Source of the DNA: a virus
Strand: one strand, 5' to 3'
Length of the DNA stretch: 64,000 nucleotides
IMG/VR virus record: IMGVR_UViG_3300025005_000002
Span: 64,001-128,000 of that record
The stretch's first letter is position 1. The number at the start of each line of letters is the position of its first letter. The position numbers and the translations under genes were made by a program. This document shows positions 1-64,000 of the stretch, one piece after another. The notes under the pieces were generated by a model. The model had not been told where the DNA came from. It searched no databases and saw only the letters and a program-made list of their open reading frames with translations.

Positions 1-29
1 TAAATAAGATAAAGAAGCTGGAACGGTTA

Positions 30-578
30 ATGCGTGATAAAGAAGAGCACGTTGTTGCGGCCCAAATTGATTTGGTAAATTATATTAGAGATCTTGAGGA
101 AACAAGGACTGAATACCAGGTAGCCCGTATTGATACACCAGAGTTTGCGGAAATTAAAGGTATAGAATTTGATAGATTAATGACCCATCCAGACATAGAA
201 GGTTTATTAATAGATGAAAATTATATTACTATATTTACTGGGCCAATTTATATTGAATATCACAATAAAGTGTATGATATTGGTAAATTTAAAATTGTTT
301 TATCAATTAATCCGAGGAATTTTATTGTAAAAATGCAAAATTTGACCAGGTCATTAAATGGTACAGCTCATCCACATGTGTATGAAAATGGAGATCCATG
401 TCTTGGTAATATCCAAGAATGTTTACCTCAAATGATTGCAGGGTATCAATATGCAGCAGCGATTTCAGTGTGTATCCAATATTTGAAATCAGTTAATGAG
501 GATGGTGGACATCGTTCAAAGATCACAAATTGGCCTTTAAAAAAGGCTAAGAAAGAAGAGGAAAATGACAAAAAGTAG
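30..578 (+). CDS. Prokaryotic E2 (ubiquitin-conjugating-like) domain protein; probably 5'-truncated by the window edge
   Basis: HPHV-x5-CLGN motif typical of prokaryotic E2 families, with putative catalytic Cys. The frame is open from position 3. First gene of an E2-JAB-E1-Ubl run. Confidence 0.7.
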   Translation: MRDKEEHVVAAQIDLVNYIRDLEETRTEYQVARIDTPEFAEIKGIEFDRLMTHPDIEGLLIDENYITIFTGPIYIEYHNKVYDIGKFKIVLSINPRNFIVKMQNLTRSLNGTAHPHVYENGDPCLGNIQECLPQMIAGYQYAAAISVCIQYLKSVNEDGGHRSKITNWPLKKAKKEEENDKK

Positions 579-1308
579 ATATTATGATGGGTATTTAAAT
601 GGAGATTATGGGGGTGGTTGGGATGGTATGTATGTACACACACCTGCTCCGGCCAGGCCCTTGGTACCACACGTAGCAGAAACAAAAGTGGAACGTCTGG
701 GTGCAAATGAAATCCCAAATATCCTTATTTCTATAGAGGCCCTTCGTGATATGAATTATATCATGCAGGAGAGTGGTACTGAAGAAATATCATGGCTTGG
801 GTCTGTGAAAGAGACTGAGAATGGTGGGTATTTAATCGAGAAAGTATTTTTATTTAAGCAATCAGTAAGTTATGAACATACCGAAATTGATCAGAACAGT
901 GTCAGCCAATTTTATATTGACATGCTCAAGGCCAACCCAAACAACAAGGCTATGTTGAATCGTATTCTCTTCTGGGGACATGTTCATCCTGGTAGTTGGG
1001 TTGGACCATCTGCACAGGATGAGAATCAGATGGATCTGTTTGCGCACAATAAATATTTTATCCGTGGGATATTTTCCAGAGAAGGGCACTGTTCTTTCAC
1101 GTTCTTCGATTACGAACGTAAGTTGAAGATTGTTGATTGCCCATGGCAAATCGATGTTAAGGTTGGCCATGATGAAAACCGCAGGAAAGAAATCGCCAAA
1201 GAGATTAAAAAGAAGGTAACTCATGGAGGAGGGTATATATGGCAAGGGACAAAGGGGGAAGGCTGGTGGAAGGAAAAGGACAAGAGCCTGATTTCTGGCG
1301 ACAGTTAG
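565..1308 (+). CDS. JAB/MPN+ metalloprotease (deubiquitinase-like)
   Basis: N-terminal Glu (EEISWLG) plus WGHVHPG-x4-PSAQD, matching the JAMM HxH-x7-S-x2-D motif; overlaps the E2 stop. Confidence 0.85.
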   Translation: MTKSRYYDGYLNGDYGGGWDGMYVHTPAPARPLVPHVAETKVERLGANEIPNILISIEALRDMNYIMQESGTEEISWLGSVKETENGGYLIEKVFLFKQSVSYEHTEIDQNSVSQFYIDMLKANPNNKAMLNRILFWGHVHPGSWVGPSAQDENQMDLFAHNKYFIRGIFSREGHCSFTFFDYERKLKIVDCPWQIDVKVGHDENRRKEIAKEIKKKVTHGGGYIWQGTKGEGWWKEKDKSLISGDS

Positions 1309-1940
1309 ATATCTTTTCGCCAACGAAGTTTAAGACGCCAGTTACTGTAATTGGCGCGGGTGCTACGGGCTCATACATCACTATGCTCCTTGCCAAAATG
1401 GGATGTAAGGATATTACAGTGTATGATGATGATGGAGTAGAGAATTACAATCTACCGAATCAAATATTTAGGATTAAGGATATTGGGGCCAAAAAAGTCC
1501 ATGCTATAGCTGAAATGGTGTTGGATGCAACCGGTGTTAAGATCAAAGCAATCCCCAAAAAATTCACTGGAGGACCGTTAAAGGGAATCGTTTTTGTTCT
1601 TACTGATACTATGAAAAGTCGGAAACAGATATGGGATAAGTCAGTGAAATATCAACTAGCCGTTGATCTATTAATTGAAACCAGGATGGAGGCTGAGGGA
1701 GGGAGGATATACGTAGTTAAGCCAACAATTCCTGCGCAAGTGGAGGCGTATGAAAAAACACTCTATTCAGACGAGGAGGCTGAAGAATCTGTGTGTACAC
1801 GTCGCGCTATTGCTCCTACAGTAGACACAATCGCTGGGATGGCAGTATTCTCTATGCTCAATTTCGTTAACAACAAACCATTTCCAAATGAAATAATTTT
1901 GTCGTTGTCTCCGATGTTAATCATCAATAAAAAATTCTAA
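1239..1940 (+). CDS. ThiF/E1-like Ubl-activating enzyme
   Basis: VIGAGATGS nucleotide-binding loop, YDDDGVENYNLPNQ motif, candidate catalytic Cys in ESVCT, no CxxC Zn pairs. An alternative GTG start lies at 1266. Confidence 0.9.
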   Translation: MARDKGGRLVEGKGQEPDFWRQLDIFSPTKFKTPVTVIGAGATGSYITMLLAKMGCKDITVYDDDGVENYNLPNQIFRIKDIGAKKVHAIAEMVLDATGVKIKAIPKKFTGGPLKGIVFVLTDTMKSRKQIWDKSVKYQLAVDLLIETRMEAEGGRIYVVKPTIPAQVEAYEKTLYSDEEAEESVCTRRAIAPTVDTIAGMAVFSMLNFVNNKPFPNEIILSLSPMLIINKKF

Positions 1941-1954
1941 GGAGGATTAGAACA

Positions 1955-2185
1955 ATGACTGAGTCTAACAAGGGTGAGAATATTATTACCATCGGCAAGA
2001 TCCCAGGTCAGCTGCATGAACTGGCAATTGATGGGAAGAAGAAGATCTGCGAGTTATTTGGTCTGATTGGGATTAAGGATTTGGGTAGCTGCGAGATCCA
2101 GAAGAACGGGAACAGCGCCGAAGTTAACGAATACGTCGAGGCCGGGGATACGGTTTTGGCGGTGGCCAAGATTCGTGGAAACTAA
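1955..2185 (+). CDS. Ubiquitin-like (beta-grasp) protein, C-terminus KIRGN
   Basis: 76 aa, strong RBS (aggagg), ThiS/MoaD-like ending GDTVLAVAKIRG-N, directly after E1. Confidence 0.7.
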   Translation: MTESNKGENIITIGKIPGQLHELAIDGKKKICELFGLIGIKDLGSCEIQKNGNSAEVNEYVEAGDTVLAVAKIRGN

Positions 2186-2217
2186 AACTGCGACGCACCC
2201 TACTAAGAGAGATAAAT

Positions 2218-2909
2218 ATGGGGTATATATAGAACTTGCTAACAATGTAGTAGAAGATTGGATAGCAAGAAAATATATCCCAACCATAAAAGAATTTGCG
2301 CCATATACAAGTAGGGATATTAAAAATATGCTGTCTGTAATTGCTTTCAGGTCTATATATGTTAAAAATATTTCGTGGGCGATTATAACCTGCGAAATAA
2401 TCCAGGATTTTGTATATGTGTGCAGAAAGCTTGGGGTAACCACATTGGTTGATGCTGGATGTGGGCATGGTGTATTGGCCCACGCATTGCGAGAAAAAGG
2501 TCTCGCGGTTGACGCTATAAACGCGGACAAAGATAAGTATCATGAAATCTACCGGTCATGGGGTAATGTTATAAGGGGGGATGCTGTTAAATTTATTGAA
2601 GAAAACGTCAATAAATTTGATGGTGTAATTTTATCATGGCCCCCATATGATGAATCTTTTGCGACAGAGGTAGTAAATGTAATGCGTACTGGTCAGTTAT
2701 TGTTTTATTGTGGTGAAGGAAGAGGTGGGTGTACTGGGGACAAATATTTTCATGGTGCTCTTGATGATTGGTATGATTGGGGCGATGATAAGGTGGAGCC
2801 TCCTCCAATAACATTTGCTTTCTTAAAAGAAGAGTCTGAGCGTATAAATAAGCATTTCTTACAATTTCTTAATATACATGATCGTTGGAGGGTTTATATT
2901 AAGAAATAA
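2218..2909 (+). CDS. Class I SAM-dependent methyltransferase (apparent 1-nt frameshift just after the start)
   Basis: LVDAGCGHG motif I and ILSWPPY motif. The RBS-preceded ATG at 2218 is out of frame with the body by one G in the G-run 2220-2223; the next in-frame ATG is at 2328. Confidence 0.7.
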
Positions 2910-2919
2910 GGAGGAGATA

Positions 2920-2997
2920 ATGAGTGAATTGTTTTGGTATGACTTGACCTTTGTAGCAGTCATGTTGTTGGTTAATATCGGTTTATCGTACTTCTAA
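2920..2997 (+). CDS. 25-aa hydrophobic small peptide (MSELFWYDLTFVAVMLLVNIGLSYF)
   Basis: Strong aggaggag RBS before ATG 2920, TAA at 2995-2997, single TM-like stretch; below the ORF-track cutoff. Confidence 0.5.
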   Translation: MSELFWYDLTFVAVMLLVNIGLSYF

Positions 2998-3005
2998 TTT
3001 TAACC

Positions 3006-3165
3006 CCAGTCCAAGCGCCTCCTTTCGAAGTAGGTAGCAGACGGCCTATGAGCGACCCTCCGTGGCTTGGACTGGGTGCCGTGCAATTATGGGCGGCATG
3101 CTTGTGGTGCACGGAAAGGGCGTAGTCGAAGGAGGGGTGGTGGGGTTGCCATCCCCCACCCCTCC
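3006..3165 (+). ncRNA. Candidate structured RNA (three GC-rich stems), family unknown
   Basis: ccagtccaagc (3006-3016)/gcttggactgg (3065-3075); ccgtgca/tgcacgg (3079-3114); ggaggggtgg/ccacccctcc hairpin (3131-3165). GC-rich intergenic island in AT-rich DNA. Confidence 0.35.
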
Positions 3166-3183
3166 CGGTTAAATTGAAAGGAG

Positions 3184-3897
3184 ATGATAATGGCACTAGT
3201 ACTTGGGGATGTTCATGGTAGGTATGATAAGGCCAAAGCCTTTTTAGAATATAAACCAGAGATTTTACACGTTTTTGCTGGTGATTATGTCGATTCCTTT
3301 AATCAGCCCGATGCAATTATTTACGGAACATTAAAGTTGGTAATTGAGTCAGACGCAAAGTTATTGCTTGGTAATCACGATATTCATTATCTGGATGGAT
3401 CGCCATTTAGATGTTCAGGATATAGACAACACACGGCCAAATCACTTAATCAGATTTTTGAATCGTTCATCGAACGATTTGTGCCAGCTTTTGTAGAGGA
3501 TGGGTTTGTTATTATCCATGGTGGGATTTCTAATGGGTTGGGGAATAGCCTATTTAAAACAACAAACGTTACCAATATTTTAGATATAATCAATTCTGAA
3601 TGGGATTTTTTTTTAAAGAATAGAAGACACCATTACCCACAACAGAGTAGAATATTTTATATACCAAAATCTCGTGGTGGTTCTAATGGATATGGGGGGA
3701 TATTTTGGGCAGATTATCGAGATGAAGAATTTTATGGTGTCCCACAGGTATTTGGTCATTCTAAAACATCTAACGGAGTAACCCAAGTATTGTCAAACCA
3801 TTGGGCTCTTGGATGTGATGACGAGAAGTTTGAATGTTTTAATACGGCCACAAAAGAGGTGGAATATTTTGGACCCACCATTCAAGATGCAGCCTAA
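3184..3897 (+). CDS. Calcineurin-like metallophosphoesterase
   Basis: GDVHG, GDYVD, LGNHD, HGG and FGHS motifs. Confidence 0.9.
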   Translation: MIMALVLGDVHGRYDKAKAFLEYKPEILHVFAGDYVDSFNQPDAIIYGTLKLVIESDAKLLLGNHDIHYLDGSPFRCSGYRQHTAKSLNQIFESFIERFVPAFVEDGFVIIHGGISNGLGNSLFKTTNVTNILDIINSEWDFFLKNRRHHYPQQSRIFYIPKSRGGSNGYGGIFWADYRDEEFYGVPQVFGHSKTSNGVTQVLSNHWALGCDDEKFECFNTATKEVEYFGPTIQDAA

Positions 3898-4550
3898 GTA
3901 TAAGTTATATTTAACTAATGCGCAATTCAGTAAGTTTCAAACCAATAGAAACCAGTGTATTTATGGAACAGTATTAAGAGACGAAACAGAAACATATTAT
4001 ACTGGGATGCATATTATTACGTGCCCAATTATTAAAAAATGTGATAAACACATTTATGAAAGTAATACGATGGTATATATAATAGTAGATAAATCACTCT
4101 AGGGGGGTATGTGATGGAATTTGTGTGGGAGGAAGTGTTGAATGAGATTTTATATTTGCCAGAATCTACACGATTTATGGAAATGCATGAGTTTCTGCAT
4201 CGATGGATGGAAGGTGCAGCTACCAAGATGTACGAAGAAGGATTAGGTATGAAAAAAGTACTTGATCTGCCAATTACCCAAAACGAAATTGATAATATCT
4301 TTGAAAATAGCGGATATATAATATGTAAAATATGCCGCAAGATAACAGAGGACGACCATAAATGCCAAATTTGAACCCCACGGAGATGTGGCAGGTAGCC
4401 ATAGAGGTTGATACTGAGGGTACAATGGAGGATGAGGCCGCACTATTAATATTCCATATAGAAGAGATGTTGTTAAAACAAAAAATAATTACACAAAGTT
4501 TTAAAATCACCAGGGTATCTGTGGTAGATATTAATAGAATAGGGGGATAA
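3887..4550 (+). other. Three small coupled hypothetical ORFs (3887-4102, 4111-4374, 4362-4550)
   Basis: Overlapping or adjacent + strand ORFs with RBS-like purine tracts; no recognised motifs. Confidence 0.55.
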
Positions 4551-4568
4551 TATAACAAAGGAGGTAGC

Positions 4569-5063
4569 ATGTCTACCAGACCAATTCTAAGATCAGTTAT
4601 ATTATTAATTAGTACTGTATGTCTTAGTTGGTCTATCTATGGATTTATGACCTCAATCCCACAACCAGTGACACGAGTAGCAGCGATTAATAGAGCGCAA
4701 CTTGCTTTATATAAGGTCAAAGCGCCACCAGGTAAAATAAATGACCTAAGTAAAGCAGTGACAAACGCATCAGCCATGACTGATCTTTCTCCGGAATTAA
4801 TTGTGGCATTAATGAAAACAGAATCCGAATTTAATTATAAAGCAGTATCGAATAAGGGATATAAGGGATTAATGCAAACACCATGGGCTACGTTTAAGTG
4901 GGCTAGTGTGGACACATTGCATGGTGCTGAGATTTTGCGTGAGAAGTTGCGGTATAGTAGAGGCGATTTAAAGCTTGCACTTGCCTTATATAAAGGCGGG
5001 AATAACGAAGCAGCAAGAGCATATGCAACAGAAACTTTTGCTTTGTATAAGAGGTTACTTTGA
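4569..5063 (+). CDS. Lytic transglycosylase (SLT domain) with N-terminal membrane anchor
   Basis: Catalytic Glu in ALMKTESEF, KGLMQ motif, ALALYKGG (AYNAG-like); hydrophobic N-terminus; ggagg RBS. Confidence 0.85.
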   Translation: MSTRPILRSVILLISTVCLSWSIYGFMTSIPQPVTRVAAINRAQLALYKVKAPPGKINDLSKAVTNASAMTDLSPELIVALMKTESEFNYKAVSNKGYKGLMQTPWATFKWASVDTLHGAEILREKLRYSRGDLKLALALYKGGNNEAARAYATETFALYKRLL

Positions 5064-5234
5064 CAAGGAGGATGAGGTAAATGAATACCCCTAAACCGTG
5101 TGACACATGCAGAAATTTGTATGTAGATGTAATGGCGGAGGATGATCCCAGTTACGAAGCGGAATGCAAATTGGATATCCCGTTGGGGTACATGAATTGT
5201 CCAAAATATTATAAAGATAAGAGAGAGGGATCAA

Positions 5235-5453
5235 ATGAAGTCAATTAGCGGGGAAGATATACAGATACAAGCTCATAATGTGTGGACCAAAATACAGAAG
5301 GTTGGATTTTGGTGGTTGATTGTCTTTATGCTTGGTGCTGCTAGTGGATTCAAAATTGCAGAGCATCTATATTCAACAAAATTCGATGATGCTATTAAGT
5401 TAGGAGGTGTTATTCATAAGACATTCGTATATGACATAAAATTGCGTCCATAA
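5235..5453 (+). CDS. Small single-pass membrane protein
   Basis: Hydrophobic FWWLIVFMLGAASGF segment; gaggga RBS. Confidence 0.55.
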   Translation: MKSISGEDIQIQAHNVWTKIQKVGFWWLIVFMLGAASGFKIAEHLYSTKFDDAIKLGGVIHKTFVYDIKLRP

Positions 5454-5678
5454 TGTTGTAATTGTGGCAACCCTCAACAATAAATGGAGGACAGCGCACA
5501 TGGCCAAAACCGTTTTAGAATTTGCATTTAGGGATATGATTGGTAAGGAACGATCCAAGAATATCAGAAAATGGCCAGAAGGGGATGTGCGTAGGACGAT
5601 TACGGTTGCACTGTGGAACATCAAAGAAGCAAGGAAAAAACAGTTCATGATTAAAAATAGTGAGGAGGTAATGCGGTA

Positions 5679-6587
5679 ATGGCAGCCAAAGAAATCATAC
5701 CTTTGTATGATCTGATGGTTCAGTTATTTGTGGTTTCTATGCCACAATGTAAAATACCAGTCCAGTTGTTGGGGCACATAATGAATATACCACCCGGTAC
5801 TATGGTTAAGGTGGTAAATGGTTGTCCATTTCCAAGCGGGGCAAAATTAACCCGTGGTGGGCATCGTGGGTTAGAAGTATTCATAACACAACCTTTATTT
5901 GTCTCACGAGTTGATCGTGCAGCGGCAGTACAAATAGTAAAAGATAAGCCTGAATGGGGGCCATACGGGGTCGTGCTACCTGTTTTGGCTGATGATATCA
6001 TAGCCCAGGTTGAGAAGGTGATTGAAAATATTATGAAATTGAAGGGTGGGAATATTAAGAAGGCAGCCATTATTAAGAATGGTTGTCCCGAGGTATATAG
6101 ATTATCATGGTTTGTTAAAGACCCGATCCAAGGTGAATTTTACAAAACGGTACAGGAAGCAATGGGGAAAGTCCCCAGCAAAAAAGACAAATTTCCAGTG
6201 GTCGTACCAGTACCAATGTTACAAATGCCGAAACTGGCTCCAAGTACCCCGGAACAAATGGCTACATACAGGGCGAAGCATCATGTGTCACCGCTTGACA
6301 ACTACAGTCTCATCAACTTTGTCACTGATATCCAAGGACTAATCACCTCTAAGGACGAATATATCGCGGTGATTAAGCGGATGGAAAACAAGATTAATCG
6401 TGAGTATCCTGCCTTGATTGCATTAAAGGAAGCTGAGAAAGTTGCTGCAGAAAAGAATGCCGGAAAATTGAAGGATCGGGTTGTTGTATTAGAACACACG
6501 AATAGTCAGTTGCACGAAGAGATCAAGAATTTGAAAAAGCATCCTAAGTTTGCTGGGTTTGTCAGGATAAGTGAGATAAAGAAATAA
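5679..6587 (+). CDS. Hypothetical protein with C-terminal coiled coil
   Basis: 302-aa ORF coupled by TAATG overlap to 5464-5679; heptad-like C-terminus. Confidence 0.7.
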   Translation: MAAKEIIPLYDLMVQLFVVSMPQCKIPVQLLGHIMNIPPGTMVKVVNGCPFPSGAKLTRGGHRGLEVFITQPLFVSRVDRAAAVQIVKDKPEWGPYGVVLPVLADDIIAQVEKVIENIMKLKGGNIKKAAIIKNGCPEVYRLSWFVKDPIQGEFYKTVQEAMGKVPSKKDKFPVVVPVPMLQMPKLAPSTPEQMATYRAKHHVSPLDNYSLINFVTDIQGLITSKDEYIAVIKRMENKINREYPALIALKEAEKVAAEKNAGKLKDRVVVLEHTNSQLHEEIKNLKKHPKFAGFVRISEIKK

Positions 6588-6681
6588 GGTGGATGACTAT
6601 GAGCTTGTGCTTCGGTTGTTAATTGGGGTACCATGTGCTATATATCTTTTCAAGAAAATATTTCTCTAGTGAGGAGAAAGT

Positions 6682-7062
6682 ATGATTCCCATACCGCCTG
6701 TACAATACCTGCGTGACCAGTTTAATATTATTGATGTAACGATTACAGGAATGAAACTGGACGATGGGCGAGTAGCGTTTGGATTCGCCTATCGGTCGCC
6801 CAAGGATCCCCCTGACAAGGCAATTGGTGGGTATCTATCTATTAAGAGAGCAATTGGGATGGTTCATGCCGCCCAGAATGGCGTATCACACACGTTGGCT
6901 AGGATAGATTCAACTCCGAAAAGAGGTGATGTGCTGAAATCGTTTCTTGGTCCAAAAGACAAGCTCGTTGACGTTTTATGGAGTATGAATAATGAGTATC
7001 AACAGGCTCTCTCTGCGAGGGTTGGAAAAATACTTATTGGGATGGAAAGACAGAAGAAATGA
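6682..7062 (+). CDS. Hypothetical protein
   Basis: 126-aa ORF with gaggag RBS. Confidence 0.65.
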   Translation: MIPIPPVQYLRDQFNIIDVTITGMKLDDGRVAFGFAYRSPKDPPDKAIGGYLSIKRAIGMVHAAQNGVSHTLARIDSTPKRGDVLKSFLGPKDKLVDVLWSMNNEYQQALSARVGKILIGMERQKK

Positions 7063-7087
7063 TCAACAGATGTCAAGGAGGAGTAAG

Positions 7088-7261
7088 ATGCCTGACGATA
7101 TGGGATTTTTGGAAAAAAAGATTCTAGATCGTTTACAAAAAAATACGCCCAAAGAATATTGTCATAATTGTGGGTGTGATAACTGTATCAAAAGACGGAT
7201 TGAATTTGATGAACAACATAATAAAATGACAATGGCCGCAGTAATATCGGCAGCATTATGA
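7088..7261 (+). CDS. Small Cys-rich protein (CHNCGCDNC)
   Basis: aggaggag RBS before ATG 7088, within track ORF 6992-7261. Confidence 0.55.
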   Translation: MPDDMGFLEKKILDRLQKNTPKEYCHNCGCDNCIKRRIEFDEQHNKMTMAAVISAAL

Positions 7262-7480
7262 CCAAGTCAAAAGGGGTACACAAATCACCTGCCAAGTTGT
7301 TGGAGGAAAAGAAGAAACTTGTGCAAGAGACCCTCATTGGGTTAAAATCTAGTGCAGAGGCTATTGGCGCAACAAATGTAAGTGCCAAGTTTAAGGATGG
7401 AGCGATTTGGGTTGAGTTTGACCTATCAAAGGCAATTTCTGGTAGGAAAGAAGTTGGCCAGAAGGCCAAGGGAGGTCGGC

Positions 7481-8293
7481 ATGGCGAAGGTTGTAGTGTG
7501 GACGTGGCTCGAAACCCTGACCAAGGCACTGCAGAAAATCGGCGCAAGACTCAAGGTGGTGAACAGAAGGGGAAGCCGAAACCTCTTGCGGTTCAACGTG
7601 GGGACCGATCGGCAGGGGGAGTTTTTCACGCTCTCGGTAAACGAAGAGTCCGAGGATGCGGATGTGCGGATTGTCGGGGTGAATCCGGATCTCGCGCAAG
7701 CGCTGATCCTAGTGGTGACCAAGGATGAAAAGGGAAAGGAGCAAAAGGAGAAACTCCTTCTGGGTCACGACGAGCGCCATTGGTTCGTGGCGGGTGTGCC
7801 CGAAAAAGCGCGTAACATCAAGGATGCATTCAAGCTCCTAAAGCCTGAGGCTGCGCGGCTTTCTCAGGAGAGGGCCGGGGTTGGTGGTAAGGCTCTGGAC
7901 AAGCGGAGGAACAAGGGATTCATCCGTCAGGGTGAGTGGTTCTTCGTGCCGGTGCAGTTCGAGCCAGACAAGACCCAGCACATTTATAAGAACGAACCCA
8001 TTCAGAGGAGCGCTGGGTCCACTCCGCATATCGTGGAGAAGCTGGTACGAATGGGCGGTCAGCAGGTGTATTTATTGCGTGGCAAGATCTATACTCAGGG
8101 TCAGCGTGATGCGTACGTTACCCTCAACGGCAATACCAATTTTCAGGTCAGGACCCAGAATGCGCAAGTCTTCGTGACCGGGAGGGTGTCCCACAAGGAC
8201 CACAAGACCATTCATCTGCAGGGCTGGCATGAAGTGCACCTGTCCCGTGAATCCGGGAATATGGGACGCAGTGCCCAGGGTTTCCTGGATTAA
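7481..8293 (+). CDS. Conserved hypothetical protein with RQGEWFFVP motif; GC-rich gene
   Basis: ggagg RBS before ATG 7481; GHDERHWFVA and FIRQGEWFFVPV motifs; visibly higher GC and G/C-ending codons than the flanks. Confidence 0.8.
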   Translation: MAKVVVWTWLETLTKALQKIGARLKVVNRRGSRNLLRFNVGTDRQGEFFTLSVNEESEDADVRIVGVNPDLAQALILVVTKDEKGKEQKEKLLLGHDERHWFVAGVPEKARNIKDAFKLLKPEAARLSQERAGVGGKALDKRRNKGFIRQGEWFFVPVQFEPDKTQHIYKNEPIQRSAGSTPHIVEKLVRMGGQQVYLLRGKIYTQGQRDAYVTLNGNTNFQVRTQNAQVFVTGRVSHKDHKTIHLQGWHEVHLSRESGNMGRSAQGFLD

Positions 8294-8302
8294 CTATTAA
8301 TA

Positions 8303-8380
8303 GCCTCCATAGCTCAATTGGGTAGAGCATTCGCCTTATAAGCGAAAGGTTGGTTGGTTCAATTCCACCTGGAGGCACCA
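8303..8380 (+). tRNA. tRNA-Ile(UAU)
   Basis: Acceptor gcctcca/tggaggc, D arm agctcaattgggtagagc, anticodon arm ttcgc-cttataa-gcgaa, TTCAA T-loop (one bulge in the T stem), encoded CCA. Confidence 0.9.
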
Positions 8381-8381
8381 A

Positions 8382-8461
8382 TATCGCTGGGAGATGCTCT
8401 ATCCTAATTGTGGGGTTGATAGTATCTCCTCTGCTACCATGGGTAACATCTCCCAGCGATA
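8382..8461. repeat. Perfect 15-bp inverted repeat enclosing 50 nt, immediately 3' of tRNA-Ile
   Basis: tatcgctgggagatg (8382-8396) is the exact reverse complement of catctcccagcgata (8447-8461). Confidence 0.85.
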
Positions 8462-8645
8462 CCAAAAGAAAGGAGTATCAGAAGATAAATGCTACAAATG
8501 TGGTGTAACAGATTGGATGGGAGAGCCATTAAGCAAACATCTTCATCATAAAGATGGTAATAATGAAAATAACGTAAGAGAGAATCTAGAAAATCATTGT
8601 CTAAAAACATATGCCAAGATAAAGGGGGAGTGGCGGAATTCGTAG
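8394..8645 (+). pseudogene. HNH homing endonuclease remnant between the two tRNAs
   Basis: CYKCG..WMGEPL..HLHHKDGNNENNVRENL resembles the HNH core, but the terminal CxxCH is missing and the ORF runs into tRNA-Leu. Confidence 0.6.
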
Positions 8646-8710
8646 ACGCAAGGGCCTTAAAAGCCCTTGGCCTTAGGGCCGTGAGAGTTCAATTCTCTCC
8701 TTCCACACCA
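8624..8710 (+). tRNA. tRNA-Leu(UAA)
   Basis: GGCGGAATTCGTAGACGC D arm, anticodon arm agggc-cttaaaa-gccct, long variable arm, gagag-ttcaatt-ctctc T arm, CCA end; one acceptor-stem mismatch. Confidence 0.9.
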
Positions 8711-8730
8711 CATTTTTTTAGGAGGATTTG

Positions 8731-8916
8731 ATGACCCGAGAACGAGCTACTGAATTAAAATATTTCAAATGATTTCGATGCAATGTTAATTTAGGTCCTG
8801 CTGAATCAGATATAATTGACGATATGAACCAACGATTTATGAATAAAACAGGGAAGAATATCCCAAAAGGTTGGAACTTTTCGCAAGATGGCGAGACTCT
8901 TTTGGATCAAGAATAG
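8731..8916 (+). pseudogene. Small phage protein with in-frame TGA at codon 14
   Basis: aggagg RBS + ATG 8731; reads MTRERATELKYFK*FRCNVNLGPAESD...TGKNIPKGW, with TGA at 8770-8772. Confidence 0.5.
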
Positions 8917-8923
8917 GGAGGTA

Positions 8924-9169
8924 ATGATGTCAGAAGAAGTATCGTTTTGGTTGCATTGTAAGAAATGTTTGGATGAACGTCCAGGTGGCATTTCGCCAAA
9001 GGATTATGCCAGACAACAGATTGGTGTTACCCCTTTTGGTGAGACCATTGTATGGTGCAATAGACATAATATGGAGGTTGCAAGACTTGAAATGTCCAAT
9101 GATCAAGCCGCAAAATTTGAAACATGTACCTGTGGTGAGTGTAATTTAATGGCACCAAAAAGTAATTAA
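8924..9169 (+). CDS. Small Cys/His-rich putative Zn-binding protein
   Basis: HCKKC...VWCNRH...CTCGEC; ggagg RBS. Confidence 0.65.
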   Translation: MMSEEVSFWLHCKKCLDERPGGISPKDYARQQIGVTPFGETIVWCNRHNMEVARLEMSNDQAAKFETCTCGECNLMAPKSN

Positions 9170-9178
9170 GGAGGAGTA

Positions 9179-9708
9179 ATGAGAAAACCAAAGGTAACCG
9201 AAGAACCACGACTTGGGTTAATTGATCCAACAAAGCTTACATCAGTAGTGGATTTAGATGTGGAGAAAGAAGTGCAGGTATGGCTAAACAAGGTAAGCAA
9301 ACTTTCGAATCATACATTATCCAGTGTAATTACAGTGTTACTGTCTGTGCAGTGTATTAATTTTGAGTCAGTGGTAAGAGCTAAGGCCAAGAAGAAGACA
9401 GTGAAAATAAAATTATAATGGATCAATACTCTGGCGGTAACTGTCCTAAATGTGGTGGAATATTAAAAGATGTATTTGTATCAATAGAGTATGAGGAGGC
9501 GATAGAACGTGTCTGTACGAACTGCCAATATAGTTTTGATGAACGTCCGTTGGACTGGGTGGATATCAAGGAAGTAAAAATTCGTTCGATAGGAGAGCCC
9601 TATGGACACGGAAAAGCAGCTGTGCAAGTATTGCAAGAAGCGGGTGGACAAGTGGTGCCAGGTGGAGAAGAAGTTCGTACCAAAGAAGTTCTCATGCCAA
9701 GAATTTAA
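9179..9708 (+). other. Two small ORFs (9179-9418; 9418-9708, Zn-ribbon CPKC..CTNC)
   Basis: Coupled ORFs with RBS; CxxC pairs in the second. Confidence 0.55.
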
Positions 9709-9725
9709 AAAGAAATAAGAGGAGA

Positions 9726-10235
9726 ATGACCATGGATAATAAGTGGCATAAGATGCTGCTTGCTGTCATCGGTGGATTTCTCTTGGGATTGTGTTTTATG
9801 TGGGGTTTTGATTCATACGGTGGGGAATACATGACATACACGGACCCCAAGACTGGGGTGAAGTACTTCGGTGATGCGTTACCACCGAGTATCCCAGCTA
9901 ATGCCCGGGTTGAAGTACGGGAACATGAGTGTGTATCAATAGTTGGTAACAACTGGACTGCCACAGAAAGAAATAAGGTAGTGATATTGAGGGTCAATAC
10001 TCCAAAACCGGTAACTAAGGTAGAAACGCAACCATTACATATGCAAATATCAAATTTGCCATCAAGTAATTCAGTTTATGATGAATTGATATATGAATCC
10101 GAACGACCAATCAGACCCGGTAATTCAATATATGAAAGAGACTTTAATCGAGCCACAAATGCATGGGGTCGATATAAAGATAAAATGTTTGATTGGAGAG
10201 CGAAAGGGTATGGTATGGGTTTAAGATCTAGATGA
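9726..10235 (+). CDS. DUF4124-like exported/membrane-anchored protein
   Basis: N-terminal TM helix followed by YMTYTDPKTGVKYFGDALPP, matching the DUF4124 pattern Y-x-W/Y-x-D-x2-G-x3-Y/F-x-D-x-PP. Confidence 0.65.
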   Translation: MTMDNKWHKMLLAVIGGFLLGLCFMWGFDSYGGEYMTYTDPKTGVKYFGDALPPSIPANARVEVREHECVSIVGNNWTATERNKVVILRVNTPKPVTKVETQPLHMQISNLPSSNSVYDELIYESERPIRPGNSIYERDFNRATNAWGRYKDKMFDWRAKGYGMGLRSR

Positions 10236-11342
10236 TTAAACATCCCGCACTGGATGATCCGGTGGGGCTCTGTTTTGGACTTACTACAGGTAGATGTTTT
10301 ACAGTAATTGGTTTATATTACCCACATCATAAAGGCTGTGGGTACACAGGGGGCCGGATGGAATCCTGCTGTGGAAGTGTAGTGCCGAAACATAGCAACA
10401 ATGAAGTATCTGTCCAGCACTTAAACGTATAATCCTGTATTTTGGTCAAATTTCGAGGAGGTGGTATAAATTTAAAAGATTTTCTTTTCTTTTCGTCGTC
10501 TATGCTTAGATGGCCCAAATTAATCAGTACTATTTACTCTGGAGGTAATAATGGGGTTTGATGGGTCTAGTTTGGAGGTTATTCAACGAGAATATGTAAT
10601 GAGGGTTTTGCGAGAATTAGAATGGATCGATAAAACAGTAAAGGAGGTTTGTAGTTTTACAGAAGACCATAGGAAGAAGATCCGCCGTCGAGTAGAAGAC
10701 TACTTACGGAAATGCCCTCCTGAGGAATTGGCTATAGTGGTTGCAGTATGTGGTATTAAGACAACCGTTGAGGAGGGGAAGACAAAAGCTTATGGGGAGG
10801 AGTCCAGAGAAAAATAAAGAATATAAAGAGGTATTCTCTATGGGACCTTAATGGGTTATGTTTATGAGCGAGTAACCTGTGTACTCCTTGAGAGTACGAG
10901 GCTCTATATATTATGAGATTTATATGTTAGCTTATTGTATTGCAGTTATTAACTGCACCCTAGATTGGGTTTGCCCTGATCAGGCTCTGATTACTATAGT
11001 TGTTTTATTGTGGTGGATGGGGATATAGGACCATGGTCCTATATCCCCAAATTTGTTAAGGGGGTGATGATGGTAAAACTATCCCCAAGGTATGTAATAG
11101 TGACCATAGGGAATATTATTTTTAGAAACAATACAACATGTATTAAATGTAGTATCTGTGGGGCAATTTGTGATGGAGAGACACAACAAGATCAAATTAA
11201 TAAACTTTTTGAATGCCTTGGTAAACATATCCCCGCAGAGCATTTATATGAGGTATATGAAACAGAAGGCAATAAAGTTATTACACAAATAAACAAGGAG
11301 GTTTGGGATAAAGCAAAAAAATCCACAAAATATCGGGGGTAA
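10232..11342 (+). other. Small hypothetical ORFs (10232-10432, 10551-10817, 11010-11342)
   Basis: + strand ORFs with RBS-like motifs; no recognised family. Confidence 0.5.
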
Positions 11343-11734
11343 ATGATGCGATGTCACAAATGTAAGAGTCGTTGGTTCCATATTCATCACCAAGGTGGAG
11401 AAGCAACATGTGAAACTTGTGGTAAGAATCGTCGGATTAAACGGGCCCACATATGTCGTATGAGGGTTAAAAAAGAAGATATAGTGTAAATAACAACCCA
11501 GGTTTGCCTATCCTGGTAGAAAGGAGGCGTATATAAAATAGGTAATATGAAGTGGGGGTATATATGAGTAAGTGTAGTCATGGTACAGTTTTTGAACAAG
11601 ATCGTAAATATGTTGAACTGTTGTTTGTATTGAGGCTTGTCACTAACAAGCTACTGGATTTATTTAAACTGTAGTAGTGGCTGTGCATTGCACACACACA
11701 AGGGTCTTAGACCCACAAAAGGAGGAATATTACC

Positions 11735-12088
11735 ATGTTGGCAGAAGTGACATGCGTGGACCAGAAAGACCTGAGGTTTGCAACTTCCAAGCGAATGCTG
11801 GTCCGGGTGATGAAGCTCTTGAACGTGAGGCCGAAGTTGGGCAAGTTCCATACACCTCATGTCAAGGAAGGTAAGTGGGTATGGATGTTAATCACCCGGA
11901 GCAACGACCCGCAGAAGAAGGTGCCCATCTACTTTTCGGTGGATCAGGGGACCATGGACGCGCAACTGTCAGTAACTCACAGGAGTCAAGATAAGCTCTG
12001 GACACACAGATTGCCTCTTCCACTCGATTTAAAGAACATCAGCCCTGATGAAGTCTTCAAACAGCTGGGGTTCTTTTCGGATTATTAA
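11735..12088 (+). CDS. Hypothetical protein; second GC-rich gene
   Basis: aggagg RBS; G/C-ending codons contrast with the flanks. Confidence 0.7.
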   Translation: MLAEVTCVDQKDLRFATSKRMLVRVMKLLNVRPKLGKFHTPHVKEGKWVWMLITRSNDPQKKVPIYFSVDQGTMDAQLSVTHRSQDKLWTHRLPLPLDLKNISPDEVFKQLGFFSDY

Positions 12089-12113
12089 GTAGAAAGTAAC
12101 AAATAAGATTACG

Positions 12114-12210
12114 CCGCCTGGGCCGGGGCGGATGAAATACCGGCCATTGCCCACCTGCACCGCTGCGCAATGCGGCATACAATCGGGCAGCATAGGCATC
12201 CTAGCCTATG
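12114..12210 (+). ncRNA. Candidate structured RNA: H-type pseudoknot plus two hairpins
   Basis: ccgcc (12114-18)/ggcgg (12127-31) interleaved with ggccgg (12121-26)/ccggcc (12140-45); tgccc/gggca (12148-52/12185-89); cataggc/gcctatg (12191-12210). Confidence 0.4.
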
Positions 12211-12275
12211 GTATTAAACTTTTCCCCAAGAAATTATAATGGAGTTGTTAATGGTAAAACTTCAAAATTTATATT

Positions 12276-15200
12276 TTGTGTATCAAGCCCAAGATCTGTA
12301 TGTTTAAACCACACGAAGGTGCTGTGCCAATTCCATATTTTAATACATCAGAAAAAACATATATTAATAATGCATTACGGATGTATCGACACATTGCTCA
12401 TGGTAGTGATGCTGATCATATAGACACCATTGCTGTGGTGGTATCTAGGGACGGTATATTATATGAATTTCAATTTTGGATACTTTGGCGAGCAGTATTA
12501 CTTTACAAATTAAATTTCCCAACCAATCCTATATGTGCAAATTCAGAACTAGTGGTAAGTCGTATATTTACCAAGATTAAGGAGACAATTAACCGTTATG
12601 GATTGGATAACGATAATGAAGGTAAAGGAACAATTAGATAATTCAATTATACCATTTGATGAATTGGCAGCATTAGTTGGTGGTATTGGTAGTTATGTGC
12701 AGGTTAAACCAGATCAAAAAGAATTTCTGGAAGTTGCGATAGAGAAATTAAAACGTCAAAGACAGTCTGCAATGAATGTTGTTATCCAAGGCTCAATGGT
12801 AAATGCCAACATTAAGGATTGTATCTTAACTAAAAAAGAAATTGATGGTATATCAAAGGCATTTTCGTTATATAGGATGACTGTTGATAATATTGAATGG
12901 GGCCCAAGAGCAGTCGGTATTACTGATCATCTTGCCGAAATGAATAAATGTTTTAAGGAAGCAGTTCGTACACTCATTGACGAAGAGATGAAAGATTCTG
13001 ATGAGGAGGGAAAATGTGACAAGGTGTGAGTGTGGACATGGGAAAATAGACCATTTTACGGTATCACCAGTAGGGGCTGGGTGTGGGAAATTGGGTGTTG
13101 ATGGTTTCCCATGTAAATGCGAAGGGTTTATACCAAATAAAGATGACATTATCACAGCAATAGAAAATAGATGTAAACAAGGTGGTAGTGTCCCATGTGA
13201 AAGCATATTGTCAATTATCCGCAATGTGGGGAAATAAAAATGATAAAAATACCACTCAAAATGCTCGACAAATTTAAAGATCCAATAAAATATATTGAGT
13301 ATTTACATAAGTTAATATGGTTATCTAGTAGGAACGTAGTATTTTGGGGTAGCTATAATGAGAAGACAGATAAGTGGGATGAAGATGCTCATCCATTTAT
13401 AAACTGTAATGATACATTTTATTTTGCGACTGCAGACGGGGAGGATTTTGAAGAAAAAGATATGGATTTAATTATAGAGGCCTACAAAAAATTTGGGTAT
13501 TCAGGAGTTGATGCGTGGATTGCTTTGAAAAGGGGGATCGATGTTTTGGAACAGCGTATTACACCAGAATATTTAAAAGCTAAGAAATGGTTACAAGATG
13601 AGTCTAGATAAGGCGATTAAGCATGGTAAAGAAAAACGCAAACCATACAGAAAGGCAAAAGCAATCGATGCATCATGTAGAAATCATGGGGGGTGTCCAT
13701 GGTGTGAGGCGAATAGAACACACAAATCAAAAGTACATAAAAAAGATATAGATGAGGATATAAATGAATCTGATTAAACATGCATATTTGGCTGATATTC
13801 AAACATCATTAAATATCTTGTGTGATTCATTATATATTAAACTTGGACCTGAGTTTGTATTTATTGGGCGTTTATATATTTTACATAAATATATTAAATG
13901 GAATATTATTGAAGCTATACATACATGGGTTTACAGGGGGGATAAAGATGTGGAGTAATATACCAAAGGGACGTGTTGTGGTACATCCTACTAAAGAAGA
14001 ATATGAATATATGGACGGGCTAAGATTCCCATTCATACATAATAAAGAAAATCAAGAAAAGGAGAAACGATATAAAAGATTTTGTGTACTTAAAGATAAG
14101 CGATTAGGTGGCAAAGAATATAAAAAATTAGAAGAACGTATTCAAAAATTGATATTTGAAAATAAAGAAAGATTTTTCGATCCAAGGATTGGTGAAGAAA
14201 TCAAACCAATTTGTAAACGAAATAAAGGAGGATGGAGTAATGTCAGTCGAAGAACTTAAAAAGAAAATTGATGGGATGAGTTATGAACAATTATTAAGAC
14301 ATAATAGGTTTGCGCCCGCTGGTGATTCAATGTTTATAGGCGAGATTGGTAGATATTATATGAAAGTGATGGCTGAAAAGAGAAAGATTATTGGTGATGA
14401 AGAACATACCGCTACCAGTAAATTAATAGGTTGGGAGCAAAAATAATGTTTAAAACAGATGGACCAACATTACCCCCAAATGATCCAATTTGGTTAACTA
14501 CTAGGCAAGTATGTGCAAAGTGTGGTAAGGAATATTGTGTTTGTAATCTTAATCCTTCACTAGAGGAAGAAATAAAAAAGATGAACAAAAAACTAGACGT
14601 TATTTTGACAATCCTAGATCGGAGAAAACATGATCGTAAAGAGAGATGAACCATTTTATAAGCGCATATATTTTACTTTTATTAATGAGTGGGCGCAATT
14701 TTTTGGGCATTATAATTGGAAAAACTGGGATTGGTGTTTAATCCAGGTTATGTATGAGAATGATATTATCTTGGGTGCATATGAAATTCAGATTGTCATA
14801 TTTGGGCTTGGATTTTGTATACGATTTACTAAATCCATTAAAACTAAAGAAATGCTTGATATAGAGGAGCAATTGAAAAAGATTGAATCTGGGGAAGCTG
14901 CTAAAAATTGGAAAGATTGGGAAGAAGTAAAAAAGGAATTATTTGGAAATTGTTGTCCCAGGTGTTATTATAAACTGGATGGATCGGAGGACAAAGATGA
15001 CAAAGATAAAAATTAAAGGTAATGTGCGTGTAAATACATATGCTATTATTAGCCGTGCAATAGAAGAGGGGCTTGAGTATGGATGGAACCGAGCTCACAA
15101 ACATACTAATACCCCGTCTAAAGAAACAATATTAATAGAGCAGGAAAATGCTGTTATGCTTAATCTTGATGAAGTATTAATATATGATTCTATAGAGGAT

Positions 15201-16755
15201 AAAGATGAAGATACACCTAAAATTCCATGATTCTAACGAACGGCATACAAAAACAACTATATTTATAAAAGCACAATGGACACCAAGTAACGAAATTAGA
15301 ATGGAATAATCAATCAATTTATATCTTCCTTCATGAAGAATTATTAAAGATTAAAAAAGCAGATGGTAATGTGGTACCACTTCTTGTATCAGAAGCTGAT
15401 ATGGTTGGTACTGATTGGGTAGTAGTATCACCACAAGAAACAATAAATACAGAATTTATGGAGGTAGCAGAATCTAAAGGCAATACTGACTTGATTATAA
15501 AACCGGAGGAGATAGAATGAAGGCTGTTCTTGAACATGTGGTGGTGGATTCGTTGGCAGAATTTGGTATCCCAGAAATAGATGTAAAATTTACTGCTGCT
15601 GAATGGCAGTTAATGAGAAAGTTTGTCCGGATGGCCAAGGAACACCTTGATGTTATTGAGTCCGATTTATCCCCATATGAGCAACTGGTGTACAAAAAGA
15701 TGGTGCCATTTTTTATGGAAATAGATGAGCAGGTTGCAAAATCGTTAGAAGATATTAAGAGTAAACATGAGAATGTCAATATGGATGCAGTAAAGGATTT
15801 TCACCGTTATGATTGGTCTGAGGAACTCGCTAAAAATGTGGCTACAGATGAGGAAATAGCGGCGATGCGGAAAGAGGAGGAGGAAGCAGCCCAAATAACT
15901 ACAGGAGGTACTCCCCAATTACCATAGAACACGCCTTAAAAGAAGCCGTGAAAAAATGGTCAGATGCTACATATTATGGTATTGGATCACAAGCTGAGGC
16001 TGCACAGGCCATACTTGATGTAGTATCACTCCTTCAAAAAGAAGATCCTATTTTAATTGGATGGAAAGAATACGAACCACCAGTTAAAGCAATAGCCACG
16101 GGGCTTCCTGCCGAAGATGGTGATTGGCTTGGTGGTGATGAAGATGATGCATCATTTGCAATTGAATGGTTATGTGGGCAGTTAAATGTTCCTTATGAAG
16201 AGGAGGAAATACTGTAATGCAAACCTGTGTTAAAGATGGTAAGATAACAATGGTTATGTCATATGAAGAGTGGCAAGATTTGTATCCCATAATTGACAAA
16301 GATCGATTATCCAAACCAATGGTTGTAGAAATTAATAATACTCAGCAGTTGTTTAGTGAAATGTTGGACAAAGAGATAACAAAGGTACCTGATTACTTGC
16401 GGCGCGTAATTGAAATGAATACAATTGTATATCCTAATATTATCCCTATCAAAAAGGAGATGGTAAGGTAATGTCTGCTCACAAGAATTTAATGAAAGAT
16501 GTATTTGAGAAAGTTGGACTCCTTACAAAAGCAACAGAATGTCTGGAGTCTGCAAGAAATATCTACCATGAACATTTTGCGGATGAAATTGGTTCAGATG
16601 AAAAATATAAACATATTGCTGTGGAATTAGATGAGATTATGGAACTTTTAAAGAAGGAATGTTTAGCATTTACTGGTAAGGTTGAGAGTCTTGAGATCTT
16701 TAAGGAAAATACCAAGAAAGGTAAGAAGGATAAGGCAATAACAAAGGAGGGATAA
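12276..16755 (+). other. Dense array of about 16 small coupled hypothetical ORFs (phage accessory region)
   Basis: Contiguous + strand ORFs of 55-145 aa with ATGA/TAATG overlaps. Includes 13240-13611, 13598-13777 (KAIDASCRNHGGCPWC, missed by the track), 14240-14446, 14630-15016, 15517-15927, 15948-16217 and 16471-16755. Confidence 0.65.
15227..15520 (+). pseudogene. DUF2829/Tad2-like protein interrupted by an in-frame TAA
   Basis: Reads ...LYL*KHNGHQVTKLEWNNQSIYIFL...PLLVSEADMVGTDWVVV, matching the LKxGxKVxRxxW...W/LxxSxxDMxxxDWxxV pattern. TAA at 15266-15268. Confidence 0.55.
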
Positions 16756-16758
16756 ATC

Positions 16759-17022
16759 ATGCCTACCTCTAAAATTTGTGGATATTGTGCGGCGTGTGGA
16801 AAAATATTGCAACCCGGGGAAATTGCAATATTTTTTGGGACTATAAGAGTAACTAAAGATAAGCCAGAGCCAGGGGTCATAGCATGTGTCTATAATACTG
16901 GGGTGGTATGTCGTGCATCACATCTCCAAGGTGAAGAACGATGTGCGATATGTCAAAAATGTTGGGCCCTGATCAAAATAGGGTACTTTAGATCAGATGC
17001 AAATTATATGGAGACCGCATGA
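16759..17022 (+). CDS. Cys-rich hypothetical protein
   Basis: CGYCAAC...CAICQKC; ggagg RBS; ATGA overlap with add. Confidence 0.6.
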   Translation: MPTSKICGYCAACGKILQPGEIAIFFGTIRVTKDKPEPGVIACVYNTGVVCRASHLQGEERCAICQKCWALIKIGYFRSDANYMETA

Positions 17023-17963
17023 TTGAATTACATCAGCACATGGATGGTTCTATACCGCCAGGATTTATGTGGGAAAGATTAAAAAAACATGGGTTACAAC
17101 CATGCGAAACATTTGAGTTATTTCAGGAAATGGTATACGCCACAGATAATGAAACATTGTTAGATTATTTGAATCGATTTCATGTCCCTATGTGGGTTAC
17201 GCAGTTTTATGGGAATGTTAAGGATGCGATATATATAATAGCGCGTGATGCATACAATACTGGAGTTCGTACGTTGGAATTGCGATGGTCGCCCATTATA
17301 CATACCTTCGCAGGGATGACCGTCAGGCAGACAATAAGGGCCATATTAGATGGTATGAACCATTTTGTATCAGAATATAAAGATATGAAGATGGGGTTAA
17401 TAATCATATCCATGAAACACCATGGACCACATATTGCCAAAATCATGGCTCGTGCTGCGTTGTCTGAGGCGCAGCACCTTCATACGGGATGTGGAGTAGT
17501 TGGTTTTGACCTGGCGGGAGCAGAACGGCTATTCCCACCCCGGCTTTTTAAAGAGGCCTTTGATTTGGCTAGGGCTGGTAAATTACATTTAACATGTCAC
17601 GCAGGTGAAGACGGGTCACCACAAAATATATGGGAAGCCATTGATATTCTTGGTGTCGAACGCATTGGCCATGGATGTACTGCAATCCACGATAAAGAAT
17701 TAATGAGGAGAATTGCACGAGACCAAATATTGGTAGAATGTTGTGTGAGTAGTAATTACCATACTGGGGCTGTAAAACAAGGCGTAGAACATCCAATCAA
17801 AGAGTTCTTGGAACATTTAATGCCAGTTAGTATCTGTACAGACAACCCGATTATAAGTAAAACAGATATATTAAGAGAATGTAGGATAGTGAATGACCTT
17901 TGTGGGCCAGTATCCGACCACATAATGAATCGTGCACAGAATTTCTGTTTTATAGGGAGATAA
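17019..17963 (+). CDS. add: Adenosine deaminase family amidohydrolase
   Basis: ELHQHMDGS (HxHxD), GFDLAG, CHAGE (catalytic Glu), RIGHG and CTDNP all present. Confidence 0.9.
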   Translation: MIELHQHMDGSIPPGFMWERLKKHGLQPCETFELFQEMVYATDNETLLDYLNRFHVPMWVTQFYGNVKDAIYIIARDAYNTGVRTLELRWSPIIHTFAGMTVRQTIRAILDGMNHFVSEYKDMKMGLIIISMKHHGPHIAKIMARAALSEAQHLHTGCGVVGFDLAGAERLFPPRLFKEAFDLARAGKLHLTCHAGEDGSPQNIWEAIDILGVERIGHGCTAIHDKELMRRIARDQILVECCVSSNYHTGAVKQGVEHPIKEFLEHLMPVSICTDNPIISKTDILRECRIVNDLCGPVSDHIMNRAQNFCFIGR

Positions 17964-18423
17964 AATGACAATAGTCCACTATATTATAATGATTTTACTG
18001 ATTTTGCTAAGTATTGCATTTACATGGGTAGCTACTAGATATTATTATTTAAGGATAATTAATATTATGACCGAAAAGAACCAGCACCTTACAGAAAGGG
18101 TAAAGAAGGCAGAGAATATTATACTGCATGATTTATTACAACTTTCTCCAGACGATGTTGCTTTGTTGAAAAGGAATATGGAAGGGGATATAATTAAACC
18201 TGTTACTAGGGAGTAATGATGAATGTAGTGGTTTTTATAGGGATGTGGGTATTGTGCGGCTGTGCAATGAGTTATTTAGTATACCAAGTAGATGAGAATA
18301 AACATGACAGGCAAGAAATATACCATACTAATCTATATATAATTTTTATGATCATATTCTGGCCAATATCTGTTTATTTTTTCCTTCGATTCTTTATCAC
18401 GGCTGTCTTAAGGAAACCAGGAG

Positions 18424-19428
18424 GTGGCAATGGTCGATGAATTTGTGGCACGAGTGCGCAAACAATTTGAAGGCTTTGGTGGGACATCTCTTGGTAGGGC
18501 CATGGGAAGTCTAGATCCGGAAAGGCTAGATAAATTGTCTAATATTGTTGATATATATGGATATGCGTGGTATATTATAATGACTTGTACGTATAATATA
18601 CAATTAGACATTCAAATAAAAAGGTTTTATTCTGATATACCGGAGAAACCATTACTTGATGATACATCACTACAATCATTAGTTAAATATTTACAAAGCG
18701 ATTTAAATAGATTTAACGGCATATCTGGTTCTTGGGATCACAGCAAGGTATCAGTGGATGATATTGCACGCTTATTTATGCAGACTGTAAGTGGTGTTAA
18801 ATTTGAATTTGATGGTTGGTTGCGTAGTGGGGCCAGCACTAATCAAATATACCAACCACTTGGGCTTATAGCCGACAAATTTCTTGAACCAGAATTTTTT
18901 GGTAGACACGCGTCTAATATAGGTGCTATATTAAACTGGGATGCTAGTTTTATGGATGCGGACGATAGTAAATATAAGTTAATGGTAATTGATAGATGGC
19001 CTGACATTATAGGAAGAATTAAGCGTAGATTTGCTCCAGAAGATAAGAAATTGCCTAGATTTTGTTATGGATTCAATGATTTTTATTTGCTACGACCAGT
19101 TGCGGTATCAATTTTAAGGGGGAAACAGGTCCCAGATGAAATCTTTAACTGGTTTGCTTTGTGGCATTTCAGAAGAAGATGGGGATCAACACCTAGTGAT
19201 GTATTATATGCTAAGGCTATATGTAAAGGATGGGAAAGGTTTCGTGAGGTAATTTATAGTTTGGATTATAAACGAAATCATCTTTTTAATTGTTTTATGA
19301 GGATATTGCACGAATTAAAAACAGTGCCGTTAACTAGGGAACAACTTGGCGATGTTTACCCATCCTTAATAAGGGCAGCTTTGAAAAGAAATGATACGAT
19401 AGCAGCGGAGTTCATACAAATTATATGA
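18424..19428 (+). CDS. Hypothetical helical protein (334 aa)
   Basis: Long ORF with ggagg RBS; no family recognised. Confidence 0.75.
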   Translation: MAMVDEFVARVRKQFEGFGGTSLGRAMGSLDPERLDKLSNIVDIYGYAWYIIMTCTYNIQLDIQIKRFYSDIPEKPLLDDTSLQSLVKYLQSDLNRFNGISGSWDHSKVSVDDIARLFMQTVSGVKFEFDGWLRSGASTNQIYQPLGLIADKFLEPEFFGRHASNIGAILNWDASFMDADDSKYKLMVIDRWPDIIGRIKRRFAPEDKKLPRFCYGFNDFYLLRPVAVSILRGKQVPDEIFNWFALWHFRRRWGSTPSDVLYAKAICKGWERFREVIYSLDYKRNHLFNCFMRILHELKTVPLTREQLGDVYPSLIRAALKRNDTIAAEFIQII

Positions 19429-20078
19429 CCATAGATCCAAAATTGATAGAAGCTGCGATTCTTAATAAAAATATCGGGATCGATGGTATCTGTAAGTATA
19501 TTTTAGATGTTGCAGTCCTTAGAGTTAGAGGGATATGTTTTCCATCTTCGTTTGTTAATATACCAAAATTACGTAATTTTATAGAGGAAGCTAGCTACAA
19601 ACATGACTTTGAAATAATTGGTGTAGTTGGATACCCAAACGGTGATACATCTACTCTATCAAAACTCACAGAAATATCAGATCTCTGTGGATTTGCTAGT
19701 ACACTAGATATTGTATTAAATCCGGTATATATTCAGAGTGGAATGTGGCAATTTGTACGTGGGGAAATGATTGAGATGTTTTTATCAACGAATGCAAATA
19801 TACGGTGGATAATTGAAACACCAACATTGACAGACGAGCAAATTATAACTGTGACAAAATTAATATTAGAGACAGGTGGTAACATTAAAACGGCCACAGG
19901 GGTAAAAGGCAGCACAAAGCTTGATCATATAAAAATGATTCATAATGTTATTGTTGAGAGTGGTAAGCACATCGTATTAAAAGCAGCTAGTGGTATAAAA
20001 ACACCAGAAGTTGCTATGGCAGCACTATTTGTTGGAGCAGACATATTGGGTTGTAGTAACCCCATAGCGATTCTTTAA
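19425..20078 (+). CDS. deoC: Divergent deoxyribose-phosphate aldolase
   Basis: VVGYPNG, TLDIV (Asp), IIET, IKTATG (Schiff-base Lys), LKAASGIK and GADILGCS align with DERA motifs. Confidence 0.8.
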   Translation: MTIDPKLIEAAILNKNIGIDGICKYILDVAVLRVRGICFPSSFVNIPKLRNFIEEASYKHDFEIIGVVGYPNGDTSTLSKLTEISDLCGFASTLDIVLNPVYIQSGMWQFVRGEMIEMFLSTNANIRWIIETPTLTDEQIITVTKLILETGGNIKTATGVKGSTKLDHIKMIHNVIVESGKHIVLKAASGIKTPEVAMAALFVGADILGCSNPIAIL

Positions 20079-20115
20079 TTGATCCTGACATCTAGGTAGA
20101 AAAGGAGAATAGGGG

Positions 20116-20741
20116 ATGATTGTATTTGGAACCTTGTCCAAAAAGGTACAGGGTATTATAAGAAAATATTCATTATCCAAAAGAGCAGTAGACAAAGCAG
20201 AAGCGATAAACAAAAAGTGCAGAGAAGATTTGATAAAAGAGATATGTGAGAGTAAGGGACTCACATCAGAAACGATTTTTATGGGTGGAGAAGAAGATAT
20301 TGTTGAATTAGTAATAAAGGGTGCTCCACGTTCAGATACATCTTGGACTGGGGCGTGGAAAGAATTTGATAAATTATTTTACCCTTTGATAGAGAAGGAT
20401 GAGCGTTTATCTGCAGAATATTTACGGGTTAGGCGCACAGCAGAGATTAATAACAAAAAATCTCCGTATATGCGTTGGGAGATTAGACAAAAAGATGCAA
20501 GGGAGAATAATACTATTTAAAAGAACAGAGGTGGATAATGGATCGTAATCAAGTATTCAATGTTAAAATGAATGTGGACTTATTCGTTAAGGTTAAAGCA
20601 CAAGCTGGTAATGACGCAGAATATTCTGCTATGCAAATTATTATAGACAAATTACTTAAGTCCGGTGTGGTTTATAAAATTGATCCAAGAGTGATATCAT
20701 CAGAGTCCATTAGGGAGGAGATAGATGGCGTCAAACATTGA
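20116..20741 (+). other. Two hypothetical ORFs (20116-20520, 20538-20741)
   Basis: RBS-preceded ORFs. Confidence 0.6.
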
Positions 20742-22104
20742 TGCGTGTATTTTTTTACCTGGGCATATAGCCAACGGGGATGAAGAAATTAATATCCCGT
20801 TACTTGGTATGGAACAAATAGAGCGATTAATGGATTTATATAGAGACCGTCATTATGCACCATTCTTTCCATACATTGCGGAAGCCATTACACTAATTCG
20901 ATCTAAACACCAATGTGAAAGAACTCCATTAGTAAATAGGTGGATTGAAATATTGACTATTGGTGAACACAAGTATATTGATCATATATTGTGTATATTA
21001 TTATTAAAGTATGGGTGGGACATACCACAGAATATTTTTAAACGTTGCGTTCAGTATGCCAAGTTTATTATGTCTGAGTGTGGTGACGGTCATACTTCAT
21101 ATTATAGAGCAGATAGATTTATTGCTCAAAGGACAGTAGATGAGGCAGGTTTCGAAATGTCACGGATCTTGTATCAATTAGGGCAACCACATTGCATGGA
21201 TCATTTAGTCTATATAGCGGAATATTGTATTGGTGTAATAAGGTCGATCCCTAGACTAGATGTTGGTAATTTAATGGTTATGGTATCCAATACTGACGAC
21301 ATACCATCAAAGTTAAAATTGTATCATGAGTGTGTCAAAACACTCGTTAATATGTGTGTTATGTGTTCATATGTAGGGATAACAACAGATGTACCAGATT
21401 CAATATTAGAATCCAATATATTCAGAACATGTTTATTACAACAACCACTTGATTTATTGACTTATTTCTGCGGTGATATGTCAATAGCTAAACGATTTGA
21501 ATTAGGGATTGGTAGAAGGATTCCAGAATATGCCGATAAAAAAACTTTGGCTGTGCTTATGGAAAAGACGGCAACAAATCGAGCCCATAATACTGACCTG
21601 TCGTTAATTGGTATACCAGAAATGCATACCCAAAGTAAGTTGGGTATATACGGGAAGAGTGTGCTCGGCATGAATCCATCAGTTAGAGACTATACAGATA
21701 TTGCAAAAGGAATATGGATTGCACCACAGGCGTGGTATTGTGGAGGATTATCAATTGGTGATTCATTAACCCCCACAAATAAACATTTAATATATAAATC
21801 ACTTGTGGGTATTTGGCGTATGCATGCTGGTAATTATACACATACACCGATTGGGTATATAGCGGAAGTAGCAAAACGTTTAGATGCTAATACAGATGAT
21901 ATATTAGGGGCATCATTTACAATTAGGATGTCAAATATTGCTTGGGCAATAAAAGACATGCCAGAATTGTACGATATGGGTATGAAGATTGGCCCACTTA
22001 CAGTAAATATGATTAATATATACGCTATCAAGCATGCAAAACAATCTCAGTCAATCACTGGACTACAAAAAATGGTGGAGGTCATTAATAATGGCGACAA
22101 ATAA
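20725..22104 (+). CDS. Hypothetical protein (459 aa)
   Basis: Long coupled ORF; no family recognised. Confidence 0.75.
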   Translation: MASNIDACIFLPGHIANGDEEINIPLLGMEQIERLMDLYRDRHYAPFFPYIAEAITLIRSKHQCERTPLVNRWIEILTIGEHKYIDHILCILLLKYGWDIPQNIFKRCVQYAKFIMSECGDGHTSYYRADRFIAQRTVDEAGFEMSRILYQLGQPHCMDHLVYIAEYCIGVIRSIPRLDVGNLMVMVSNTDDIPSKLKLYHECVKTLVNMCVMCSYVGITTDVPDSILESNIFRTCLLQQPLDLLTYFCGDMSIAKRFELGIGRRIPEYADKKTLAVLMEKTATNRAHNTDLSLIGIPEMHTQSKLGIYGKSVLGMNPSVRDYTDIAKGIWIAPQAWYCGGLSIGDSLTPTNKHLIYKSLVGIWRMHAGNYTHTPIGYIAEVAKRLDANTDDILGASFTIRMSNIAWAIKDMPELYDMGMKIGPLTVNMINIYAIKHAKQSQSITGLQKMVEVINNGDK

Positions 22105-22471
22105 AAAATCACCAGATCCAGTTGCAGAGATTAAACGCACATTACCAGAGATAGCACCATGGGTAATGTTAGCTGCAAATATGATTGCGGCTACGGCAGT
22201 ACTTTTCGCGCATTATAAGAAAAAGACTGATGAGGCCTTTATGGTCCCATACACACACGTACACTATATAGATAAAGAAAGTAAACATATTTGTGGCGAC
22301 AAATATATTAACAAACAACATATATGTGACGGCAGATTCTTACTTGTTCGGGCCGAAAAACCAACATTAGACGAATTTCTAAAACTAGGATTAACGAATG
22401 AACAATGGGATGCTACACAAAAAGTACTGAAGCAATTTCAGTGCGAGGGCCCCGATGAAAAAGGAACTTGA
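22091..22471 (+). CDS. Hypothetical protein
   Basis: ggagg RBS before ATG 22091. Confidence 0.6.
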   Translation: MATNKKSPDPVAEIKRTLPEIAPWVMLAANMIAATAVLFAHYKKKTDEAFMVPYTHVHYIDKESKHICGDKYINKQHICDGRFLLVRAEKPTLDEFLKLGLTNEQWDATQKVLKQFQCEGPDEKGT

Positions 22472-23549
22472 TAATTTTTTATTACAAGTGGCACAAAGTT
22501 TATCCAGATATAACATCCACAAAGATTTAAAAATTTTATTGACAGATATAAATGCCCTATATACCACCATAGAACATATTAGGGATACTGAAAATATCTA
22601 TATAGGGCCATTTCATTCACAGATTGTATATAGGTATACACTCTCTAGTCCATTTTTTATAATTATGGATGCACTGGCAAATAATGAAATGAGGATTTAT
22701 GAAAATCCTTTATATGTTGAGGATTTAATGTCTGCAAGTTTTAAATTAATGCGTAATAGAGAGGCTATTGGGTTAGTGTTATGTTTGGGATTTTTATTGG
22801 GAGAGAAAGTATTTACTCACGAAGGATTAATGTATAGATTACAACATATTGATGATGCTGGATTACTCCATATTGCTGATTATGGTGAACCGATATTTGG
22901 GATTAAAACACTGAGTATTACTGAACACATTGGGCCAATGTTAAGGAGGGTGTTTGAATTATTAAACTTAGCCCCAAATGTGGAACATAGTGAGTATCAT
23001 AGGGCGTATGGTGTGGCAGACATTTTTATAGATGTCCACGCAGACGTAGGATTACCTGTTAAAATACCACTGGATTTTGCATTTTATCCTTCAATCAAGA
23101 AAGCCTATTTGCGTTATATTATGCATCATCCAGAAGATAGTAGATATTTAGATGCGTTTATTAATATAAGGAATAATGCTGATAGGTCTATGAAACAAGC
23201 CTTGTATTATTTTGCGCATACAATTGGTGGGGTGTATACACCACCAAAGGGGGTATTCTCAACACCGTTATCCAAATGGTACGACAGGGAAATCAATGAA
23301 AAGCAGTTAGATGAAATTTTTGATGATATTATTAAAAATGAAAGGAGAACTTTTGAAGAACTGGTACAACTTGGTATTGGAATATCATTAGAAGCGAACC
23401 TAAGATTAACTAAAAAGAGATTTGCAAAGATACAAAAATTAGTAGAAAGTCACTATATAAAAGAGTATAAAGAATTAGCTGGGCCATTCTTGATTAAGGA
23501 TTCATCAATGTTAAGTATCAAAATATTACGGAGGCAGATCAATGACTAA
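22455..23549 (+). CDS. Hypothetical protein (364 aa)
   Basis: Long coupled ORF. Confidence 0.75.
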   Translation: MKKELDNFLLQVAQSLSRYNIHKDLKILLTDINALYTTIEHIRDTENIYIGPFHSQIVYRYTLSSPFFIIMDALANNEMRIYENPLYVEDLMSASFKLMRNREAIGLVLCLGFLLGEKVFTHEGLMYRLQHIDDAGLLHIADYGEPIFGIKTLSITEHIGPMLRRVFELLNLAPNVEHSEYHRAYGVADIFIDVHADVGLPVKIPLDFAFYPSIKKAYLRYIMHHPEDSRYLDAFINIRNNADRSMKQALYYFAHTIGGVYTPPKGVFSTPLSKWYDREINEKQLDEIFDDIIKNERRTFEELVQLGIGISLEANLRLTKKRFAKIQKLVESHYIKEYKELAGPFLIKDSSMLSIKILRRQIND

Positions 23550-24762
23550 TGTTGATATTGCCCTATTAACGGGCCATGATTTGAGGAATGACAATATTAG
23601 ATTAATGCGACTAATAGGTACTAACGATAAAACCGCACCACACCCACAATTATTGACATTGTTTGAACACTACAAATTTTTATTAACCTCTGATTGCCCA
23701 CCAAAGGATGATATATTATACAAGGCTTCTATGGCATATGCATATAGTACGTTTTTTAAATTATATGGTGAGCGTATAATATATAGAGAGCCAGTAAATC
23801 TCCATATTAGTACTAATGAGACGTTTTTTAAGAAATATTTATTACAAGTGGACCCGTTATTAATTGCATTATCATTTAATAGTATCGCATATTTGTGGTT
23901 TTGTACCGAGGAATATAGTTTGGTTAAACGTGTAGTTAAAAGGCTTATATATTTATCTTCAGTATGGGAAGAATTTCTTGGTGATGGAGCATATAGGCAG
24001 TCAATAACGGTATGTACAAATTCTGGGGATGAAGTTTTGGAGTCTCACTGGGTTAAGTATATGCCATCATTTAATATTATGAGTACAAGGGATAATGGTA
24101 TTGATTTAAGAATCTATAGATTATTACCACCAGGGTTTAATAAGTGCATAATAGACGTATTTACAGCGTTTAATTTATTTAAACGTGATTATAGTGCATA
24201 TAATACCATCCCAGATGATATTAATTGGAGTGTCTTTGTTAAGATTTGTCTTAATGCTGACAAGTCAATCCAACGATTAATAGACACGATCAAAAAGATC
24301 GAATCAGTATTTTTTGATCCAGAATTCATGTTTGATGGATTAAAATGGCAATGTACACACGAAGAATTAAAGACTTTATTGAGGTCTGATCAGCGTGGGT
24401 TTAATAATGCCAATGTTTGGTTATTGCTTTGTTATTTAAATCGCCGTGGTCAATTTATAATTAATTTTGGTAATGTACCACCACAACACACAAAACATAA
24501 TTGGAGTACATCAGACATTATACTTGGTCAGGCAATGTTTGCCTATTGTGTATACCATAATCCTGATAGTATAATGTCTTTTTTGCATACGATTCAATTT
24601 AAACGTAATCGGAAACATTTTGATGAGAAGATCATGATTAAATTGATACAGAAATATAGAGAGTTTGGGTTGACATTAGACCCAAAGAAATTGGGGATTA
24701 AACGTGGAGTATTAATTAATCTCTTATCGGCTGGATTTGGTGATATATTCTGTGTGTCATGA
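23542..24762 (+). CDS. Hypothetical protein (406 aa)
   Basis: Long coupled ORF; weak C-terminal similarity to 18424-19428. Confidence 0.75.
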   Translation: MTNVDIALLTGHDLRNDNIRLMRLIGTNDKTAPHPQLLTLFEHYKFLLTSDCPPKDDILYKASMAYAYSTFFKLYGERIIYREPVNLHISTNETFFKKYLLQVDPLLIALSFNSIAYLWFCTEEYSLVKRVVKRLIYLSSVWEEFLGDGAYRQSITVCTNSGDEVLESHWVKYMPSFNIMSTRDNGIDLRIYRLLPPGFNKCIIDVFTAFNLFKRDYSAYNTIPDDINWSVFVKICLNADKSIQRLIDTIKKIESVFFDPEFMFDGLKWQCTHEELKTLLRSDQRGFNNANVWLLLCYLNRRGQFIINFGNVPPQHTKHNWSTSDIILGQAMFAYCVYHNPDSIMSFLHTIQFKRNRKHFDEKIMIKLIQKYREFGLTLDPKKLGIKRGVLINLLSAGFGDIFCVS

Positions 24763-25338
24763 TAAAATGTAAAGCACTTGCAGAGGTTCATGATTTATTA
24801 CATCAGGTATGTGATTTATTACCACCAGATACTTCAGATTTTATATGGCACCGCACATGGAGTTTGCAATCAATTATTGGTGCTATAGTTAATAAAGATA
24901 TATGGTCGAGATTTCCAGATTTCCATGAAGGGTATGAAGGGGAGGTGATATGATTGAAATTTTTCTGTTTTTATTGTAAAATTATATGTGAAACCGAAAA
25001 ATGTGAATCATGTGGACATAGTGCAAAGGAATATAAAAATATTATATCATTAACACCATTACGCAGACATAAAACACCAGGTGTACCAATGATACAAAAG
25101 GAGGAGGTAGAAAATATACGTGATGGCCCAATTATAGGTGTGTCAGCTGTTATCAAATTTCATGGAAATGGGTTAATCCCAAAAGAAACCCTTATAGTAT
25201 TTTACCCAAGTGGTATTAATGCACTTAATTACCCGATTTTGTTAGAATTTATAGCATTAGAGTATGATGTATGCGTTATGTATTATGATAGCTCGTCCAG
25301 CCAATACTTTTGATACCCACATCCTAGGAGGATAGTCT

Positions 25339-27540
25339 ATGCCAACGATTGGTAAGGTAAAAGAGTTAATTAAAACAGTAATCATAAATTCACCACATGT
25401 TTCTATAGGTTTGTGGGGTCCGCCAGGAGTTGGAAAATGTATAGAACAAGATTCATTAATTCTCGATGCCACCACTGGAGAATTGATATCGATTAAGGAT
25501 TTTGACATTACTCATCAAGTGATAGCATTTGTAAATGGAGATATGGTACGCGTGACCCCGACTAATAAGTTTAAACAGGGAATGCAGGAAGTTTATCGTT
25601 TGCGTACTCAAACTGGTAGGGAAATACTCGCTACGGCAAATCACCCATTCCTCGTGTTAACACAAGGTGCAAAAGGTAAGTTTACTGATTTGATGTGGAA
25701 AGAGCTTACTAATTTAGATATAGGTATGGATGTTATTGCTACAGCCAACAATATACCTGTATTTGGTAGCGAAGAAGCATCAGATGATATATTGAAATTA
25801 ATAGGGTATTTGTTGGGGAATGGGTATATGAATAAACTTCCAGCTACTATATCATTCACATCAACTGATGTTGAACAATTGGCCGAATTTACTGTAATCG
25901 CCAATAATCTTGGTATGGCAGTACGGCACGATGAACGCCCCACTAAAACTATGGGGATTCCTGTTGGTATGTTAAGACTAAAAAATAAGACATTCACATG
26001 GTCTGGTTTGGGCAGTGATGTGGTGAGGTTATTGGAAGAATATGATGTTAAATTTTCTAGGGCTGGGGAGAAGGAAATTCCAGCATTTGTATTTAGACAG
26101 ACCAAGAAGAAGGTTGCATTATTTTTAAACCGTTTATTTTCAACAGATGGATGTGTAGAGATATATAAGGCTATCCATAAATACACTGGTCCAATGGTAA
26201 CAGGCAAGATATCATACAGTTCTAAGTCAAAGAAAATGATATATCAGATCCAACATCTGTTGGACAGATTTGGTATTACATCATATATGAGATGCAAAGA
26301 AGTGAAACAATATGCCCCATATTATGAACTTCAGATCATGGATACTCAATCTATTTGTGCATTCAACGAGATTGGGTTTTATGGAGTGAAAGCTACAAAA
26401 TTTGCTGAAGTATTAAAAGCAACAAAGGCTTCAGCCAAAATCTCTCATCGTACTGGTAATGGGGTATATAGATTTGGGATATTATTTGACAAGGTGGTAC
26501 ATATTGAAAGCCTTGGAGAACGTATGACATATGATTTAGAGATTCCAGTTGCACATAATTTTATTGCTAGTGGGTTGGTTGTACATAATTCGTCGATTAT
26601 AGCTCAAATTGCTAAAGAGCAAAAAATGAAATTTGTAGATATCCGGCTGGCTCAATTTGAACCATCTGAGATACGTGGCATTCCGCAGGTGTCTGGGGGG
26701 GTGACCAAGTGGGCCCGTGCAGATTTTTTACCTAGCATTAATGAACCTACAATATTAATGTTTGATGAATTTTCATGTGCAGAACCATCAGTACAGAATG
26801 CGGCTCTACGTATTGTATTGGATAGGAGCCTAGATAATTGGGAAGCCCCACCCCAGTGCCGTATTATTTTGGCCGGTAATAGGAGAGAAGATTTTGCCTA
26901 TATTAACGAACCATCAGTACCGTTCAAAACACGATTAGTAAACTTTATAGTTCAAGAGAACCTACAGGATTGGAAGATATATGCAAAGGAAATTGGGTGT
27001 GCTACTCAGATTATATCATTTTTGGATTACCAACCGGACCTGCTCTTAAAGTTAATGCCAGACCAATACGCATCTCCAACACCTCGTACGTGGATTATGT
27101 TATCAGATGTGCTCACTGGTGCGTTGGGTGATAAATGGATGAACGTTGATAAACGTTCTCTTCTGACGGTCAATGATCTTGCGTATGCATGTGTTGGTGA
27201 GGGTGCTGCTGTCAGTTTTGTAGCATACTTTGAGACATTTGCCAAGGTAGATGTGAAGGCCATTGTGGAAGATGGTAAAATACCCGATAGTTTTAAGAGT
27301 ATGGAACTATCAAGCCAATATGCCACAGTATATGCAGTTTTGCATTATGCCAATAAGCAGACCATGTCTCATAAGATTGCCAAGAATCTAGTTATGTTCC
27401 TTGAAGCCATACCTCCTGAATTTCAAATGAAGTTTATTGTTGATATTAAATCCACATTCTTGGATAAGGTGGTAGAGATTCAAGAAGAGAAATTTAAGCC
27501 CATCATCAAGAAAATTATGAGTTTGCTTCAACAGAAATAA
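25339..27540 (+). CDS. MoxR-like AAA+ ATPase interrupted by an intein
   Basis: Walker A GPPGVGK|S split by the intein; VDIRLAQ, Walker B LMFDEF, LAGNR, PFKTRL and PTPRTW motifs. Confidence 0.9.
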   Translation: MPTIGKVKELIKTVIINSPHVSIGLWGPPGVGKCIEQDSLILDATTGELISIKDFDITHQVIAFVNGDMVRVTPTNKFKQGMQEVYRLRTQTGREILATANHPFLVLTQGAKGKFTDLMWKELTNLDIGMDVIATANNIPVFGSEEASDDILKLIGYLLGNGYMNKLPATISFTSTDVEQLAEFTVIANNLGMAVRHDERPTKTMGIPVGMLRLKNKTFTWSGLGSDVVRLLEEYDVKFSRAGEKEIPAFVFRQTKKKVALFLNRLFSTDGCVEIYKAIHKYTGPMVTGKISYSSKSKKMIYQIQHLLDRFGITSYMRCKEVKQYAPYYELQIMDTQSICAFNEIGFYGVKATKFAEVLKATKASAKISHRTGNGVYRFGILFDKVVHIESLGERMTYDLEIPVAHNFIASGLVVHNSSIIAQIAKEQKMKFVDIRLAQFEPSEIRGIPQVSGGVTKWARADFLPSINEPTILMFDEFSCAEPSVQNAALRIVLDRSLDNWEAPPQCRIILAGNRREDFAYINEPSVPFKTRLVNFIVQENLQDWKIYAKEIGCATQIISFLDYQPDLLLKLMPDQYASPTPRTWIMLSDVLTGALGDKWMNVDKRSLLTVNDLAYACVGEGAAVSFVAYFETFAKVDVKAIVEDGKIPDSFKSMELSSQYATVYAVLHYANKQTMSHKIAKNLVMFLEAIPPEFQMKFIVDIKSTFLDKVVEIQEEKFKPIIKKIMSLLQQK
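25438..26589 (+). mobile_element. Intein (384 aa) with LAGLIDADG homing endonuclease
   Basis: Starts with Cys (CIEQDS), TANHPF block B, LIGYLLGNG and FLNRLFSTDG LAGLIDADG blocks, ends YDLEI...VVHN before a +1 Ser. Confidence 0.95.
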
Positions 27541-27555
27541 TAACTGGGAGGATAT

Positions 27556-28797
27556 ATGGCAGTGACTGATTCTAGCGAGATGATGAGTGCAGCTAAAATA
27601 CAGTTGCTCAGAGATCATCCATTCTGGGCAACTATCCTTTTGTCTCTACCGGTTGTAGAAACGGAAAGTGTACCTATTATGGGAACTGATGGATATAATC
27701 TGTATTGGAATACAGACGGGGTAAAGTTATTGGGATCTATTGAGAACATTAAATTTGCATTGTGTCACGAAATTGTACACGTTATTATGGACCATATGCA
27801 ACGTGGTGTAAATAAAGATAAGAGATTATTCAATATCGCAGCTGATATTGTAGATAACCATCTCCTTGAGAGAAATAGTATAGCGTTTAATCAAAGAGAT
27901 ACAGAGATTTCATTGTGGAACGCGGCTGCATTAGCAAAAATCCAGTCTATGAAGGATATAAAACTTGATGAAGTAGTTGCTGAGGAAATATATAGGATTT
28001 TATTAGAAAAAGCAAAGAAAGTGAAATGTAATTGTAATAGTGGTGGTAGTGGTGGTGATAGGGATGGAAATGGTAGTAATGGTGAGAATGAAGATTGCCC
28101 TGTTCATGGTGATCCATCGGGGTTTGATACACATGTGCAAAGACCACGGGAAGATCACGAAAATACAAAAGTAAAACATGCCATCGTTAAGGCTGCGCAG
28201 ACAGCACAAGCATCTGGACAAGGTAAACTCCCTGCTGGTCTTGATCGATTAATTAAGGATATTCTTGAACCACAAGTAGATTGGTGGGTGAAGCTTAAGA
28301 ATCTCATGGAGTCTAAGTGTCGTGGATATCAACGCACAAGATTATACCCATCTAAAAAATCCCATGCTCTTGGGTTTTTTATGCCATCATCTTATGGAAC
28401 ACAGGTTGGGGATATTGTTGCGGCAATTGATACTAGTGGATCAATTGGGGATGAAACTTTACGTAGATTTCTTGCCGAATTGATGAGTATGTCACATCTA
28501 TCTAAACGTACATATATTATGACATGTGATGCTGATGTCCATGAATTTATTGAGGCCAATTCATTGAACGTGTGGCAGATCCCAAGTAGACTTAGGTTTA
28601 AAGGAGGCGGTGGTACTGATTTTAGACCAATATTTAAGCGTGTAGCAAAGGAACGGATTAAGCCAAAGGTATTGGTATATCTTACTGATACCTATGGGAC
28701 CTTTCCAACCAAGAAGCCAGATTATCCAGTATTGTGGGTAGTCGTGGGTGGATCGAAGGCAGTACCATGGGGGGAACTTATCCCCATTAAGGGATAA
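27556..28797 (+). CDS. DUF2201-type HExxH metallopeptidase-like + vWA domain protein (MoxR partner)
   Basis: MGTDG, HEIVH, MIDAS AIDTSGS, GGGGTDF and YLTD; directly downstream of the AAA+ gene. Confidence 0.9.
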   Translation: MAVTDSSEMMSAAKIQLLRDHPFWATILLSLPVVETESVPIMGTDGYNLYWNTDGVKLLGSIENIKFALCHEIVHVIMDHMQRGVNKDKRLFNIAADIVDNHLLERNSIAFNQRDTEISLWNAAALAKIQSMKDIKLDEVVAEEIYRILLEKAKKVKCNCNSGGSGGDRDGNGSNGENEDCPVHGDPSGFDTHVQRPREDHENTKVKHAIVKAAQTAQASGQGKLPAGLDRLIKDILEPQVDWWVKLKNLMESKCRGYQRTRLYPSKKSHALGFFMPSSYGTQVGDIVAAIDTSGSIGDETLRRFLAELMSMSHLSKRTYIMTCDADVHEFIEANSLNVWQIPSRLRFKGGGGTDFRPIFKRVAKERIKPKVLVYLTDTYGTFPTKKPDYPVLWVVVGGSKAVPWGELIPIKG

Positions 28798-28799
28798 AC

Positions 28800-29135
28800 A
28801 TGGGGCAGAATAACTATGCGGTTTATATGTTAGCTGGTGAGCCAAATGTATTTGTGTATACATCAACTAAGCGTCAAAATACCTTGGCACTTTTAGAGGA
28901 TTTAGGGTTTAAACATCAATATACTGCATATACTTATGGGTGGTCATGTACGGCTGGATGCCTATATAGTGTACCACAATATTTTAATATGTCGGATACA
29001 GCAAAAAGTAGAATGGTAAGGTTGGTCAGAATTAATAATGGTACAGATATTAAAATAAGAGAAATTTATAAGGCGATTATGGATACCAAAGTAAAGGTTG
29101 GGAATAGGTGGTGGGAATACTATATCCATGAATAA
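28800..29135 (+). CDS. Hypothetical protein, LGF-motif paralog 1
   Basis: LLEDLGF...RMVRLVRINNGTD shared with 29147 and 31378. Confidence 0.65.
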   Translation: MGQNNYAVYMLAGEPNVFVYTSTKRQNTLALLEDLGFKHQYTAYTYGWSCTAGCLYSVPQYFNMSDTAKSRMVRLVRINNGTDIKIREIYKAIMDTKVKVGNRWWEYYIHE

Positions 29136-29146
29136 GAAAATGGAGG

Positions 29147-29803
29147 GTGTATATGCTGAAAGTGTGGTTAGGTAAGGATGGTGGGAGTATCATAGTATCA
29201 AAATCAGACCCACAACACGAGATGATGAATGCATTGGGGTTTAAATTTGTTACTGGGTTTAAATATGGTAGTATGGATCGTCTTGAACCTGGTGATTTTA
29301 TTATCTATAGGGCAGCAGATTATTTGGGTAATGATTCTATTTACCGATGTATGCGCATAAATGACAATACAGATACTAAATATATTGCCCTTAGAAAAGA
29401 CAAGTATTTTCGTTCTAAGGTTAGACAGCAGAATAAAATTATTTTGTCTATGAATGAGGTAATATCTGTTTCAACAGAGGATAGGGGATTATTGGCTTGT
29501 GCAGCGTGTAAACGCATATTTAGACTTGGGAATTTTAATCAGTATTTGCCAACAATTATTATTGACGATGCACCAACTGGAGCAAAATTGGAATGGGAAT
29601 ATAAAAATATAGCGTGTTGCGATAAGCATTACGCTATTGGAACTGATCCACATAATAAGGGTAATTGGCTTGCATTTTGTGTTGATAATCAAGTATTTAA
29701 ATGGGGATATAAGCCAGGAGAAGCAGCCAATGATAACGAGAAATTGATAGTTGGTTATCTTGTTGGGAGAAAGGAGGCTAAAAAAGTCAGGAGAGAAAAA
29801 TGA
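29147..29803 (+). CDS. Hypothetical protein, LGF-motif paralog 2
   Basis: MMNALGF...YRCMRINDNTD; ggaggg RBS + GTG. Confidence 0.65.
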   Translation: MYMLKVWLGKDGGSIIVSKSDPQHEMMNALGFKFVTGFKYGSMDRLEPGDFIIYRAADYLGNDSIYRCMRINDNTDTKYIALRKDKYFRSKVRQQNKIILSMNEVISVSTEDRGLLACAACKRIFRLGNFNQYLPTIIIDDAPTGAKLEWEYKNIACCDKHYAIGTDPHNKGNWLAFCVDNQVFKWGYKPGEAANDNEKLIVGYLVGRKEAKKVRREK

Positions 29804-30479
29804 AGATTTGTATTAAATGTGGGGCCAATAAGCCCGAAGATAGGTTTTATAAAAGGAAAAATAGCAAAGACGGATTACGTTCTGAATGCAAAGATTGTAG
29901 ATCAAAATCTGATAACCGGCGATATTTGTCTAGGAGGGATATAGTATTAAAACAATCAAAACAACGGCACATAATTAACAAAGATAAGATATCAAAACAA
30001 CACAAACAACGGCATTTAGCTAGAAGGAGTGAGATATTAGAAAAGAAAAACAACGGTACCTATCCAATAAAAGTAAAGCAACAGAGTATAGTAAGCAACG
30101 GTATTTAGTTAAAAGGGCCGAAATATTGAAATACCAAAAACAATATCACAAAGACAAGCGTAATAATGATCCCGGATTTAAATTACTTACCAATCTAAGA
30201 ATTGGAATCTACCATGCCTTACAAAATAATCAAAAATCTGGCCATACTACGGACCTTCTTGGCTGTTCTATTGAATTTTTTAAACAGTATTTGGAGAGTC
30301 AATTTCAACCTGGTATGTCGTGGGACAACCAGGGCAAATGGCACATAGATCATATTATACCTTGTTCTTCTTTTAATTTATTGGTCCCCGACCAACAGAG
30401 GCTTTGCTTTAATTATCATAATCTTCAACCACTTTGGGCTAGGGACAATATGAGTAAAAGTAATAAAATTATAGTTTGA
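29800..30479 (+). pseudogene. HNH homing endonuclease split by a frameshift
   Basis: N-terminal CxxC..DGL..CKDC Zn finger and C-terminal WHIDHIIP..NLQPLW..NMSK. One A added to the A5 run at 30046-30050 restores the KQRYL repeat frame. Confidence 0.8.
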
Positions 30480-30494
30480 AGGGAGGGATGTAAG

Positions 30495-30878
30495 TTGGTA
30501 GAGATAAATGAAGTTCTTGATCCACACAAGTACAGGTGCATTAGATGTAAGGCCCCAGCAGATATAATTTTTAAAGGGATGTTGCCGTATTGTTTCCTAC
30601 ACGAACCGGCTGAATCAAAAGCCGCAAGACAACTCAAGGAGGGTGAAATGGACGAAAGTGCAAAAGTTAGTGGTACTACCACAGAGGCATCTGTACCGGT
30701 GACACTTACTCCTATAGTTCCGCAGACTGTTTCTATTGGTGGGGGGTGGGTGGTGAAGGCTAAGGATGGTTCGGAACTTCACAATGGGTTTGCTTCCAAG
30801 AAAGAGGCTTCCAAGTGGGCGTCATTGGAAGTAGAACACAATCGGTTGAAGGCTGGTCAATACAAAATTACAAAATAA
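30495..30878 (+). CDS. Hypothetical protein with N-terminal Zn-finger-like motif
   Basis: CIRC...YCFLH; ggaggg RBS + TTG. Confidence 0.6.
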   Translation: MVEINEVLDPHKYRCIRCKAPADIIFKGMLPYCFLHEPAESKAARQLKEGEMDESAKVSGTTTEASVPVTLTPIVPQTVSIGGGWVVKAKDGSELHNGFASKKEASKWASLEVEHNRLKAGQYKITK

Positions 30879-30895
30879 ATCAATTGGGGATAAGC

Positions 30896-31381
30896 ATGAA
30901 TACATACACACACAAAATGCGTATATTGTCTGCATTTAATAAGCAAGATCTTGAAATCCTTAAATCTCCTTGTACTGAAATTAATATATCTCCTGCTTTT
31001 AAGGTCCTCATACGTGATATGCACCATACTTTAAGGAAAAGTAAAATTGGGGTTGGGTTGGCGGCTTCACAAGTAGGTGTAAATAAGCGTATTTTTATTA
31101 TCCAATACTATGAAGAGCATATGACCGTTATTAATCCGATAATACTGGACCGTAACACCGATATAAGAATAGAAAGTGAAGGGTGTTTATCAATACCACG
31201 GATTAATATTTTAATACCAAGGAGTGAGAGTATTAAGGTAGCATACACCAGGATGGATGGTGTTAGATTACACGAAGTTGAACTTAGAGGATTTGTTGCT
31301 AGAATATTTCAACATGAATATGATCATTTGGAGGGGAAATTGATAGTTGATATCGCGCAAAAACTTGGCTGTAGTTTATGA
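30896..31381 (+). CDS. def: Peptide deformylase
   Basis: GVGLAASQVG, EGCLS and QHEYDHLEG: all three PDF motifs. Confidence 0.95.
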   Translation: MNTYTHKMRILSAFNKQDLEILKSPCTEINISPAFKVLIRDMHHTLRKSKIGVGLAASQVGVNKRIFIIQYYEEHMTVINPIILDRNTDIRIESEGCLSIPRINILIPRSESIKVAYTRMDGVRLHEVELRGFVARIFQHEYDHLEGKLIVDIAQKLGCSL

Positions 31382-31869
31382 CTTGGAACGGTTCACCATA
31401 TGTATATAAAAAAGATGATATTATAATAATTTCTCCAAGAAATTCTGTACATATTTTAGATGCACTTGGCTTTGAGGTATTATTTGAATTTTGTGGTGCC
31501 ATGAAACATGTTAGGTCCCTAAATAAAAAGGTTATGTATTATAAGGATATTTTTGGTGATACCCGTATGGCTAGGCTTCAGCGGATTGCTATGGACTTAG
31601 ATGTACCTTTGCAGGAATATTTAAAGAAAAGAGAATTAGAGAAGAGAGCTAGAGCTAAACAATATCGCAAAAAAAGAGTGGTTGCTGTTCAGGGGTTAGT
31701 AGTTGAGGAGGATAAGAAGCAACATATTGTATGTCCGTATCCTAGGTGTGGTCGTAGGTATACTTGGTCTTACACAAATGGCCGTTGCCCACGATGGGAT
31801 AGTAATATTGAGCTTGAAAAAATGGAAGATGGTAAATATTTGATTAAAAAACTTGAGTTTATAAAGTAA
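31378..31869 (+). CDS. Hypothetical protein, LGF-motif paralog 3
   Basis: ILDALGF...RMARLQRIAMDLD; C-terminal CPYPRC..CP. Confidence 0.65.
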   Translation: MTWNGSPYVYKKDDIIIISPRNSVHILDALGFEVLFEFCGAMKHVRSLNKKVMYYKDIFGDTRMARLQRIAMDLDVPLQEYLKKRELEKRARAKQYRKKRVVAVQGLVVEEDKKQHIVCPYPRCGRRYTWSYTNGRCPRWDSNIELEKMEDGKYLIKKLEFIK

Positions 31870-32565
31870 TTTGATATGATATAAGATTATTTTATTGGGT
31901 GGCATTAGAATCATATCATACCAAGGGGTACCAAAATGACTAGAGAAGGCGAGATCACAATATTCCGCACAGTGTACGTAGAACGGTTTAAGACTAATTC
32001 TGGTAATAATTTCCGTGTGACAAGATGTGTTAATATGCAGACACCATTGCCTGGGGACATTCTTACCGAAGTAGAGTATGGCGAATTAGTAAAAAATAAA
32101 TATATCCGAGTTATCTGCGACGCAGACGGAAAAGTTTCTAACAAATAACAACAAATTCCATTTCAAGAAAGGTACCAGATAAATTATGACACAAATGACA
32201 CAATTGGAAATGGTTGGTTTCCGTAAATTACATTCCCCCGTTTGGACGTGTAATAAGTGTGAAAAGTTAACCCTATTTCCTGATGTTGATGCTTTGTTAA
32301 TCCATCTGAAAGACGAACACAAATTAGGTGAGGTGAATATTGATGCAGATGGTGGGGCATGGATTACTGAGACCATCACTGAGGCAACTAACTAAGCAGG
32401 ATTTACTAAAGATCATAGAACATTCAAATAGTATCATTAGTCAATGTACTGATGTTACCAAAACAAAGTCCTTTGCTGCCTGGGTTATAGACCACGACAT
32501 TTATTGGATATTTTCTGTTTTTTATGGTAAAGGAGTACATATATTCAAACCAGAGGAGAGGATGA

Positions 32566-34008
32566 ATGGGTATACAATTGCTGAAGATTCGACTGAAAGG
32601 GTTCGCGACCAATTCCTCATCGGCCCATAGTGTAATCTTGGCTGGATCATTAAAATCAGGAAATAGTGGGCCAGTGACAGATGGTGAATTTGGATGGGAG
32701 CATTTTTTACAGTCTACTTATAAGGAAAAGATGTCGTATATGGCCCAGGCATTATTTGATTGCTTGTCTAATCATGAGGACCGTGCTGCCAAATCAAAGC
32801 GGGCGAGGAAAATAGTCAAAGATCTTCTTGGTGTTGAGTGTGGATTCGGTACTGGTATTGATCATCAATCTGCCATTGAAATCCCGCAGCGTATGAATAA
32901 AAAATTGGCACTTGATTTTTGGAAAGAACTTTCTATTGCAATAAGTAAAGACCAAACGGTAGAAATAGCTGGTGGTAATGATAATGGTGGTGATGTCGAA
33001 GCTGAAGAGCATCCATTTTGGAGCGCAATACGCAACGCACTGAATCATTACAACAGTAATTACCGTATTAGAAAGGATGATGATATTTGGGTATTATTTA
33101 ATACCTATGACGGGACAAAAATGCACCTTGCGTTAAATGATAATCAATTTATTGATGACTTCAAACCAACAAGACCAGAATTAATAGATCTTAAAATTAC
33201 TGACAAATGCAATACTGAATGTAAATTTTGCTATCAAGGAAGTTTACCTAGTGGTCACCATGCTAAATATGAAGATATAGAAAAAGTTCTTGTAGGGATG
33301 GCTAAGGCCGAGGTATTTGAGATTGCAATGGGTGGTGGTGAACCAACGTTACACCGTGATTTTTTTAAAATATTAAACAAAATTAAAAAACTTGGTATGG
33401 TACCAAATTTTTCTACAAAGAATTATAATTTTTTTACGCCACGTAACTTTGAACTTTTAAAAAATGTAGTTGGATCAATTGGTATAAGTGTTAGTACTTT
33501 GGATGATTTAGATAGATATATAAAAATAATGACAGCAGCACGGGATTGTGATATGAATAATTTTTTTGGTAGATCTAAAATTATACTACATTATATATTG
33601 GATCAACATCCAATGTCTAATTTTATAAATATATTGGAGCGGCTATCAAAGACCAATATGTTTCGTCATCATCTGCTATTGCTTGGTAAAAAAGGCGGCG
33701 GGCGTAGTACTGGTGGGTATTTAGATAGTACTGGTTGGGCCTTATTTGTAGATAAATTTTTTAAAGATGAGGAGTCGGAACAATTAGATGTTTCTGTTGA
33801 TACACTTATTGCTAATAGATATGAAGATGATCTGAAATCCATTGATAAAAGACAGTATTACACAGATGAGGGTAGATTCTCTGTGTATGTGGATGTAGTA
33901 AATAAAAAGTTTGGTAAAGCTTCTTATGGAACAGAATTACTACCATATGTTAAGGTTAAAGATATTTTAGATGCTTTTAAGGGATGGGAACCAATCAAAA
34001 TACTCTAA
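32566..34008 (+). CDS. Radical SAM protein fused to an N-terminal TNSSS-motif domain
   Basis: IRLKGFATNSSSAHS N-terminal motif; DLKITDKCNTECKFCYQ (CxxxCxxC), GGGEP and FSTKN. Confidence 0.9.
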   Translation: MGIQLLKIRLKGFATNSSSAHSVILAGSLKSGNSGPVTDGEFGWEHFLQSTYKEKMSYMAQALFDCLSNHEDRAAKSKRARKIVKDLLGVECGFGTGIDHQSAIEIPQRMNKKLALDFWKELSIAISKDQTVEIAGGNDNGGDVEAEEHPFWSAIRNALNHYNSNYRIRKDDDIWVLFNTYDGTKMHLALNDNQFIDDFKPTRPELIDLKITDKCNTECKFCYQGSLPSGHHAKYEDIEKVLVGMAKAEVFEIAMGGGEPTLHRDFFKILNKIKKLGMVPNFSTKNYNFFTPRNFELLKNVVGSIGISVSTLDDLDRYIKIMTAARDCDMNNFFGRSKIILHYILDQHPMSNFINILERLSKTNMFRHHLLLLGKKGGGRSTGGYLDSTGWALFVDKFFKDEESEQLDVSVDTLIANRYEDDLKSIDKRQYYTDEGRFSVYVDVVNKKFGKASYGTELLPYVKVKDILDAFKGWEPIKIL

Positions 34009-34040
34009 AGGATAATTATGGCATATTGTAGAATGAGTTT

Positions 34041-34466
34041 GTGTACGATAGATTAATTATGGAGGGCGAACCGTCTAAGCGTATTTCATCTTTTGCGAGG
34101 CGTGCTGAGGCATATGCTGGGAATTCAGACCATGTTAGGTATAAACATGTTGCTATGGTTGTGGGCCGTTCTTTTTTATCAATTGCCACTAATGTTCAAG
34201 GTAAGACTTGTCCAATGCCATCTTCTTATGGTAAGATTAAGGATAAGGCTCATGCTGAAATGAGGGCACTTCACTGGGCATCGCATACTAAGGGTGCGAC
34301 TTTATTTTCAATTAGGGCCGGTTTCAAAAATGCCAAGCCCTGTGCGGGGTGTTTACAACTTGCACATGAGTACGGGATAAAAGATGTCATATATTCCAAT
34401 AATGGGAAGCTTTATACTATAAAATTGAACGGAGAGGGAACAAGAAATGGAACTAGTATTAGATAA
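34041..34466 (+). CDS. Cytidine/dCMP deaminase-like Zn-dependent deaminase
   Basis: HAEMRAL and AKPCAGC motifs, GIKDVIYS C-terminus. Confidence 0.85.
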   Translation: MYDRLIMEGEPSKRISSFARRAEAYAGNSDHVRYKHVAMVVGRSFLSIATNVQGKTCPMPSSYGKIKDKAHAEMRALHWASHTKGATLFSIRAGFKNAKPCAGCLQLAHEYGIKDVIYSNNGKLYTIKLNGEGTRNGTSIR

Positions 34467-34724
34467 TTACCTAGGTGGGGAGGTAAAAGAAGTAAAGGTG
34501 AATAATCGACATGAATATGGTGATATTGTACAGCAATATATGTTAGAACATCCTGACAATTTTATCACGGTGCGTGGCAAAGATAAGAGTTATGTTATTG
34601 AATATAGTGGTAAGGATTCATATGATGTGTATGAACCCAATCTTAGCAATAAAGCATCTATGCCACTAATAGAAGCAATAGATTATATTTATAACCATGC
34701 TCAACCAAAATTAAAGGAGTAAAA

Positions 34725-34938
34725 ATGATCATAAATATAGAAACCAAAAAAATGGGGGAAAATAAAACTAACAAGAGAACAAGAAATTGGACTAGTAAAA
34801 AGGATAAAATTGGGATATATAATCACTAGATCATGGAAAACAAAATATGCTAAATGGGTGCGAGTAGATATGTTAAATATCAGAAATGGAGCAACTAAGG
34901 CCTTATATTGGCATAATGGATGGCAGATTGCACACTAA
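34725..34938 (+). pseudogene. Small ORF apparently frameshifted at an A7 run
   Basis: aaggag RBS + ATG 34725. Removing one A at 34746-34752 gives a 70-aa ORF ending at TAA 34938. Confidence 0.4.
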
Positions 34939-35190
34939 TTAGTATTAATTTAGTGATATACATTAATCACTCACCAGGAGGTAAGTTATGGCCGATGACA
35001 AGACTGAAGTAGTAGATCCCAAAGCAGAGTACCAGGGTAACCTTGATGGAGCTTTTGAAGAAGTAATTAATGACCTCGAAAACACAAGGGAAGTCCTTAA
35101 GGAAAAAATTGGAGAGATTGCAACAAATATTAAGGAAGAATTGTTAAAACCCCCAAAAAACAGTAATTAACAACCAGATTAAAATATGAG

Positions 35191-35919
35191 GTGGTAATGG
35201 ATAATGCTGTCTTTGACAAGGACGCATTGTTTCAAGAAGTATATACCCATATTAAGCAGCGCGGACTCCCAGTAAAATTCCCTCCATCATTACTCGAATT
35301 TTGTACTTATGAAGATGTCCAGCAGGAATTTTGGCTTGGGGTCACTCGTCGTCTTAAGAAAGTCAAACCATTCAAAGAGGGCACCGGGACATCACCACAG
35401 TTTGGTTTTTTGGTGGATGGTGGGGTACATGCGGTACAAGATTATGTTCGCAGAGTATGCAATCGCAATTTACTCCCACATTGCGCATGTAAGATATGGG
35501 CTACCAAGAAATATGACAAATGTCCTAAATGCGGAAGTGAAATATCTTATTCAACAATATATGGTGAGGATATTATATCTAGGTCAACGACTCAATGTGG
35601 CCCAGATAAAATAGCAGAAGGGAAACTTGAAGTAGAGAAATTCAGAGCATACTTGGAAAAACAAAAAGCAAAAAAAGTATTATATTTATTTAGCATATTG
35701 TGTGGGCATAATAAGGGACCGTGTGATATATGCCCAGATACTTGTAAAGGCAGTATCTGTGATTTTGAGCTTCGGAGAGGCAAATGGCGTTCTGGTTGTA
35801 TTAACCTTCCAAGTAGGGTGGCAGTATATTGGAACGTCAGTCCTGCTAGGGTTGGGGTTGTTTTTGCCAAACTTACCAAACTTGCAAATGAATTTATAAA
35901 TCAAGGTAAACATGAATAA
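35191..35919 (+). CDS. Sigma-70-like (ECF-type) factor with Cys-rich insertions
   Basis: Region-2-like EDVQQEFWLGV..F.FLVDGG..VQDYVRR; region-4-like RVAVYWNVSPARVGVVFAKL; two Cys clusters in between. Confidence 0.6.
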   Translation: MVMDNAVFDKDALFQEVYTHIKQRGLPVKFPPSLLEFCTYEDVQQEFWLGVTRRLKKVKPFKEGTGTSPQFGFLVDGGVHAVQDYVRRVCNRNLLPHCACKIWATKKYDKCPKCGSEISYSTIYGEDIISRSTTQCGPDKIAEGKLEVEKFRAYLEKQKAKKVLYLFSILCGHNKGPCDICPDTCKGSICDFELRRGKWRSGCINLPSRVAVYWNVSPARVGVVFAKLTKLANEFINQGKHE

Positions 35920-36437
35920 TCTGTTTGACCCCTATATCTTCCGTAAATGCCTAGGTTGGAAGGATATATCTGGAGATTATAAATTTAGCAAGGAACATGA
36001 AGAGTATTTTCTAATTTCCCCATCTGAGCACTTGATGCCAGACATGGTTCCACGTAAGGCCCGCTGTAAAGCCTGCGAAGTTGAATTCAAGCGTTACCAA
36101 ACATTAATCCGCGTCAGGCGTTACCGAATTAACCGGAAGCAAACGGAAATAATAAGGGAATATATTCGTGTGTATAGGGCCAATTTATCTGGCGAAATAA
36201 CTTTACCATCAAATGTTTTAAAACAATTACGCCAAGCGATAATAGAAAATGGAGGGGTACTTGAAGAAAAGAAGAAGTTTGCAGAATAATAGATATATTA
36301 AAGAGATATATGAATTTTTAATACCGATAACAGTAGATCCAAGATATAGGACAATATATAGTGAAGAATTGCGTAGTAAACTTACAAATCTGTATGAAAA
36401 CATAGCCACACATTGGCATGGGAAAGCACATAGGTGA
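35912..36437 (+). other. Two hypothetical ORFs (35912-36289, 36249-36437)
   Basis: Coupled ORFs. Confidence 0.55.
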
Positions 36438-36737
36438 CAAGCCGGATGCAAAATAACTGTAGTATGATGATGGTATTAAAATTATTATACACTATATGTA
36501 AAATAGCCAAAAATAACGAAGGGTTAATCAGTGATGATGTTTACGAGAAAGTAGATAATTTATGGTATAGACTTAATGTGTATTGGTATAGGGGAGCCTA
36601 GGAAATGATGGTCCTTAGAAGGTATAAGACAATCAAACAAAGGGATGACCGACCATGAAACAATACACAAACTGTCACATGGTTAAACTAACCAATGATT
36701 TTGCTAGGATCGCTGAGTGCCTAGAAAGGAATGTGGT

Positions 36738-37193
36738 ATGAGGCGATATAGGACTATAAAACAGTCAGACTCGTATAGTTGCTTTGCGTGTTGTGCGTGT
36801 ATGATAACTGGTGAGACACTAAAGAAATTTATTAAATATATCGGGCATGATGGGTCGGAACCAGACCCAAATGAATCACACCCATCGAAATGTAGAGGAT
36901 TCACTGATAGAGAGGTAGTATTATATCTAGTGGATCGTGGATATGCACTAGGTACATCACCAGAATGGAGTATACCAATTCGCTTTAATGGTGACCCAAA
37001 TGAAGTTATCAAAATAGAAATTCCCATTACTGAGCCCGCAATATTACTTGTTGAAAGTGAAATGTTGTCAGGATATTTCCATTGTGTATTTTGGGATGGA
37101 GAATGGGTTCGCGACCCAAATCCAAAACGCCCGGCTAAGTCTAAACTGGGAGAGTACAAAATACGTGAGTGGAGCCAAGTGATTATATTATGA
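36738..37193 (+). CDS. Papain-like (C39-like) cysteine peptidase
   Basis: IKQSDSYSCFAC (oxyanion Gln + Cys), YFHCVFWDG (His), VRDP (Asp). Confidence 0.7.
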   Translation: MRRYRTIKQSDSYSCFACCACMITGETLKKFIKYIGHDGSEPDPNESHPSKCRGFTDREVVLYLVDRGYALGTSPEWSIPIRFNGDPNEVIKIEIPITEPAILLVESEMLSGYFHCVFWDGEWVRDPNPKRPAKSKLGEYKIREWSQVIIL

Positions 37194-37853
37194 AACGCAG
37201 ATATTTTAAGAACAGACGCCATGCAATATTTGTTCAGGTATACATGTTGCTGATGATATGCACAAATTTGTCTCTGTCTATTGAATTATGTAAAAAGGTA
37301 GAAGATATGGTAAATTTTTTTAGGGGGGAGTACAGGAAAGGATGAGCCATATAGTTACACATACAGAAGTTGAAACATGGGATGAGGTAATTTGTGATAA
37401 TTGTGGACATGGAGAAGGTATGCATTACAAAACTCCGGAGAAGATATTAGTTGGATCGGGTGGTGAGTATATAGCTTTTGGATGTATAAGGTGTTGCTGG
37501 TGAGGACCTAAATATCATTGCAATATTGGACAGATTATTTGGTAATGTGGGGTGGATGGGGGACGGATCTGATTTTTCGATACTTATTGATCGTATTATA
37601 TATAGTCTTGGGATACGCGATTTAAAATAAGGAGGGTGTTATGTCAGTTGATCCTAAATATTTGATTGCACCAGAGTCAATAGAAGATACAGCAGATTTT
37701 TTGGCCAATACATTTTTCCCAAAAGGAGAAATAGATCCGGTTAATTTTCAGGTGGTTATGCAATGGGTAATGGCTAGAGAATTAGAAGATGAAGAGGTAT
37801 CATTTGCTTTAGAGAAGTTCTACCAAAAAATGATGATAAATGCTCACAGATAA

Positions 37854-38428
37854 GAAGGCTGAAATCATATATAGATTTATATGGATACCAATATTTACAG
37901 CAAGAGATTGTATAAAAGAAACCAACATTCATACTATGGGATGGCGTAAATTGACTAGCAGATTACATAAATTACAGTTTATAATGTGGGAGTTGTGGAA
38001 TAAATAATTTTTGGAAGTATATTTTGTTGCGATACAACCAGTAGAATCCTGGAACCCCTGGATACTACGTAAATTAAGGGTTTGATTTTTATTTCTTTTT
38101 ATAAAATCGCAACCTCAAAATCCAAGTCAAAATATATTAAAATCAAGAACTAAAACAAGAGGCCACAATGCGAAAATCTAAAATGATTGGGTTATTACAC
38201 GATTGAGTAGGATAATTAAGATGTCGGTATCAAAGGATAAACAGATATCCGCTATTAGGAAAGATCTTAGTAAGGTGATGGTATGTATTGGGTCGGATTA
38301 TAATTTCCTACATCTTCGTCTGTTATATATATATGAAAGATTGGGGTATTTGTACTCATTTACTGATGTTATATATATATGAAAAATTGGGGCATTTGTA
38401 CTCATTTACTGATGAGCGATAAAAAAGT
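37854..38428. promoter_or_regulatory. Longest non-coding AT-rich interval; candidate replication origin or major promoter region
   Basis: About 575 bp with no long ORF; T-tracts then A4-tracts at 38103, 38117, 38129, 38139 and 38152; contains the 46-bp tandem repeat; precedes the replication module. Confidence 0.4.
38321..38412. repeat. Two tandem 46-bp direct repeats
   Basis: tgttatatatatatgaaa(g/a)attgggg(t/c)atttgtactcatttactga at 38321-38366 and 38367-38412, with 2 mismatches. Confidence 0.95.
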
Positions 38429-39424
38429 ATGGCTGAATTTGCCGAATTAAAAGAGGCAATTAAGTTTGCAAAGGTCGGGGGTCTTACCGAATTGGTAGTA
38501 CCCCCAGCCTATATTAAATTCTTGTCATTTAATAAAATAGAGGTTACAACTGGGTATTTTAATGTTGGTGGTAAGGTAGACCAACGGAAAAGTGTTTTTG
38601 AATTACCACATTATCTCCTACCTACCATTTCCCGCCTGTTTACCTCTAAGTCTACCACATATTCCCTATTAACATCCCTATCAAATGACTTAGCAATAAG
38701 GTGCCTAAATGATATATTTAGTAAATATATAGAAAATGTGTATATTTTACATACAAAAGGTGTAATTAGGTGTATGGTACCAGAAAAATATGTTTTTATC
38801 CCAAATGAGTATATATTAAATGGTATAATCAGTAAAGAAACTGAGGCTAATGTTGTTAATATTTTGATGTGTGAACAATCTAGGATTATGAGGATGGTAT
38901 ATGTTGATGGTGGGACGATAAAAACTCAAGCAGGTCCAATTAAAAAAGCTGTTGCGGTATTAAATAGTGAAATTGGTATGTTGGATTATAAAATAGTTAA
39001 AAAGGCTTCTATAGTAGCATATCCAGCGGTATGGTATATAGATATAAATAAGTGTGCGATATTAAATGGTGTCGAGATCCCATTTGTGGCTGTTAATCAG
39101 CAGAGTAAGAAAAAAACTGATATTTTATTAGATTTTATGGTTGATATAGCAATGAGTAAATTGTATGATGTTGTCATTGATATTCATGATGCCATGGTAC
39201 AAGAGCGGCCAGATGGTGTAAATGGGTTGGTTGGTATGGTTAGGAGAGAATTAAAATCAATTGACCCGGCCTATTATAAACAATTGCAGACTTTAATGGG
39301 TAGAATGTCTGTTTATTCGTTATATATTAATATATTAAATAGAAGTAGTTCATATACACCACAATTTAGAATTAAGATTGAAAAACTTTGTGGTAAAATT
39401 TATGGGGGATTTTATGACAAATAA
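38429..39424 (+). CDS. Divergent DUF932-like protein
   Basis: RCMVPEKYVFIPN, VLNSEIG and KCAILNG loosely match the DUF932 motifs RAxLSxRYxxxDN, SNSExG and LxCxNG. Confidence 0.45.
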   Translation: MAEFAELKEAIKFAKVGGLTELVVPPAYIKFLSFNKIEVTTGYFNVGGKVDQRKSVFELPHYLLPTISRLFTSKSTTYSLLTSLSNDLAIRCLNDIFSKYIENVYILHTKGVIRCMVPEKYVFIPNEYILNGIISKETEANVVNILMCEQSRIMRMVYVDGGTIKTQAGPIKKAVAVLNSEIGMLDYKIVKKASIVAYPAVWYIDINKCAILNGVEIPFVAVNQQSKKKTDILLDFMVDIAMSKLYDVVIDIHDAMVQERPDGVNGLVGMVRRELKSIDPAYYKQLQTLMGRMSVYSLYINILNRSSSYTPQFRIKIEKLCGKIYGGFYDK

Positions 39425-41249
39425 AGAATTATATGATATTGCTAAAGAATGTCGTGATACAGGTAATACTCAAAGATTTAATAATATATTACCTAATCAT
39501 TATTTAGCCAAGGGTGAGAAATTTGTATTACTAGAAGGTAATAGTAAATATGGGGCTATGTTTAATTCAATTAATAATGTTGCAGAACTTGATGCGTGGG
39601 CAAGTAGTAATTATAAGTTATCTGGTAGGTATTCCGATGAATTGACAATAGCACTTTTGCCAAAACTATTAAATATACGCCTTGAAATTAAGAATAGATT
39701 TATATATAAAGCGTTATGGATGATAACACCAGGAATGAATGTTGATATAACCCATAATATTCATTTTATCGGTGGTGTACCTATTTGTCGTATGCCCTCA
39801 GATAATGGGTACATTCTTGGTTCGATTGTTTCTAAATTGTCAAACCAAGAATTATACAAATTGATGATATCACCATTTCCAGATGAACAGATATTAGCGT
39901 GTGATTTTGTTGTTTCGTGCGCACATTTTATGCCAATAGTATTTGATGAGATTGGTGATATGTTTGAAACTTTAAATAGGATTGGATTTAAGACTGCTGT
40001 TTTGTTGGGTACTACGACACCAAAATGGAGTCGAGCTATTGAGAGTGCTAAGTTGGTTGCTGGGAGTGGTAATCTTGGGTATGCGTGTACAAAGGTATTA
40101 ACTTCGTATAGTGATATAGAAATGGTAGATCTCTTATCAACCACTACAATCAATAAATGGGGTGTTACTACAGACATTTCCCCAACAACATTATTTGAGG
40201 TTGTTGGATTGTCTTGGGATACGGTCGTGGATAATGGTCAGGTCAATATTATACCGGTTGTTGCATTTAAATATGGTAATTATCCATTAGAAGGTGTGGC
40301 CCCTGGTCAAATTAAGATTGATACCAAAGCTAGGGTATTTTATAAAAAGATATTTGGGTTTAATGTACGAGATATAGATAAGTATTGTATTGGTGATGTG
40401 TTTTCGTGTGTTATTAAAGATGGGCAGATTTTATTAGAAAGGAAATTTGGTAGTGGTAAAATACCAATTTTGGCTCCTGGATGTCCAAAATGTGGTTATA
40501 GGGTTGATGTTAGGGATAACAAAATGTTTTGTATTAATCCTAGATGCCCAGCGGTTATACTTGGTAGTGTGCAAACTTGGGTGGATAAATTCTGCCCACA
40601 AGTTGGGCAACATATAATGGTTGATTTTATGCGTCGATATGAGATATCTAATATTGGTGATATTTATATGGTAGCAGATTCTGGTGATATGTCTATTGTT
40701 GAGTACCTGCCAATATTTGAAGGTGTTGAAAAAAGTAGGCAAGCTCCAGGAGAATTTTTAAATGTCTTAATGCCATTTTTAGATTTTCCAATATGTGATA
40801 GAATTATGGCATCTTTTTCGGTTAGTAGTATGGGTGTTGAACATACTATTGATCAGATTTTTTTGCCTTCCACATTAGCACGGTTGGAACTTGATGGTGA
40901 TATTATTGATAAAACGTTAGAATTTCTAGATACAAATAAGGTGCAGTTTGTAAATTTTATGCGGCGATATAGGGAACCACCGTCAAAACACAAATTATAT
41001 AAGAGAACATTTTTTATAGATGGATTACTTTATGATAGAGATAGGTTTAAATATGAAAAAGTTATTAGTAATTATTGTGGTAGGGTTATTTCTAATTTCA
41101 TGCCATATGTTACTGGGGTTATTTATGGAAAATATATAGACAGTGTAACGATGGGAGCGATCAAGCAGTTGGCTACACATAAAGATGTTGCGATATATTC
41201 TGAGGAAGAATTTAATAAGCTTGTTAATCAAGCAGATGGGGGTAAGTGA
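39414..41249 (+). CDS. Degenerate NAD-dependent DNA ligase (LigA-like architecture)
   Basis: CPKCG..FCINPRCPA Zn finger, HhH-like region and C-terminal BRCT-like domain (RTFFIDG..GRVIS). The adenylation motif KxDG reads PKLLN. RBS before ATG 39414. Confidence 0.7.
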   Translation: MTNKELYDIAKECRDTGNTQRFNNILPNHYLAKGEKFVLLEGNSKYGAMFNSINNVAELDAWASSNYKLSGRYSDELTIALLPKLLNIRLEIKNRFIYKALWMITPGMNVDITHNIHFIGGVPICRMPSDNGYILGSIVSKLSNQELYKLMISPFPDEQILACDFVVSCAHFMPIVFDEIGDMFETLNRIGFKTAVLLGTTTPKWSRAIESAKLVAGSGNLGYACTKVLTSYSDIEMVDLLSTTTINKWGVTTDISPTTLFEVVGLSWDTVVDNGQVNIIPVVAFKYGNYPLEGVAPGQIKIDTKARVFYKKIFGFNVRDIDKYCIGDVFSCVIKDGQILLERKFGSGKIPILAPGCPKCGYRVDVRDNKMFCINPRCPAVILGSVQTWVDKFCPQVGQHIMVDFMRRYEISNIGDIYMVADSGDMSIVEYLPIFEGVEKSRQAPGEFLNVLMPFLDFPICDRIMASFSVSSMGVEHTIDQIFLPSTLARLELDGDIIDKTLEFLDTNKVQFVNFMRRYREPPSKHKLYKRTFFIDGLLYDRDRFKYEKVISNYCGRVISNFMPYVTGVIYGKYIDSVTMGAIKQLATHKDVAIYSEEEFNKLVNQADGGK

Positions 41250-41449
41250 TGCCTAAAGAAGATGAATTTGAAAATGCTGTAGACCCAGGGGAGCCACCAG
41301 TTGTAGAAGCTCCTGGTGCAGAAGAGGAAGTAGATGATTTCCCAGATGCTCAGATTTTGGTTGACGAGACAACTGGACAGACGTTCATTGCTTTCGAAGT
41401 TCAACCGCAGGATGTAATAGAAGAAGAAGAGAAAGAAGAGAAAGAATAA
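41246..41449 (+). CDS. Small highly acidic protein
   Basis: 24 Asp/Glu versus 3 Lys in 67 aa; GTGA/ATG-coupled to the ligase-like gene. Confidence 0.65.
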   Translation: MMPKEDEFENAVDPGEPPVVEAPGAEEEVDDFPDAQILVDETTGQTFIAFEVQPQDVIEEEEKEEKE

Positions 41450-41962
41450 ATGCCCCACAAAAATAAAGAGGAGGTAAAAGAGTACAAACGTAAATACTAT
41501 ATAAAAAATAAGGAGGAGATAAACAAGAAACAAGGGGTGTACAGGTGTAATAATCGAGAGAAAATACGTGTGCAGGAAAACGATCATTACAAAAAGTTTA
41601 GTGGTAAAATTAGAAAATATAGTAGGGGACAAGGATACAAATATCGCACAAGGCTTAAATTAGAATGTTTAACTCATTATTCTTTATTTGATTTTCCTAA
41701 ATGCTCTTACCCAGGATGTGAAGTAGCTGATGTTGATATGCTTGTATTGGACCATGTGATGGATAATGGGTCAAAACACAGAGAAGAAGTCAAAGCCACA
41801 CATGGCAAATCTAGTACTAGTTTTTTTGTGTTTTTAATTAAAAGCAATTTCCCACTTGGTATATAAGTATTATGTGCTAATCATAATTTAAAGAAAGAAA
41901 TTGAAAGGAAAAGGCAGATGATGTTACACCAAGGGATAAATACAGGGGGAGAGGAAAAATAG
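41450..41962 (+). pseudogene. HNH-like homing endonuclease with a premature TAA
   Basis: LVLDHVMDNG..FPLGI*VLCANHNLKK; the paralog at 56668 reads YPTEFQVLCWNHNMKK. TAA at 41864-41866; the frame continues to TAG 41962, abutting purZ. Confidence 0.85.
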
Positions 41963-43144
41963 ATGTCTAAGGTAACAGTATTGGTTGGTGGGGCTTGGGG
42001 TAGTGAAGGAAAAGGTAAACTTGCGAATATTATCGCGGACTACTATAGTGTTCATGTTCGTACTGGTGCGCCAAATGCGGGGCATACAATTTACTATAAT
42101 GGGGATAAGGTTGTAATGCAAACTATCCCAGTTGGCTGGACCAATTTTGATGCCAAGTTAATAATTGGTGCTGGTGGGATGATTATACCAGAGCTTTTCT
42201 TTAAAGAGATTGCAATGCTTAAGAAATATGATCCTAATATTGAAAAGCGAGTTTTTATTCATCCAAATGTAGTGATTATTGAGCCTAAGCATATTTTGGC
42301 TGAGTATGGGCAGACTGAACCTTGTGATTATGCCCATAAGCCAATGGAGTGCCCACAGTGGCAGACAATTAAAGCAAATATTCAGAACGACCTAGTAGAT
42401 CCGTGCACTAAGTGTGATAAGTTGAGTGATAATGATCTTTGGAAGAAGGTTGGATCAACGCGTGAGGGTTGTGGTGCCGCACTCGCAGATAAGATTTGGC
42501 GTGGTGCTTCCCCAAGAGGGCTGGTCAAGTTGGCTGGTGAATGGCCCGGAATTAAGGAATTTTGTTGTGATACCACACTAATGATTAATGAGTTGATTGA
42601 TGATGGTGAATCAGTATTACTAGAGGGAACACAAGGGTCGGGTCTTTCATTGCATCATGGTACTTATCCGAAGACTACATCTCGGGATACTAATGCGGGG
42701 GGGTGGATTAGTGAAGCTGGGATTTCTCCATTGGTTGTCACTGACGTTATTGCTGCTATCCGCCCTTATCCTATTAGGGTGGCTGGTGATAGCGGTCCTA
42801 CGGGCTCACAGGAAATCACGTGGGCAGAAGTTGAGCGTAGAGCTGGTGTTCCAGAGGGAAGTTTTAAGGAAATTACGACAGTCACCAAGCGCGTTAGGCG
42901 GGTATTTGAATTTTCTAATGAGTGGTTTAAGAAAACGGCGATGATCAACCGTTTCACCGGTATTGGTTTAATGTTTGCTGATTACATCTCTGCCAAGGAT
43001 GCTGGTGTTAATAAGTGGGATGAACTTTCTGATGAGACCAAGGCTTGGGTGGCAGCATTTGAAGAGGAATACAATATTCCAATTGTTTGGATTTCAACAG
43101 GGCCATACAAAGAACAAACTATAATTAGGGAGGTATTTGAATAA
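41963..43144 (+). CDS. purZ: PurZ0-like adenylosuccinate-synthetase-family enzyme (N6-succino-2-amino-dAMP synthetase candidate)
   Basis: GSEGKG (Ser at the PurA catalytic Asp13 position), PNAGHT, EGTQG, IRPYPIRVAGDSG, ITTVTKRVRRV, MFADY and ISTGP. Confidence 0.75.
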   Translation: MSKVTVLVGGAWGSEGKGKLANIIADYYSVHVRTGAPNAGHTIYYNGDKVVMQTIPVGWTNFDAKLIIGAGGMIIPELFFKEIAMLKKYDPNIEKRVFIHPNVVIIEPKHILAEYGQTEPCDYAHKPMECPQWQTIKANIQNDLVDPCTKCDKLSDNDLWKKVGSTREGCGAALADKIWRGASPRGLVKLAGEWPGIKEFCCDTTLMINELIDDGESVLLEGTQGSGLSLHHGTYPKTTSRDTNAGGWISEAGISPLVVTDVIAAIRPYPIRVAGDSGPTGSQEITWAEVERRAGVPEGSFKEITTVTKRVRRVFEFSNEWFKKTAMINRFTGIGLMFADYISAKDAGVNKWDELSDETKAWVAAFEEEYNIPIVWISTGPYKEQTIIREVFE

Positions 43145-43653
43145 TGGTGATGCTAAAATTAACACCGATTCCATTGGAAGAGCAAGCATGTTGTACAAAA
43201 GATGACGTTTTTGTGGTACAACACAATGCTGATGAAGATGCATGTTGTGGCCCAGTAAATGAGATCCTCGGTATTTTCACCAATGAAAAGGCAGCTAAGA
43301 AGTGTGCAGTGGCTGCCAAAAAGGCAGATGGGTATAAGGGTAAGGAAGTGAAGTTTCATTCGTATGATGTGGAATCATGGGTAGTAAGCGATAAGTTTAG
43401 GGAGTGGTGATAAATGATATATAATGTATCACTTGGTATTACATTAAATATGGGTAATTTTAATTCAGTGCGTGCAGAGGTTACTACCGGGGCCGAGAAT
43501 TATAGCGAAGCATTCGAAGAGTCACGCACAAAACTTTTCGATGCAGCATACCATTTAGCAAAGGAGGTGGAAAAAGGATTAGGATCAAATACAATTAGCG
43601 ACAGTGCCGTTGGATTTTTGGCTAGCAAGCTGACTGAAGAACCACGAATTTGA
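43144..43653 (+). other. Two small hypothetical ORFs (43144-43410, 43414-43653)
   Basis: Coupled ORFs. Confidence 0.6.
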
Positions 43654-43682
43654 GGCAGCGCCTCAAAGAACAGGAGCTTTAA

Positions 43683-44972
43683 ATGGGCTGGAGAGACAGC
43701 AGATTTGGTTTTATGAAAATTGAGGATAATAAGAAGTACAGAGTTCGGATTTTAATGCCATTTAAATGTAAGAAGTGCGGTGTCAGTGGGTATTATCCTA
43801 ACTGGCCAAATGTGACGTGCACCTGTGGTGTTGGATCTGATGATTTAGTAGAAGCCGAGTGCGTATCAGGTTGGTACCATCGCGTTCCTAGTGTATCAGA
43901 CCCAGTGACACGTGCGACGATTCGTAAATATCGTACGTTCTTATGTAATATTCAGGGTGTGGCCCGTGGTGGAAAGCGTGAATGTCAAGCAGATCTCTGT
44001 GGTAAGTTGGACCCAATGTTTAGGATGCTTGCACCTAGGGATCAGAGGCGAAAGCGCAATGGTGTGGAGGTCGATAGCCATTTTGGGATTACCCCACAGC
44101 ATATAATCACGGTCTACAGCTATGATGAGCAGAAGCCAATGGTATTGAAATTTGGTAATGATCTTCGTAGTGAGTTTGTGCGGATTATCACTGCCAAGAA
44201 TTCTCTAGCTGGCCGGGATATTATCGTGTGGCGGGAGAAAAATAATAACCAGACTACATACAAGGCAGAAGCACAAGATCCTTCTTCTTTTTCAGAGAAT
44301 GTTGATTATGGTTCGATCTCGTTTGATGCAGTATTAGCTTTTGAAAATGTTGCCCCAGTGAAGGTGTGGGAATTTGTTTCTACTGGCAAAATCTCTGGTG
44401 AGGGGGGATCAAGTGCCCTTCCTTTTAGTGAACAATCTAAGGCCATTGCTGGTGGGTTCCCAACTCAAGGTGATATTGACAAATATAAGCAAGCTCGTTT
44501 GCTCGTGGTAGATGTTGGTAAGAGATATGTCGGCAGAACTTTTGGATATTTAATTGATAATAATGAGCCGGATTATTTTAAGTGGCTTATTAATATGTCT
44601 AATTCTCCAGAAGTGAAGGCTGGGGCTGAGTGGATCTCTAGTTTGTATACTACTGGTAATATCCATTTGTTACTAAAGGTCCTAAATGATCCCCCAGAGC
44701 CGAGTGGTAATGGTGTGGGGTCTAGTGGTGAACCAGAACCAGCAATGAAGACTTCATATGTTGGGGAGCCTAGTGGTATTACTCCACAGTCTACGCGTGT
44801 TGATGAGATTAACAAAATTTTTGAGGCAAAATTTGTCGGTAAATCAGATAAAGAAATGATTGATTTCCTATCTGGAGTTTATGGTCAATATAAAAATGTT
44901 ACTGAATTGTCAATTGCATCATGGTCAGAAGAGAAGCTTAATGCGCTGGTTGAAGCATTAGCGAAGATTTAA
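43683..44972 (+). CDS. gp32-like single-stranded DNA-binding protein with Zn ribbon and a C-terminal DUF3820-like module
   Basis: KIEDNKKYRVRIL..GWYH..FLC..CQADLC..VLKFG pattern; GKRYVGRTFGYL..PDYFKWL module; located just upstream of recA. Confidence 0.6.
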   Translation: MGWRDSRFGFMKIEDNKKYRVRILMPFKCKKCGVSGYYPNWPNVTCTCGVGSDDLVEAECVSGWYHRVPSVSDPVTRATIRKYRTFLCNIQGVARGGKRECQADLCGKLDPMFRMLAPRDQRRKRNGVEVDSHFGITPQHIITVYSYDEQKPMVLKFGNDLRSEFVRIITAKNSLAGRDIIVWREKNNNQTTYKAEAQDPSSFSENVDYGSISFDAVLAFENVAPVKVWEFVSTGKISGEGGSSALPFSEQSKAIAGGFPTQGDIDKYKQARLLVVDVGKRYVGRTFGYLIDNNEPDYFKWLINMSNSPEVKAGAEWISSLYTTGNIHLLLKVLNDPPEPSGNGVGSSGEPEPAMKTSYVGEPSGITPQSTRVDEINKIFEAKFVGKSDKEMIDFLSGVYGQYKNVTELSIASWSEEKLNALVEALAKI

Positions 44973-44976
44973 TATT

Positions 44977-46062
44977 ATGGCAAAGAATGTAGTAGATGTA
45001 ATTAATTCTCGCTACGGGGCAACAACTATGATGTCTGGGGTGGACCGCACTGAGCGGTCCCCCATTCTTTTAGATTCTGGTGTATTAAGTTTAAATTTAG
45101 CTATTGGTACGAATGGGTTTCTTGGTGGTAGGATGGGGTTGGTGTGGGGAGAGAAACAATCGGGTAAGACCTTATTATCAACTTGTTTTGCTACGAGAGT
45201 CCAGAAAGATGGTGGTAAAGTGGCGTTCCTTGATGTTGAAGGGACATTTGATATGAAATTTGCTAAAAATTTGGGTATTGATCCTGCTAAACTTTTTATT
45301 ATCTCTTCTAAAGATGAAAGGGTAAATGAAAAGACTGGCGAATTGTTAGACCCATTGTTTGGCGAAGAATGGATTGATATCCTCATTGAGCTTATTAAAT
45401 CTAGGGAATACAATTTAATAATCTTAGATTCTATACCAGCATTGGTTCCAAGGGTTAAGATGGAAGCTGATACGGTAGATCAAAGCAAATTGAAGGCTGC
45501 ATCAGCACAGTTGATGGCAGAAATGCTTCCTAAAGTCAATTCATATTTAAATATGAATCCGTCGTGTTTTGTGTTGTTTATCTCGCAACAACGTTCAAAT
45601 CCAATGGTGACACATGGAAGCAATAGGAAGGCGGCTGGAGGGGATACAGCTGGGTTTTTCATATCTTATGAACTCTATGCTCGTAAGACTGAGAGTATTA
45701 GACGTAAAATTGCGCTTACACCGACTAAAATGGTTGAGGAAGAGGTCGCTATTCGGGTGGCGTATAGGGTTATGAAGAATAAGGTTGCCCGAGTGAATGA
45801 GCCAGCTGAGTTTATTGTTGATTTAGGTACTGGTGTAGACATAGTGGATGATACATTTGGTGTGGCTAAGCAATTTGGGATTATCAAGACTGCCGGTAGT
45901 TGGTTTTCATTTGAAGACAAGAAGGCAGCAGGTGAACAAAAGTTTAAAGAGTTAATGCAAGATCCCATAATTTTAGAGGAGATACGGGCTAAATGTGTTC
46001 AGGCACTAATTGGTCGTGATAATAATGGGCTAGTAGAAGAAGTATTGGTTGCTAACGAGTGA
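44977..46062 (+). CDS. recA: RecA/UvsX recombinase
   Basis: SGVLSLNLAIG, Walker A GEKQSGKT, AFLDVEG, LIILDSI, FISQQR, MKNKVA and AGSWF. Confidence 0.95.
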   Translation: MAKNVVDVINSRYGATTMMSGVDRTERSPILLDSGVLSLNLAIGTNGFLGGRMGLVWGEKQSGKTLLSTCFATRVQKDGGKVAFLDVEGTFDMKFAKNLGIDPAKLFIISSKDERVNEKTGELLDPLFGEEWIDILIELIKSREYNLIILDSIPALVPRVKMEADTVDQSKLKAASAQLMAEMLPKVNSYLNMNPSCFVLFISQQRSNPMVTHGSNRKAAGGDTAGFFISYELYARKTESIRRKIALTPTKMVEEEVAIRVAYRVMKNKVARVNEPAEFIVDLGTGVDIVDDTFGVAKQFGIIKTAGSWFSFEDKKAAGEQKFKELMQDPIILEEIRAKCVQALIGRDNNGLVEEVLVANE

Positions 46063-46188
46063 ATAAAATAAGCGAGGGTATACACAATAAAAATGATTAG
46101 ATTTCATGTTGTGAGTGGTGCGATAAAATGAAGTGGATATATATACAAGTAGATTTTATTAAACAATACCAGAAGATTGTTGGATATT

Positions 46189-46731
46189 ATGGCAACAAAT
46201 AGAGGAACGTGGCAATCTATGGAGCGGCATATAGCAAAATTATTGGGGAGTTGCAGACAATATGGACAAAGTGCGAAGAGTAGTCGGTTTAAGGACCTGA
46301 GTATGCTTGGTGATGTGAAAACTGATAAGTATTTAATTGAATGTAAATTACGGGATTATGCTCCAAGAACATTCCGTATAAAACACCCACGCAAGTTTTA
46401 TTATAAATTTTCGGTTAAAAATGAGTGGTGGAAGGGGATCATAAAAGAGGCTACAATATCTGGTCGAATTCCAGTTCTTATTGTTAAGGCTAAGTATGGG
46501 CAAGACGAAGATATGATTGCAATAATGCGTGAAGATGAATTGCCATATGGATATACACCCAAAATACAACCAGATGCTTTACATAAAGTATTAAAATCTT
46601 CGGTATCCTTAAGACTAGACGGTACGTTTCCATGGGGATATGTATTGTTTAATGAATGGGTGGTGGCGCTATCATTTAAAGAATTTTTAGATGCTGTACG
46701 GAGGGCAAATGATTCCGGAACTACAGCCTAA
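46189..46731 (+). CDS. PD-(D/E)xK Holliday junction resolvase-like nuclease
   Basis: MERHIAKLLG...GDVKTDKYLIECK; adjacent to recA. Confidence 0.75.
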   Translation: MATNRGTWQSMERHIAKLLGSCRQYGQSAKSSRFKDLSMLGDVKTDKYLIECKLRDYAPRTFRIKHPRKFYYKFSVKNEWWKGIIKEATISGRIPVLIVKAKYGQDEDMIAIMREDELPYGYTPKIQPDALHKVLKSSVSLRLDGTFPWGYVLFNEWVVALSFKEFLDAVRRANDSGTTA

Positions 46732-47452
46732 ACCAAATGTTTCTATATTAAACATAGAAAATATTAATGTTGATGATCTAGTGGCGTTTATTTACCCAAT
46801 GAAAGTTATCCCGTTGTCTGATAGTATTGATGTAATAGCACCACTTTTGCCCCATTTTGCAAATGAATACAACCTTTTTTCGCAGTTACATGCTAAGATG
46901 ATGGCAGTTAAGTCTAGGATTAAGTCTACAGAAACTAATGTAAAGATTGATGTGTTGTATAGGGCACTTAGGTGTGCAGAGATGAACTATAATGCTGTAT
47001 CTAGGATATTGACTGTGGTACAGTCTAAGAATCCAGCACAGAAATGGAATAATACTACATTGGGGGGGTAATGGCAGTTATATACCCAAGAAGAATATAT
47101 ATACCAGAAGGGTATGTTAGGTGTTATAAATGTGGTAGTACTGGGCGTATGCCGAGACACAGGGAAACATGGGAAGCCCCGCTTATAGGAGATGACACGG
47201 TATCGTGTGATGGGTGTCATGGTCTTGGGATGACACTAAATAAGTCTGTGTGTGTTGGGGGAGATAATGAAAAATGATAAAGTAATATTGTGTGGGATAC
47301 AATTAATAACTGCGAATATTGCTGAATTACTTGCTACTAAATTTCCGGAGGGTACATTGGTTGATGTTACTTCTTTAAATGAGGCACTTACATATTTAAA
47401 TCTTACACTAGAAATGGAGATCCTTAAACTCGATGGATATAGTACGGATTAA
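46691..47452 (+). other. Three small ORFs (46691-47071; 47071-47277 CxxCxxxG Zn finger; 47252-47452)
   Basis: Coupled ORFs; CYKCGSTG..CDGCHGLG in the second. Confidence 0.6.
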
Positions 47453-48857
47453 GGTTAATAATGTTTATGGTCAAATACTTGATCCGATCCCAGAGAAGGT
47501 TTTCAAGGAGTTAAGAGAAGATTGTTCATATATTTCTAAGCAACTTGCTTATTCCTCTAGGCAGTATGGGTACCACCCACATCCAACTTATAGATTTAGT
47601 AAAACAATGGTTTTTAGGGTTGGATTACTAAGTAGAATACGGGGTATTCTTAGATCTCATAGTGTTCTCGCACATATTTTAGAGGAAGAGTGTAGTGATG
47701 AAACTGTGGGGTCTCCTATTCCAATAAGTGATAATTTTAAATTGCGTGATTATCAATTTAGTGCGGTAGATGATATATTGAAACGTCGCAAGACTGCCCA
47801 CGAAATTGCTACTGGTGGTGGCAAGACAATTATTATGGGGGATGCGATAGCTAAGATTGGTTTAAAGACTACAGTGCTCACCAATAGTACCGTGCTAATG
47901 CATCAGACAGCGAAGTTACTTAAGCAGATGTTGGGCATAGAAATTGGTATGGTTGGTGACTCAATTTTTAATCCAAAAGATGTGACAGTTGCAATGGTAC
48001 AATCTTTGGAGGGGGTATATGACAAGGAGGATGCGTCATCAAATAAAGGTGACAAGATTTCGCTTATCGAAGGTACTAAGTTTCTTATTGTGGATGAGTG
48101 CCATAGAATTGCGGCAAAAACGATCTTTGATCTCTCAGCTAATTTTAAAGGTGCAAGATACGCAACGTTTTTTACGGCCACCATGCGTAGATTGGATGGA
48201 AAAGACCTAGATTTAGAGGCCGCATCAGGGCCAATTTATTATTCGGTACCGATGATAAAACTCATGGATGAGGGATGGTTGGTGAGACCAACGGTATATT
48301 GTTTAAAGGTCCCACCTAGGTATATTTCACCAAAAGATTCGCACTTAATAGATTGTAAAGTGTATAACACATTGCGGGATTTCCATATTGATAAATATCA
48401 AGAGAGGACAGAATTAATAGCAGAAGCCGCCACGCACATGGTCAATTATGGGCTTCAAGTTCTTATAAGTGTAAGACACATAGAACATGGAAACAATATT
48501 AAAAAATTATTACCTAGTGCAATAGAGATTTATGCTGAAACTAGTGGACAATCGGCATTATTTGATTCTATAAGAAATAATGAAAGTGGTGGGATTTTAA
48601 TCAGTACATTATGTAAAGAAGGGTGGGATATGCCTAATTGTTCTGGACTTATTATCGCATCAGATACACAAGATCCAGAACAATTAGTTGGCAGGATTGT
48701 TAGGTTACATCCGCACAAAACTTGTGCGATTGTTGTACATTTGGCAGATCAACACCCAATATTTAGACGACACCTAAAAAATAGTGAAAGAATATTTTAT
48801 AATAAGAATAAGTTTGATATTAAAAAGGTAGATTTTATAAATGAAATCAAGAAATGA
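47433..48857 (+). CDS. Superfamily 2 DNA helicase (UvsW-like)
   Basis: LRDYQ Q-motif, IATGGGKT, IVDECH, FTAT, EGWDMP and QLVGRIVR. Confidence 0.95.
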   Translation: MDIVRIKVNNVYGQILDPIPEKVFKELREDCSYISKQLAYSSRQYGYHPHPTYRFSKTMVFRVGLLSRIRGILRSHSVLAHILEEECSDETVGSPIPISDNFKLRDYQFSAVDDILKRRKTAHEIATGGGKTIIMGDAIAKIGLKTTVLTNSTVLMHQTAKLLKQMLGIEIGMVGDSIFNPKDVTVAMVQSLEGVYDKEDASSNKGDKISLIEGTKFLIVDECHRIAAKTIFDLSANFKGARYATFFTATMRRLDGKDLDLEAASGPIYYSVPMIKLMDEGWLVRPTVYCLKVPPRYISPKDSHLIDCKVYNTLRDFHIDKYQERTELIAEAATHMVNYGLQVLISVRHIEHGNNIKKLLPSAIEIYAETSGQSALFDSIRNNESGGILISTLCKEGWDMPNCSGLIIASDTQDPEQLVGRIVRLHPHKTCAIVVHLADQHPIFRRHLKNSERIFYNKNKFDIKKVDFINEIKK

Positions 48858-49482
48858 AATAATGAGAAATAATAGGAAGAGACGTAAAATAGAAAATAAA
48901 TGTGAAATTTGTAGTGCACCTAGGTACAAAGATAGTAGTAACTGTTTGAAATGTCTCAAGAAAAGACAAGAACATAATCAAAAATCATATGCCAAACAAA
49001 AAATAATGAAAAATAATGGGGTATGTATAAATGGTGATAATAGGCCACTATATACAAGTTGGTATTGTAAAGAGTGTTGGGATAAAAGATATGGCAAACA
49101 AAAAGATAATGTTAGAGATAGAATAAATAAGGGTCTGTGTGTGCATTGTGGTAATGTTGCCACTATCACTTTAACAGATCGGACATTTTGTGACATTTGC
49201 TGGTTTAAAAATCAAGCCAAAACTCACACTGGGTCACGCAAAAATTTTAAAGAGATTGAACAAATTTTACAAAAACAAGAATATAAATGTGTATATTCCA
49301 AAATTGAGTTACGATTAGGCGTAAACGCAAGTTTAGATCATATAATACCAATGTCTAGGGGCGGGGCAAGAGATATTAATAATATCCAATGGGTTGATAT
49401 TAATGTCAATTTAATGAAACACAAACTTACACACTCTGAATTTATATCTCTAATAAAAGAAATATACAAGAATGTTAAATGA
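48841..49482 (+). CDS. HNH endonuclease with Cys-rich N-terminal repeats
   Basis: Multiple CxxC; CVYS..SLDHIIPMSRGG..NNIQWV..NLMK. Confidence 0.85.
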   Translation: MKSRNEIMRNNRKRRKIENKCEICSAPRYKDSSNCLKCLKKRQEHNQKSYAKQKIMKNNGVCINGDNRPLYTSWYCKECWDKRYGKQKDNVRDRINKGLCVHCGNVATITLTDRTFCDICWFKNQAKTHTGSRKNFKEIEQILQKQEYKCVYSKIELRLGVNASLDHIIPMSRGGARDINNIQWVDINVNLMKHKLTHSEFISLIKEIYKNVK

Positions 49483-49676
49483 CTTATCAAGAATTGTGTG
49501 ACAATCCACATTGTTATATATTTAGGTATATTCTCGCTGATTATGTGGAGGAATATATCGGGCAGGGGTGGGAAATAGTAGGTATGATGCAAAATACGTC
49601 AATCGCTATTAATAGTGTGATATCATATATTATGGCATTAGAAATACAATAGAAAGGAGACATTAATATTAAACTT

Positions 49677-50036
49677 GTGCTGGTATTTGTGTTGTTAATT
49701 TTATATCTGTCTGTACTTCCAGTGTTTGCAGTTACCAATACTGTATCTTGGGACCCAGTCACCACATATACTGATAATACTTTAGTAGAACCGTCAAAAT
49801 TACCTGTTACATATATTGTGAAGATGGATGATGTGGTTATTTGTACTACTTTTAATACTTCGTGTACTTTTGAGCATGTTAATGCTGATCAAGACCATTG
49901 GTTCACTGCTATGGCGAGGTTGGTGACTTTAGAGGAATCGGCGTGGAGTCCAGATTATCTGTGGCATTGTCCACCTGCTGGTATCCCATCAACTACTCCA
50001 GCGGAGCCTATCATTCTTCAAATAAAACGACCATAA
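49677..50036 (+). CDS. Secreted fibronectin-type-III-like protein
   Basis: Signal peptide (..PVFA|VT), VSWDPVTTYTDNT motif, FTAMAR..ESAWS FN3-like ending. Confidence 0.65.
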   Translation: MLVFVLLILYLSVLPVFAVTNTVSWDPVTTYTDNTLVEPSKLPVTYIVKMDDVVICTTFNTSCTFEHVNADQDHWFTAMARLVTLEESAWSPDYLWHCPPAGIPSTTPAEPIILQIKRP

Positions 50037-50066
50037 TATATATTATTTGTTAGTAGCTCATTATCT

Positions 50067-50654
50067 ATGAGATATATACATATATTGTTAATGTACTCAA
50101 TATTGGCAATGGGATGGTTTATACTGCCAAATTGTGGAAATGGAGGAGGTGGTAATACTCCAATTGATAATAGTGTGCCTATAGATAATATATGTATAAT
50201 AGAGTTTACTCAAACTCCAGTGTATTCTGATAATACATTAATGAGTAGTACACCAGATAGAGAGATATCTGGGTATTATTTGTATGTGTGTCATATTATT
50301 AGCGGAGTCCCAGGAAATATGGTATGGATTGCAGAGATTAATAATCCACTAAAATGGGAAAAGGATGCGTGGAGAGGATCATGGGACATCAGGAATCTCT
50401 TATATGATAACACTAGTCTAATTTATGGAACTAGTCCAGACGGATTAACAGCATTTTCTTTAAAAGCTGTGTCTATTAGAGTAGATGAAAAAGGCAATCC
50501 ATTTGTTTCAGATTTTAGTGTACCATGGGTTTATAGTATAACACCATACCCATTAGATAATCAAACTTTACATGAAGGAGATATTTATGCGACGGATATT
50601 AATGGTAGTGGCCCTATTAATATGGACTTTGGGATTGGGGGTAACAATAAGTAA
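50067..50654 (+). CDS. Putative lipoprotein with FN3-like domain
   Basis: Hydrophobic leader then CGNGGGG; VYSDNTL..ISGYYLY..SLKAV..SDFS. Confidence 0.6.
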   Translation: MRYIHILLMYSILAMGWFILPNCGNGGGGNTPIDNSVPIDNICIIEFTQTPVYSDNTLMSSTPDREISGYYLYVCHIISGVPGNMVWIAEINNPLKWEKDAWRGSWDIRNLLYDNTSLIYGTSPDGLTAFSLKAVSIRVDEKGNPFVSDFSVPWVYSITPYPLDNQTLHEGDIYATDINGSGPINMDFGIGGNNK

Positions 50655-50979
50655 TGCAGAAACTTTTCCCGTTGTTGTAGCGTCCATATATAATGATAAT
50701 ACTTCGTGTGGTACTACTGCTATGACTGTGAAGGTTTATCAAGGGACATGTAAATCTGGTGTTGTGTTTGCTACCGGGCCTGCGTCTTGTGGTACAACTA
50801 GTAATATTACCAATGGTAGTTTAATAGCGTGCGGTACTGGGTCACATAATTATTATGCCACCGCTACTGTTGCTGCTGGCGGGACAGAAGGTGATTGTTC
50901 TGGAGTCAAAGCATACGCGCCACCAGCGTGTTCAGCTACACCAGCTGCTCCATCTATTGGGAATATTATAAGGAAATAA
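50587..50979 (+). CDS. Secreted FN3-like protein
   Basis: aaggag RBS + ATG 50587, signal peptide (SNA|ET), IYNDNT..YYATATV..EGDCS. Confidence 0.6.
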   Translation: MRRILMVVALLIWTLGLGVTISNAETFPVVVASIYNDNTSCGTTAMTVKVYQGTCKSGVVFATGPASCGTTSNITNGSLIACGTGSHNYYATATVAAGGTEGDCSGVKAYAPPACSATPAAPSIGNIIRK

Positions 50980-51269
50980 TGGCTGATACGTCAAATAATC
51001 CTTGGTATCCATCGCCAGAATTTCTGGCTCAAGCAGGGCATGTGTTGCTTGGTATGCTTGCTGTGCTAGCACCACGTGCCCTGTGGGATGGATGGATGCC
51101 AGCCGCTGCTGGTACAGCAATGGTTTATATTTATATGTTGGTTAAAGAATTTTCATATGATATTTATATAGAGAAAGAAACTGTTGCTATTGGGTGGAAG
51201 GATATTGCGTATTTATCGGTTGGTACTATTACTAGTTGGGGATTGTTAATATATTTAGGACGTCTATAA
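50979..51269 (+). CDS. Small multi-pass membrane protein
   Basis: Three hydrophobic segments; TAATG coupling. Confidence 0.6.
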   Translation: MADTSNNPWYPSPEFLAQAGHVLLGMLAVLAPRALWDGWMPAAAGTAMVYIYMLVKEFSYDIYIEKETVAIGWKDIAYLSVGTITSWGLLIYLGRL

Positions 51270-51300
51270 TCTTATTTATCTTTTACGGCGGTAATTTTAT

Positions 51301-51403
51301 AGCGGGGTTGCCAAGTGGCTAAGGCGCTGGCCCCATAAGCTAGTCATCGCAAAAGAAATGCGGGCGAATCGGCCAAAGTGCAGATGCCAGCCTCATAAGC
51401 TGG
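51301..51403 (+). pseudogene. Two degenerate tRNA(CAU)-like copies retaining anticodon arms
   Basis: ctggc-cccataa-gctag (51327-51343) with an intact 5' acceptor strand and D arm; ccagc-ctcataa-gctgg (51387-51403). Neither has a proper T arm or 3' acceptor strand. Confidence 0.75.
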
Positions 51404-51424
51404 ATAGGTGGGTGGTAATAAAAT

Positions 51425-51499
51425 TGCGGGGTCGCCAAGTGGTAAGGCACTAGCCTCATAAGCTAGTTATCGAGCGTTCGAATCGCTCCCCCGCAACCA
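51425..51499 (+). tRNA. tRNA with CAU anticodon (Met; Ile2 not excluded)
   Basis: tgcgggg/ccccgca acceptor, gcc-aagtggtaa-ggc D arm, ctagc-ctcataa-gctag, gagcg-ttcgaat-cgctc, ACCA end. Confidence 0.93.
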
Positions 51500-51517
51500 A
51501 ATATAGTGGGGTGAATT

Positions 51518-51978
51518 ATGAAAGAAAGGTACAAGAAGTCTAATGAAACAAAATACAAACAATTAGGTGTCCATGCAAGTACTGCTAGATATCAATTGAC
51601 CAAGATAATGTTGTTGCATTACGCCAAGGAATGTGGGGAAGATAAATGTTATAGATGTGGCTTACCAATAGAATCGCCAAATGATTTAAGTATTGATCAT
51701 AAAATACCGTGGTTACATAATAGCAAAGAATTGTTTTTTGATATAAATAATATCGCATGGTCACACAAGAAATGTAACAAAACCGACAGAACTGGGCGCA
51801 AACAAAGTAAAGAGGGATATTCATGGTGTATGACTTGCAAAAAGAATTAAAATTAGAGGCATTTAATAAAAAAGCAACACGTTGGAATGGTGTAGATTTT
51901 GAATGTAAGGTGTGTAAATCTAAAAGAATGAAAGAATTTCAACCAAGAAGAAAAGATAGAGGTAAAATATTTAAATAA
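51518..51978 (+). pseudogene. HNH endonuclease frameshifted before its C-terminal Zn finger
   Basis: CYRC..SIDHKIPW..NNIAWSH..CN. One A added at the A5 run 51839-51843 gives CMTCKKELKLEAF..NGVDFECKVC. Confidence 0.75.
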
Positions 51979-51995
51979 TTATCGAAGGAGGTAAT

Positions 51996-52593
51996 TTGTC
52001 TGCCCAATTAGAGTTTATAGATGCGCAACATTTTTTACTTGCTTTTCATGAGATGGTTGGTATGATGGCCGATGATAGACCCGGTGATAATGATCCAATA
52101 TTTGCATGGGTAACATTTAATTCCTGTGTGAAATTATTAAATATTCTTGGTGCTGTTGATGGCAATATGTTAAAATTAATACTTAAAATTAAAAGACCAA
52201 CAAATGATGATGAGGATGATCAAGAAAAATATTTGCGTAAAATGTATGATATAAGTGAAAAAATGTTAAATTTAGTTGGATGGCCACAAGATATAAGTGT
52301 GGAGGAGTGAGATTATGAATGTGGGGTTATTTCTTAAAAAATATTATAAATTAATTGAGGATATTAATTCAGCTGATGTGGATAGTGTAGACGCATTTTA
52401 TACAAAGGTGTATACCGAAGTATTTGATTATATGGCTGACTATTATAATTTTATAACTGAATATTCAGATGAAACAGAAGGTGACCACGCCATACAAGCA
52501 ATGCATAGGTTAATAAGGAAATTAAATTTGCCAGTGAAGGAATTTAAGGTTCCAAGTTTGGCACTTCACATTTTTTATAATGAGGGTATATAA
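51996..52593 (+). other. Two hypothetical ORFs (51996-52310, 52297-52593)
   Basis: Coupled ORFs with RBS. Confidence 0.6.
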
Positions 52594-52640
52594 TTTTGTT
52601 TCAAGAAATGTTAAATTTGAGAATAATGGGGGTGGTCGGC

Positions 52641-53154
52641 ATGATTTATCTAATTGCTGACACGCATTTTCGGTCACTTTAACATTATTAGGTATTGTGG
52701 TAGGCCTTTTGCATCTGTTGATGAGATGAATGGGAGGATGGTTCATAATTGGAATTCAGTCGTTACTCCAGAAGATACTGTGTATCATTTGGGAGATTTT
52801 TCTTTAGGATCTGCTGAATTGGTTAGGAACTATCGATATAGATTGGTAGGTAATATTGAATTAATATTTGGTAATCATGATCATAGATCTATTGGGTTTT
52901 GGGATAAATTGGGTATTAAGGCTCATAAAAAACCAATAATTGTTGATGGTATGTTATTTAGTCATGCCCCAATAATGCACCCAGAATTGCCAAATGTTCA
53001 TGGGCATACACACCAGAATAATACTAATATTGAGGGTACCCATATATGTGTGTCTGTGGAGCAAATTGATTACACACCAATTTCTCTCGATAAGGTTAAA
53101 GAAAGGATAGCTCATGCGCAGCAAATGGTTGTGGATGTCGAGGATACAGGATAA
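52641..53154 (+). CDS. Phage-type calcineurin-like phosphoesterase (apparent +1 frameshift in motif I)
   Basis: ATG 52641 gives MIYLIADTHF; removing one T at 52667-52670 joins it to GHFNII..HLGDFS..GNHD..SHAP..HGHTH. Confidence 0.85.
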
Positions 53155-53287
53155 GTTATCAGTAGCAGATATTAGTGTATTTGACGTTGCAATGTATTTC
53201 CCGGAGTCAATAAATATAGCACAAAGAATCTGGGTATTAAATCGTTATATTGGTGCGATGAAAGATCGCCCAGAATTTAATAAGTAG

Positions 53288-53338
53288 TGCCCCGCCTCTA
53301 CCAGAATATCGGTAGGGGCGGGCATTTCATCTGTTTTT
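53288..53338 (+). terminator. Putative intrinsic terminator
   Basis: 14-bp GC-rich stem tgccccgcctctacc/ggtaggggcgggca (one bulge, 8-nt loop) followed by tttcatctgttttt. Confidence 0.55.
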
Positions 53339-53350
53339 GGGGTAAATTGT

Positions 53351-54037
53351 ATGATTGTGATGTCTAGACAAGCAAGGGTCCTTCTGTCTAAAATTCAAGA
53401 ACAATGTCCTATGGTTCAGTATGAGGTAACAGATGTAGAATGGTATGCACATAGTTTTACGATTTCGTTGTTATGCAGTTGGTGGAAGGTAAAAAAGAAG
53501 ATTGAAGGTGGTGTTGGCGATACCCATACATGGTATCTCCCAGTAGTAGGATCGCAGGATTATATTTCATTAGTCGGGCATATAATTAGATTAGGTGGGA
53601 AGATTAAGCAAGCAAATTTGGATTGGTCAAATAACCACAGGCAAGTGTATCATTATCTATGTGCGAATATTTTAACATGTGATTTTAATCTTAATGAATT
53701 ACGTACTATTTTAGATATTGGATCAGAATTTAATATCCAAGATGTACAACAGGCAGCAGATAAAACACGTGGTGTAACTGGTGGTGATAATATATCTTAC
53801 CTTTTGGCGGTATTACAACGTAATAAGCAAGCCAAAGATATAAAGGCGCAGAGGGTATCAGAAGCGATAAATTTATCCCAAAGGTGTTTGAAGAAGATAA
53901 GTTCAAAGCGTAGTGGTGCATTAGATGTTACGTTAATGAAAATATCATTTTCAGATGCTAGGGAAACTCAAGAAGTGATGAGGAGAATGAATGCAATTCA
54001 GAGATCTTTCGGGAGCAATAGAGTTAGTAAAAAGTAA
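53351..54037 (+). CDS. Hypothetical replication protein (possible DnaD-like loader/initiator domain)
   Basis: DVQQAADK..G.DNISYLLAVL resembles the DnaD-domain N-x-x-Y-x-x-x-I/V-L motif; lies directly before the primase-helicase. Confidence 0.4.
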   Translation: MIVMSRQARVLLSKIQEQCPMVQYEVTDVEWYAHSFTISLLCSWWKVKKKIEGGVGDTHTWYLPVVGSQDYISLVGHIIRLGGKIKQANLDWSNNHRQVYHYLCANILTCDFNLNELRTILDIGSEFNIQDVQQAADKTRGVTGGDNISYLLAVLQRNKQAKDIKAQRVSEAINLSQRCLKKISSKRSGALDVTLMKISFSDARETQEVMRRMNAIQRSFGSNRVSKK

Positions 54038-56630
54038 GATAAGCCTTTTAGATTTAGTCAAACAACATACTGGTGAAGAAGGTAAAATCCAAGGTTTGAA
54101 TATTAGTTTCGCATGTCCGTTCCATGCTGAGCATGACCCATCATTCAAGGTAAATATAGCAGGTGAAATACACGAACATTTCTTTTATTGTTTTGGGTGT
54201 AAGCGTGGCGGTAGTATTATTGATTTTATTCAGTTTGCAGAAGGTATAGAAGTAGTTGAGGCCACTCAGCTACTAGCAGAACGCCACGGTGTTGATCTCA
54301 CTCCCTTCCTAGATGATTCGCAAGATCCCCGCCGATCTTTCTTAGCAAAAATCAATCAAGCAGTTGTTGATGTATGCCATGAAGCACTACTCGGGAATCT
54401 AGGTGCTTCATCTGTATTTATGATAGAGAGCCGGAAAATAGATATTGAGACCCTAAAGCTATTTAAAATTGGTTACACGGTGTCTACACAGTGGTTGCAT
54501 GAGAGTATAACCAAAAAATTAGGTGTAACTATCTCATATTCAGATTTAAAGGATATTGACCTATGTAATCCAATGATGTGGGATAATGCGATTGTGTTCC
54601 CAGTGTTTAGTAGTAGTGGGCACGCAACACACTTCTATACTAGGCCATTTTCTGGTAGTGTAAAATATGTTGGGACATCGTCAAATTCTCAGTTATATAG
54701 TGAAGATTCAATATATGGGTTACATATAGCTAGGAAATCGTTACGAGAAAATGGTTATAAATTGAATGTTGTAGAAGGCCAAATTGATCTGTTGCAGATG
54801 TATTCACATGGGTTTAAGAATACTGTTGCGGCTTGTGGCTTATCCAAATATACATCGTCGGTATTTATTAATGCGATTTCCAAATATAAAGTGAATGAGG
54901 TGGTGCTTATACCAGATGGAGATGAGCCTGGTAAACGAGAATTGATTAAGATTGCAGAAGATTTTACTGTTTATGGTAATATATTTGTGTCTTTTGTTGT
55001 TTTGCAAAACGGAGACCCAGATGAAATACTTAAAGAATTTGGTGCATCTGGGATTAATAATTATATTGTCAATAATATACATCCCATACATTTTTATATT
55101 GATAATGCTTACAACACGAATGCTGGGCTTTCGGATGAAATAAAATTTCTTGATGTGGTATGTAAGTATATTAATAAATTTAGTACTGTTTATCGTGAGA
55201 TGGCATCTAAACATATAGAAATTAAGTATGGTATACATGATGCATTAGATTATTTTATTACCTACTCGTTAAATCCTAGAGATATTCATGACAAAGAATC
55301 AGAAGCAACCATTATTAAATTAATGGTAGAAGACAAAGAATTTGCTTATACTGTACGACATGAAATCGGTGAGCATGAATTTTATGTGCGCAATAATGCA
55401 GATATCTATAAAACTATCTGTGCTTGTTTGACTAAATATGGTACAGTTTCAGAAGAAATTTTAATTAGTGTACTTAAAAAACCACTCCAACAGTACTGGG
55501 GTACGTTGCAGAAACACAATCTTGATATAGAATTTTGTATTCAGCAAGTTAAAGAATTATTTATGAGACGTAGTGCTAGCAAGGTAGCGGTTAGATTGTT
55601 GGCAGAGTCCATGGATATAGATAAATCGGTAGATGTGATTATGCAGGAACATCGTGCAGCAATAGTAGAGATTAATGATCGTCGTAATACGATGGTAACA
55701 TCATCAACGCAAGATTTGGCGGATCGGTTTTCAGAGTTATACATAGAACGTGCTCAGTCTGGTAAGACTATTTTAGGTACGCCACTTAGTAATAGGTGGG
55801 CCACACTCAATACAGCATGGTCTGGGTTGGAGCTTGGGTATGTCCATATGGTGGCTGCTCATACTGGTGTGGGGAAGACTTCGGTGGCGGTTAATTGGTT
55901 TAATGATGTAATTACACTATCTCAGGAACCAGCATTGTTTATATCGGCAGAAATGTCTAGGGATGACATTTGGACAAGGATGATGTCTATACATTGTGGG
56001 TTATCAAATACAATGATTAGACTTGGTAAATACCCACCAAGTTCTGTTGAATGGGAAAAGATGATGGAATCGTTTAAGGTTTTACGTGCAGCGCCAGGGT
56101 ATGTTATTGTGCCGAATAATTTTACAATATCAGAGATTATGGGTATAATAGAATACCACAGACTTAAATTTGGATGTAAACATGTATTTATTGATTATGT
56201 CCAATTAATTAAGGCTGATAATAGAGCTGGTAAGAAGTGGGAAGTTCTTGATGTAGCTAGTTCATTATTACAGAATAGGGCCATGAGTTCACGAGATCCA
56301 ATATGTATTGTCACAGTAGCACAACAGAATAAAGATAAATCTGAGATATTCGGGTCGGTTGAAGGTGTCGGTGGTGCGTATAAGCTAAGCCAAGATGCCG
56401 CGAAGGTGGTAATTTTAACTGAGAAATCTAATGAAGAGATTAATAGATTTGGTGGGAAACGTGGGAATATTACAATGAACATAGATAAAGTACGTATGGG
56501 CCCGTCTGGGATTATTGTAGATATAATGTATGATAAAGATCCCAATTTGGGATCACTTAAGGCTGGTGAAGCAGCCAATTGGGATGGGGAGATCAATCTT
56601 AATATAGAGATTGTGCCTGTCTATACCTAG
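53991..56630 (+). CDS. DnaG-type primase / DnaB-type helicase fusion
   Basis: CPFHAEHDPSF..FYCFGC Zn finger; TOPRIM VVEGQID, PDGDEPG and GDPDE; helicase AAHTGVGKT, FISAEM, IDYVQL, SQDA and KVRMGP. Confidence 0.95.
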   Translation: MQFRDLSGAIELVKSKISLLDLVKQHTGEEGKIQGLNISFACPFHAEHDPSFKVNIAGEIHEHFFYCFGCKRGGSIIDFIQFAEGIEVVEATQLLAERHGVDLTPFLDDSQDPRRSFLAKINQAVVDVCHEALLGNLGASSVFMIESRKIDIETLKLFKIGYTVSTQWLHESITKKLGVTISYSDLKDIDLCNPMMWDNAIVFPVFSSSGHATHFYTRPFSGSVKYVGTSSNSQLYSEDSIYGLHIARKSLRENGYKLNVVEGQIDLLQMYSHGFKNTVAACGLSKYTSSVFINAISKYKVNEVVLIPDGDEPGKRELIKIAEDFTVYGNIFVSFVVLQNGDPDEILKEFGASGINNYIVNNIHPIHFYIDNAYNTNAGLSDEIKFLDVVCKYINKFSTVYREMASKHIEIKYGIHDALDYFITYSLNPRDIHDKESEATIIKLMVEDKEFAYTVRHEIGEHEFYVRNNADIYKTICACLTKYGTVSEEILISVLKKPLQQYWGTLQKHNLDIEFCIQQVKELFMRRSASKVAVRLLAESMDIDKSVDVIMQEHRAAIVEINDRRNTMVTSSTQDLADRFSELYIERAQSGKTILGTPLSNRWATLNTAWSGLELGYVHMVAAHTGVGKTSVAVNWFNDVITLSQEPALFISAEMSRDDIWTRMMSIHCGLSNTMIRLGKYPPSSVEWEKMMESFKVLRAAPGYVIVPNNFTISEIMGIIEYHRLKFGCKHVFIDYVQLIKADNRAGKKWEVLDVASSLLQNRAMSSRDPICIVTVAQQNKDKSEIFGSVEGVGGAYKLSQDAAKVVILTEKSNEEINRFGGKRGNITMNIDKVRMGPSGIIVDIMYDKDPNLGSLKAGEAANWDGEINLNIEIVPVYT

Positions 56631-56667
56631 GTTACTTAATGATATAGTTAATACGATAAATTAGTAT

Positions 56668-57387
56668 ATGAAGACATGTACAAAATGTGGGATTAAGAAA
56701 TCAAACTTTGGTAAAGATAAAAGAGCAACAGATGGATTACAATCACAATGTAGTGAGTGTAAGAATCAAGGAATATTTAAATATAGGAAGGCATCTGATT
56801 GGGCTAATAAGGCATACAAAAAGAAGTTAATAAAAATATGTTCAAAATGTGGCGTGAAAAATCCTATATGTGGTTTTGGTAAGGATAGAAGGGCATCAGA
56901 TGGGTTAGAATCAGAATGTAAAGAATGTAAGTCTAAAAGAAATATTGAGTATGAAAAGACGCCAAGATGTAAAGAAAAAAGACAGCGAAGAGATAAAGTT
57001 AAAAGGAGCGAATGCAGTAAAAGACATTATCAAAATAATATAGATCGTTATAGAAAGTGTAACGAGATGAGATACAACAAAAACAAAGAAGAGATATCAG
57101 AAAAACGAAAAATAACAAATAAATTATTAAAATTTGAGGTTATGTCCCATTATTCTATTATTATTGGTGTGCCGATATGTGCGCATAAATATTGTCAAAT
57201 TACTGACATTGATATGCTTTGTATTGACCACATTAATAATAATGGGAATAAACATAGAAAAGAAGAGGGTATTACTGGTGGAGTAAAATTGTATAAATGG
57301 TTAATCGATAATAACTATCCTACTGAGTTTCAAGTATTATGTTGGAACCACAATATGAAAAAATACATGGAGTTAATAAACAAATGA
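56668..57387 (+). CDS. HNH-like homing endonuclease with duplicated Zn finger
   Basis: Two CxxC..FGKD.RA.DGL.S.C.EC repeats; LCIDHINNNG..FQVLCWNHN. Confidence 0.85.
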   Translation: MKTCTKCGIKKSNFGKDKRATDGLQSQCSECKNQGIFKYRKASDWANKAYKKKLIKICSKCGVKNPICGFGKDRRASDGLESECKECKSKRNIEYEKTPRCKEKRQRRDKVKRSECSKRHYQNNIDRYRKCNEMRYNKNKEEISEKRKITNKLLKFEVMSHYSIIIGVPICAHKYCQITDIDMLCIDHINNNGNKHRKEEGITGGVKLYKWLIDNNYPTEFQVLCWNHNMKKYMELINK

Positions 57388-57944
57388 ACAAATTTAAAAA
57401 GCTTCTCTGGGTTATTGGCCCTGCTGGAAGTGGTAAGACCACTATTTCAAAACAAATTGCCAGTATAGTAGGAGTAGAATTTATAAGTTCTGGAGACATA
57501 GTAAGAAGCTTGGCAGATGCTCATAAAGACCTGGCCAATGGTGACCTTTATTATAATGATGATGCAATTATGGGGGTCATAAATGATAGAATTAACACTA
57601 CGTCTAGTCAGATTATTATTGTTGATGGGGTCCCAAGAACTAGTGGACAAGTCAGATGGATTAACGAAAACATGTCGAAATATTTATGGAGCGTGGTATA
57701 TATTGACGCGCCTACGATTAAAAGAATCAAACGACTTATTAAAAGAGGTCGTGACGATTACGACAGTCACGATATAATATTAAAAAGGGTCTCTAAGGAC
57801 GAGGATAATATGAAATATATTGCCAATATGTGCCTTGAAGTGTTGGCCCCTAGTAAGATAAGATTTATTGATTCGATTATAGATGGGGATACTTCATTAG
57901 AGGTCGATAGATTGCTTACATTACTTAGTACGATGGAGGGATAA
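57384..57944 (+). CDS. Nucleoside monophosphate kinase (adenylate-kinase-like)
   Basis: GPAGSGKTT, ISSGDIVR, VDGVPRT..Q and KRGRDD. Confidence 0.85.
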   Translation: MNKFKKLLWVIGPAGSGKTTISKQIASIVGVEFISSGDIVRSLADAHKDLANGDLYYNDDAIMGVINDRINTTSSQIIIVDGVPRTSGQVRWINENMSKYLWSVVYIDAPTIKRIKRLIKRGRDDYDSHDIILKRVSKDEDNMKYIANMCLEVLAPSKIRFIDSIIDGDTSLEVDRLLTLLSTMEG

Positions 57945-58427
57945 ATGGGAGTGTCGCTTTATTTAGCTGGTCCTGTTGATTTTAATGAAAGGACTTATTA
58001 TGATATCATAGATGGGCTTATCGTTGACGATGTTCCAGTTATTTTGTTTAGGCCTGGGATGGCGTTTAAGGTTAGAGGAGAAGCAGATCCAAAATATCTA
58101 GTTGATGTTAATATGGAAGCTATGATGCGTTCAGATATTGTGGTATTTTATTTGAATGCTTCAAAAACGTGTGGGATGTGGATGGAGTCTATCTGGGCAT
58201 TAAATAATAAAAAACGTATGATATTTTATGCAGAGCCTGGGGTTCGCTTGTCTTTATATACAAGATGGTTAGTTGGTCAGGTTCATTCTGAATGGATTAC
58301 TGATATTGAGGAATTTGGAAAGGCTTTAAATAAACAAATTTCTCAGGTATATAGAAGTAGATTATTAGGTAATATCTTTGATGTATTACCTTTAGATGAT
58401 ACAGTTACTTTATTGGAGGAGGGATAG
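57945..58427 (+). CDS. Nucleoside 2'-deoxyribosyltransferase-like / dNMP N-glycosidase family protein
   Basis: YLAGP start, DVNMEAMMRSDIVV, CGMWMES (catalytic Glu position), KRMIFY. Confidence 0.7.
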   Translation: MGVSLYLAGPVDFNERTYYDIIDGLIVDDVPVILFRPGMAFKVRGEADPKYLVDVNMEAMMRSDIVVFYLNASKTCGMWMESIWALNNKKRMIFYAEPGVRLSLYTRWLVGQVHSEWITDIEEFGKALNKQISQVYRSRLLGNIFDVLPLDDTVTLLEEG

Positions 58428-58428
58428 G

Positions 58429-58893
58429 ATGAGTGATCGTTTATTGGTGAAGGTATTGGAAGATGCACCATTTAAACCACCCGAGTTGAGACCAGCAAAG
58501 CCCGGGGATGTTGGTTTAGATTTAGCTGTGTGTATTAAGGAAGACCAGATGGTTATTTCTGCTGGGCAAATTATAGATATCCCATGTGGGATAGCGGTAA
58601 AATTGCCCTGGGGAACTTGGGCTGGTATCAAGTCGCGTTCGTCTACTTTTGCTAAGAAGAAATTGTTAGTAATTGAGGGGGTAATTGATGAAGATTATAC
58701 TGGAGAGCTTAAAGTATTCATTCTTAACCCAAACAAATATGACGTTGTGATTAAAAGGGGTGAAAGGTTGGCCCAATTAATAGTATACCCAAAAGTCTCA
58801 TTTAATGTGACTTATGTTGATGTATTGCCAAAGACAGAAAGAGGAGATAGTGGCTTTGGGAGTACTGGCGGGTTTGTGGGTGATTTAGTATGA
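58429..58893 (+). CDS. dut: Trimeric dUTPase
   Basis: GDVGLDL, KSRSS, GVIDEDYTGE, RLAQL and RGDSGFGSTG. Confidence 0.95.
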   Translation: MSDRLLVKVLEDAPFKPPELRPAKPGDVGLDLAVCIKEDQMVISAGQIIDIPCGIAVKLPWGTWAGIKSRSSTFAKKKLLVIEGVIDEDYTGELKVFILNPNKYDVVIKRGERLAQLIVYPKVSFNVTYVDVLPKTERGDSGFGSTGGFVGDLV

Positions 58894-58947
58894 GTAGGGT
58901 GTCTTCAATAGGATTAGACCGTCTAAATAGATCTAGGGGGATATAGA

Positions 58948-61900
58948 TTGAATACTATCAGTCCAAACGGATTAACAGTACTTAGAAAACGGTATCTTCG
59001 TAAGAAGGGATCAACCCACGAGACACCTGAGGAATTATTTTCACGAGTAGCCAAGGATATAGCAAGTGGTGAAGAACTTCCTAAGAAGAAGAAGGAAGAG
59101 TTAATTGAAGCATATACTAATATGATGGCTAATTTAGAATTCTTGCCAAATACGCCAACATTAGTAAATGCTGGCACTAATAATGGGTGTGCCTATGCAG
59201 CATGTTATCTACTAGATGTTGGTGACTCATTAGATGATATATTTAGCGTTTACCGTAAGGCAGCATTAATACAGAAGGCTGGTGGTGGTGTCGGTATGGA
59301 TTGGTCGAATGTCAGACCACGTGATACCCTCATTAAGTCTACGGGGTATAAGACACGCGGTGTAGTGCAGTTCATTAAGATCTATGCTGATTCCATGTCT
59401 GTGGTAGACCAGGGTGGGATTAGGCCATCTGCGAACATGGGTGTCTTATCTGTTCATCATCCAGATATTCTTGAATTCATTAATATGAAGCATTCTGGTG
59501 CTGCGCAAAATATGAACATTTCAGTAGCTATTACTGATGAGTTTATGAAGGCTAAAGATGAAGGTAAAAAATATAATTTGTATTTTCCTGTGTATGGGAA
59601 CAGGGAAAAGGCGGGCGAGTTAGATGCAAAAGATGTGTGGGATAAAATTGTAGCTATGGCTTGGCGTATTGGTGATCCGGGTATATTGTGGCTTGATCGA
59701 GCAAATAGGGATAACCCAACACCATCCCTTGGGCAACTGCGTGGAACAAACCCGTGTGTGGTTGGTGAAACGTTAATTGCTGTGGCAGATGGACGGAATG
59801 CTGTTAGTATTAAACAGCTTACAGCCGAGGGGAAAGATATTCCAGTATACTCACGTAATTTGAAAACTGGTCAGGTAGAGATTAAGTGGGGTAGAAATCC
59901 ACGTCTAACTGGTGAGAAAAAAGAGGTCTGGAAACTTACATTAGATGATAATTCAACAGTGATAGCAACACCAGACCATAGAATACCATTGAGGGATGGG
60001 GGTGAACGCGTTCTTAAAGACTTATTGCCGGGTGATAGTTTATTACCATTTAATACGTATGTGACGCATAAACGTGGGTGTGACTATAGGCAGATATGTG
60101 AGACGTCTATGCATAAGCCAAAAAATGGTAGATTGCGAGGAAGCAAACGGCAATATCAATTAATATATGATTTTTATAGTGGTGACACAAATTTTGATCC
60201 AACAATGCATGTGTTACATCATGTCTCATGTGATTCTACAGATGACGCATTTGGTAATTTATGTAAAATGACCAACCAAATGCATCAAGAGGTTCACGAC
60301 ATTACGGGTAATAAGAACCCAATGTTAAGGCTTAAGGACCCAGAAGGGTATGCGGAGCAAATGCGACAAACAATGGCAGGACTTAATAATCCCTCGTCGC
60401 GTGTGCGTGGTGCAATGCCGGTTGACGAATGGTATCAGGCAGTTGTAGCAGCCATAAAATTAAGAGTGTATACGCGGGCCCCGGGATATGAGAATGTGTT
60501 TCAATTATGTAAAAAAATGGGGATTCCCACACCAACTAAGTTTAGGTTACGAGCAATTGGGTGCCCAGAAGGAGTGGGGTTTAGAGAGAAGATTAGTAGA
60601 GATACCGGGCTACCAATGATGGTTGTTTATCCAGAGAAGAATGGATGTGCTGGATTAAATAATCCGTCTGCAAAGAAGCATGGTTCGGTTCCGGTTGATG
60701 TGTGGTATGGGAAGGTGAAGGGGCTTGTGCTTCGTAAACAAAGATTACCGACATGGAAAGAACTGCACAGATTTTATAAGGAAACTGGGATGCCTAGTCA
60801 TAAAAGATTCAGGCTTAACAGTTGTGGGGTTGATACGTTGGCCGAGTTGTGGGACCGGATTCGTGCAGAGATACTTGTGGAGCATAATATTGAGATATCA
60901 CGACAGACAAATAAATCTATAGGTACACTTGATAAGGCTGTTGCGTATTGGAATCATAAAGTAAAGTCTGTTGAATTTCATGGGTACGAAGACGTGTATA
61001 ACATTACAGTGGATGACAATCACAATTATTGTATTATAACGTCCTGGACTGATACCAAATTTATGGGGTCTAGTGGTATATGCAAATTTAATTGTGGCGA
61101 GACCTGGTTACTTCCTGGGGAAAGTTGTTGTCTTGGATCAATAAATTTGGTGGCGATGTTAAAGAAAAAGGTAGATGCTGATGGAGTGATTATATATGAG
61201 TGGGACTATGATAAGATTAATAAAACGGTGCCAATGGCAGTTAGATTTTTAGACAGTGTTCTAGATGTTAGTCCGCAACCATTGCAAGAGATTAAAGATG
61301 CGATGATGAAAACAAGGAAGATTGGTCTCGGTGTAATGGGGTTTGCTGATGCCCTGATTAAAATGAAGATACAATATAATTCGATGCAAGGACTTGAACA
61401 AGCTGAGCATATTATGGGGTATATCAATACCAAGGCGATGGATGTTAGTGTTGAATTGGGGAAAGAAAAAGGAGTATTTCCAGCCTGGGAGTTAGATAAA
61501 TTGGGTACTGCTCGTAGAAATGCTATAGTTACTACAATTGCACCCACTGGATCAATCTCCCTTATCGCTGGAGTATCTTCTGGTATTGAACCTGTGTATG
61601 CTATAGCGTATACACGTATGGCGTTTGGTGATAAGAAGCTGAGTGAATTGCATGCGGATTTTGATGAAGAGATGCGTAGGCGTAGTATAAATATACCAGA
61701 TATGTTTGATGTTATTTTTAATGAGCATAATGGCTCAATCCAAAAGATGAATATACCAGATGATATAAAACGTACATTTGTTACTGCCCATGACATTTTG
61801 CCAGAATGGCACGTACGAATGCAAGCTGCATTTCAGAAGCACACTGGTAATTCTATCAGTAAAACAATTAACATGAAGAAGGATTCAACAATTGAAGACA

Positions 61901-62508
61901 TCGATGAAGCCTACAGGCTCTCGTATAAACTTGGATGTAAAGGAGTCACGATATATAGAGATGGATCGAAATCTGCTCAGATTTTATCTTCAGGTGTACA
62001 AAGCCAACCAGTGGGTCAGAATGGTGGATTTGGACCACGGGTTAGAATTGAGGCACCGACTGGACGAACTTATGAAATACCCTTTGGATTCGGGGATGCT
62101 CTTATTACCGTGAATGAAGATGACATTGGTTTGTGTGAGGTTATTGTAAAAGCTGGTAGGTCTGGGTCGCCAATTTCGGCAGAGGCTGAATCACTTGGTA
62201 GATTGGTGTCATTATTGATGAGATGTGGTGTGTCTACCAAATATATCACCAAGCAACTTCGTGGGATTTCTGCTGGTGAAACGGCATTTTATAAAAGTGG
62301 GCGTACTATTACATCATTATCAGATGCAGTTTGTGCAGCGATAGAAAATCATATAGGATATAAAATGCCAAAGGGTAGTACGCCCACAAAATATAAATAT
62401 GAGTCAGTGCTTACATATAAACAAAATTGCCCGGAGTGTGGTAATTTGGTGATTCATCAATCCAAATGTATAGAATGTTCGGCTTGCGGATGGTCAAAAT
62501 GCAAGTAA
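58948..62508 (+). CDS. nrdJ: Class II (B12-dependent) ribonucleotide reductase with an intein
   Basis: [24 protein letters not shown]|[21 protein letters not shown]-like [13 protein letters not shown]-terminal TSCPD-like domain + CPECG Zn ribbon; no ATP cone. Confidence 0.95.
59755..61092 (+). mobile_element. Intein (446 aa) with HNH-type endonuclease remnant and duplicated accessory domain
   Basis: CVVGET start, ATPDHRI block [16 protein letters not shown] end before the +1 catalytic Cys; HHVSCD..GNLCKM..H region. Confidence 0.95.
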
Positions 62509-62668
62509 ATGATGAGAAAGAAATTGGTAGAGAATTAACCGCTGAGGAAAAGGGAGACATTTTGAAGAAATTTCCTCATTGCTCTCTATGTGGATTCCCT
62601 GAGAGGGATGGTCATAAGAATATGTGTCCTAATACTGAGCCCAAACAACGCTTACTGATGGAAGCCCT

Positions 62669-62947
62669 GTGACTCCAGATCATCGGGAGATAAACCCAGA
62701 AACAGGACAGCAAAAGGGATATGTTGTGCTATCAGAAGAAGAACGAAAGAAAGGGTTTATTAGGCCAGTACGACAAGTTTATTTACATCTTACATGTAAG
62801 ACAACAACAAGGATGGGGATTGCTCTAGCAGAAACGTATGCACGAGATCCAAAATTTTATGGTGGGACATTTTGTGTAACATGTAAAAATCATTTCCCAC
62901 TTGATCAATTTTTGTGGGAAGGGACTAACGAGATAGTGGGGTCCTAA
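62669..62947 (+). CDS. Conserved small Zn-binding phage protein
   Basis: QQKGYVVLSEEER.KGF.RPVR, HLTC, AETYARDPKFY, FCVTC. Confidence 0.7.
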   Translation: MTPDHREINPETGQQKGYVVLSEEERKKGFIRPVRQVYLHLTCKTTTRMGIALAETYARDPKFYGGTFCVTCKNHFPLDQFLWEGTNEIVGS

Positions 62948-63549
62948 ATGCAAGTAAAATTTGAAGATAGTGAATTACGTGAGTATGTAAAACAGCACAT
63001 TGGTGCCGCCACTAAGTCTGTAGTACGTGCAGAAGTTGCCGCACTTATTCATGAAGAGATGGAGAAAAAATTGAGAGAGATAACTCCACATTCTATACAG
63101 GTAGCAATAAGTGGTATCCTTAATGAAAGGATTAAAAAGACTGTTGATGATGCATTTAAGGTTTTAAATGATAGTGGTGTTGATTCAACATATCCGAATT
63201 GGCATCCTCCACTGTTGTTTATTCAAAAAATGACACTTGGGATTAGAGAAGAATTAAAAGAGAAATTGTGGAAATATATATCATCTAAAATAGGGGTTGA
63301 ATTAAATACCTCTCTTAAGGAGCGCAAATGAAGAATAAAAATGTATGGGATATTAAATCAATCGAGGACATTGAAATTCCAGAGATTTTTATGGAAAACG
63401 CTAAGATGGGTATTGCAAGGATTCAGTTTGAGTCCTTAAAGGTTAAGGAATTGCAGAAGTTGAATGAGAAACTTGATAGGTTAATTGCTGTTATGACACC
63501 GTCAAATGTTAAGGTTGCAAAAGGTTCTGCGAAGGGAGATGGACAGTGA
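62948..63549 (+). other. Two hypothetical ORFs (62948-63331, 63328-63549)
   Basis: Coupled ORFs. Confidence 0.6.
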
Positions 63550-64000
63550 GTGTTAGCACACCAATTAAAGATGTTATAGTTAGGCCCCTTATTGTGCACC
63601 ATGATGATCGTGGGTATTTAATGGAGATACTTAGAGATGATAGCCCAACATTTACCAAATTTGGGCAAGTGTATTTAGTTGGTGATGTCGCTAGGGGTAC
63701 TGTACGGGCTTTTCATAGACATAGTGAACTCGTTGATTGGTTCTTTATCTCTCATGGTGCTGCGAAATTCGTATTGGTAGATGGTCGAGAAGATTCTCCG
63801 ACATATCGCAATTATCAGGTCATTGTTACTGGAGATCGTAAACCAGCATGTATCACAGTCCCTCCTGGTGTGTGGCATGGATGGATGGCACTTACTGATG
63901 ATACACAGTTAATTAGTGTAGCTAGTAATTCGCATGATCCTTCTAAATTAGATGAGGAGAGAATCGCCCCAGATTACTTTAATTATATAAAGCGATTTTG
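63546..64000 (+). CDS. rmlC: RmlC-like dTDP-4-dehydrorhamnose 3,5-epimerase (cupin), running off the window end
   Basis: Read from GTG 63546: HDDRGYLMEIL..FGQVY..GTVRAFHRH..LVDGREDSPTY..VPPGVWHGW. No stop before 64000, so it is absent from the ORF track. Confidence 0.85.
   Translation, partial: MSVSTPIKDVIVRPLIVHHDDRGYLMEILRDDSPTFTKFGQVYLVGDVARGTVRAFHRHSELVDWFFISHGAAKFVLVDGREDSPTYRNYQVIVTGDRKPACITVPPGVWHGWMALTDDTQLISVASNSHDPSKLDEERIAPDYFNYIKRF

Follow-up and report, generated by a model that had tools for sequence, protein, structure and literature searches.

A phage-borne E2-JAB-E1-Ubl gene cassette and its candidate role in ubiquitin-like protein conjugation

Known conjugation systems and the phage cassette

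The conjugation of ubiquitin-like proteins (Ubls) in bacteria has so far been studied as an anti-phage defence of the host, namely in the Bil and CBASS Cap2/Cap3 systems and probably in Bub. BilABCD (Type I/II, the ‘ISG15-like’ or 6C-6D operons) encodes a Ubl, an E2, a JAB deubiquitinase and an E1 in the order Ubl-E2-DUB-E1; its JAB pre-processes Ubls that carry residues past the conserved Gly, some of its Ubls contain several beta-grasp domains, and dimerisation of its E2 has been suggested (10.1101/2023.09.26.559546). The Bub (6E) and CBASS Cap2/Cap3 (6B) systems likewise combine E1-superfamily adenylation, an E2-like domain and a peptidase. Bub uses oxyester chemistry; its E1 lacks the Cys and is fused to a peptidase, and the system includes a serine protease (PMC11601596). 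Cap2 of CBASS is an E1-E2 fusion that conjugates the cyclase rather than a beta-grasp Ubl.

Here we describe the full machinery on the phage side. The window (64,000 nucleotides, positions 64,001 to 128,000 of IMG/VR record IMGVR_UViG_3300025005_000002) begins with four overlapping or abutting genes on the + strand, spanning positions 1–2185 (Table 1), and these supply all four components (E1, E2, JAB and Ubl) by which prokaryotic E1-E2-JAB-Ubl operons have been recognized (group 6 of Iyer et al. 2006). The E2 and JAB genes overlap by 14 nt and the JAB and E1 genes by 70 nt, while 14 nt separate E1 from Ubl; a promoter and terminator scan gave signal at the level of shuffled sequence. A first-pass annotation had already proposed this four-gene set, and its open reading frames were recovered on the + strand where it had placed them, with one correction. 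It had rightly described the E2 gene as cut by the window edge, the true start lying 55 nt upstream of the window, but had begun the gene at position 30, where the ATG must be internal because homologs align from that upstream start. As judged from its sequence, the phage cassette is complete.

Table 1. Genes of the cassette, in window coordinates.
Feature	Position	Strand	Remarks
E2-like conjugating enzyme, short paralog	1..578	+	210 aa; first 19 codons before window (L003:9946-10578)
JAB/JAMM metallopeptidase	565..1308	+	247 aa
Minimal E1-like adenylating enzyme, ThiF domain only	1239..1940	+	233 aa
Ubiquitin-like beta-grasp modifier	1955..2185	+	76 aa, ends Lys-Ile-Arg-Gly-Asn

The same four components occur in Bil, and the two also share Ubls that extend past the conserved Gly and, in some members, several beta-grasp domains per Ubl. 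They differ in several respects. The phage cassette and most of its relatives are ordered E2-JAB-E1-Ubl rather than Ubl-E2-DUB-E1; the phage E1 is a 233-aa protein with its Cys in the crossover loop, whereas that of Bil is multidomain with a mobile CYS domain; the phage E2 carries a Pro-His before its Cys and a coiled-coil N-terminus in place of the Cys...His (CEHH) arrangement of Bil; the residue after the Ubl Gly is an invariant Asn in the phage family and variable in Bil; and the cassette is mostly phage-borne whereas Bil resides in defence islands. The earlier reading, which compared the set with Bil, stands as to a complete cassette and a viral location, but the order of the genes, the build of the E1 and the motif of the E2 are not those of Bil. 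Bub differs too: in the phage family both the E1 and the E2 Cys are invariant, and the peptidase, a JAMM enzyme, is encoded by its own gene. The cassette forms a separate family, which lacks a Pfam model and is common in uncultivated phages; this is no one-time acquisition of a Bil-like operon. With a probability of roughly 0.7, we consider that the phage cassette encodes a working ubiquitin-like protein-conjugation cascade.

The four proteins and their catalytic residues

The E1-like enzyme matches Pfam ThiF (E = 1.6e-23) and phrog_15670 (6.7e-25), and its best sequence matches in the PDB are ThiF, MccB and Uba1. Its GxGxxGS loop, D63/D65, N71, N74-Q75, K86, D123, R128, R149 and C186 are invariant, the latter kept in 78 of 78 viral-set sequences, which bears out the ATP loop and Cys that had been read from the sequence at first pass. 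The protein consists of a ThiF domain only; a CxxC zinc site, an inserted Cys domain and a UFD are all missing, and its catalytic Cys lies in the crossover loop of this one domain. Where the NLxRQ motif is expected it reads NLPNQ, the Arg being absent. Lack of this Arg and of the E2-docking UFD counts against a cascade, and the latter makes it hard to explain how E1 and E2 would meet.

The E2-like protein combines an N-terminal coiled coil with a C-terminal UBC-like domain, and its AF2 model (pLDDT 89.5) shows a helix over residues 18–61, in agreement with the coiled-coil N-terminus noted previously. A Foldseek search of this model against the PDB returned almost exclusively E2 enzymes among the top matches (probability up to 0.98), and VIA aligned 121 residues with UBE2S at an rmsd of 4.8; we regard this predicted fold match as moderate (best Foldseek E about 0.02, VIA Z 6.5). 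The HPH..C motif reported at first pass proved to be an invariant HPH..PCLGN, as H142-P-H144-x7-C152-L-G-N is unchanged in an alignment of 33 homologs. Across the wider viral set most sequences retain PH-x6-8-C-x-G with a variable first His ([HAG]PH), and it is the P-H 7 residues before the catalytic Cys that is conserved, there being no invariant His after it. The UBC-like fold is shared with classical eukaryotic and archaeal E2s, and the xPH-x7-C loop presumably has the same spacing as HPN-x7-C of UbcH5, with Asn-Gly at the same place. Where these classical enzymes have their catalytic Asn, however, the phage family has an invariant His, with the Pro and spacing kept, and the phage protein has extra strands, the N-terminal coiled coil and no UQ_con match.

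Profile searches did not recognize this E2 family, which, together with the moderate fold match, counts against a cascade. Neither Pfam (searched to E<=1), PADLOC nor PHROG models matched the phage protein, and Pfam, including UQ_con (PF00179), gave zero matches in 56 family members; the family profile searched against PDB sequences found no E2, returning coiled-coil noise only, and tblastn against GenBank phages found no match. The family nonetheless comprises approximately 4,100 cluster representatives, for which there is no Pfam model. It is also prone to paralogy: the 178-kb source phage has three E2 paralogs, two of them upstream of the cassette, at least two occur in 12 of the 42 E2-positive viral loci (among the best 80 of 122 E1 contigs), and one contig, L004, carries eight E2 genes in tandem.

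The JAMM signature claimed for the second gene was likewise found intact, as E74 ... H139-x-H141-x7-S149-x2-D152 is unchanged in 22 homologs, and 63 of 69 distinct viral JAB homologs retain it. PADLOC gave a weak JAB match (E 0.016), and the sole PDB sequence match is the JAMM deubiquitinase BRCC36 (E 0.23), in an alignment that spans the motif. The 76-aa product of the last gene had been called a beta-grasp protein, and three analyses agree with this: its AF2 model (pLDDT 82.4) has the topology beta-beta-alpha-beta-beta, Foldseek assigns it probability 1.00 to MoaD, SAMP1, TtuB, NEDD8 and ubiquitin, and VIA gives Z 8.0–8.7, with BubA at Z 8.0 and ThiS among the closest folds. Pfam, PADLOC and PHROGs have no match for it. 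Taken across the components, the motif and fold signals are far beyond chance, and sequence or fold establishes the identities of the four proteins, their catalytic residues, the conserved operon, its viral setting and its wide occurrence in phages.

The Gly-Asn end of the modifier

The C-terminal Gly-Asn of the Ubl, in which the conserved Gly is penultimate, is invariant in eight close homologs, and 39 of 42 distinct viral Ubl domains end in G-N at the model end. Eighteen of these stop exactly at the Asn, eight have one or two variable residues past it (N, K, L, VR) and 13 run straight into another repeat or a long tail, while the exceptions include one homolog with S-N, where the Gly is lost and the Asn kept, and one with G-G, where a Gly occupies the Asn position. 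Many relatives encode Ubl genes in tandem, head to tail and with a short variable cap past the last repeat, much as in polyubiquitin except that the repeats end in Gly-Asn rather than Gly-Gly. Tandem repeats and long-tailed Ubls need cleavage, and therefore present a job for the JAB, which is a candidate enzyme for both the processing of Ubl precursors and the removal of conjugates. An end in Gly-Asn, not Gly, is a feature that counts against a cascade.

MccB of the microcin C7 system belongs to the E1 superfamily, and the peptide on which it naturally acts, MccA, ends in Asn (PMC11118369), as does the encoded phage Ubl. A tentative and somewhat doubtful reading of the Gly-Asn end is that the mature modifier ends in Asn, which the E1 would activate as MccB does with MccA, and that attachment would proceed by way of an Asn or cyclic-imide intermediate. 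On its own substrate, MccB carries out adenylation followed by succinimide formation. Conservation in the phage family extends through the Asn, with variable residues only beyond it, and both exceptional homologs fit this reading, the S-N sequence by keeping its Asn and the G-G sequence by placing its Gly there; MccB is, moreover, among the best PDB matches of the E1. That match, however, is limited to the shared nucleotide-binding region, and the substrate of MccB is a 7-residue peptide converted to a phosphoramidate antibiotic with no E2 or JAB involved, whereas the phage E1 would act on a beta-grasp protein. Activation takes place at a C-terminal Gly in every beta-grasp modifier known (PMC11118369). 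Cleavage after Gly is the known habit of JAMM peptidases, and the Asn could equally be the P1' residue that the JAB requires; the Type II BilA too has a one-residue cap past its conserved Gly. Nor did we find covariation between the NQ motif of the E1 and the three Ubls that lack G-N. It is a more speculative step, and an unlikely one, to propose a mainly phage-borne Ubl family with a mature Asn end, often encoded in tandem, in which MccB-like activation by a minimal E1, through an Asn adenylate or cyclic imide, feeds E3-independent coiled-coil E2 paralogs that tag host or phage proteins during infection; if true, the chemistry of conjugation would be new, and phages would control the infected cell at a further level.

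The closeness of the Ubl to MoaD, ThiS and TtuB, and the minimal, ThiF-like form of the E1, also invite comparison with ThiS/MoaD-ThiF sulfur-carrier systems, in which the JAB would unmask the carrier as in Mec+/CysO or QbsD/QbsE and the product would be a thiolated cofactor, tRNA or DNA base. GenBank phage records label related genes ‘thiamine biosynthesis protein ThiF’, and nucleotide and replication genes adjoin the cassette. We nevertheless think this very improbable, as the conserved neighbours include no sulfurtransferase, rhodanese, MoaE, ThiG or TtuA-type partner, an E2-like protein with an invariant Cys sits beside the E1 in most loci, the carrier would end in G-N rather than G-G, and the E1 is without zinc-binding CxxC pairs. 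The relatives' tandem polyprotein repeats also argue against it, as such repeats are not known for sulfur carriers.

Occurrence in phages and possible roles during infection

The source phage (178 kb, 92% complete by CheckV) has an HK97-type major capsid gene (Pfam Phage_capsid_4, 6.9e-48) and phage replication genes, and the viral location claimed for the cassette is thus well founded; related cassette-bearing records measure 185–207 kb and are 100% complete, and terminal repeats occur in two. A search of IMG/VR with the E1 alignment found this E1 type on 122 viral contigs, whereas a single E2 pattern returned 0 contigs and the E2 alignment one. Within the best 80 of these 122 contigs, which were surveyed in detail, BLAST clustering placed a JAB in 77 loci, a Ubl in 63 and an E2 in 52, and narrow HMMs detected all four genes in 23 and E2, JAB and E1 in 19 more. 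The order E2-JAB-E1-Ubl is usual in the viral loci, often near replication genes, and the conserved neighbours are DnaB (in 27 of the best 80 loci), AAA_24 (in 14) and proteins of unknown function. The same order is found in cellular contigs (L005/L007, L006, L008, L010, L011 and L012). Among cells the cassette is sporadic, with copies in 3 of 401 sampled Patescibacteria genomes. The copies in chromosomes of ultra-small (CPR) bacteria are rarer than those of phages, and the nearest relatives of our phage are found in these bacteria. No GenBank phage matched the first 6 kb by megablast, and PHROGs recognized only a DNA ligase among ten large left-arm ORFs. In a literature collection that covered few subscription journals, neither a phage-borne E2-JAB-E1-Ubl cassette nor its E2 family was described, and a prior description is possible.

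The region upstream of the cassette, which the first-pass annotation had singled out for substrate or E3 genes, contains the two further E2 paralogs and a Mpa-like AAA+ ATPase but no E3. This agrees with its remark that no E3 is visible, as none was seen in the region scanned by Pfam, and the lack of a RING or HECT E3 sets the phage system apart from classical ubiquitin. In the other 80 viral loci, the 6 kb around the cassette yielded no Mpa-like ATPase. The AAA+ ATPase beside the eight-E2 array of L004 was considered as an ortholog and rejected, being 30% identical to the Mpa-like ATPase of the phage and over the AAA core only. Because the ATPases are not orthologous and none was found near the cassette in these 80 loci, we do not include an unfoldase in the conserved cassette; a 20S proteasome gene (PF00227) was not found in the phage.

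In the conjugation cascade proposed here, the chemistry at each step, the targets and the lack of an E3 are all inferred. The 233-aa ThiF-type E1 would adenylate the Ubl C-terminus and then hold it as a thioester on the invariant Cys186, from which the Ubl would move to Cys152 of the E2-like proteins; these would hand it, with no E3 involved, to lysines on the targets. The three E2 paralogs probably select their targets by means of the coiled coil and their variable extensions. The JAMM peptidase would trim the Ubl precursors, a capped monomer in the 178-kb phage and polyubiquitin-like tandem repeats in relatives, and would take the tag off again. Because the cassette lies in or near the replication or early modules of many phages, its action most likely falls during infection, on host or phage proteins in takeover or counter-defence, though this is a guess. 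At first pass, the tagging of host proteins, the protection of virion proteins and the countering of a host Ubl defence had been put forward as possible roles.

Alternatively, the same cascade might act against other phages, excluding superinfection by tagging a structural protein of competitors in the manner of Bil. Of the related E1/E2/JAB systems, Bil and CBASS Cap2/Cap3 serve defence and Bub probably does, and the sporadic cellular distribution of the cassette is typical of accessory conflict systems. We view this as quite unlikely, however, as the cassette recurs in large phage genomes of apparently lytic type, where it adjoins DnaB, recombinase and replication genes rather than moron-like or lysogeny regions, and as PADLOC matches only the nucleotide-binding region of the E1 (CBASS E1-E2 models) and, weakly, the JAB, with none for the E2 or Ubl.

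Recurrence of the cassette in more than 100 uncultivated phage genomes suggests that phages commonly use protein tagging, which would then not belong to bacterial defence alone. The family also shows features thought to be eukaryotic, namely an E2 loop resembling HPN and tandem genes that, like those of polyubiquitin, carry a terminal cap. If the cascades are active, these phages would have at their disposal a programmable marking of proteins in the infected cell by several E2 paralogs with different extensions, and the invariant Gly-Asn end may point to an activation chemistry unseen for any beta-grasp modifier.

Active cascades would also offer a testable function for a gene pair in culturable phages. 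Among cultured or reference phages, crAss-like phages and Flavobacterium phage FpV4 carry a ThiF-like gene whose product is approximately 32% identical to our phage E1, preceded by a gene whose product matches the JAMM motif HxHx7SxxD exactly and has weak Prok-JAB matches, the pair being located in a replication module beside primase, UDG and exonuclease. The E2, JAB and Ubl profiles had no match among the neighbours of these ThiF genes and no GN-ending Ubl was seen there; we consider the JAB-ThiF pair possibly related to the cassette. An upstream protein of these phages, 370–420 aa in length, may be a diverged E2. In BFVD, the fold matches to the E2 model include a 373-aa crAss-like virus protein (probability 0.91).

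The cassette and its encoded proteins

The four genes are all present, overlapping or abutting on the + strand as the first-pass annotation had described them, and the first is indeed cut by the window edge: reading upstream into L003 (record 54001-66500) places its true start 55 nt before the window and yields a product of 210 aa. The alignment of its homologs begins at this upstream start and not at the ATG at position 30, which had been taken as the start of the gene and is therefore internal. The viral setting also stands, as the source, an IMG/VR virus record of 178,008 bp (CheckV completeness 92%) whose bases 64001-128000 form the window, encodes an HK97-type capsid protein (Phage_capsid_4, 6.9e-48) together with DnaE, a primase-helicase, helicases, RNR, DNA ligase and an HNH endonuclease, has nearly all of its genes on one strand and, judged by this gene content, is a phage.

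Features of the cassette, its surroundings and related loci
Feature	Location	Strand	Remarks
E2-like protein	window 3/30-578	+	
JAB/JAMM peptidase	window 565-1308	+	247 aa
ThiF-type E1	window 1239-1940	+	233 aa; bare ThiF domain
Ubl	window 1955-2185	+	76 aa
Third E2 paralog	L003:514-1440		308 aa; 8.5 kb further upstream
AAA+ ATPase, Mpa/VCP-type	L003:6693-9045, first of three ORFs	same	589 aa
75-aa ORF	L003:6693-9045, second	same as E2 genes	
DUF1360 membrane protein	L003:6693-9045, third		directly before E2 genes
Second E2 paralog	L003:9042-9911	same	upstream; 289 aa, 58% identical
tRNA-Ile(TAT)	window 8303-8380		
tRNA-Leu(TAA)	window 8624-8710		
tRNA-Met(CAT)	window 51425-51499		
Methyltransferase-like ORF	window 2067-2909		phrog_19090, 5.9e-15
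Calcineurin-like metallophosphatase	window 3184-3897		Pfam 1.3e-11
SLT lytic transglycosylase	window 4569-5063		Pfam 9.4e-11; N-terminal membrane segment
RNR large subunit	window 58948-62508		1,186 aa
984-aa ORF	L022:2893-5847 (record 146893-149847)		LAGLIDADG and intein-splicing domain matches
Polyubiquitin-like genes	L037:1872-2525; L033:6672-7088; L027:2788-3576; L045:6638-7132		viral contigs
JAMM-ThiF block	L015:1667-4651		crAss-like phage cr85_1
JAMM-ThiF block	L014:1548-4618		Flavobacterium phage FpV4
Operon	L005/L007		Saccharibacteria MAG, ~1 Mb
Operon	L008		second genome, ~1.1 Mb
Operon	L010		adjoins ribosomal protein genes and secY
Operon	L006, L011, L012		other cellular contigs
JAB-E1-Ubl, eight tandem E2 paralogs, unrelated AAA ATPase	L004:7140-15614		1.16-Mb metagenome contig

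The E2-like protein matched no E2 HMM and none of the Pfam, PADLOC or PHROG models, nor was any Pfam domain found in 56 diverse members of its family. Searched by profile, 1.84 billion cluster representatives yielded 4,142 relatives at E<=1e-3, of which 417 reach E<=1e-30. Its block H142-P-H144-x7-C152-L-G-N is invariant in 33 close homologs; among viral members more widely, the loop's first position varies (H/A/G), with P-H and C-x-G retained. The active-site loop of classical E2s such as UbcH5 is HPN-x7-C, so that the spacing is shared while the phage protein has His for Asn. An alignment-based AF2 model (pLDDT 89.5) opens with a long helix at residues 18-61, in keeping with the coiled-coil N-terminus proposed earlier, followed by a helix, a beta-meander, the Cys loop and two helices. 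Against the PDB, its Foldseek matches are almost all ubiquitin-conjugating enzymes, with weak E-values (0.02 and up) but probabilities as high as 0.98, and VIA, an independent structure search, returned UBE2S, other E2s and RWD domains at a middling Z of 6.0-6.5 across ~120 residues. Searched against viral models, it matched E2s of giant viruses and ASFV, a crAss-like virus protein of 373 aa and, from uncultured phages, uncharacterised proteins. We read the 210-aa protein as a diverged E2 sharing the UBC fold of classical E2s, a reading with moderate support from the fold and strong support from motif and operon.

The JAMM motif reported in the second gene is a complete signature (E74, H139-x-H141-x7-S149-x2-D152), invariant in 22 homologs; of 69 distinct viral homologs, 63 have it. 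HMMs lend weak support (PADLOC JAB, E 0.016), and the sole PDB match of the sequence is the JAMM deubiquitinase BRCC36, with the alignment spanning the motif. The ThiF/E1 loop plus Cys read in the third gene is likewise upheld (Pfam 1.6e-23; best PDB matches ThiF, MccB and Uba1), its invariant residues including the GxGxxGS loop, D63/D65, K86, D123 and, at the crossover-loop position, Cys186, kept in 78/78 sequences. The usual E1 motif is NLxRQ; the phage enzyme reads NLPNQ, with Asn in place of the arginine in 75 of the 78, and is without a CxxC zinc site, inserted Cys domain or UFD.

We take the cassette to be a predicted thioester cascade, in which Ubl would be loaded onto E1 Cys186, passed to E2 Cys152 and transferred by the E2 to target lysines, and JAB would both process Ubl and reverse the tag. 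No RING or HECT protein was seen around the cassette, consistent with the earlier remark that no E3 is visible, and the E2 extensions and coiled coil may act as the specificity element in its place. A sulfur-carrier role is unlikely. The upstream stretch had been singled out as a place for E3 or substrate genes; no E3 was seen there in the Pfam scan, and it contains two further E2 paralogs and an AAA+ ATPase. The HPH...PCLGN block is intact in all three E2s; one upstream copy carries at its N-terminus an 80-aa domain conserved among the 'long' forms of relatives, and the other an acidic, disordered C-terminal tail. In the 52 domain matches on viral contigs, the conserved unit of coiled coil plus domain is found towards the C-terminus of its ORF, with a median of 36 residues after it, and the preceding N-terminal regions differ widely in length. 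The ATPase, in the block just ahead of the window (record 60693-63045), has the mycobacterial proteasome ATPase as its best single-domain PDB match, with weak MIB_HERC2 and proteasomal OB matches; a search of the phage for a 20S proteasome gene found none, and in 80 other viral loci no Mpa-like ATPase was found up to 6 kb from the cassette.

The Ubl and its C-terminus

The 76-aa product had no HMM match, and its AF2 model (pLDDT 82.4) bears out the beta-grasp assignment, with Foldseek probability 1.00 to MoaD, SAMP1, TtuB, NEDD8 and ubiquitin and VIA Z scores of 8.0-8.7 to an archaeal ThiS-like protein, MoaD and BubA. Eight of eight close homologs end in K-I-(R/K)-G-N, some with 1-3 further residues, and G-N stands at the model end in 39 of 42 distinct Ubl domains from viral loci: 18 stop there, eight carry one or two variable extra residues and 13 continue directly into a Ubl repeat or long tail. 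Viral contigs L037, L033, L027 and L045 encode two or three Ubl repeats head to tail; every repeat ends in K-G-N and a single residue caps the last one, so that these genes resemble polyubiquitin genes down to the short variable terminal cap. In cellular relatives, Ubl-GN is fused to more beta-grasp domains or a coiled coil. Such repeats, tails and fusions imply that many members need processing, which fits the presence of JAB. Cleavage may follow either the Gly, making Asn an obligatory P1' residue, or the Asn, making it the mature end. As sequences are conserved through this Asn and variable beyond it, with one S-N and one G-G variant among the exceptions, the pattern favours a functionally essential Asn. 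That a member of the E1 superfamily can act on an Asn at the C-terminus has a precedent in MccB (PMC11118369).

Relation to known systems

The phage cassette would work like Bil, but it departs from three features that define Bil, namely gene order, a multidomain E1 and a Cys-then-His E2 (10.1101/2023.09.26.559546). It differs also from Bub, which works through oxyesters and combines a serine protease with an E1 that lacks the Cys and is fused to a peptidase (PMC11601596), and from CBASS Cap2, which is a fusion. The literature searched gave no description of this E2-JAB-E1-Ubl family or of a complete phage-borne cascade. In cultured or reference phages, namely crAss-like phage cr85_1 and FpV4, the replication module contains a conserved block in which a 370-420-aa protein of unknown function is grouped with a JAMM-motif protein and ThiF; this block may be a distant version of the cassette. 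Its neighbours matched neither the E2 nor the Ubl profile; because the BFVD fold matches of the E2 model include the 373-aa crAss-like virus protein, the 370-420-aa protein might be a diverged E2.

Distribution and genomic setting

A scan with the E1 alignment found this E1 type on 122 IMG/VR viral contigs. In the best 80 of these, narrow HMMs detected all four genes in 23 and E2, JAB and E1 in 19 more, and BLAST clustering recovered JAB in 77, Ubl in 63 and E2 in 52, in the same relative positions. Several cassette-bearing viral records, 185-207 kb long, are 100% complete, and two of these have terminal repeats. DnaB is the commonest other neighbour (27 of the best 80 loci), and an AAA_24 recombinase-type ATPase adjoins in 14. 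As a lead only, E2 in the ESM Atlas adjoins 'hypothetical' clusters in which viruses make up 69-82% of the members that are classified. Since many large phages have the cassette in a replication or early module, a function during infection, whether to take over the host, counter its defences or control phage proteins, seems to us more likely than superinfection exclusion.

The operon also occurs on cellular contigs, sporadically (3 of 401 Patescibacteria genomes sampled), and on L004, also cellular, the eight-E2 array represents an extreme expansion of E2. In an E1 tree (FastTree, 215 columns, rooted on the crAss/FpV4 enzymes, with viral sampling biased by construction), the phage groups with CPR cellular copies and viral contig L026, within a radiation that is mostly viral. 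Its E1 is 71% identical to the Saccharibacteria copy, which fits a CPR host and recent exchange.

Other genes of the phage include three tRNAs and, after the cassette, a metallophosphatase, a lytic transglycosylase and a methyltransferase-like ORF with weak Pfam methyltransferase matches, whose longest reading overlaps the Ubl gene by ~120 nt, so that its true start is probably further downstream. PHROG matches to the RNR large subunit are split (residues 7-211 and 726-1186), and the ~500 residues between them could be an intein or insertion; the 984-aa ORF may be an intein-bearing terminase.

What the first reader, a model, noticed from the sequence alone, without database searches (positions are those of the whole stretch)
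41963..43144. PurZ0-like synthetase: possible 2-aminoadenine (Z) genome in a large phage
Seen: Ser replaces the PurA catalytic Asp13 (GSEGKG), R-x-Y-P-I-R-V replaces PurA K-A-Y-x-T-R-V, and the NTP-specificity segment reads MFAD. Known: Asp-to-Ser and the R..PIRV pattern mark PurZ enzymes that use dGMP; PurZ0 keeps an Asp there and uses GTP, whereas PurZ has Asn and uses ATP. The Phe+Asp combination looks intermediate. Described Z phages are mostly small, and the usual partners (DatZ, MazZ, DpoZ) are not in this window. Inference: a Z-DNA pathway in a jumbo-like phage with a DnaG-DnaB replisome.
Basis: partly seen in the sequence, partly recalled or inferred. Interest (0 to 1): 0.9.

Follow-up and report, generated by a model that had tools for sequence, protein, structure and literature searches.

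The report
Z-DNA synthetase in large DnaE phage
A 178-kb uncultured phage carries a divergent PurZ-type enzyme together with kinase, NDT-like and dUTPase-like helper genes, so it probably replaces adenine by 2-aminoadenine (Z) in its DNA and copies that DNA with a bacterial-type DnaE polymerase, but no chemistry has been measured.

Summary
It is an adenylosuccinate-synthetase homologue inside the Ser-bearing PurZ superclade. It lies in neither characterised clade, PurZ (phiVC8, S-2L, SH-Ab) nor PurZ0 (Archimedes, Wayne).

Its NTP pocket is a hybrid. It has the Phe and Tyr of PurZ, plus the Asp and Ser-Thr-Gly-Pro of PurA. This F-D-Y pattern was the commonest state (170 of 274) among the relatives I collected. 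The enzyme also carries a conserved four-Cys insert.

DatZ, MazZ, DUF550, DUF5664, PolA and PurB are absent from the whole 178-kb genome. Five related 100-180-kb phage contigs carry the NDT-like and Dut-like parts, and four of them the kinase in the same order. All five also encode DnaE and no PolA.

An unusual adenosine-deaminase homologue (17019-17963) may extend the adenine purge.

Verdict: a new variant of a known system. A Z genome is likely (about 0.65) but unproven. The scan noted the same architecture earlier on another genome (e1-5729235).

The parts
41963..43144 (+). PurZ-type (Ser14) succino-aminodeoxyadenylate synthetase homologue, 393 aa. Its NTP pocket is F338-x-D340-Y341 plus S378-T379-G-P.
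   Evidence: AlphaFold2 model: pLDDT 88.4, pTM 0.88. Best structural match is P. horikoshii PurA with GTP and IMP, TM 0.93, followed by phiVC8 PurZ (0.84-0.85) and PurZ0 (0.81). Trees.
42302..42440 (+). Insert of about 40 aa with four conserved Cys (C121, C130, C148, C151), between the HPNVVIIEPKH segment and the KVGST motif. Candidate Zn-binding module.
   Evidence: The four Cys are at least 90% conserved in the 20-sequence clade alignment A1. The insert is absent from PurA, PurZ, PurZ0 and P0041. A Cys4 pattern was found in 40 of 266 relatives. Model confidence here is moderate, pLDDT 65-81. Metal binding was not tested.
57339..57944 (+). Adenylate-kinase-like P-loop NMP kinase, 201 aa. Its stop abuts the NDT-like start.
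   Evidence: Pfam ADK 8e-12 and AAA_17 1e-14. PDB adenylate kinases reach 1.5e-8. NCBIfam adk models all score below cut-off. 32% identical to the adk of Bacillus phage vB_BpsS-140. Found in the same order in G001, G003, G005 and G006.
57945..58427 (+). NDT-superfamily protein, DmtZ-like, 160 aa.
   Evidence: Weak Pfam PF15891 and PF05014 hits. Archimedes gp53 matches at 1e-6. Invariant Y6, D12, P37, N56, G77 and E81 correspond to Ghobes DmtZ Tyr6, Asp12, Pro57, Asn77, Gly99 and Glu103 (PMC12884076). The model (pLDDT 82) matches NDTs, DNPH1 and MilB.
58429..58893 (+). dUTPase-fold protein of the DutZ clade, 154 aa. The true ATG is 2 nt after the NDT stop and is preceded by GGAGGAGGG.
   Evidence: Pfam dUTPase 3e-25. 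It is the only dUTPase-family gene in the genome. 39-41% identical to the Wayne DutZ domain and to Archimedes gp55. It sits in a 100/99* clade with all Duts of PurZ-bearing phages, apart from 8 canonical Duts.
17019..17963 (+). Adenosine-deaminase-family protein, 314 aa, with S/T-D-N where ADA has T-D-D. Candidate, unproven extra member of the adenine purge.
   Evidence: PF00962 1e-65. TIGR01430 scores 219 bits, just over its cut-off. It is rare in phages: 10 of 50,697 records. It is present in relatives G001 and G003, and in G003 it lies directly upstream of kinase-NDT-Dut.

Best explanation
The gene encodes a PurZ-type synthetase that condenses dGMP with aspartate to give succino-2-aminodeoxyadenylate (inferred). 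Host PurB and kinases would then convert this to dZTP. The phage encodes no PurB or guanylate kinase, so those steps fall to the host or to the phage ADK-like kinase (inferred).

The phosphate donor is most likely GTP, or GTP and dGTP. The guanine-reading Asp340 and the Ser-Thr-Gly-Pro loop of PurA are kept, although the Phe and Tyr that stack on the base in PurZ are also present. I put GTP preference at about 0.6 given the rest.

Adenine is kept out of the DNA by the translationally coupled module at 57339-58893, not by DatZ and MazZ. A DutZ-clade dUTPase would convert dATP and dGTP to dAMP and dGMP, which also feeds PurZ. A DmtZ-like NDT would destroy dAMP, or move its deoxyribose phosphate onto Z. 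An NMP kinase probably phosphorylates dZMP.

The adenosine-deaminase homologue at 17019-17963 may remove the released adenine or deoxyadenosine irreversibly. This is speculative.

The Z-containing genome would be replicated by the phage's own DnaE-type Pol III alpha with the fused DnaG-DnaB primase-helicase. Selectivity would come from the nucleotide pool, not from the polymerase.

Shown here: homology, motif states, clade placement, gene linkage and its conservation. Inferred: all substrates, the NTP choice and the presence of Z in DNA.
For: Enzyme:
- Ser14 and the TVTKRVRRV and PIRV substrate-side motifs are as in PurZ and PurZ0.
- All 120 best word-index homologues carry Ser at this place, as do all full-length close relatives.
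- The Ser superclade is 100/99* apart from Asp-bearing archaeal-type PurA.

Partners:
- The only Dut in the genome falls in a 100/99* clade (stem 1.22) with the Wayne DutZ domain, Archimedes gp55, and the Milani, Keanu and metagenomic Duts of PurZ-bearing phages. Eight canonical Duts lie outside.
- Of 1,647 phage dUTPase hits, the 30 ranked highest (by query coverage times identity) are all PurZ0 phages.
- The NDT-like protein keeps every DmtZ catalytic and specificity residue (paper) and has the NDT/DNPH1 fold.

Linkage:
- Of 43 IMG/VR records with related PurZ-like genes, 38 have a dUTPase-family gene and none has HD_3/DatZ.
- Dut follows the PurZ-like gene directly in most of the 45 loci where it was found.
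- Kinase-NDT-Dut is conserved in order in G001, G003, G005 and G006, and NDT and Dut are fused in G002.
- These five large contigs have DnaE and no PolA, as does this genome.

Literature:
- DutZ and DmtZ purge dATP and dAMP in PurZ0 phages (PMC12884076).
- Aquatic contigs with Ser14 PurZ, NDT and dUTPase but no DatZ or MazZ were enriched as dZ-modified DNA (bioRxiv 10.1101/2025.10.22.683976).
Against: - No chemical or read-level evidence for Z in this DNA.
- The enzyme scores below NCBI's curated cut-offs for PurZ (202.5 against 300) and for PurA (275.8 against 368). It belongs to an uncharacterised clade.
- No member of the F-D-Y pocket class has been assayed, so the donor NTP, and even dGMP specificity, rest on analogy.
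- No DnaE is known to copy Z-DNA, and no dATP triphosphohydrolase is encoded.
- The canonical Dut outgroup in the tree has only 8 sequences.
- The kinase and deaminase roles rest on gene order alone.
- The genome is 92% complete by estimate, so absences are not absolute.
Confidence: 0.65

Rival explanations
1. The Z pathway is the same, but the enzyme behaves like PurZ and uses ATP or dATP, or any purine NTP. The Phe338/Tyr341 aromatic pair would dominate base binding and Asp340 would be tolerated.
For: Phe338 and Tyr341 align with phiVC8 Phe295 and Tyr298. The bioRxiv paper cites these residues as stabilising the adenine ring of ATP. The tree puts the query lineage no nearer to PurZ0 than to PurZ.
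Against: Asp340 is invariant in the clade. It is the residue that reads guanine N1/N2 in PurA (established knowledge). Every ATP-using PurZ examined has Asn or Gln there, and G-F-G-P instead of S-T-G-P. The best structural match is GTP-bound archaeal PurA.
Confidence: 0.2
2. The module remodels purine pools, but the packaged genome is not fully Z-substituted. Substitution might be partial, or the dZ nucleotides or the adenine purge might serve host takeover or counter-defence.
For: No DatZ-type dATP triphosphohydrolase and no Z-selective PolA are encoded. DnaE has not been shown to use dZTP. Sugar-synthesis and transferase genes beside dnaE hint at another, separate modification system.
Against: PurZ0 phages also lack DatZ and MazZ and rely on DutZ and DmtZ (PMC12884076). 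Cyanophage S-2L uses a non-selective PrimPol, according to the bioRxiv paper's introduction. Contigs with this gene set were enriched as dZ DNA. The set is tightly conserved across six large phages.
Confidence: 0.12
3. It is an ordinary PurA-like auxiliary metabolic gene that boosts AMP and dATP synthesis from IMP.
For: The best HMM and structure matches are archaeal PurA. The GTP-type pocket is retained.
Against: The catalytic Asp13 is replaced by Ser, and the IMP-side G-R-R-R motif by K-R-V-R-R. Asp-bearing PurAs are excluded from its clade at 100/99*. It is linked to enzymes that destroy adenine nucleotides. It scores below the PurA cut-offs.
Confidence: 0.03

Closest known systems
[quoted passage not shown]
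   Same: Ser at the Asp13 place, Asp at the E. coli Asp333 place, and the PIRV and TVT(K/N)x(V/I)RRV motifs. The helper set is a DutZ-clade dUTPase plus a DmtZ-like NDT, in the same order as the Wayne fusion. There is no DatZ or MazZ.
   Different: Only 31-33% identical. It lies outside the PurZ0 clade (100/100* without it; joint clade rejected at AU p = 0.017). The pocket is F-x-D-Y with S-T-G-P, where PurZ0 has M-x-D-Q with G/A-T. It has a 4-Cys insert. The replicase is DnaE, not DpoZ-1 PolA. The genome is 178 kb rather than 40-80 kb. A kinase, and possibly an ADA homologue, are added. DUF5664 and PurB are absent.
[quoted passage not shown]
   Same: Ser14, Thr305 (= Thr262), Trp287 (= Trp252) and Pro270 (= Pro233). 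The aromatic pair Phe338/Tyr341 equals Phe295/Tyr298.
   Different: Asp340 where PurZ has Asn or Gln. S-T-G-P where PurZ has G-F-G-P. 26-29% identity. Not in the PurZ clade. No DatZ, MazZ, DUF550 or DpoZ partners.
Archaeal short PurA (Pyrococcus horikoshii PH0438; PDB 5K7X, 2D7U)
   Same: Best sequence match (9e-52) and best structural match (TM 0.93). The short architecture and the GTP-pocket Asp and S/K-T-G-P loop are shared.
   Different: PurA has the catalytic Asp13 and the G-R-R-R IMP motif. The query has Ser and K-R-V-R-R, and a 40-aa Cys4 insert.
Bacillus phage vB_BpsS-140 (closest cultured phage, 31% identity)
   Same: The replication module is syntenic: PurZ-like, HNH, a 400-aa protein, RecA, helicase, DnaG primase, adk, dut. 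Its Dut is in the same DutZ-type clade.
   Different: Its enzyme has the PurZ-type pocket N-F-A-N-Y and groups beside the PurZ clade. Its genome is 55 kb. No NDT-like gene was seen between adk and dut.

Membership tests
PurZ superfamily (Ser-bearing, dGMP-using adenylosuccinate-synthetase homologues) | Ser replaces the catalytic Asp13 of PurA | tested here: met
   GSEGKG, Ser14.
PurZ superfamily (Ser-bearing, dGMP-using adenylosuccinate-synthetase homologues) | Falls inside the Ser clade, apart from Asp-bearing PurA | tested here: met
   The clade has 100/99* support in the careful tree of 56 rows and 98* in the quick tree of 108 rows.
PurZ superfamily (Ser-bearing, dGMP-using adenylosuccinate-synthetase homologues) | Uses dGMP rather than IMP | not testable with these tools
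   Only the motif states are known (T305, W287, P270, K-R-V-R-R).
PurZ sensu stricto (ATP/dATP-dependent; phiVC8, S-2L) | Asn or Gln at the E. coli Asp333 place, and a G-F-G-P loop | tested here: not met
   Asp340 and S378-T379-G-P.
PurZ sensu stricto (ATP/dATP-dependent; phiVC8, S-2L) | Membership of the PurZ clade, and the NCBIfam NF038379 cut-off | tested here: not met
   The PurZ clade is 100/100* without the query. The NF038379 score is 202.5 against a cut-off of 300.
PurZ sensu stricto (ATP/dATP-dependent; phiVC8, S-2L) | Partners DatZ (HD) and MazZ or DUF550 | tested here: not met
   PF01966, PF13023, PF12917, PF03819, PF04447 and PF18909 gave no hit in 178 kb. blastp with DatZ and MazZ found nothing.
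PurZ0 (GTP-dependent; Archimedes, Wayne) | Asp retained in the NTP base pocket | tested here: met
   Asp340 aligns with Archimedes Asp305 and Wayne Asp326.
PurZ0 (GTP-dependent; Archimedes, Wayne) | Membership of the PurZ0 clade | tested here: not met
   PurZ0 (4 rows) is 100/100* without the query. Holding both lineages together costs 31.7 lnL, AU p = 0.017.
PurZ0 (GTP-dependent; Archimedes, Wayne) | Helper genes dutZ and dmtZ in the genome | tested here: met
   DutZ-clade Dut at 58429-58893. DmtZ-like NDT at 57945-58427.
PurZ0 (GTP-dependent; Archimedes, Wayne) | GTP as phosphate donor | not testable with these tools
   Inferred from Asp340 and S-T-G-P only.
PurA (adenylosuccinate synthetase) | Catalytic Asp13, and the curated model cut-offs | tested here: not met
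   Ser14. PRK04293 scores 275.8 against 368, and TIGR00184 scores 221 against 395.6.
DutZ (dATP/dGTP-hydrolysing dUTPase homologue) | dUTPase fold with the five motifs, and clade membership with characterised DutZ | tested here: met
   Motifs seen in the sequence: DVGLDL, SRSS, GVIDEDYTGE, RLAQL, RGDSGFGSTG. The clade has 100/99* support.
DutZ (dATP/dGTP-hydrolysing dUTPase homologue) | Hydrolyses dATP and dGTP but spares dZTP | not testable with these tools
   No residue-level determinant is published in the papers read.
DmtZ (NDT-superfamily dAMP hydrolase and transferase) | NDT fold with the Tyr6/Asn77/Glu103 triad, Asp12 and Pro57 (Ghobes numbering) | tested here: met
   Y6, N56, E81, D12 and P37 are invariant in 12 sequences. 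The fold matches NDT, DNPH1 and MilB. Residue roles are from PMC12884076.
DpoZ (Z-selective family A polymerase) | A PolA gene in the genome | tested here: not met
   PF00476 gave no hit. The replicase is DnaE (PF07733 3e-68) at genome 134675-138211.

The most novel reading that the evidence does not exclude
A third functional class of PurZ enzymes exists, with an F-x-D-Y pocket and often a Zn-binding insert. It would be the sequence state from which ATP-using PurZ arose. It operates in a lineage of 100-180-kb phages that fully substitute A by Z yet replicate with a bacterial-type DnaE (C-family) polymerase. These phages run an extended purge-and-recycle module: DutZ, DmtZ, a dedicated dZMP kinase, and a variant adenosine or adenine deaminase that sends purged adenine back into the guanine pool feeding PurZ.
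Probability: 0.3. Interest if true: 0.8.

Novelty: new variant of a known kind. Interest (0 to 1): 0.62.

Why it matters
Characterised Z-genome phages are small (about 40-80 kb) and replicate with DpoZ-type PolA or PrimPol.

If this 178-kb phage and its relatives really carry Z-DNA, several things follow:
- C-family DnaE replicases would be shown to copy a Z:T, G:C genome. That matters for synthetic biology of non-canonical DNA.
- The pool-based route of adenine exclusion (DutZ and DmtZ) would extend well beyond actinophages.
- There would be new candidate parts to test: a dedicated kinase, an ADA variant, and a Zn insert.

The F-D-Y pocket class is abundant among the relatives collected and unassayed. 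It gives a direct test of how the switch from GTP to ATP arose between PurA, PurZ0 and PurZ.

Tried and rejected
- **Searches for the classic partners** were all negative in the whole genome: HD, HD_3, YfbR-like, MazG, DUF550, DUF5664, PolA, PurB (Lyase_1) and guanylate kinase. Local blastp with DatZ, MazZ, DpoZ and PurB from phiVC8, S-2L, SH-Ab and Archimedes also found nothing.
- **megablast of 20 kb of the window** against 50,697 phage records gave no match.
- **tblastn of the NDT-like protein** against cultured phages gave no match. Its homology to DmtZ was seen only by direct pairwise blastp and by conserved residues.
There is therefore no habitat and no read-level information, and read laying was not used.
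The geometry of the four Cys could not be checked, so 'Zn-binding' remains an inference.
- **Literature searches** for PurZ with DnaE, jumbo or adenosine deaminase found nothing relevant.
- **The PurA-AMG reading** was considered and rejected (Ser14, clade, partners).
- **Strict PurZ0 membership** was considered and rejected (tree and AU test).
- **The backbone order** of the PurZ, PurZ0 and query lineages is unresolved (open forks). I make no claim about which is ancestral beyond the pattern of pocket states.
Full report
**Observation**

The ORF at 41963-43144 (+) encodes 393 aa. It lies in a long co-oriented gene array of a 178,008-bp IMG/VR virus record, estimated 92% complete. The window is bases 64001-128000 of that record.

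The protein matches Pfam Adenylsucc_synt at 2e-53 and PHROG 1211, the family annotated as PurZ, at 1e-67. Among solved structures the best sequence matches run in this order:
- Pyrococcus horikoshii PurA, 9e-52
- Archimedes PurZ0 (7VF6), 5e-42
- phiVC8 PurZ, 2e-27
- S-2L PurZ, 6e-20

A residue map gives the following, using literature numbering for E. coli:

| Query residue | E. coli PurA | PurZ0 | PurZ |
|---|---|---|---|
| Ser14 | Asp13 | Ser | Ser |
| Phe338 | Lys331 | Met | Phe295 (phiVC8) |
| Asp340 | Asp333 | Asp | Asn or Gln |
| Tyr341 | Val334 | Gln | Tyr298 |
| Ser378-Thr379-Gly-Pro | S-T-G-P | G/A-T | G-F-G-P |

On the substrate side, T305, W287, P270 and the K-R-V-R-R segment match PurZ and PurZ0, not PurA. 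So the description of a 'Phe+Asp intermediate' is correct.

**What it is**

The AlphaFold2 model is confident (pLDDT 88.4, pTM 0.88). It superposes best on GTP/IMP-bound archaeal PurA (TM 0.93). phiVC8 PurZ follows at 0.84-0.85 and PurZ0 at 0.81.

Homologues are plentiful in metagenomes:
- 2,980 have E <= 1e-10 among the 8,000 candidates scored by the word-index search.
- 3,149 have E <= 1e-10 among the 50% representatives.
- All 120 best hits carry Ser at position 14.

In a careful ML tree of 56 sequences the groupings are:
- The Ser-bearing superclade is 100/99* apart from Asp-bearing archaeal-type PurA.
- PurZ (phiVC8, SH-Ab, S-2L) is 100/100*.
- PurZ0 (Archimedes, Wayne, Milani, Keanu) is 100/100*.
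- The query sits in a third lineage that holds only metagenomic proteins. Its own 5-row group is 100/100*.

The quick 108-row tree agrees. Holding the query lineage and PurZ0 together as one clade is rejected, at AU p = 0.017. That group was named after seeing the tree.

NCBI's curated models also refuse it. The PurZ model scores 202.5 bits against a cut-off of 300. Archaeal PurA scores 275.8 against 368.

I took a census of the pocket columns over 274 aligned relatives. The sample is biased toward the query's kin.
- S-F-D-Y: 170
- S-F-N-Y (the PurZ state): 61
- S-M-D-Q: only the two PurZ0 references

So the hybrid pocket is a large, unassayed class, not an oddity.

The enzyme also has a 40-aa insert (about nt 42302-42440) with four Cys at least 90% conserved in its clade: C121, C130, C148 and C151. 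PurA, PurZ and PurZ0 lack it. It lies just before the GST loop. Model confidence there is moderate. Zn binding is inferred, not shown.

**Partners**

The classic Z partners are absent from the whole genome:
- HD, HD_3 and YfbR-like (DatZ)
- MazG
- DUF550
- DUF5664
- PolA
- PurB
- guanylate kinase

However, 15 kb downstream lies a tightly coupled trio.
- 57339-57944 is an adenylate-kinase-like NMP kinase.
- 57945-58427 is an NDT-superfamily protein.
- 58429-58893 is the genome's only dUTPase-family gene.

The Dut ATG lies 2 nt after the NDT stop, behind GGAGGAGGG.

A 2026 NAR paper (PMC12884076) shows that PurZ0 phages use exactly such enzymes. DutZ converts dATP and dGTP to dAMP and dGMP. DmtZ is an NDT-like enzyme that hydrolyses dAMP and can transfer its deoxyribose phosphate to Z. 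These replace DatZ and MazZ.

Evidence for the window's Dut:
- It is 39-41% identical to the Wayne DutZ domain and to Archimedes gp55.
- Of 1,647 phage dUTPase hits, the 30 ranked highest (by coverage times identity) are all PurZ0 phages.
- In a careful tree, every Dut from a PurZ-bearing phage forms one clade with 100/99* support and a long stem. That clade includes the query and Wayne DutZ. It stands apart from the eight canonical Duts most similar to the query.

Evidence for the NDT-like protein:
- It matches Archimedes gp53 at 1e-6.
- It keeps Tyr6, Asp12, Pro, Asn, Gly and Glu at the places of Ghobes DmtZ Tyr6, Asp12, Pro57, Asn77, Gly99 and Glu103. These are invariant in 12 sequences.
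- Its model (pLDDT 82) matches NDTs, DNPH1 and MilB. The paper reports the same structural neighbours for DmtZ.

**Comparative genomics**

A profile scan of IMG/VR found 59 loci with related PurZ-like genes. I searched 43 of those records whole:
- 38 have a dUTPase-family gene.
- None has HD_3.
- 24 have PolA. All but one of these (the 184-kb G004) are phages of about 20-50 kb.
- Dut follows the PurZ-like gene directly in most of the 45 loci where it was found.

Five large contigs (G001, G002, G003, G005 and G006; 103-178 kb) have DnaE and no PolA. This genome is the same: its DnaE, 1178 aa, lies at genome 134675-138211, outside the window. Four of the five keep kinase-NDT-Dut in the same order. 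G002 has an NDT-Dut fusion.

All the large-contig enzymes examined have the F-x-D-Y or F-x-D-Q pocket.

The closest cultured phage is Bacillus phage vB_BpsS-140, at 31% identity. It shares the replication-module synteny, including adk-dut.

**A further candidate part**

17019-17963 encodes an adenosine-deaminase-family protein (PF00962 1e-65; TIGR01430 just over its cut-off). Such genes are very rare in phage records: 10 of 50,697. Yet it recurs in G001 and G003. In G003 it sits directly upstream of kinase-NDT-Dut.

All three copies have S/T-D-N where ADA has T-D-D. A role in disposing of purged adenine or deoxyadenosine is plausible, but it rests on linkage only.

**Mechanism proposed**

- DutZ-like: dATP and dGTP to dAMP and dGMP.
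- PurZ-like: dGMP plus Asp plus, probably, GTP gives dSMP.
- Host PurB: dSMP to dZMP.
- Phage kinase and host kinases: dZMP to dZTP.
- DmtZ-like: removes dAMP.
- DnaE together with the DnaG-DnaB fusion (53991-56630) replicates the genome from an adenine-depleted pool.

The bioRxiv metaGPA study supports the link between this gene set and real dZ DNA. It reports that aquatic contigs with Ser14 PurZ, NDT and dUTPase, lacking DatZ and MazZ, were enriched as dZ DNA.

None of the papers read mentions DnaE, a phage kinase or a deaminase in this context.

**Limits**

- The backbone of the PurZ tree is unresolved.
- The canonical Dut outgroup is small.
- The NTP choice is inference.

This is therefore a second instance, not a first.

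**Verdict**

This is a new variant of a known system, of moderate to high interest.

Noticed in passing
Metagenomic proteins P0139, P0140, P0147, P0157, P0160-P0162, P0174 and others: 29 of the listed 50%-cluster representatives are 480-746 aa long, with an N-terminal P-loop kinase-like domain fused to the PurZ-like domain. Those included in the quick tree form a well-supported clade (99*). Their N-termini hit the window's ADK-like kinase weakly (best 3e-7). This fusion hints that a kinase works with PurZ-like enzymes.
   Followed up: partly
window 58948-62508, window 25339-27540, and genome 146893-149847 (outside the window): Three intein-bearing genes: a class I/II-type ribonucleotide reductase large subunit with an intein, an AAA_5 ATPase with an intein plus LAGLIDADG, and a 984-aa protein with an intein plus LAGLIDADG.
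   Followed up: no
genome 130224-134675 and 143230-144063 (outside the window; L010): NDP-sugar epimerase/dehydratase, RmlD-like reductase and glycosyltransferase genes lie next to dnaE and an SbcCD-like pair. These could belong to a second, sugar-based modification system for DNA or for the host surface.
   Followed up: no
genome 152186-169708 (outside the window): A single uninterrupted ORF of 5,840 aa.
   Followed up: no
window 27556-28797 with 25339-27540: A DUF2201 metallopeptidase/VWA-like protein directly follows the AAA_5 (MoxR-like) ATPase. A radical SAM protein lies at 32566-34008.
   Followed up: no
window 8303-8380, 8624-8710 and 51425-51499: Three tRNA genes: Ile-TAT, Leu-TAA and Met-CAT.
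   Followed up: no
window 50895-51269: A 124-aa ORF with a weak blastp hit (7e-4, 38% over 68 aa) to Archimedes gp51, the gene directly downstream of PurZ0 in that phage. It may be another shared Z-cluster gene of unknown function.
   Followed up: no
window 43683-44972: A 429-aa protein with no Pfam or PHROG match lies between the PurZ-like gene and recA. It is weakly similar (5e-6) to the 402-aa protein at the syntenic place in Bacillus phage vB_BpsS-140.
   Followed up: no
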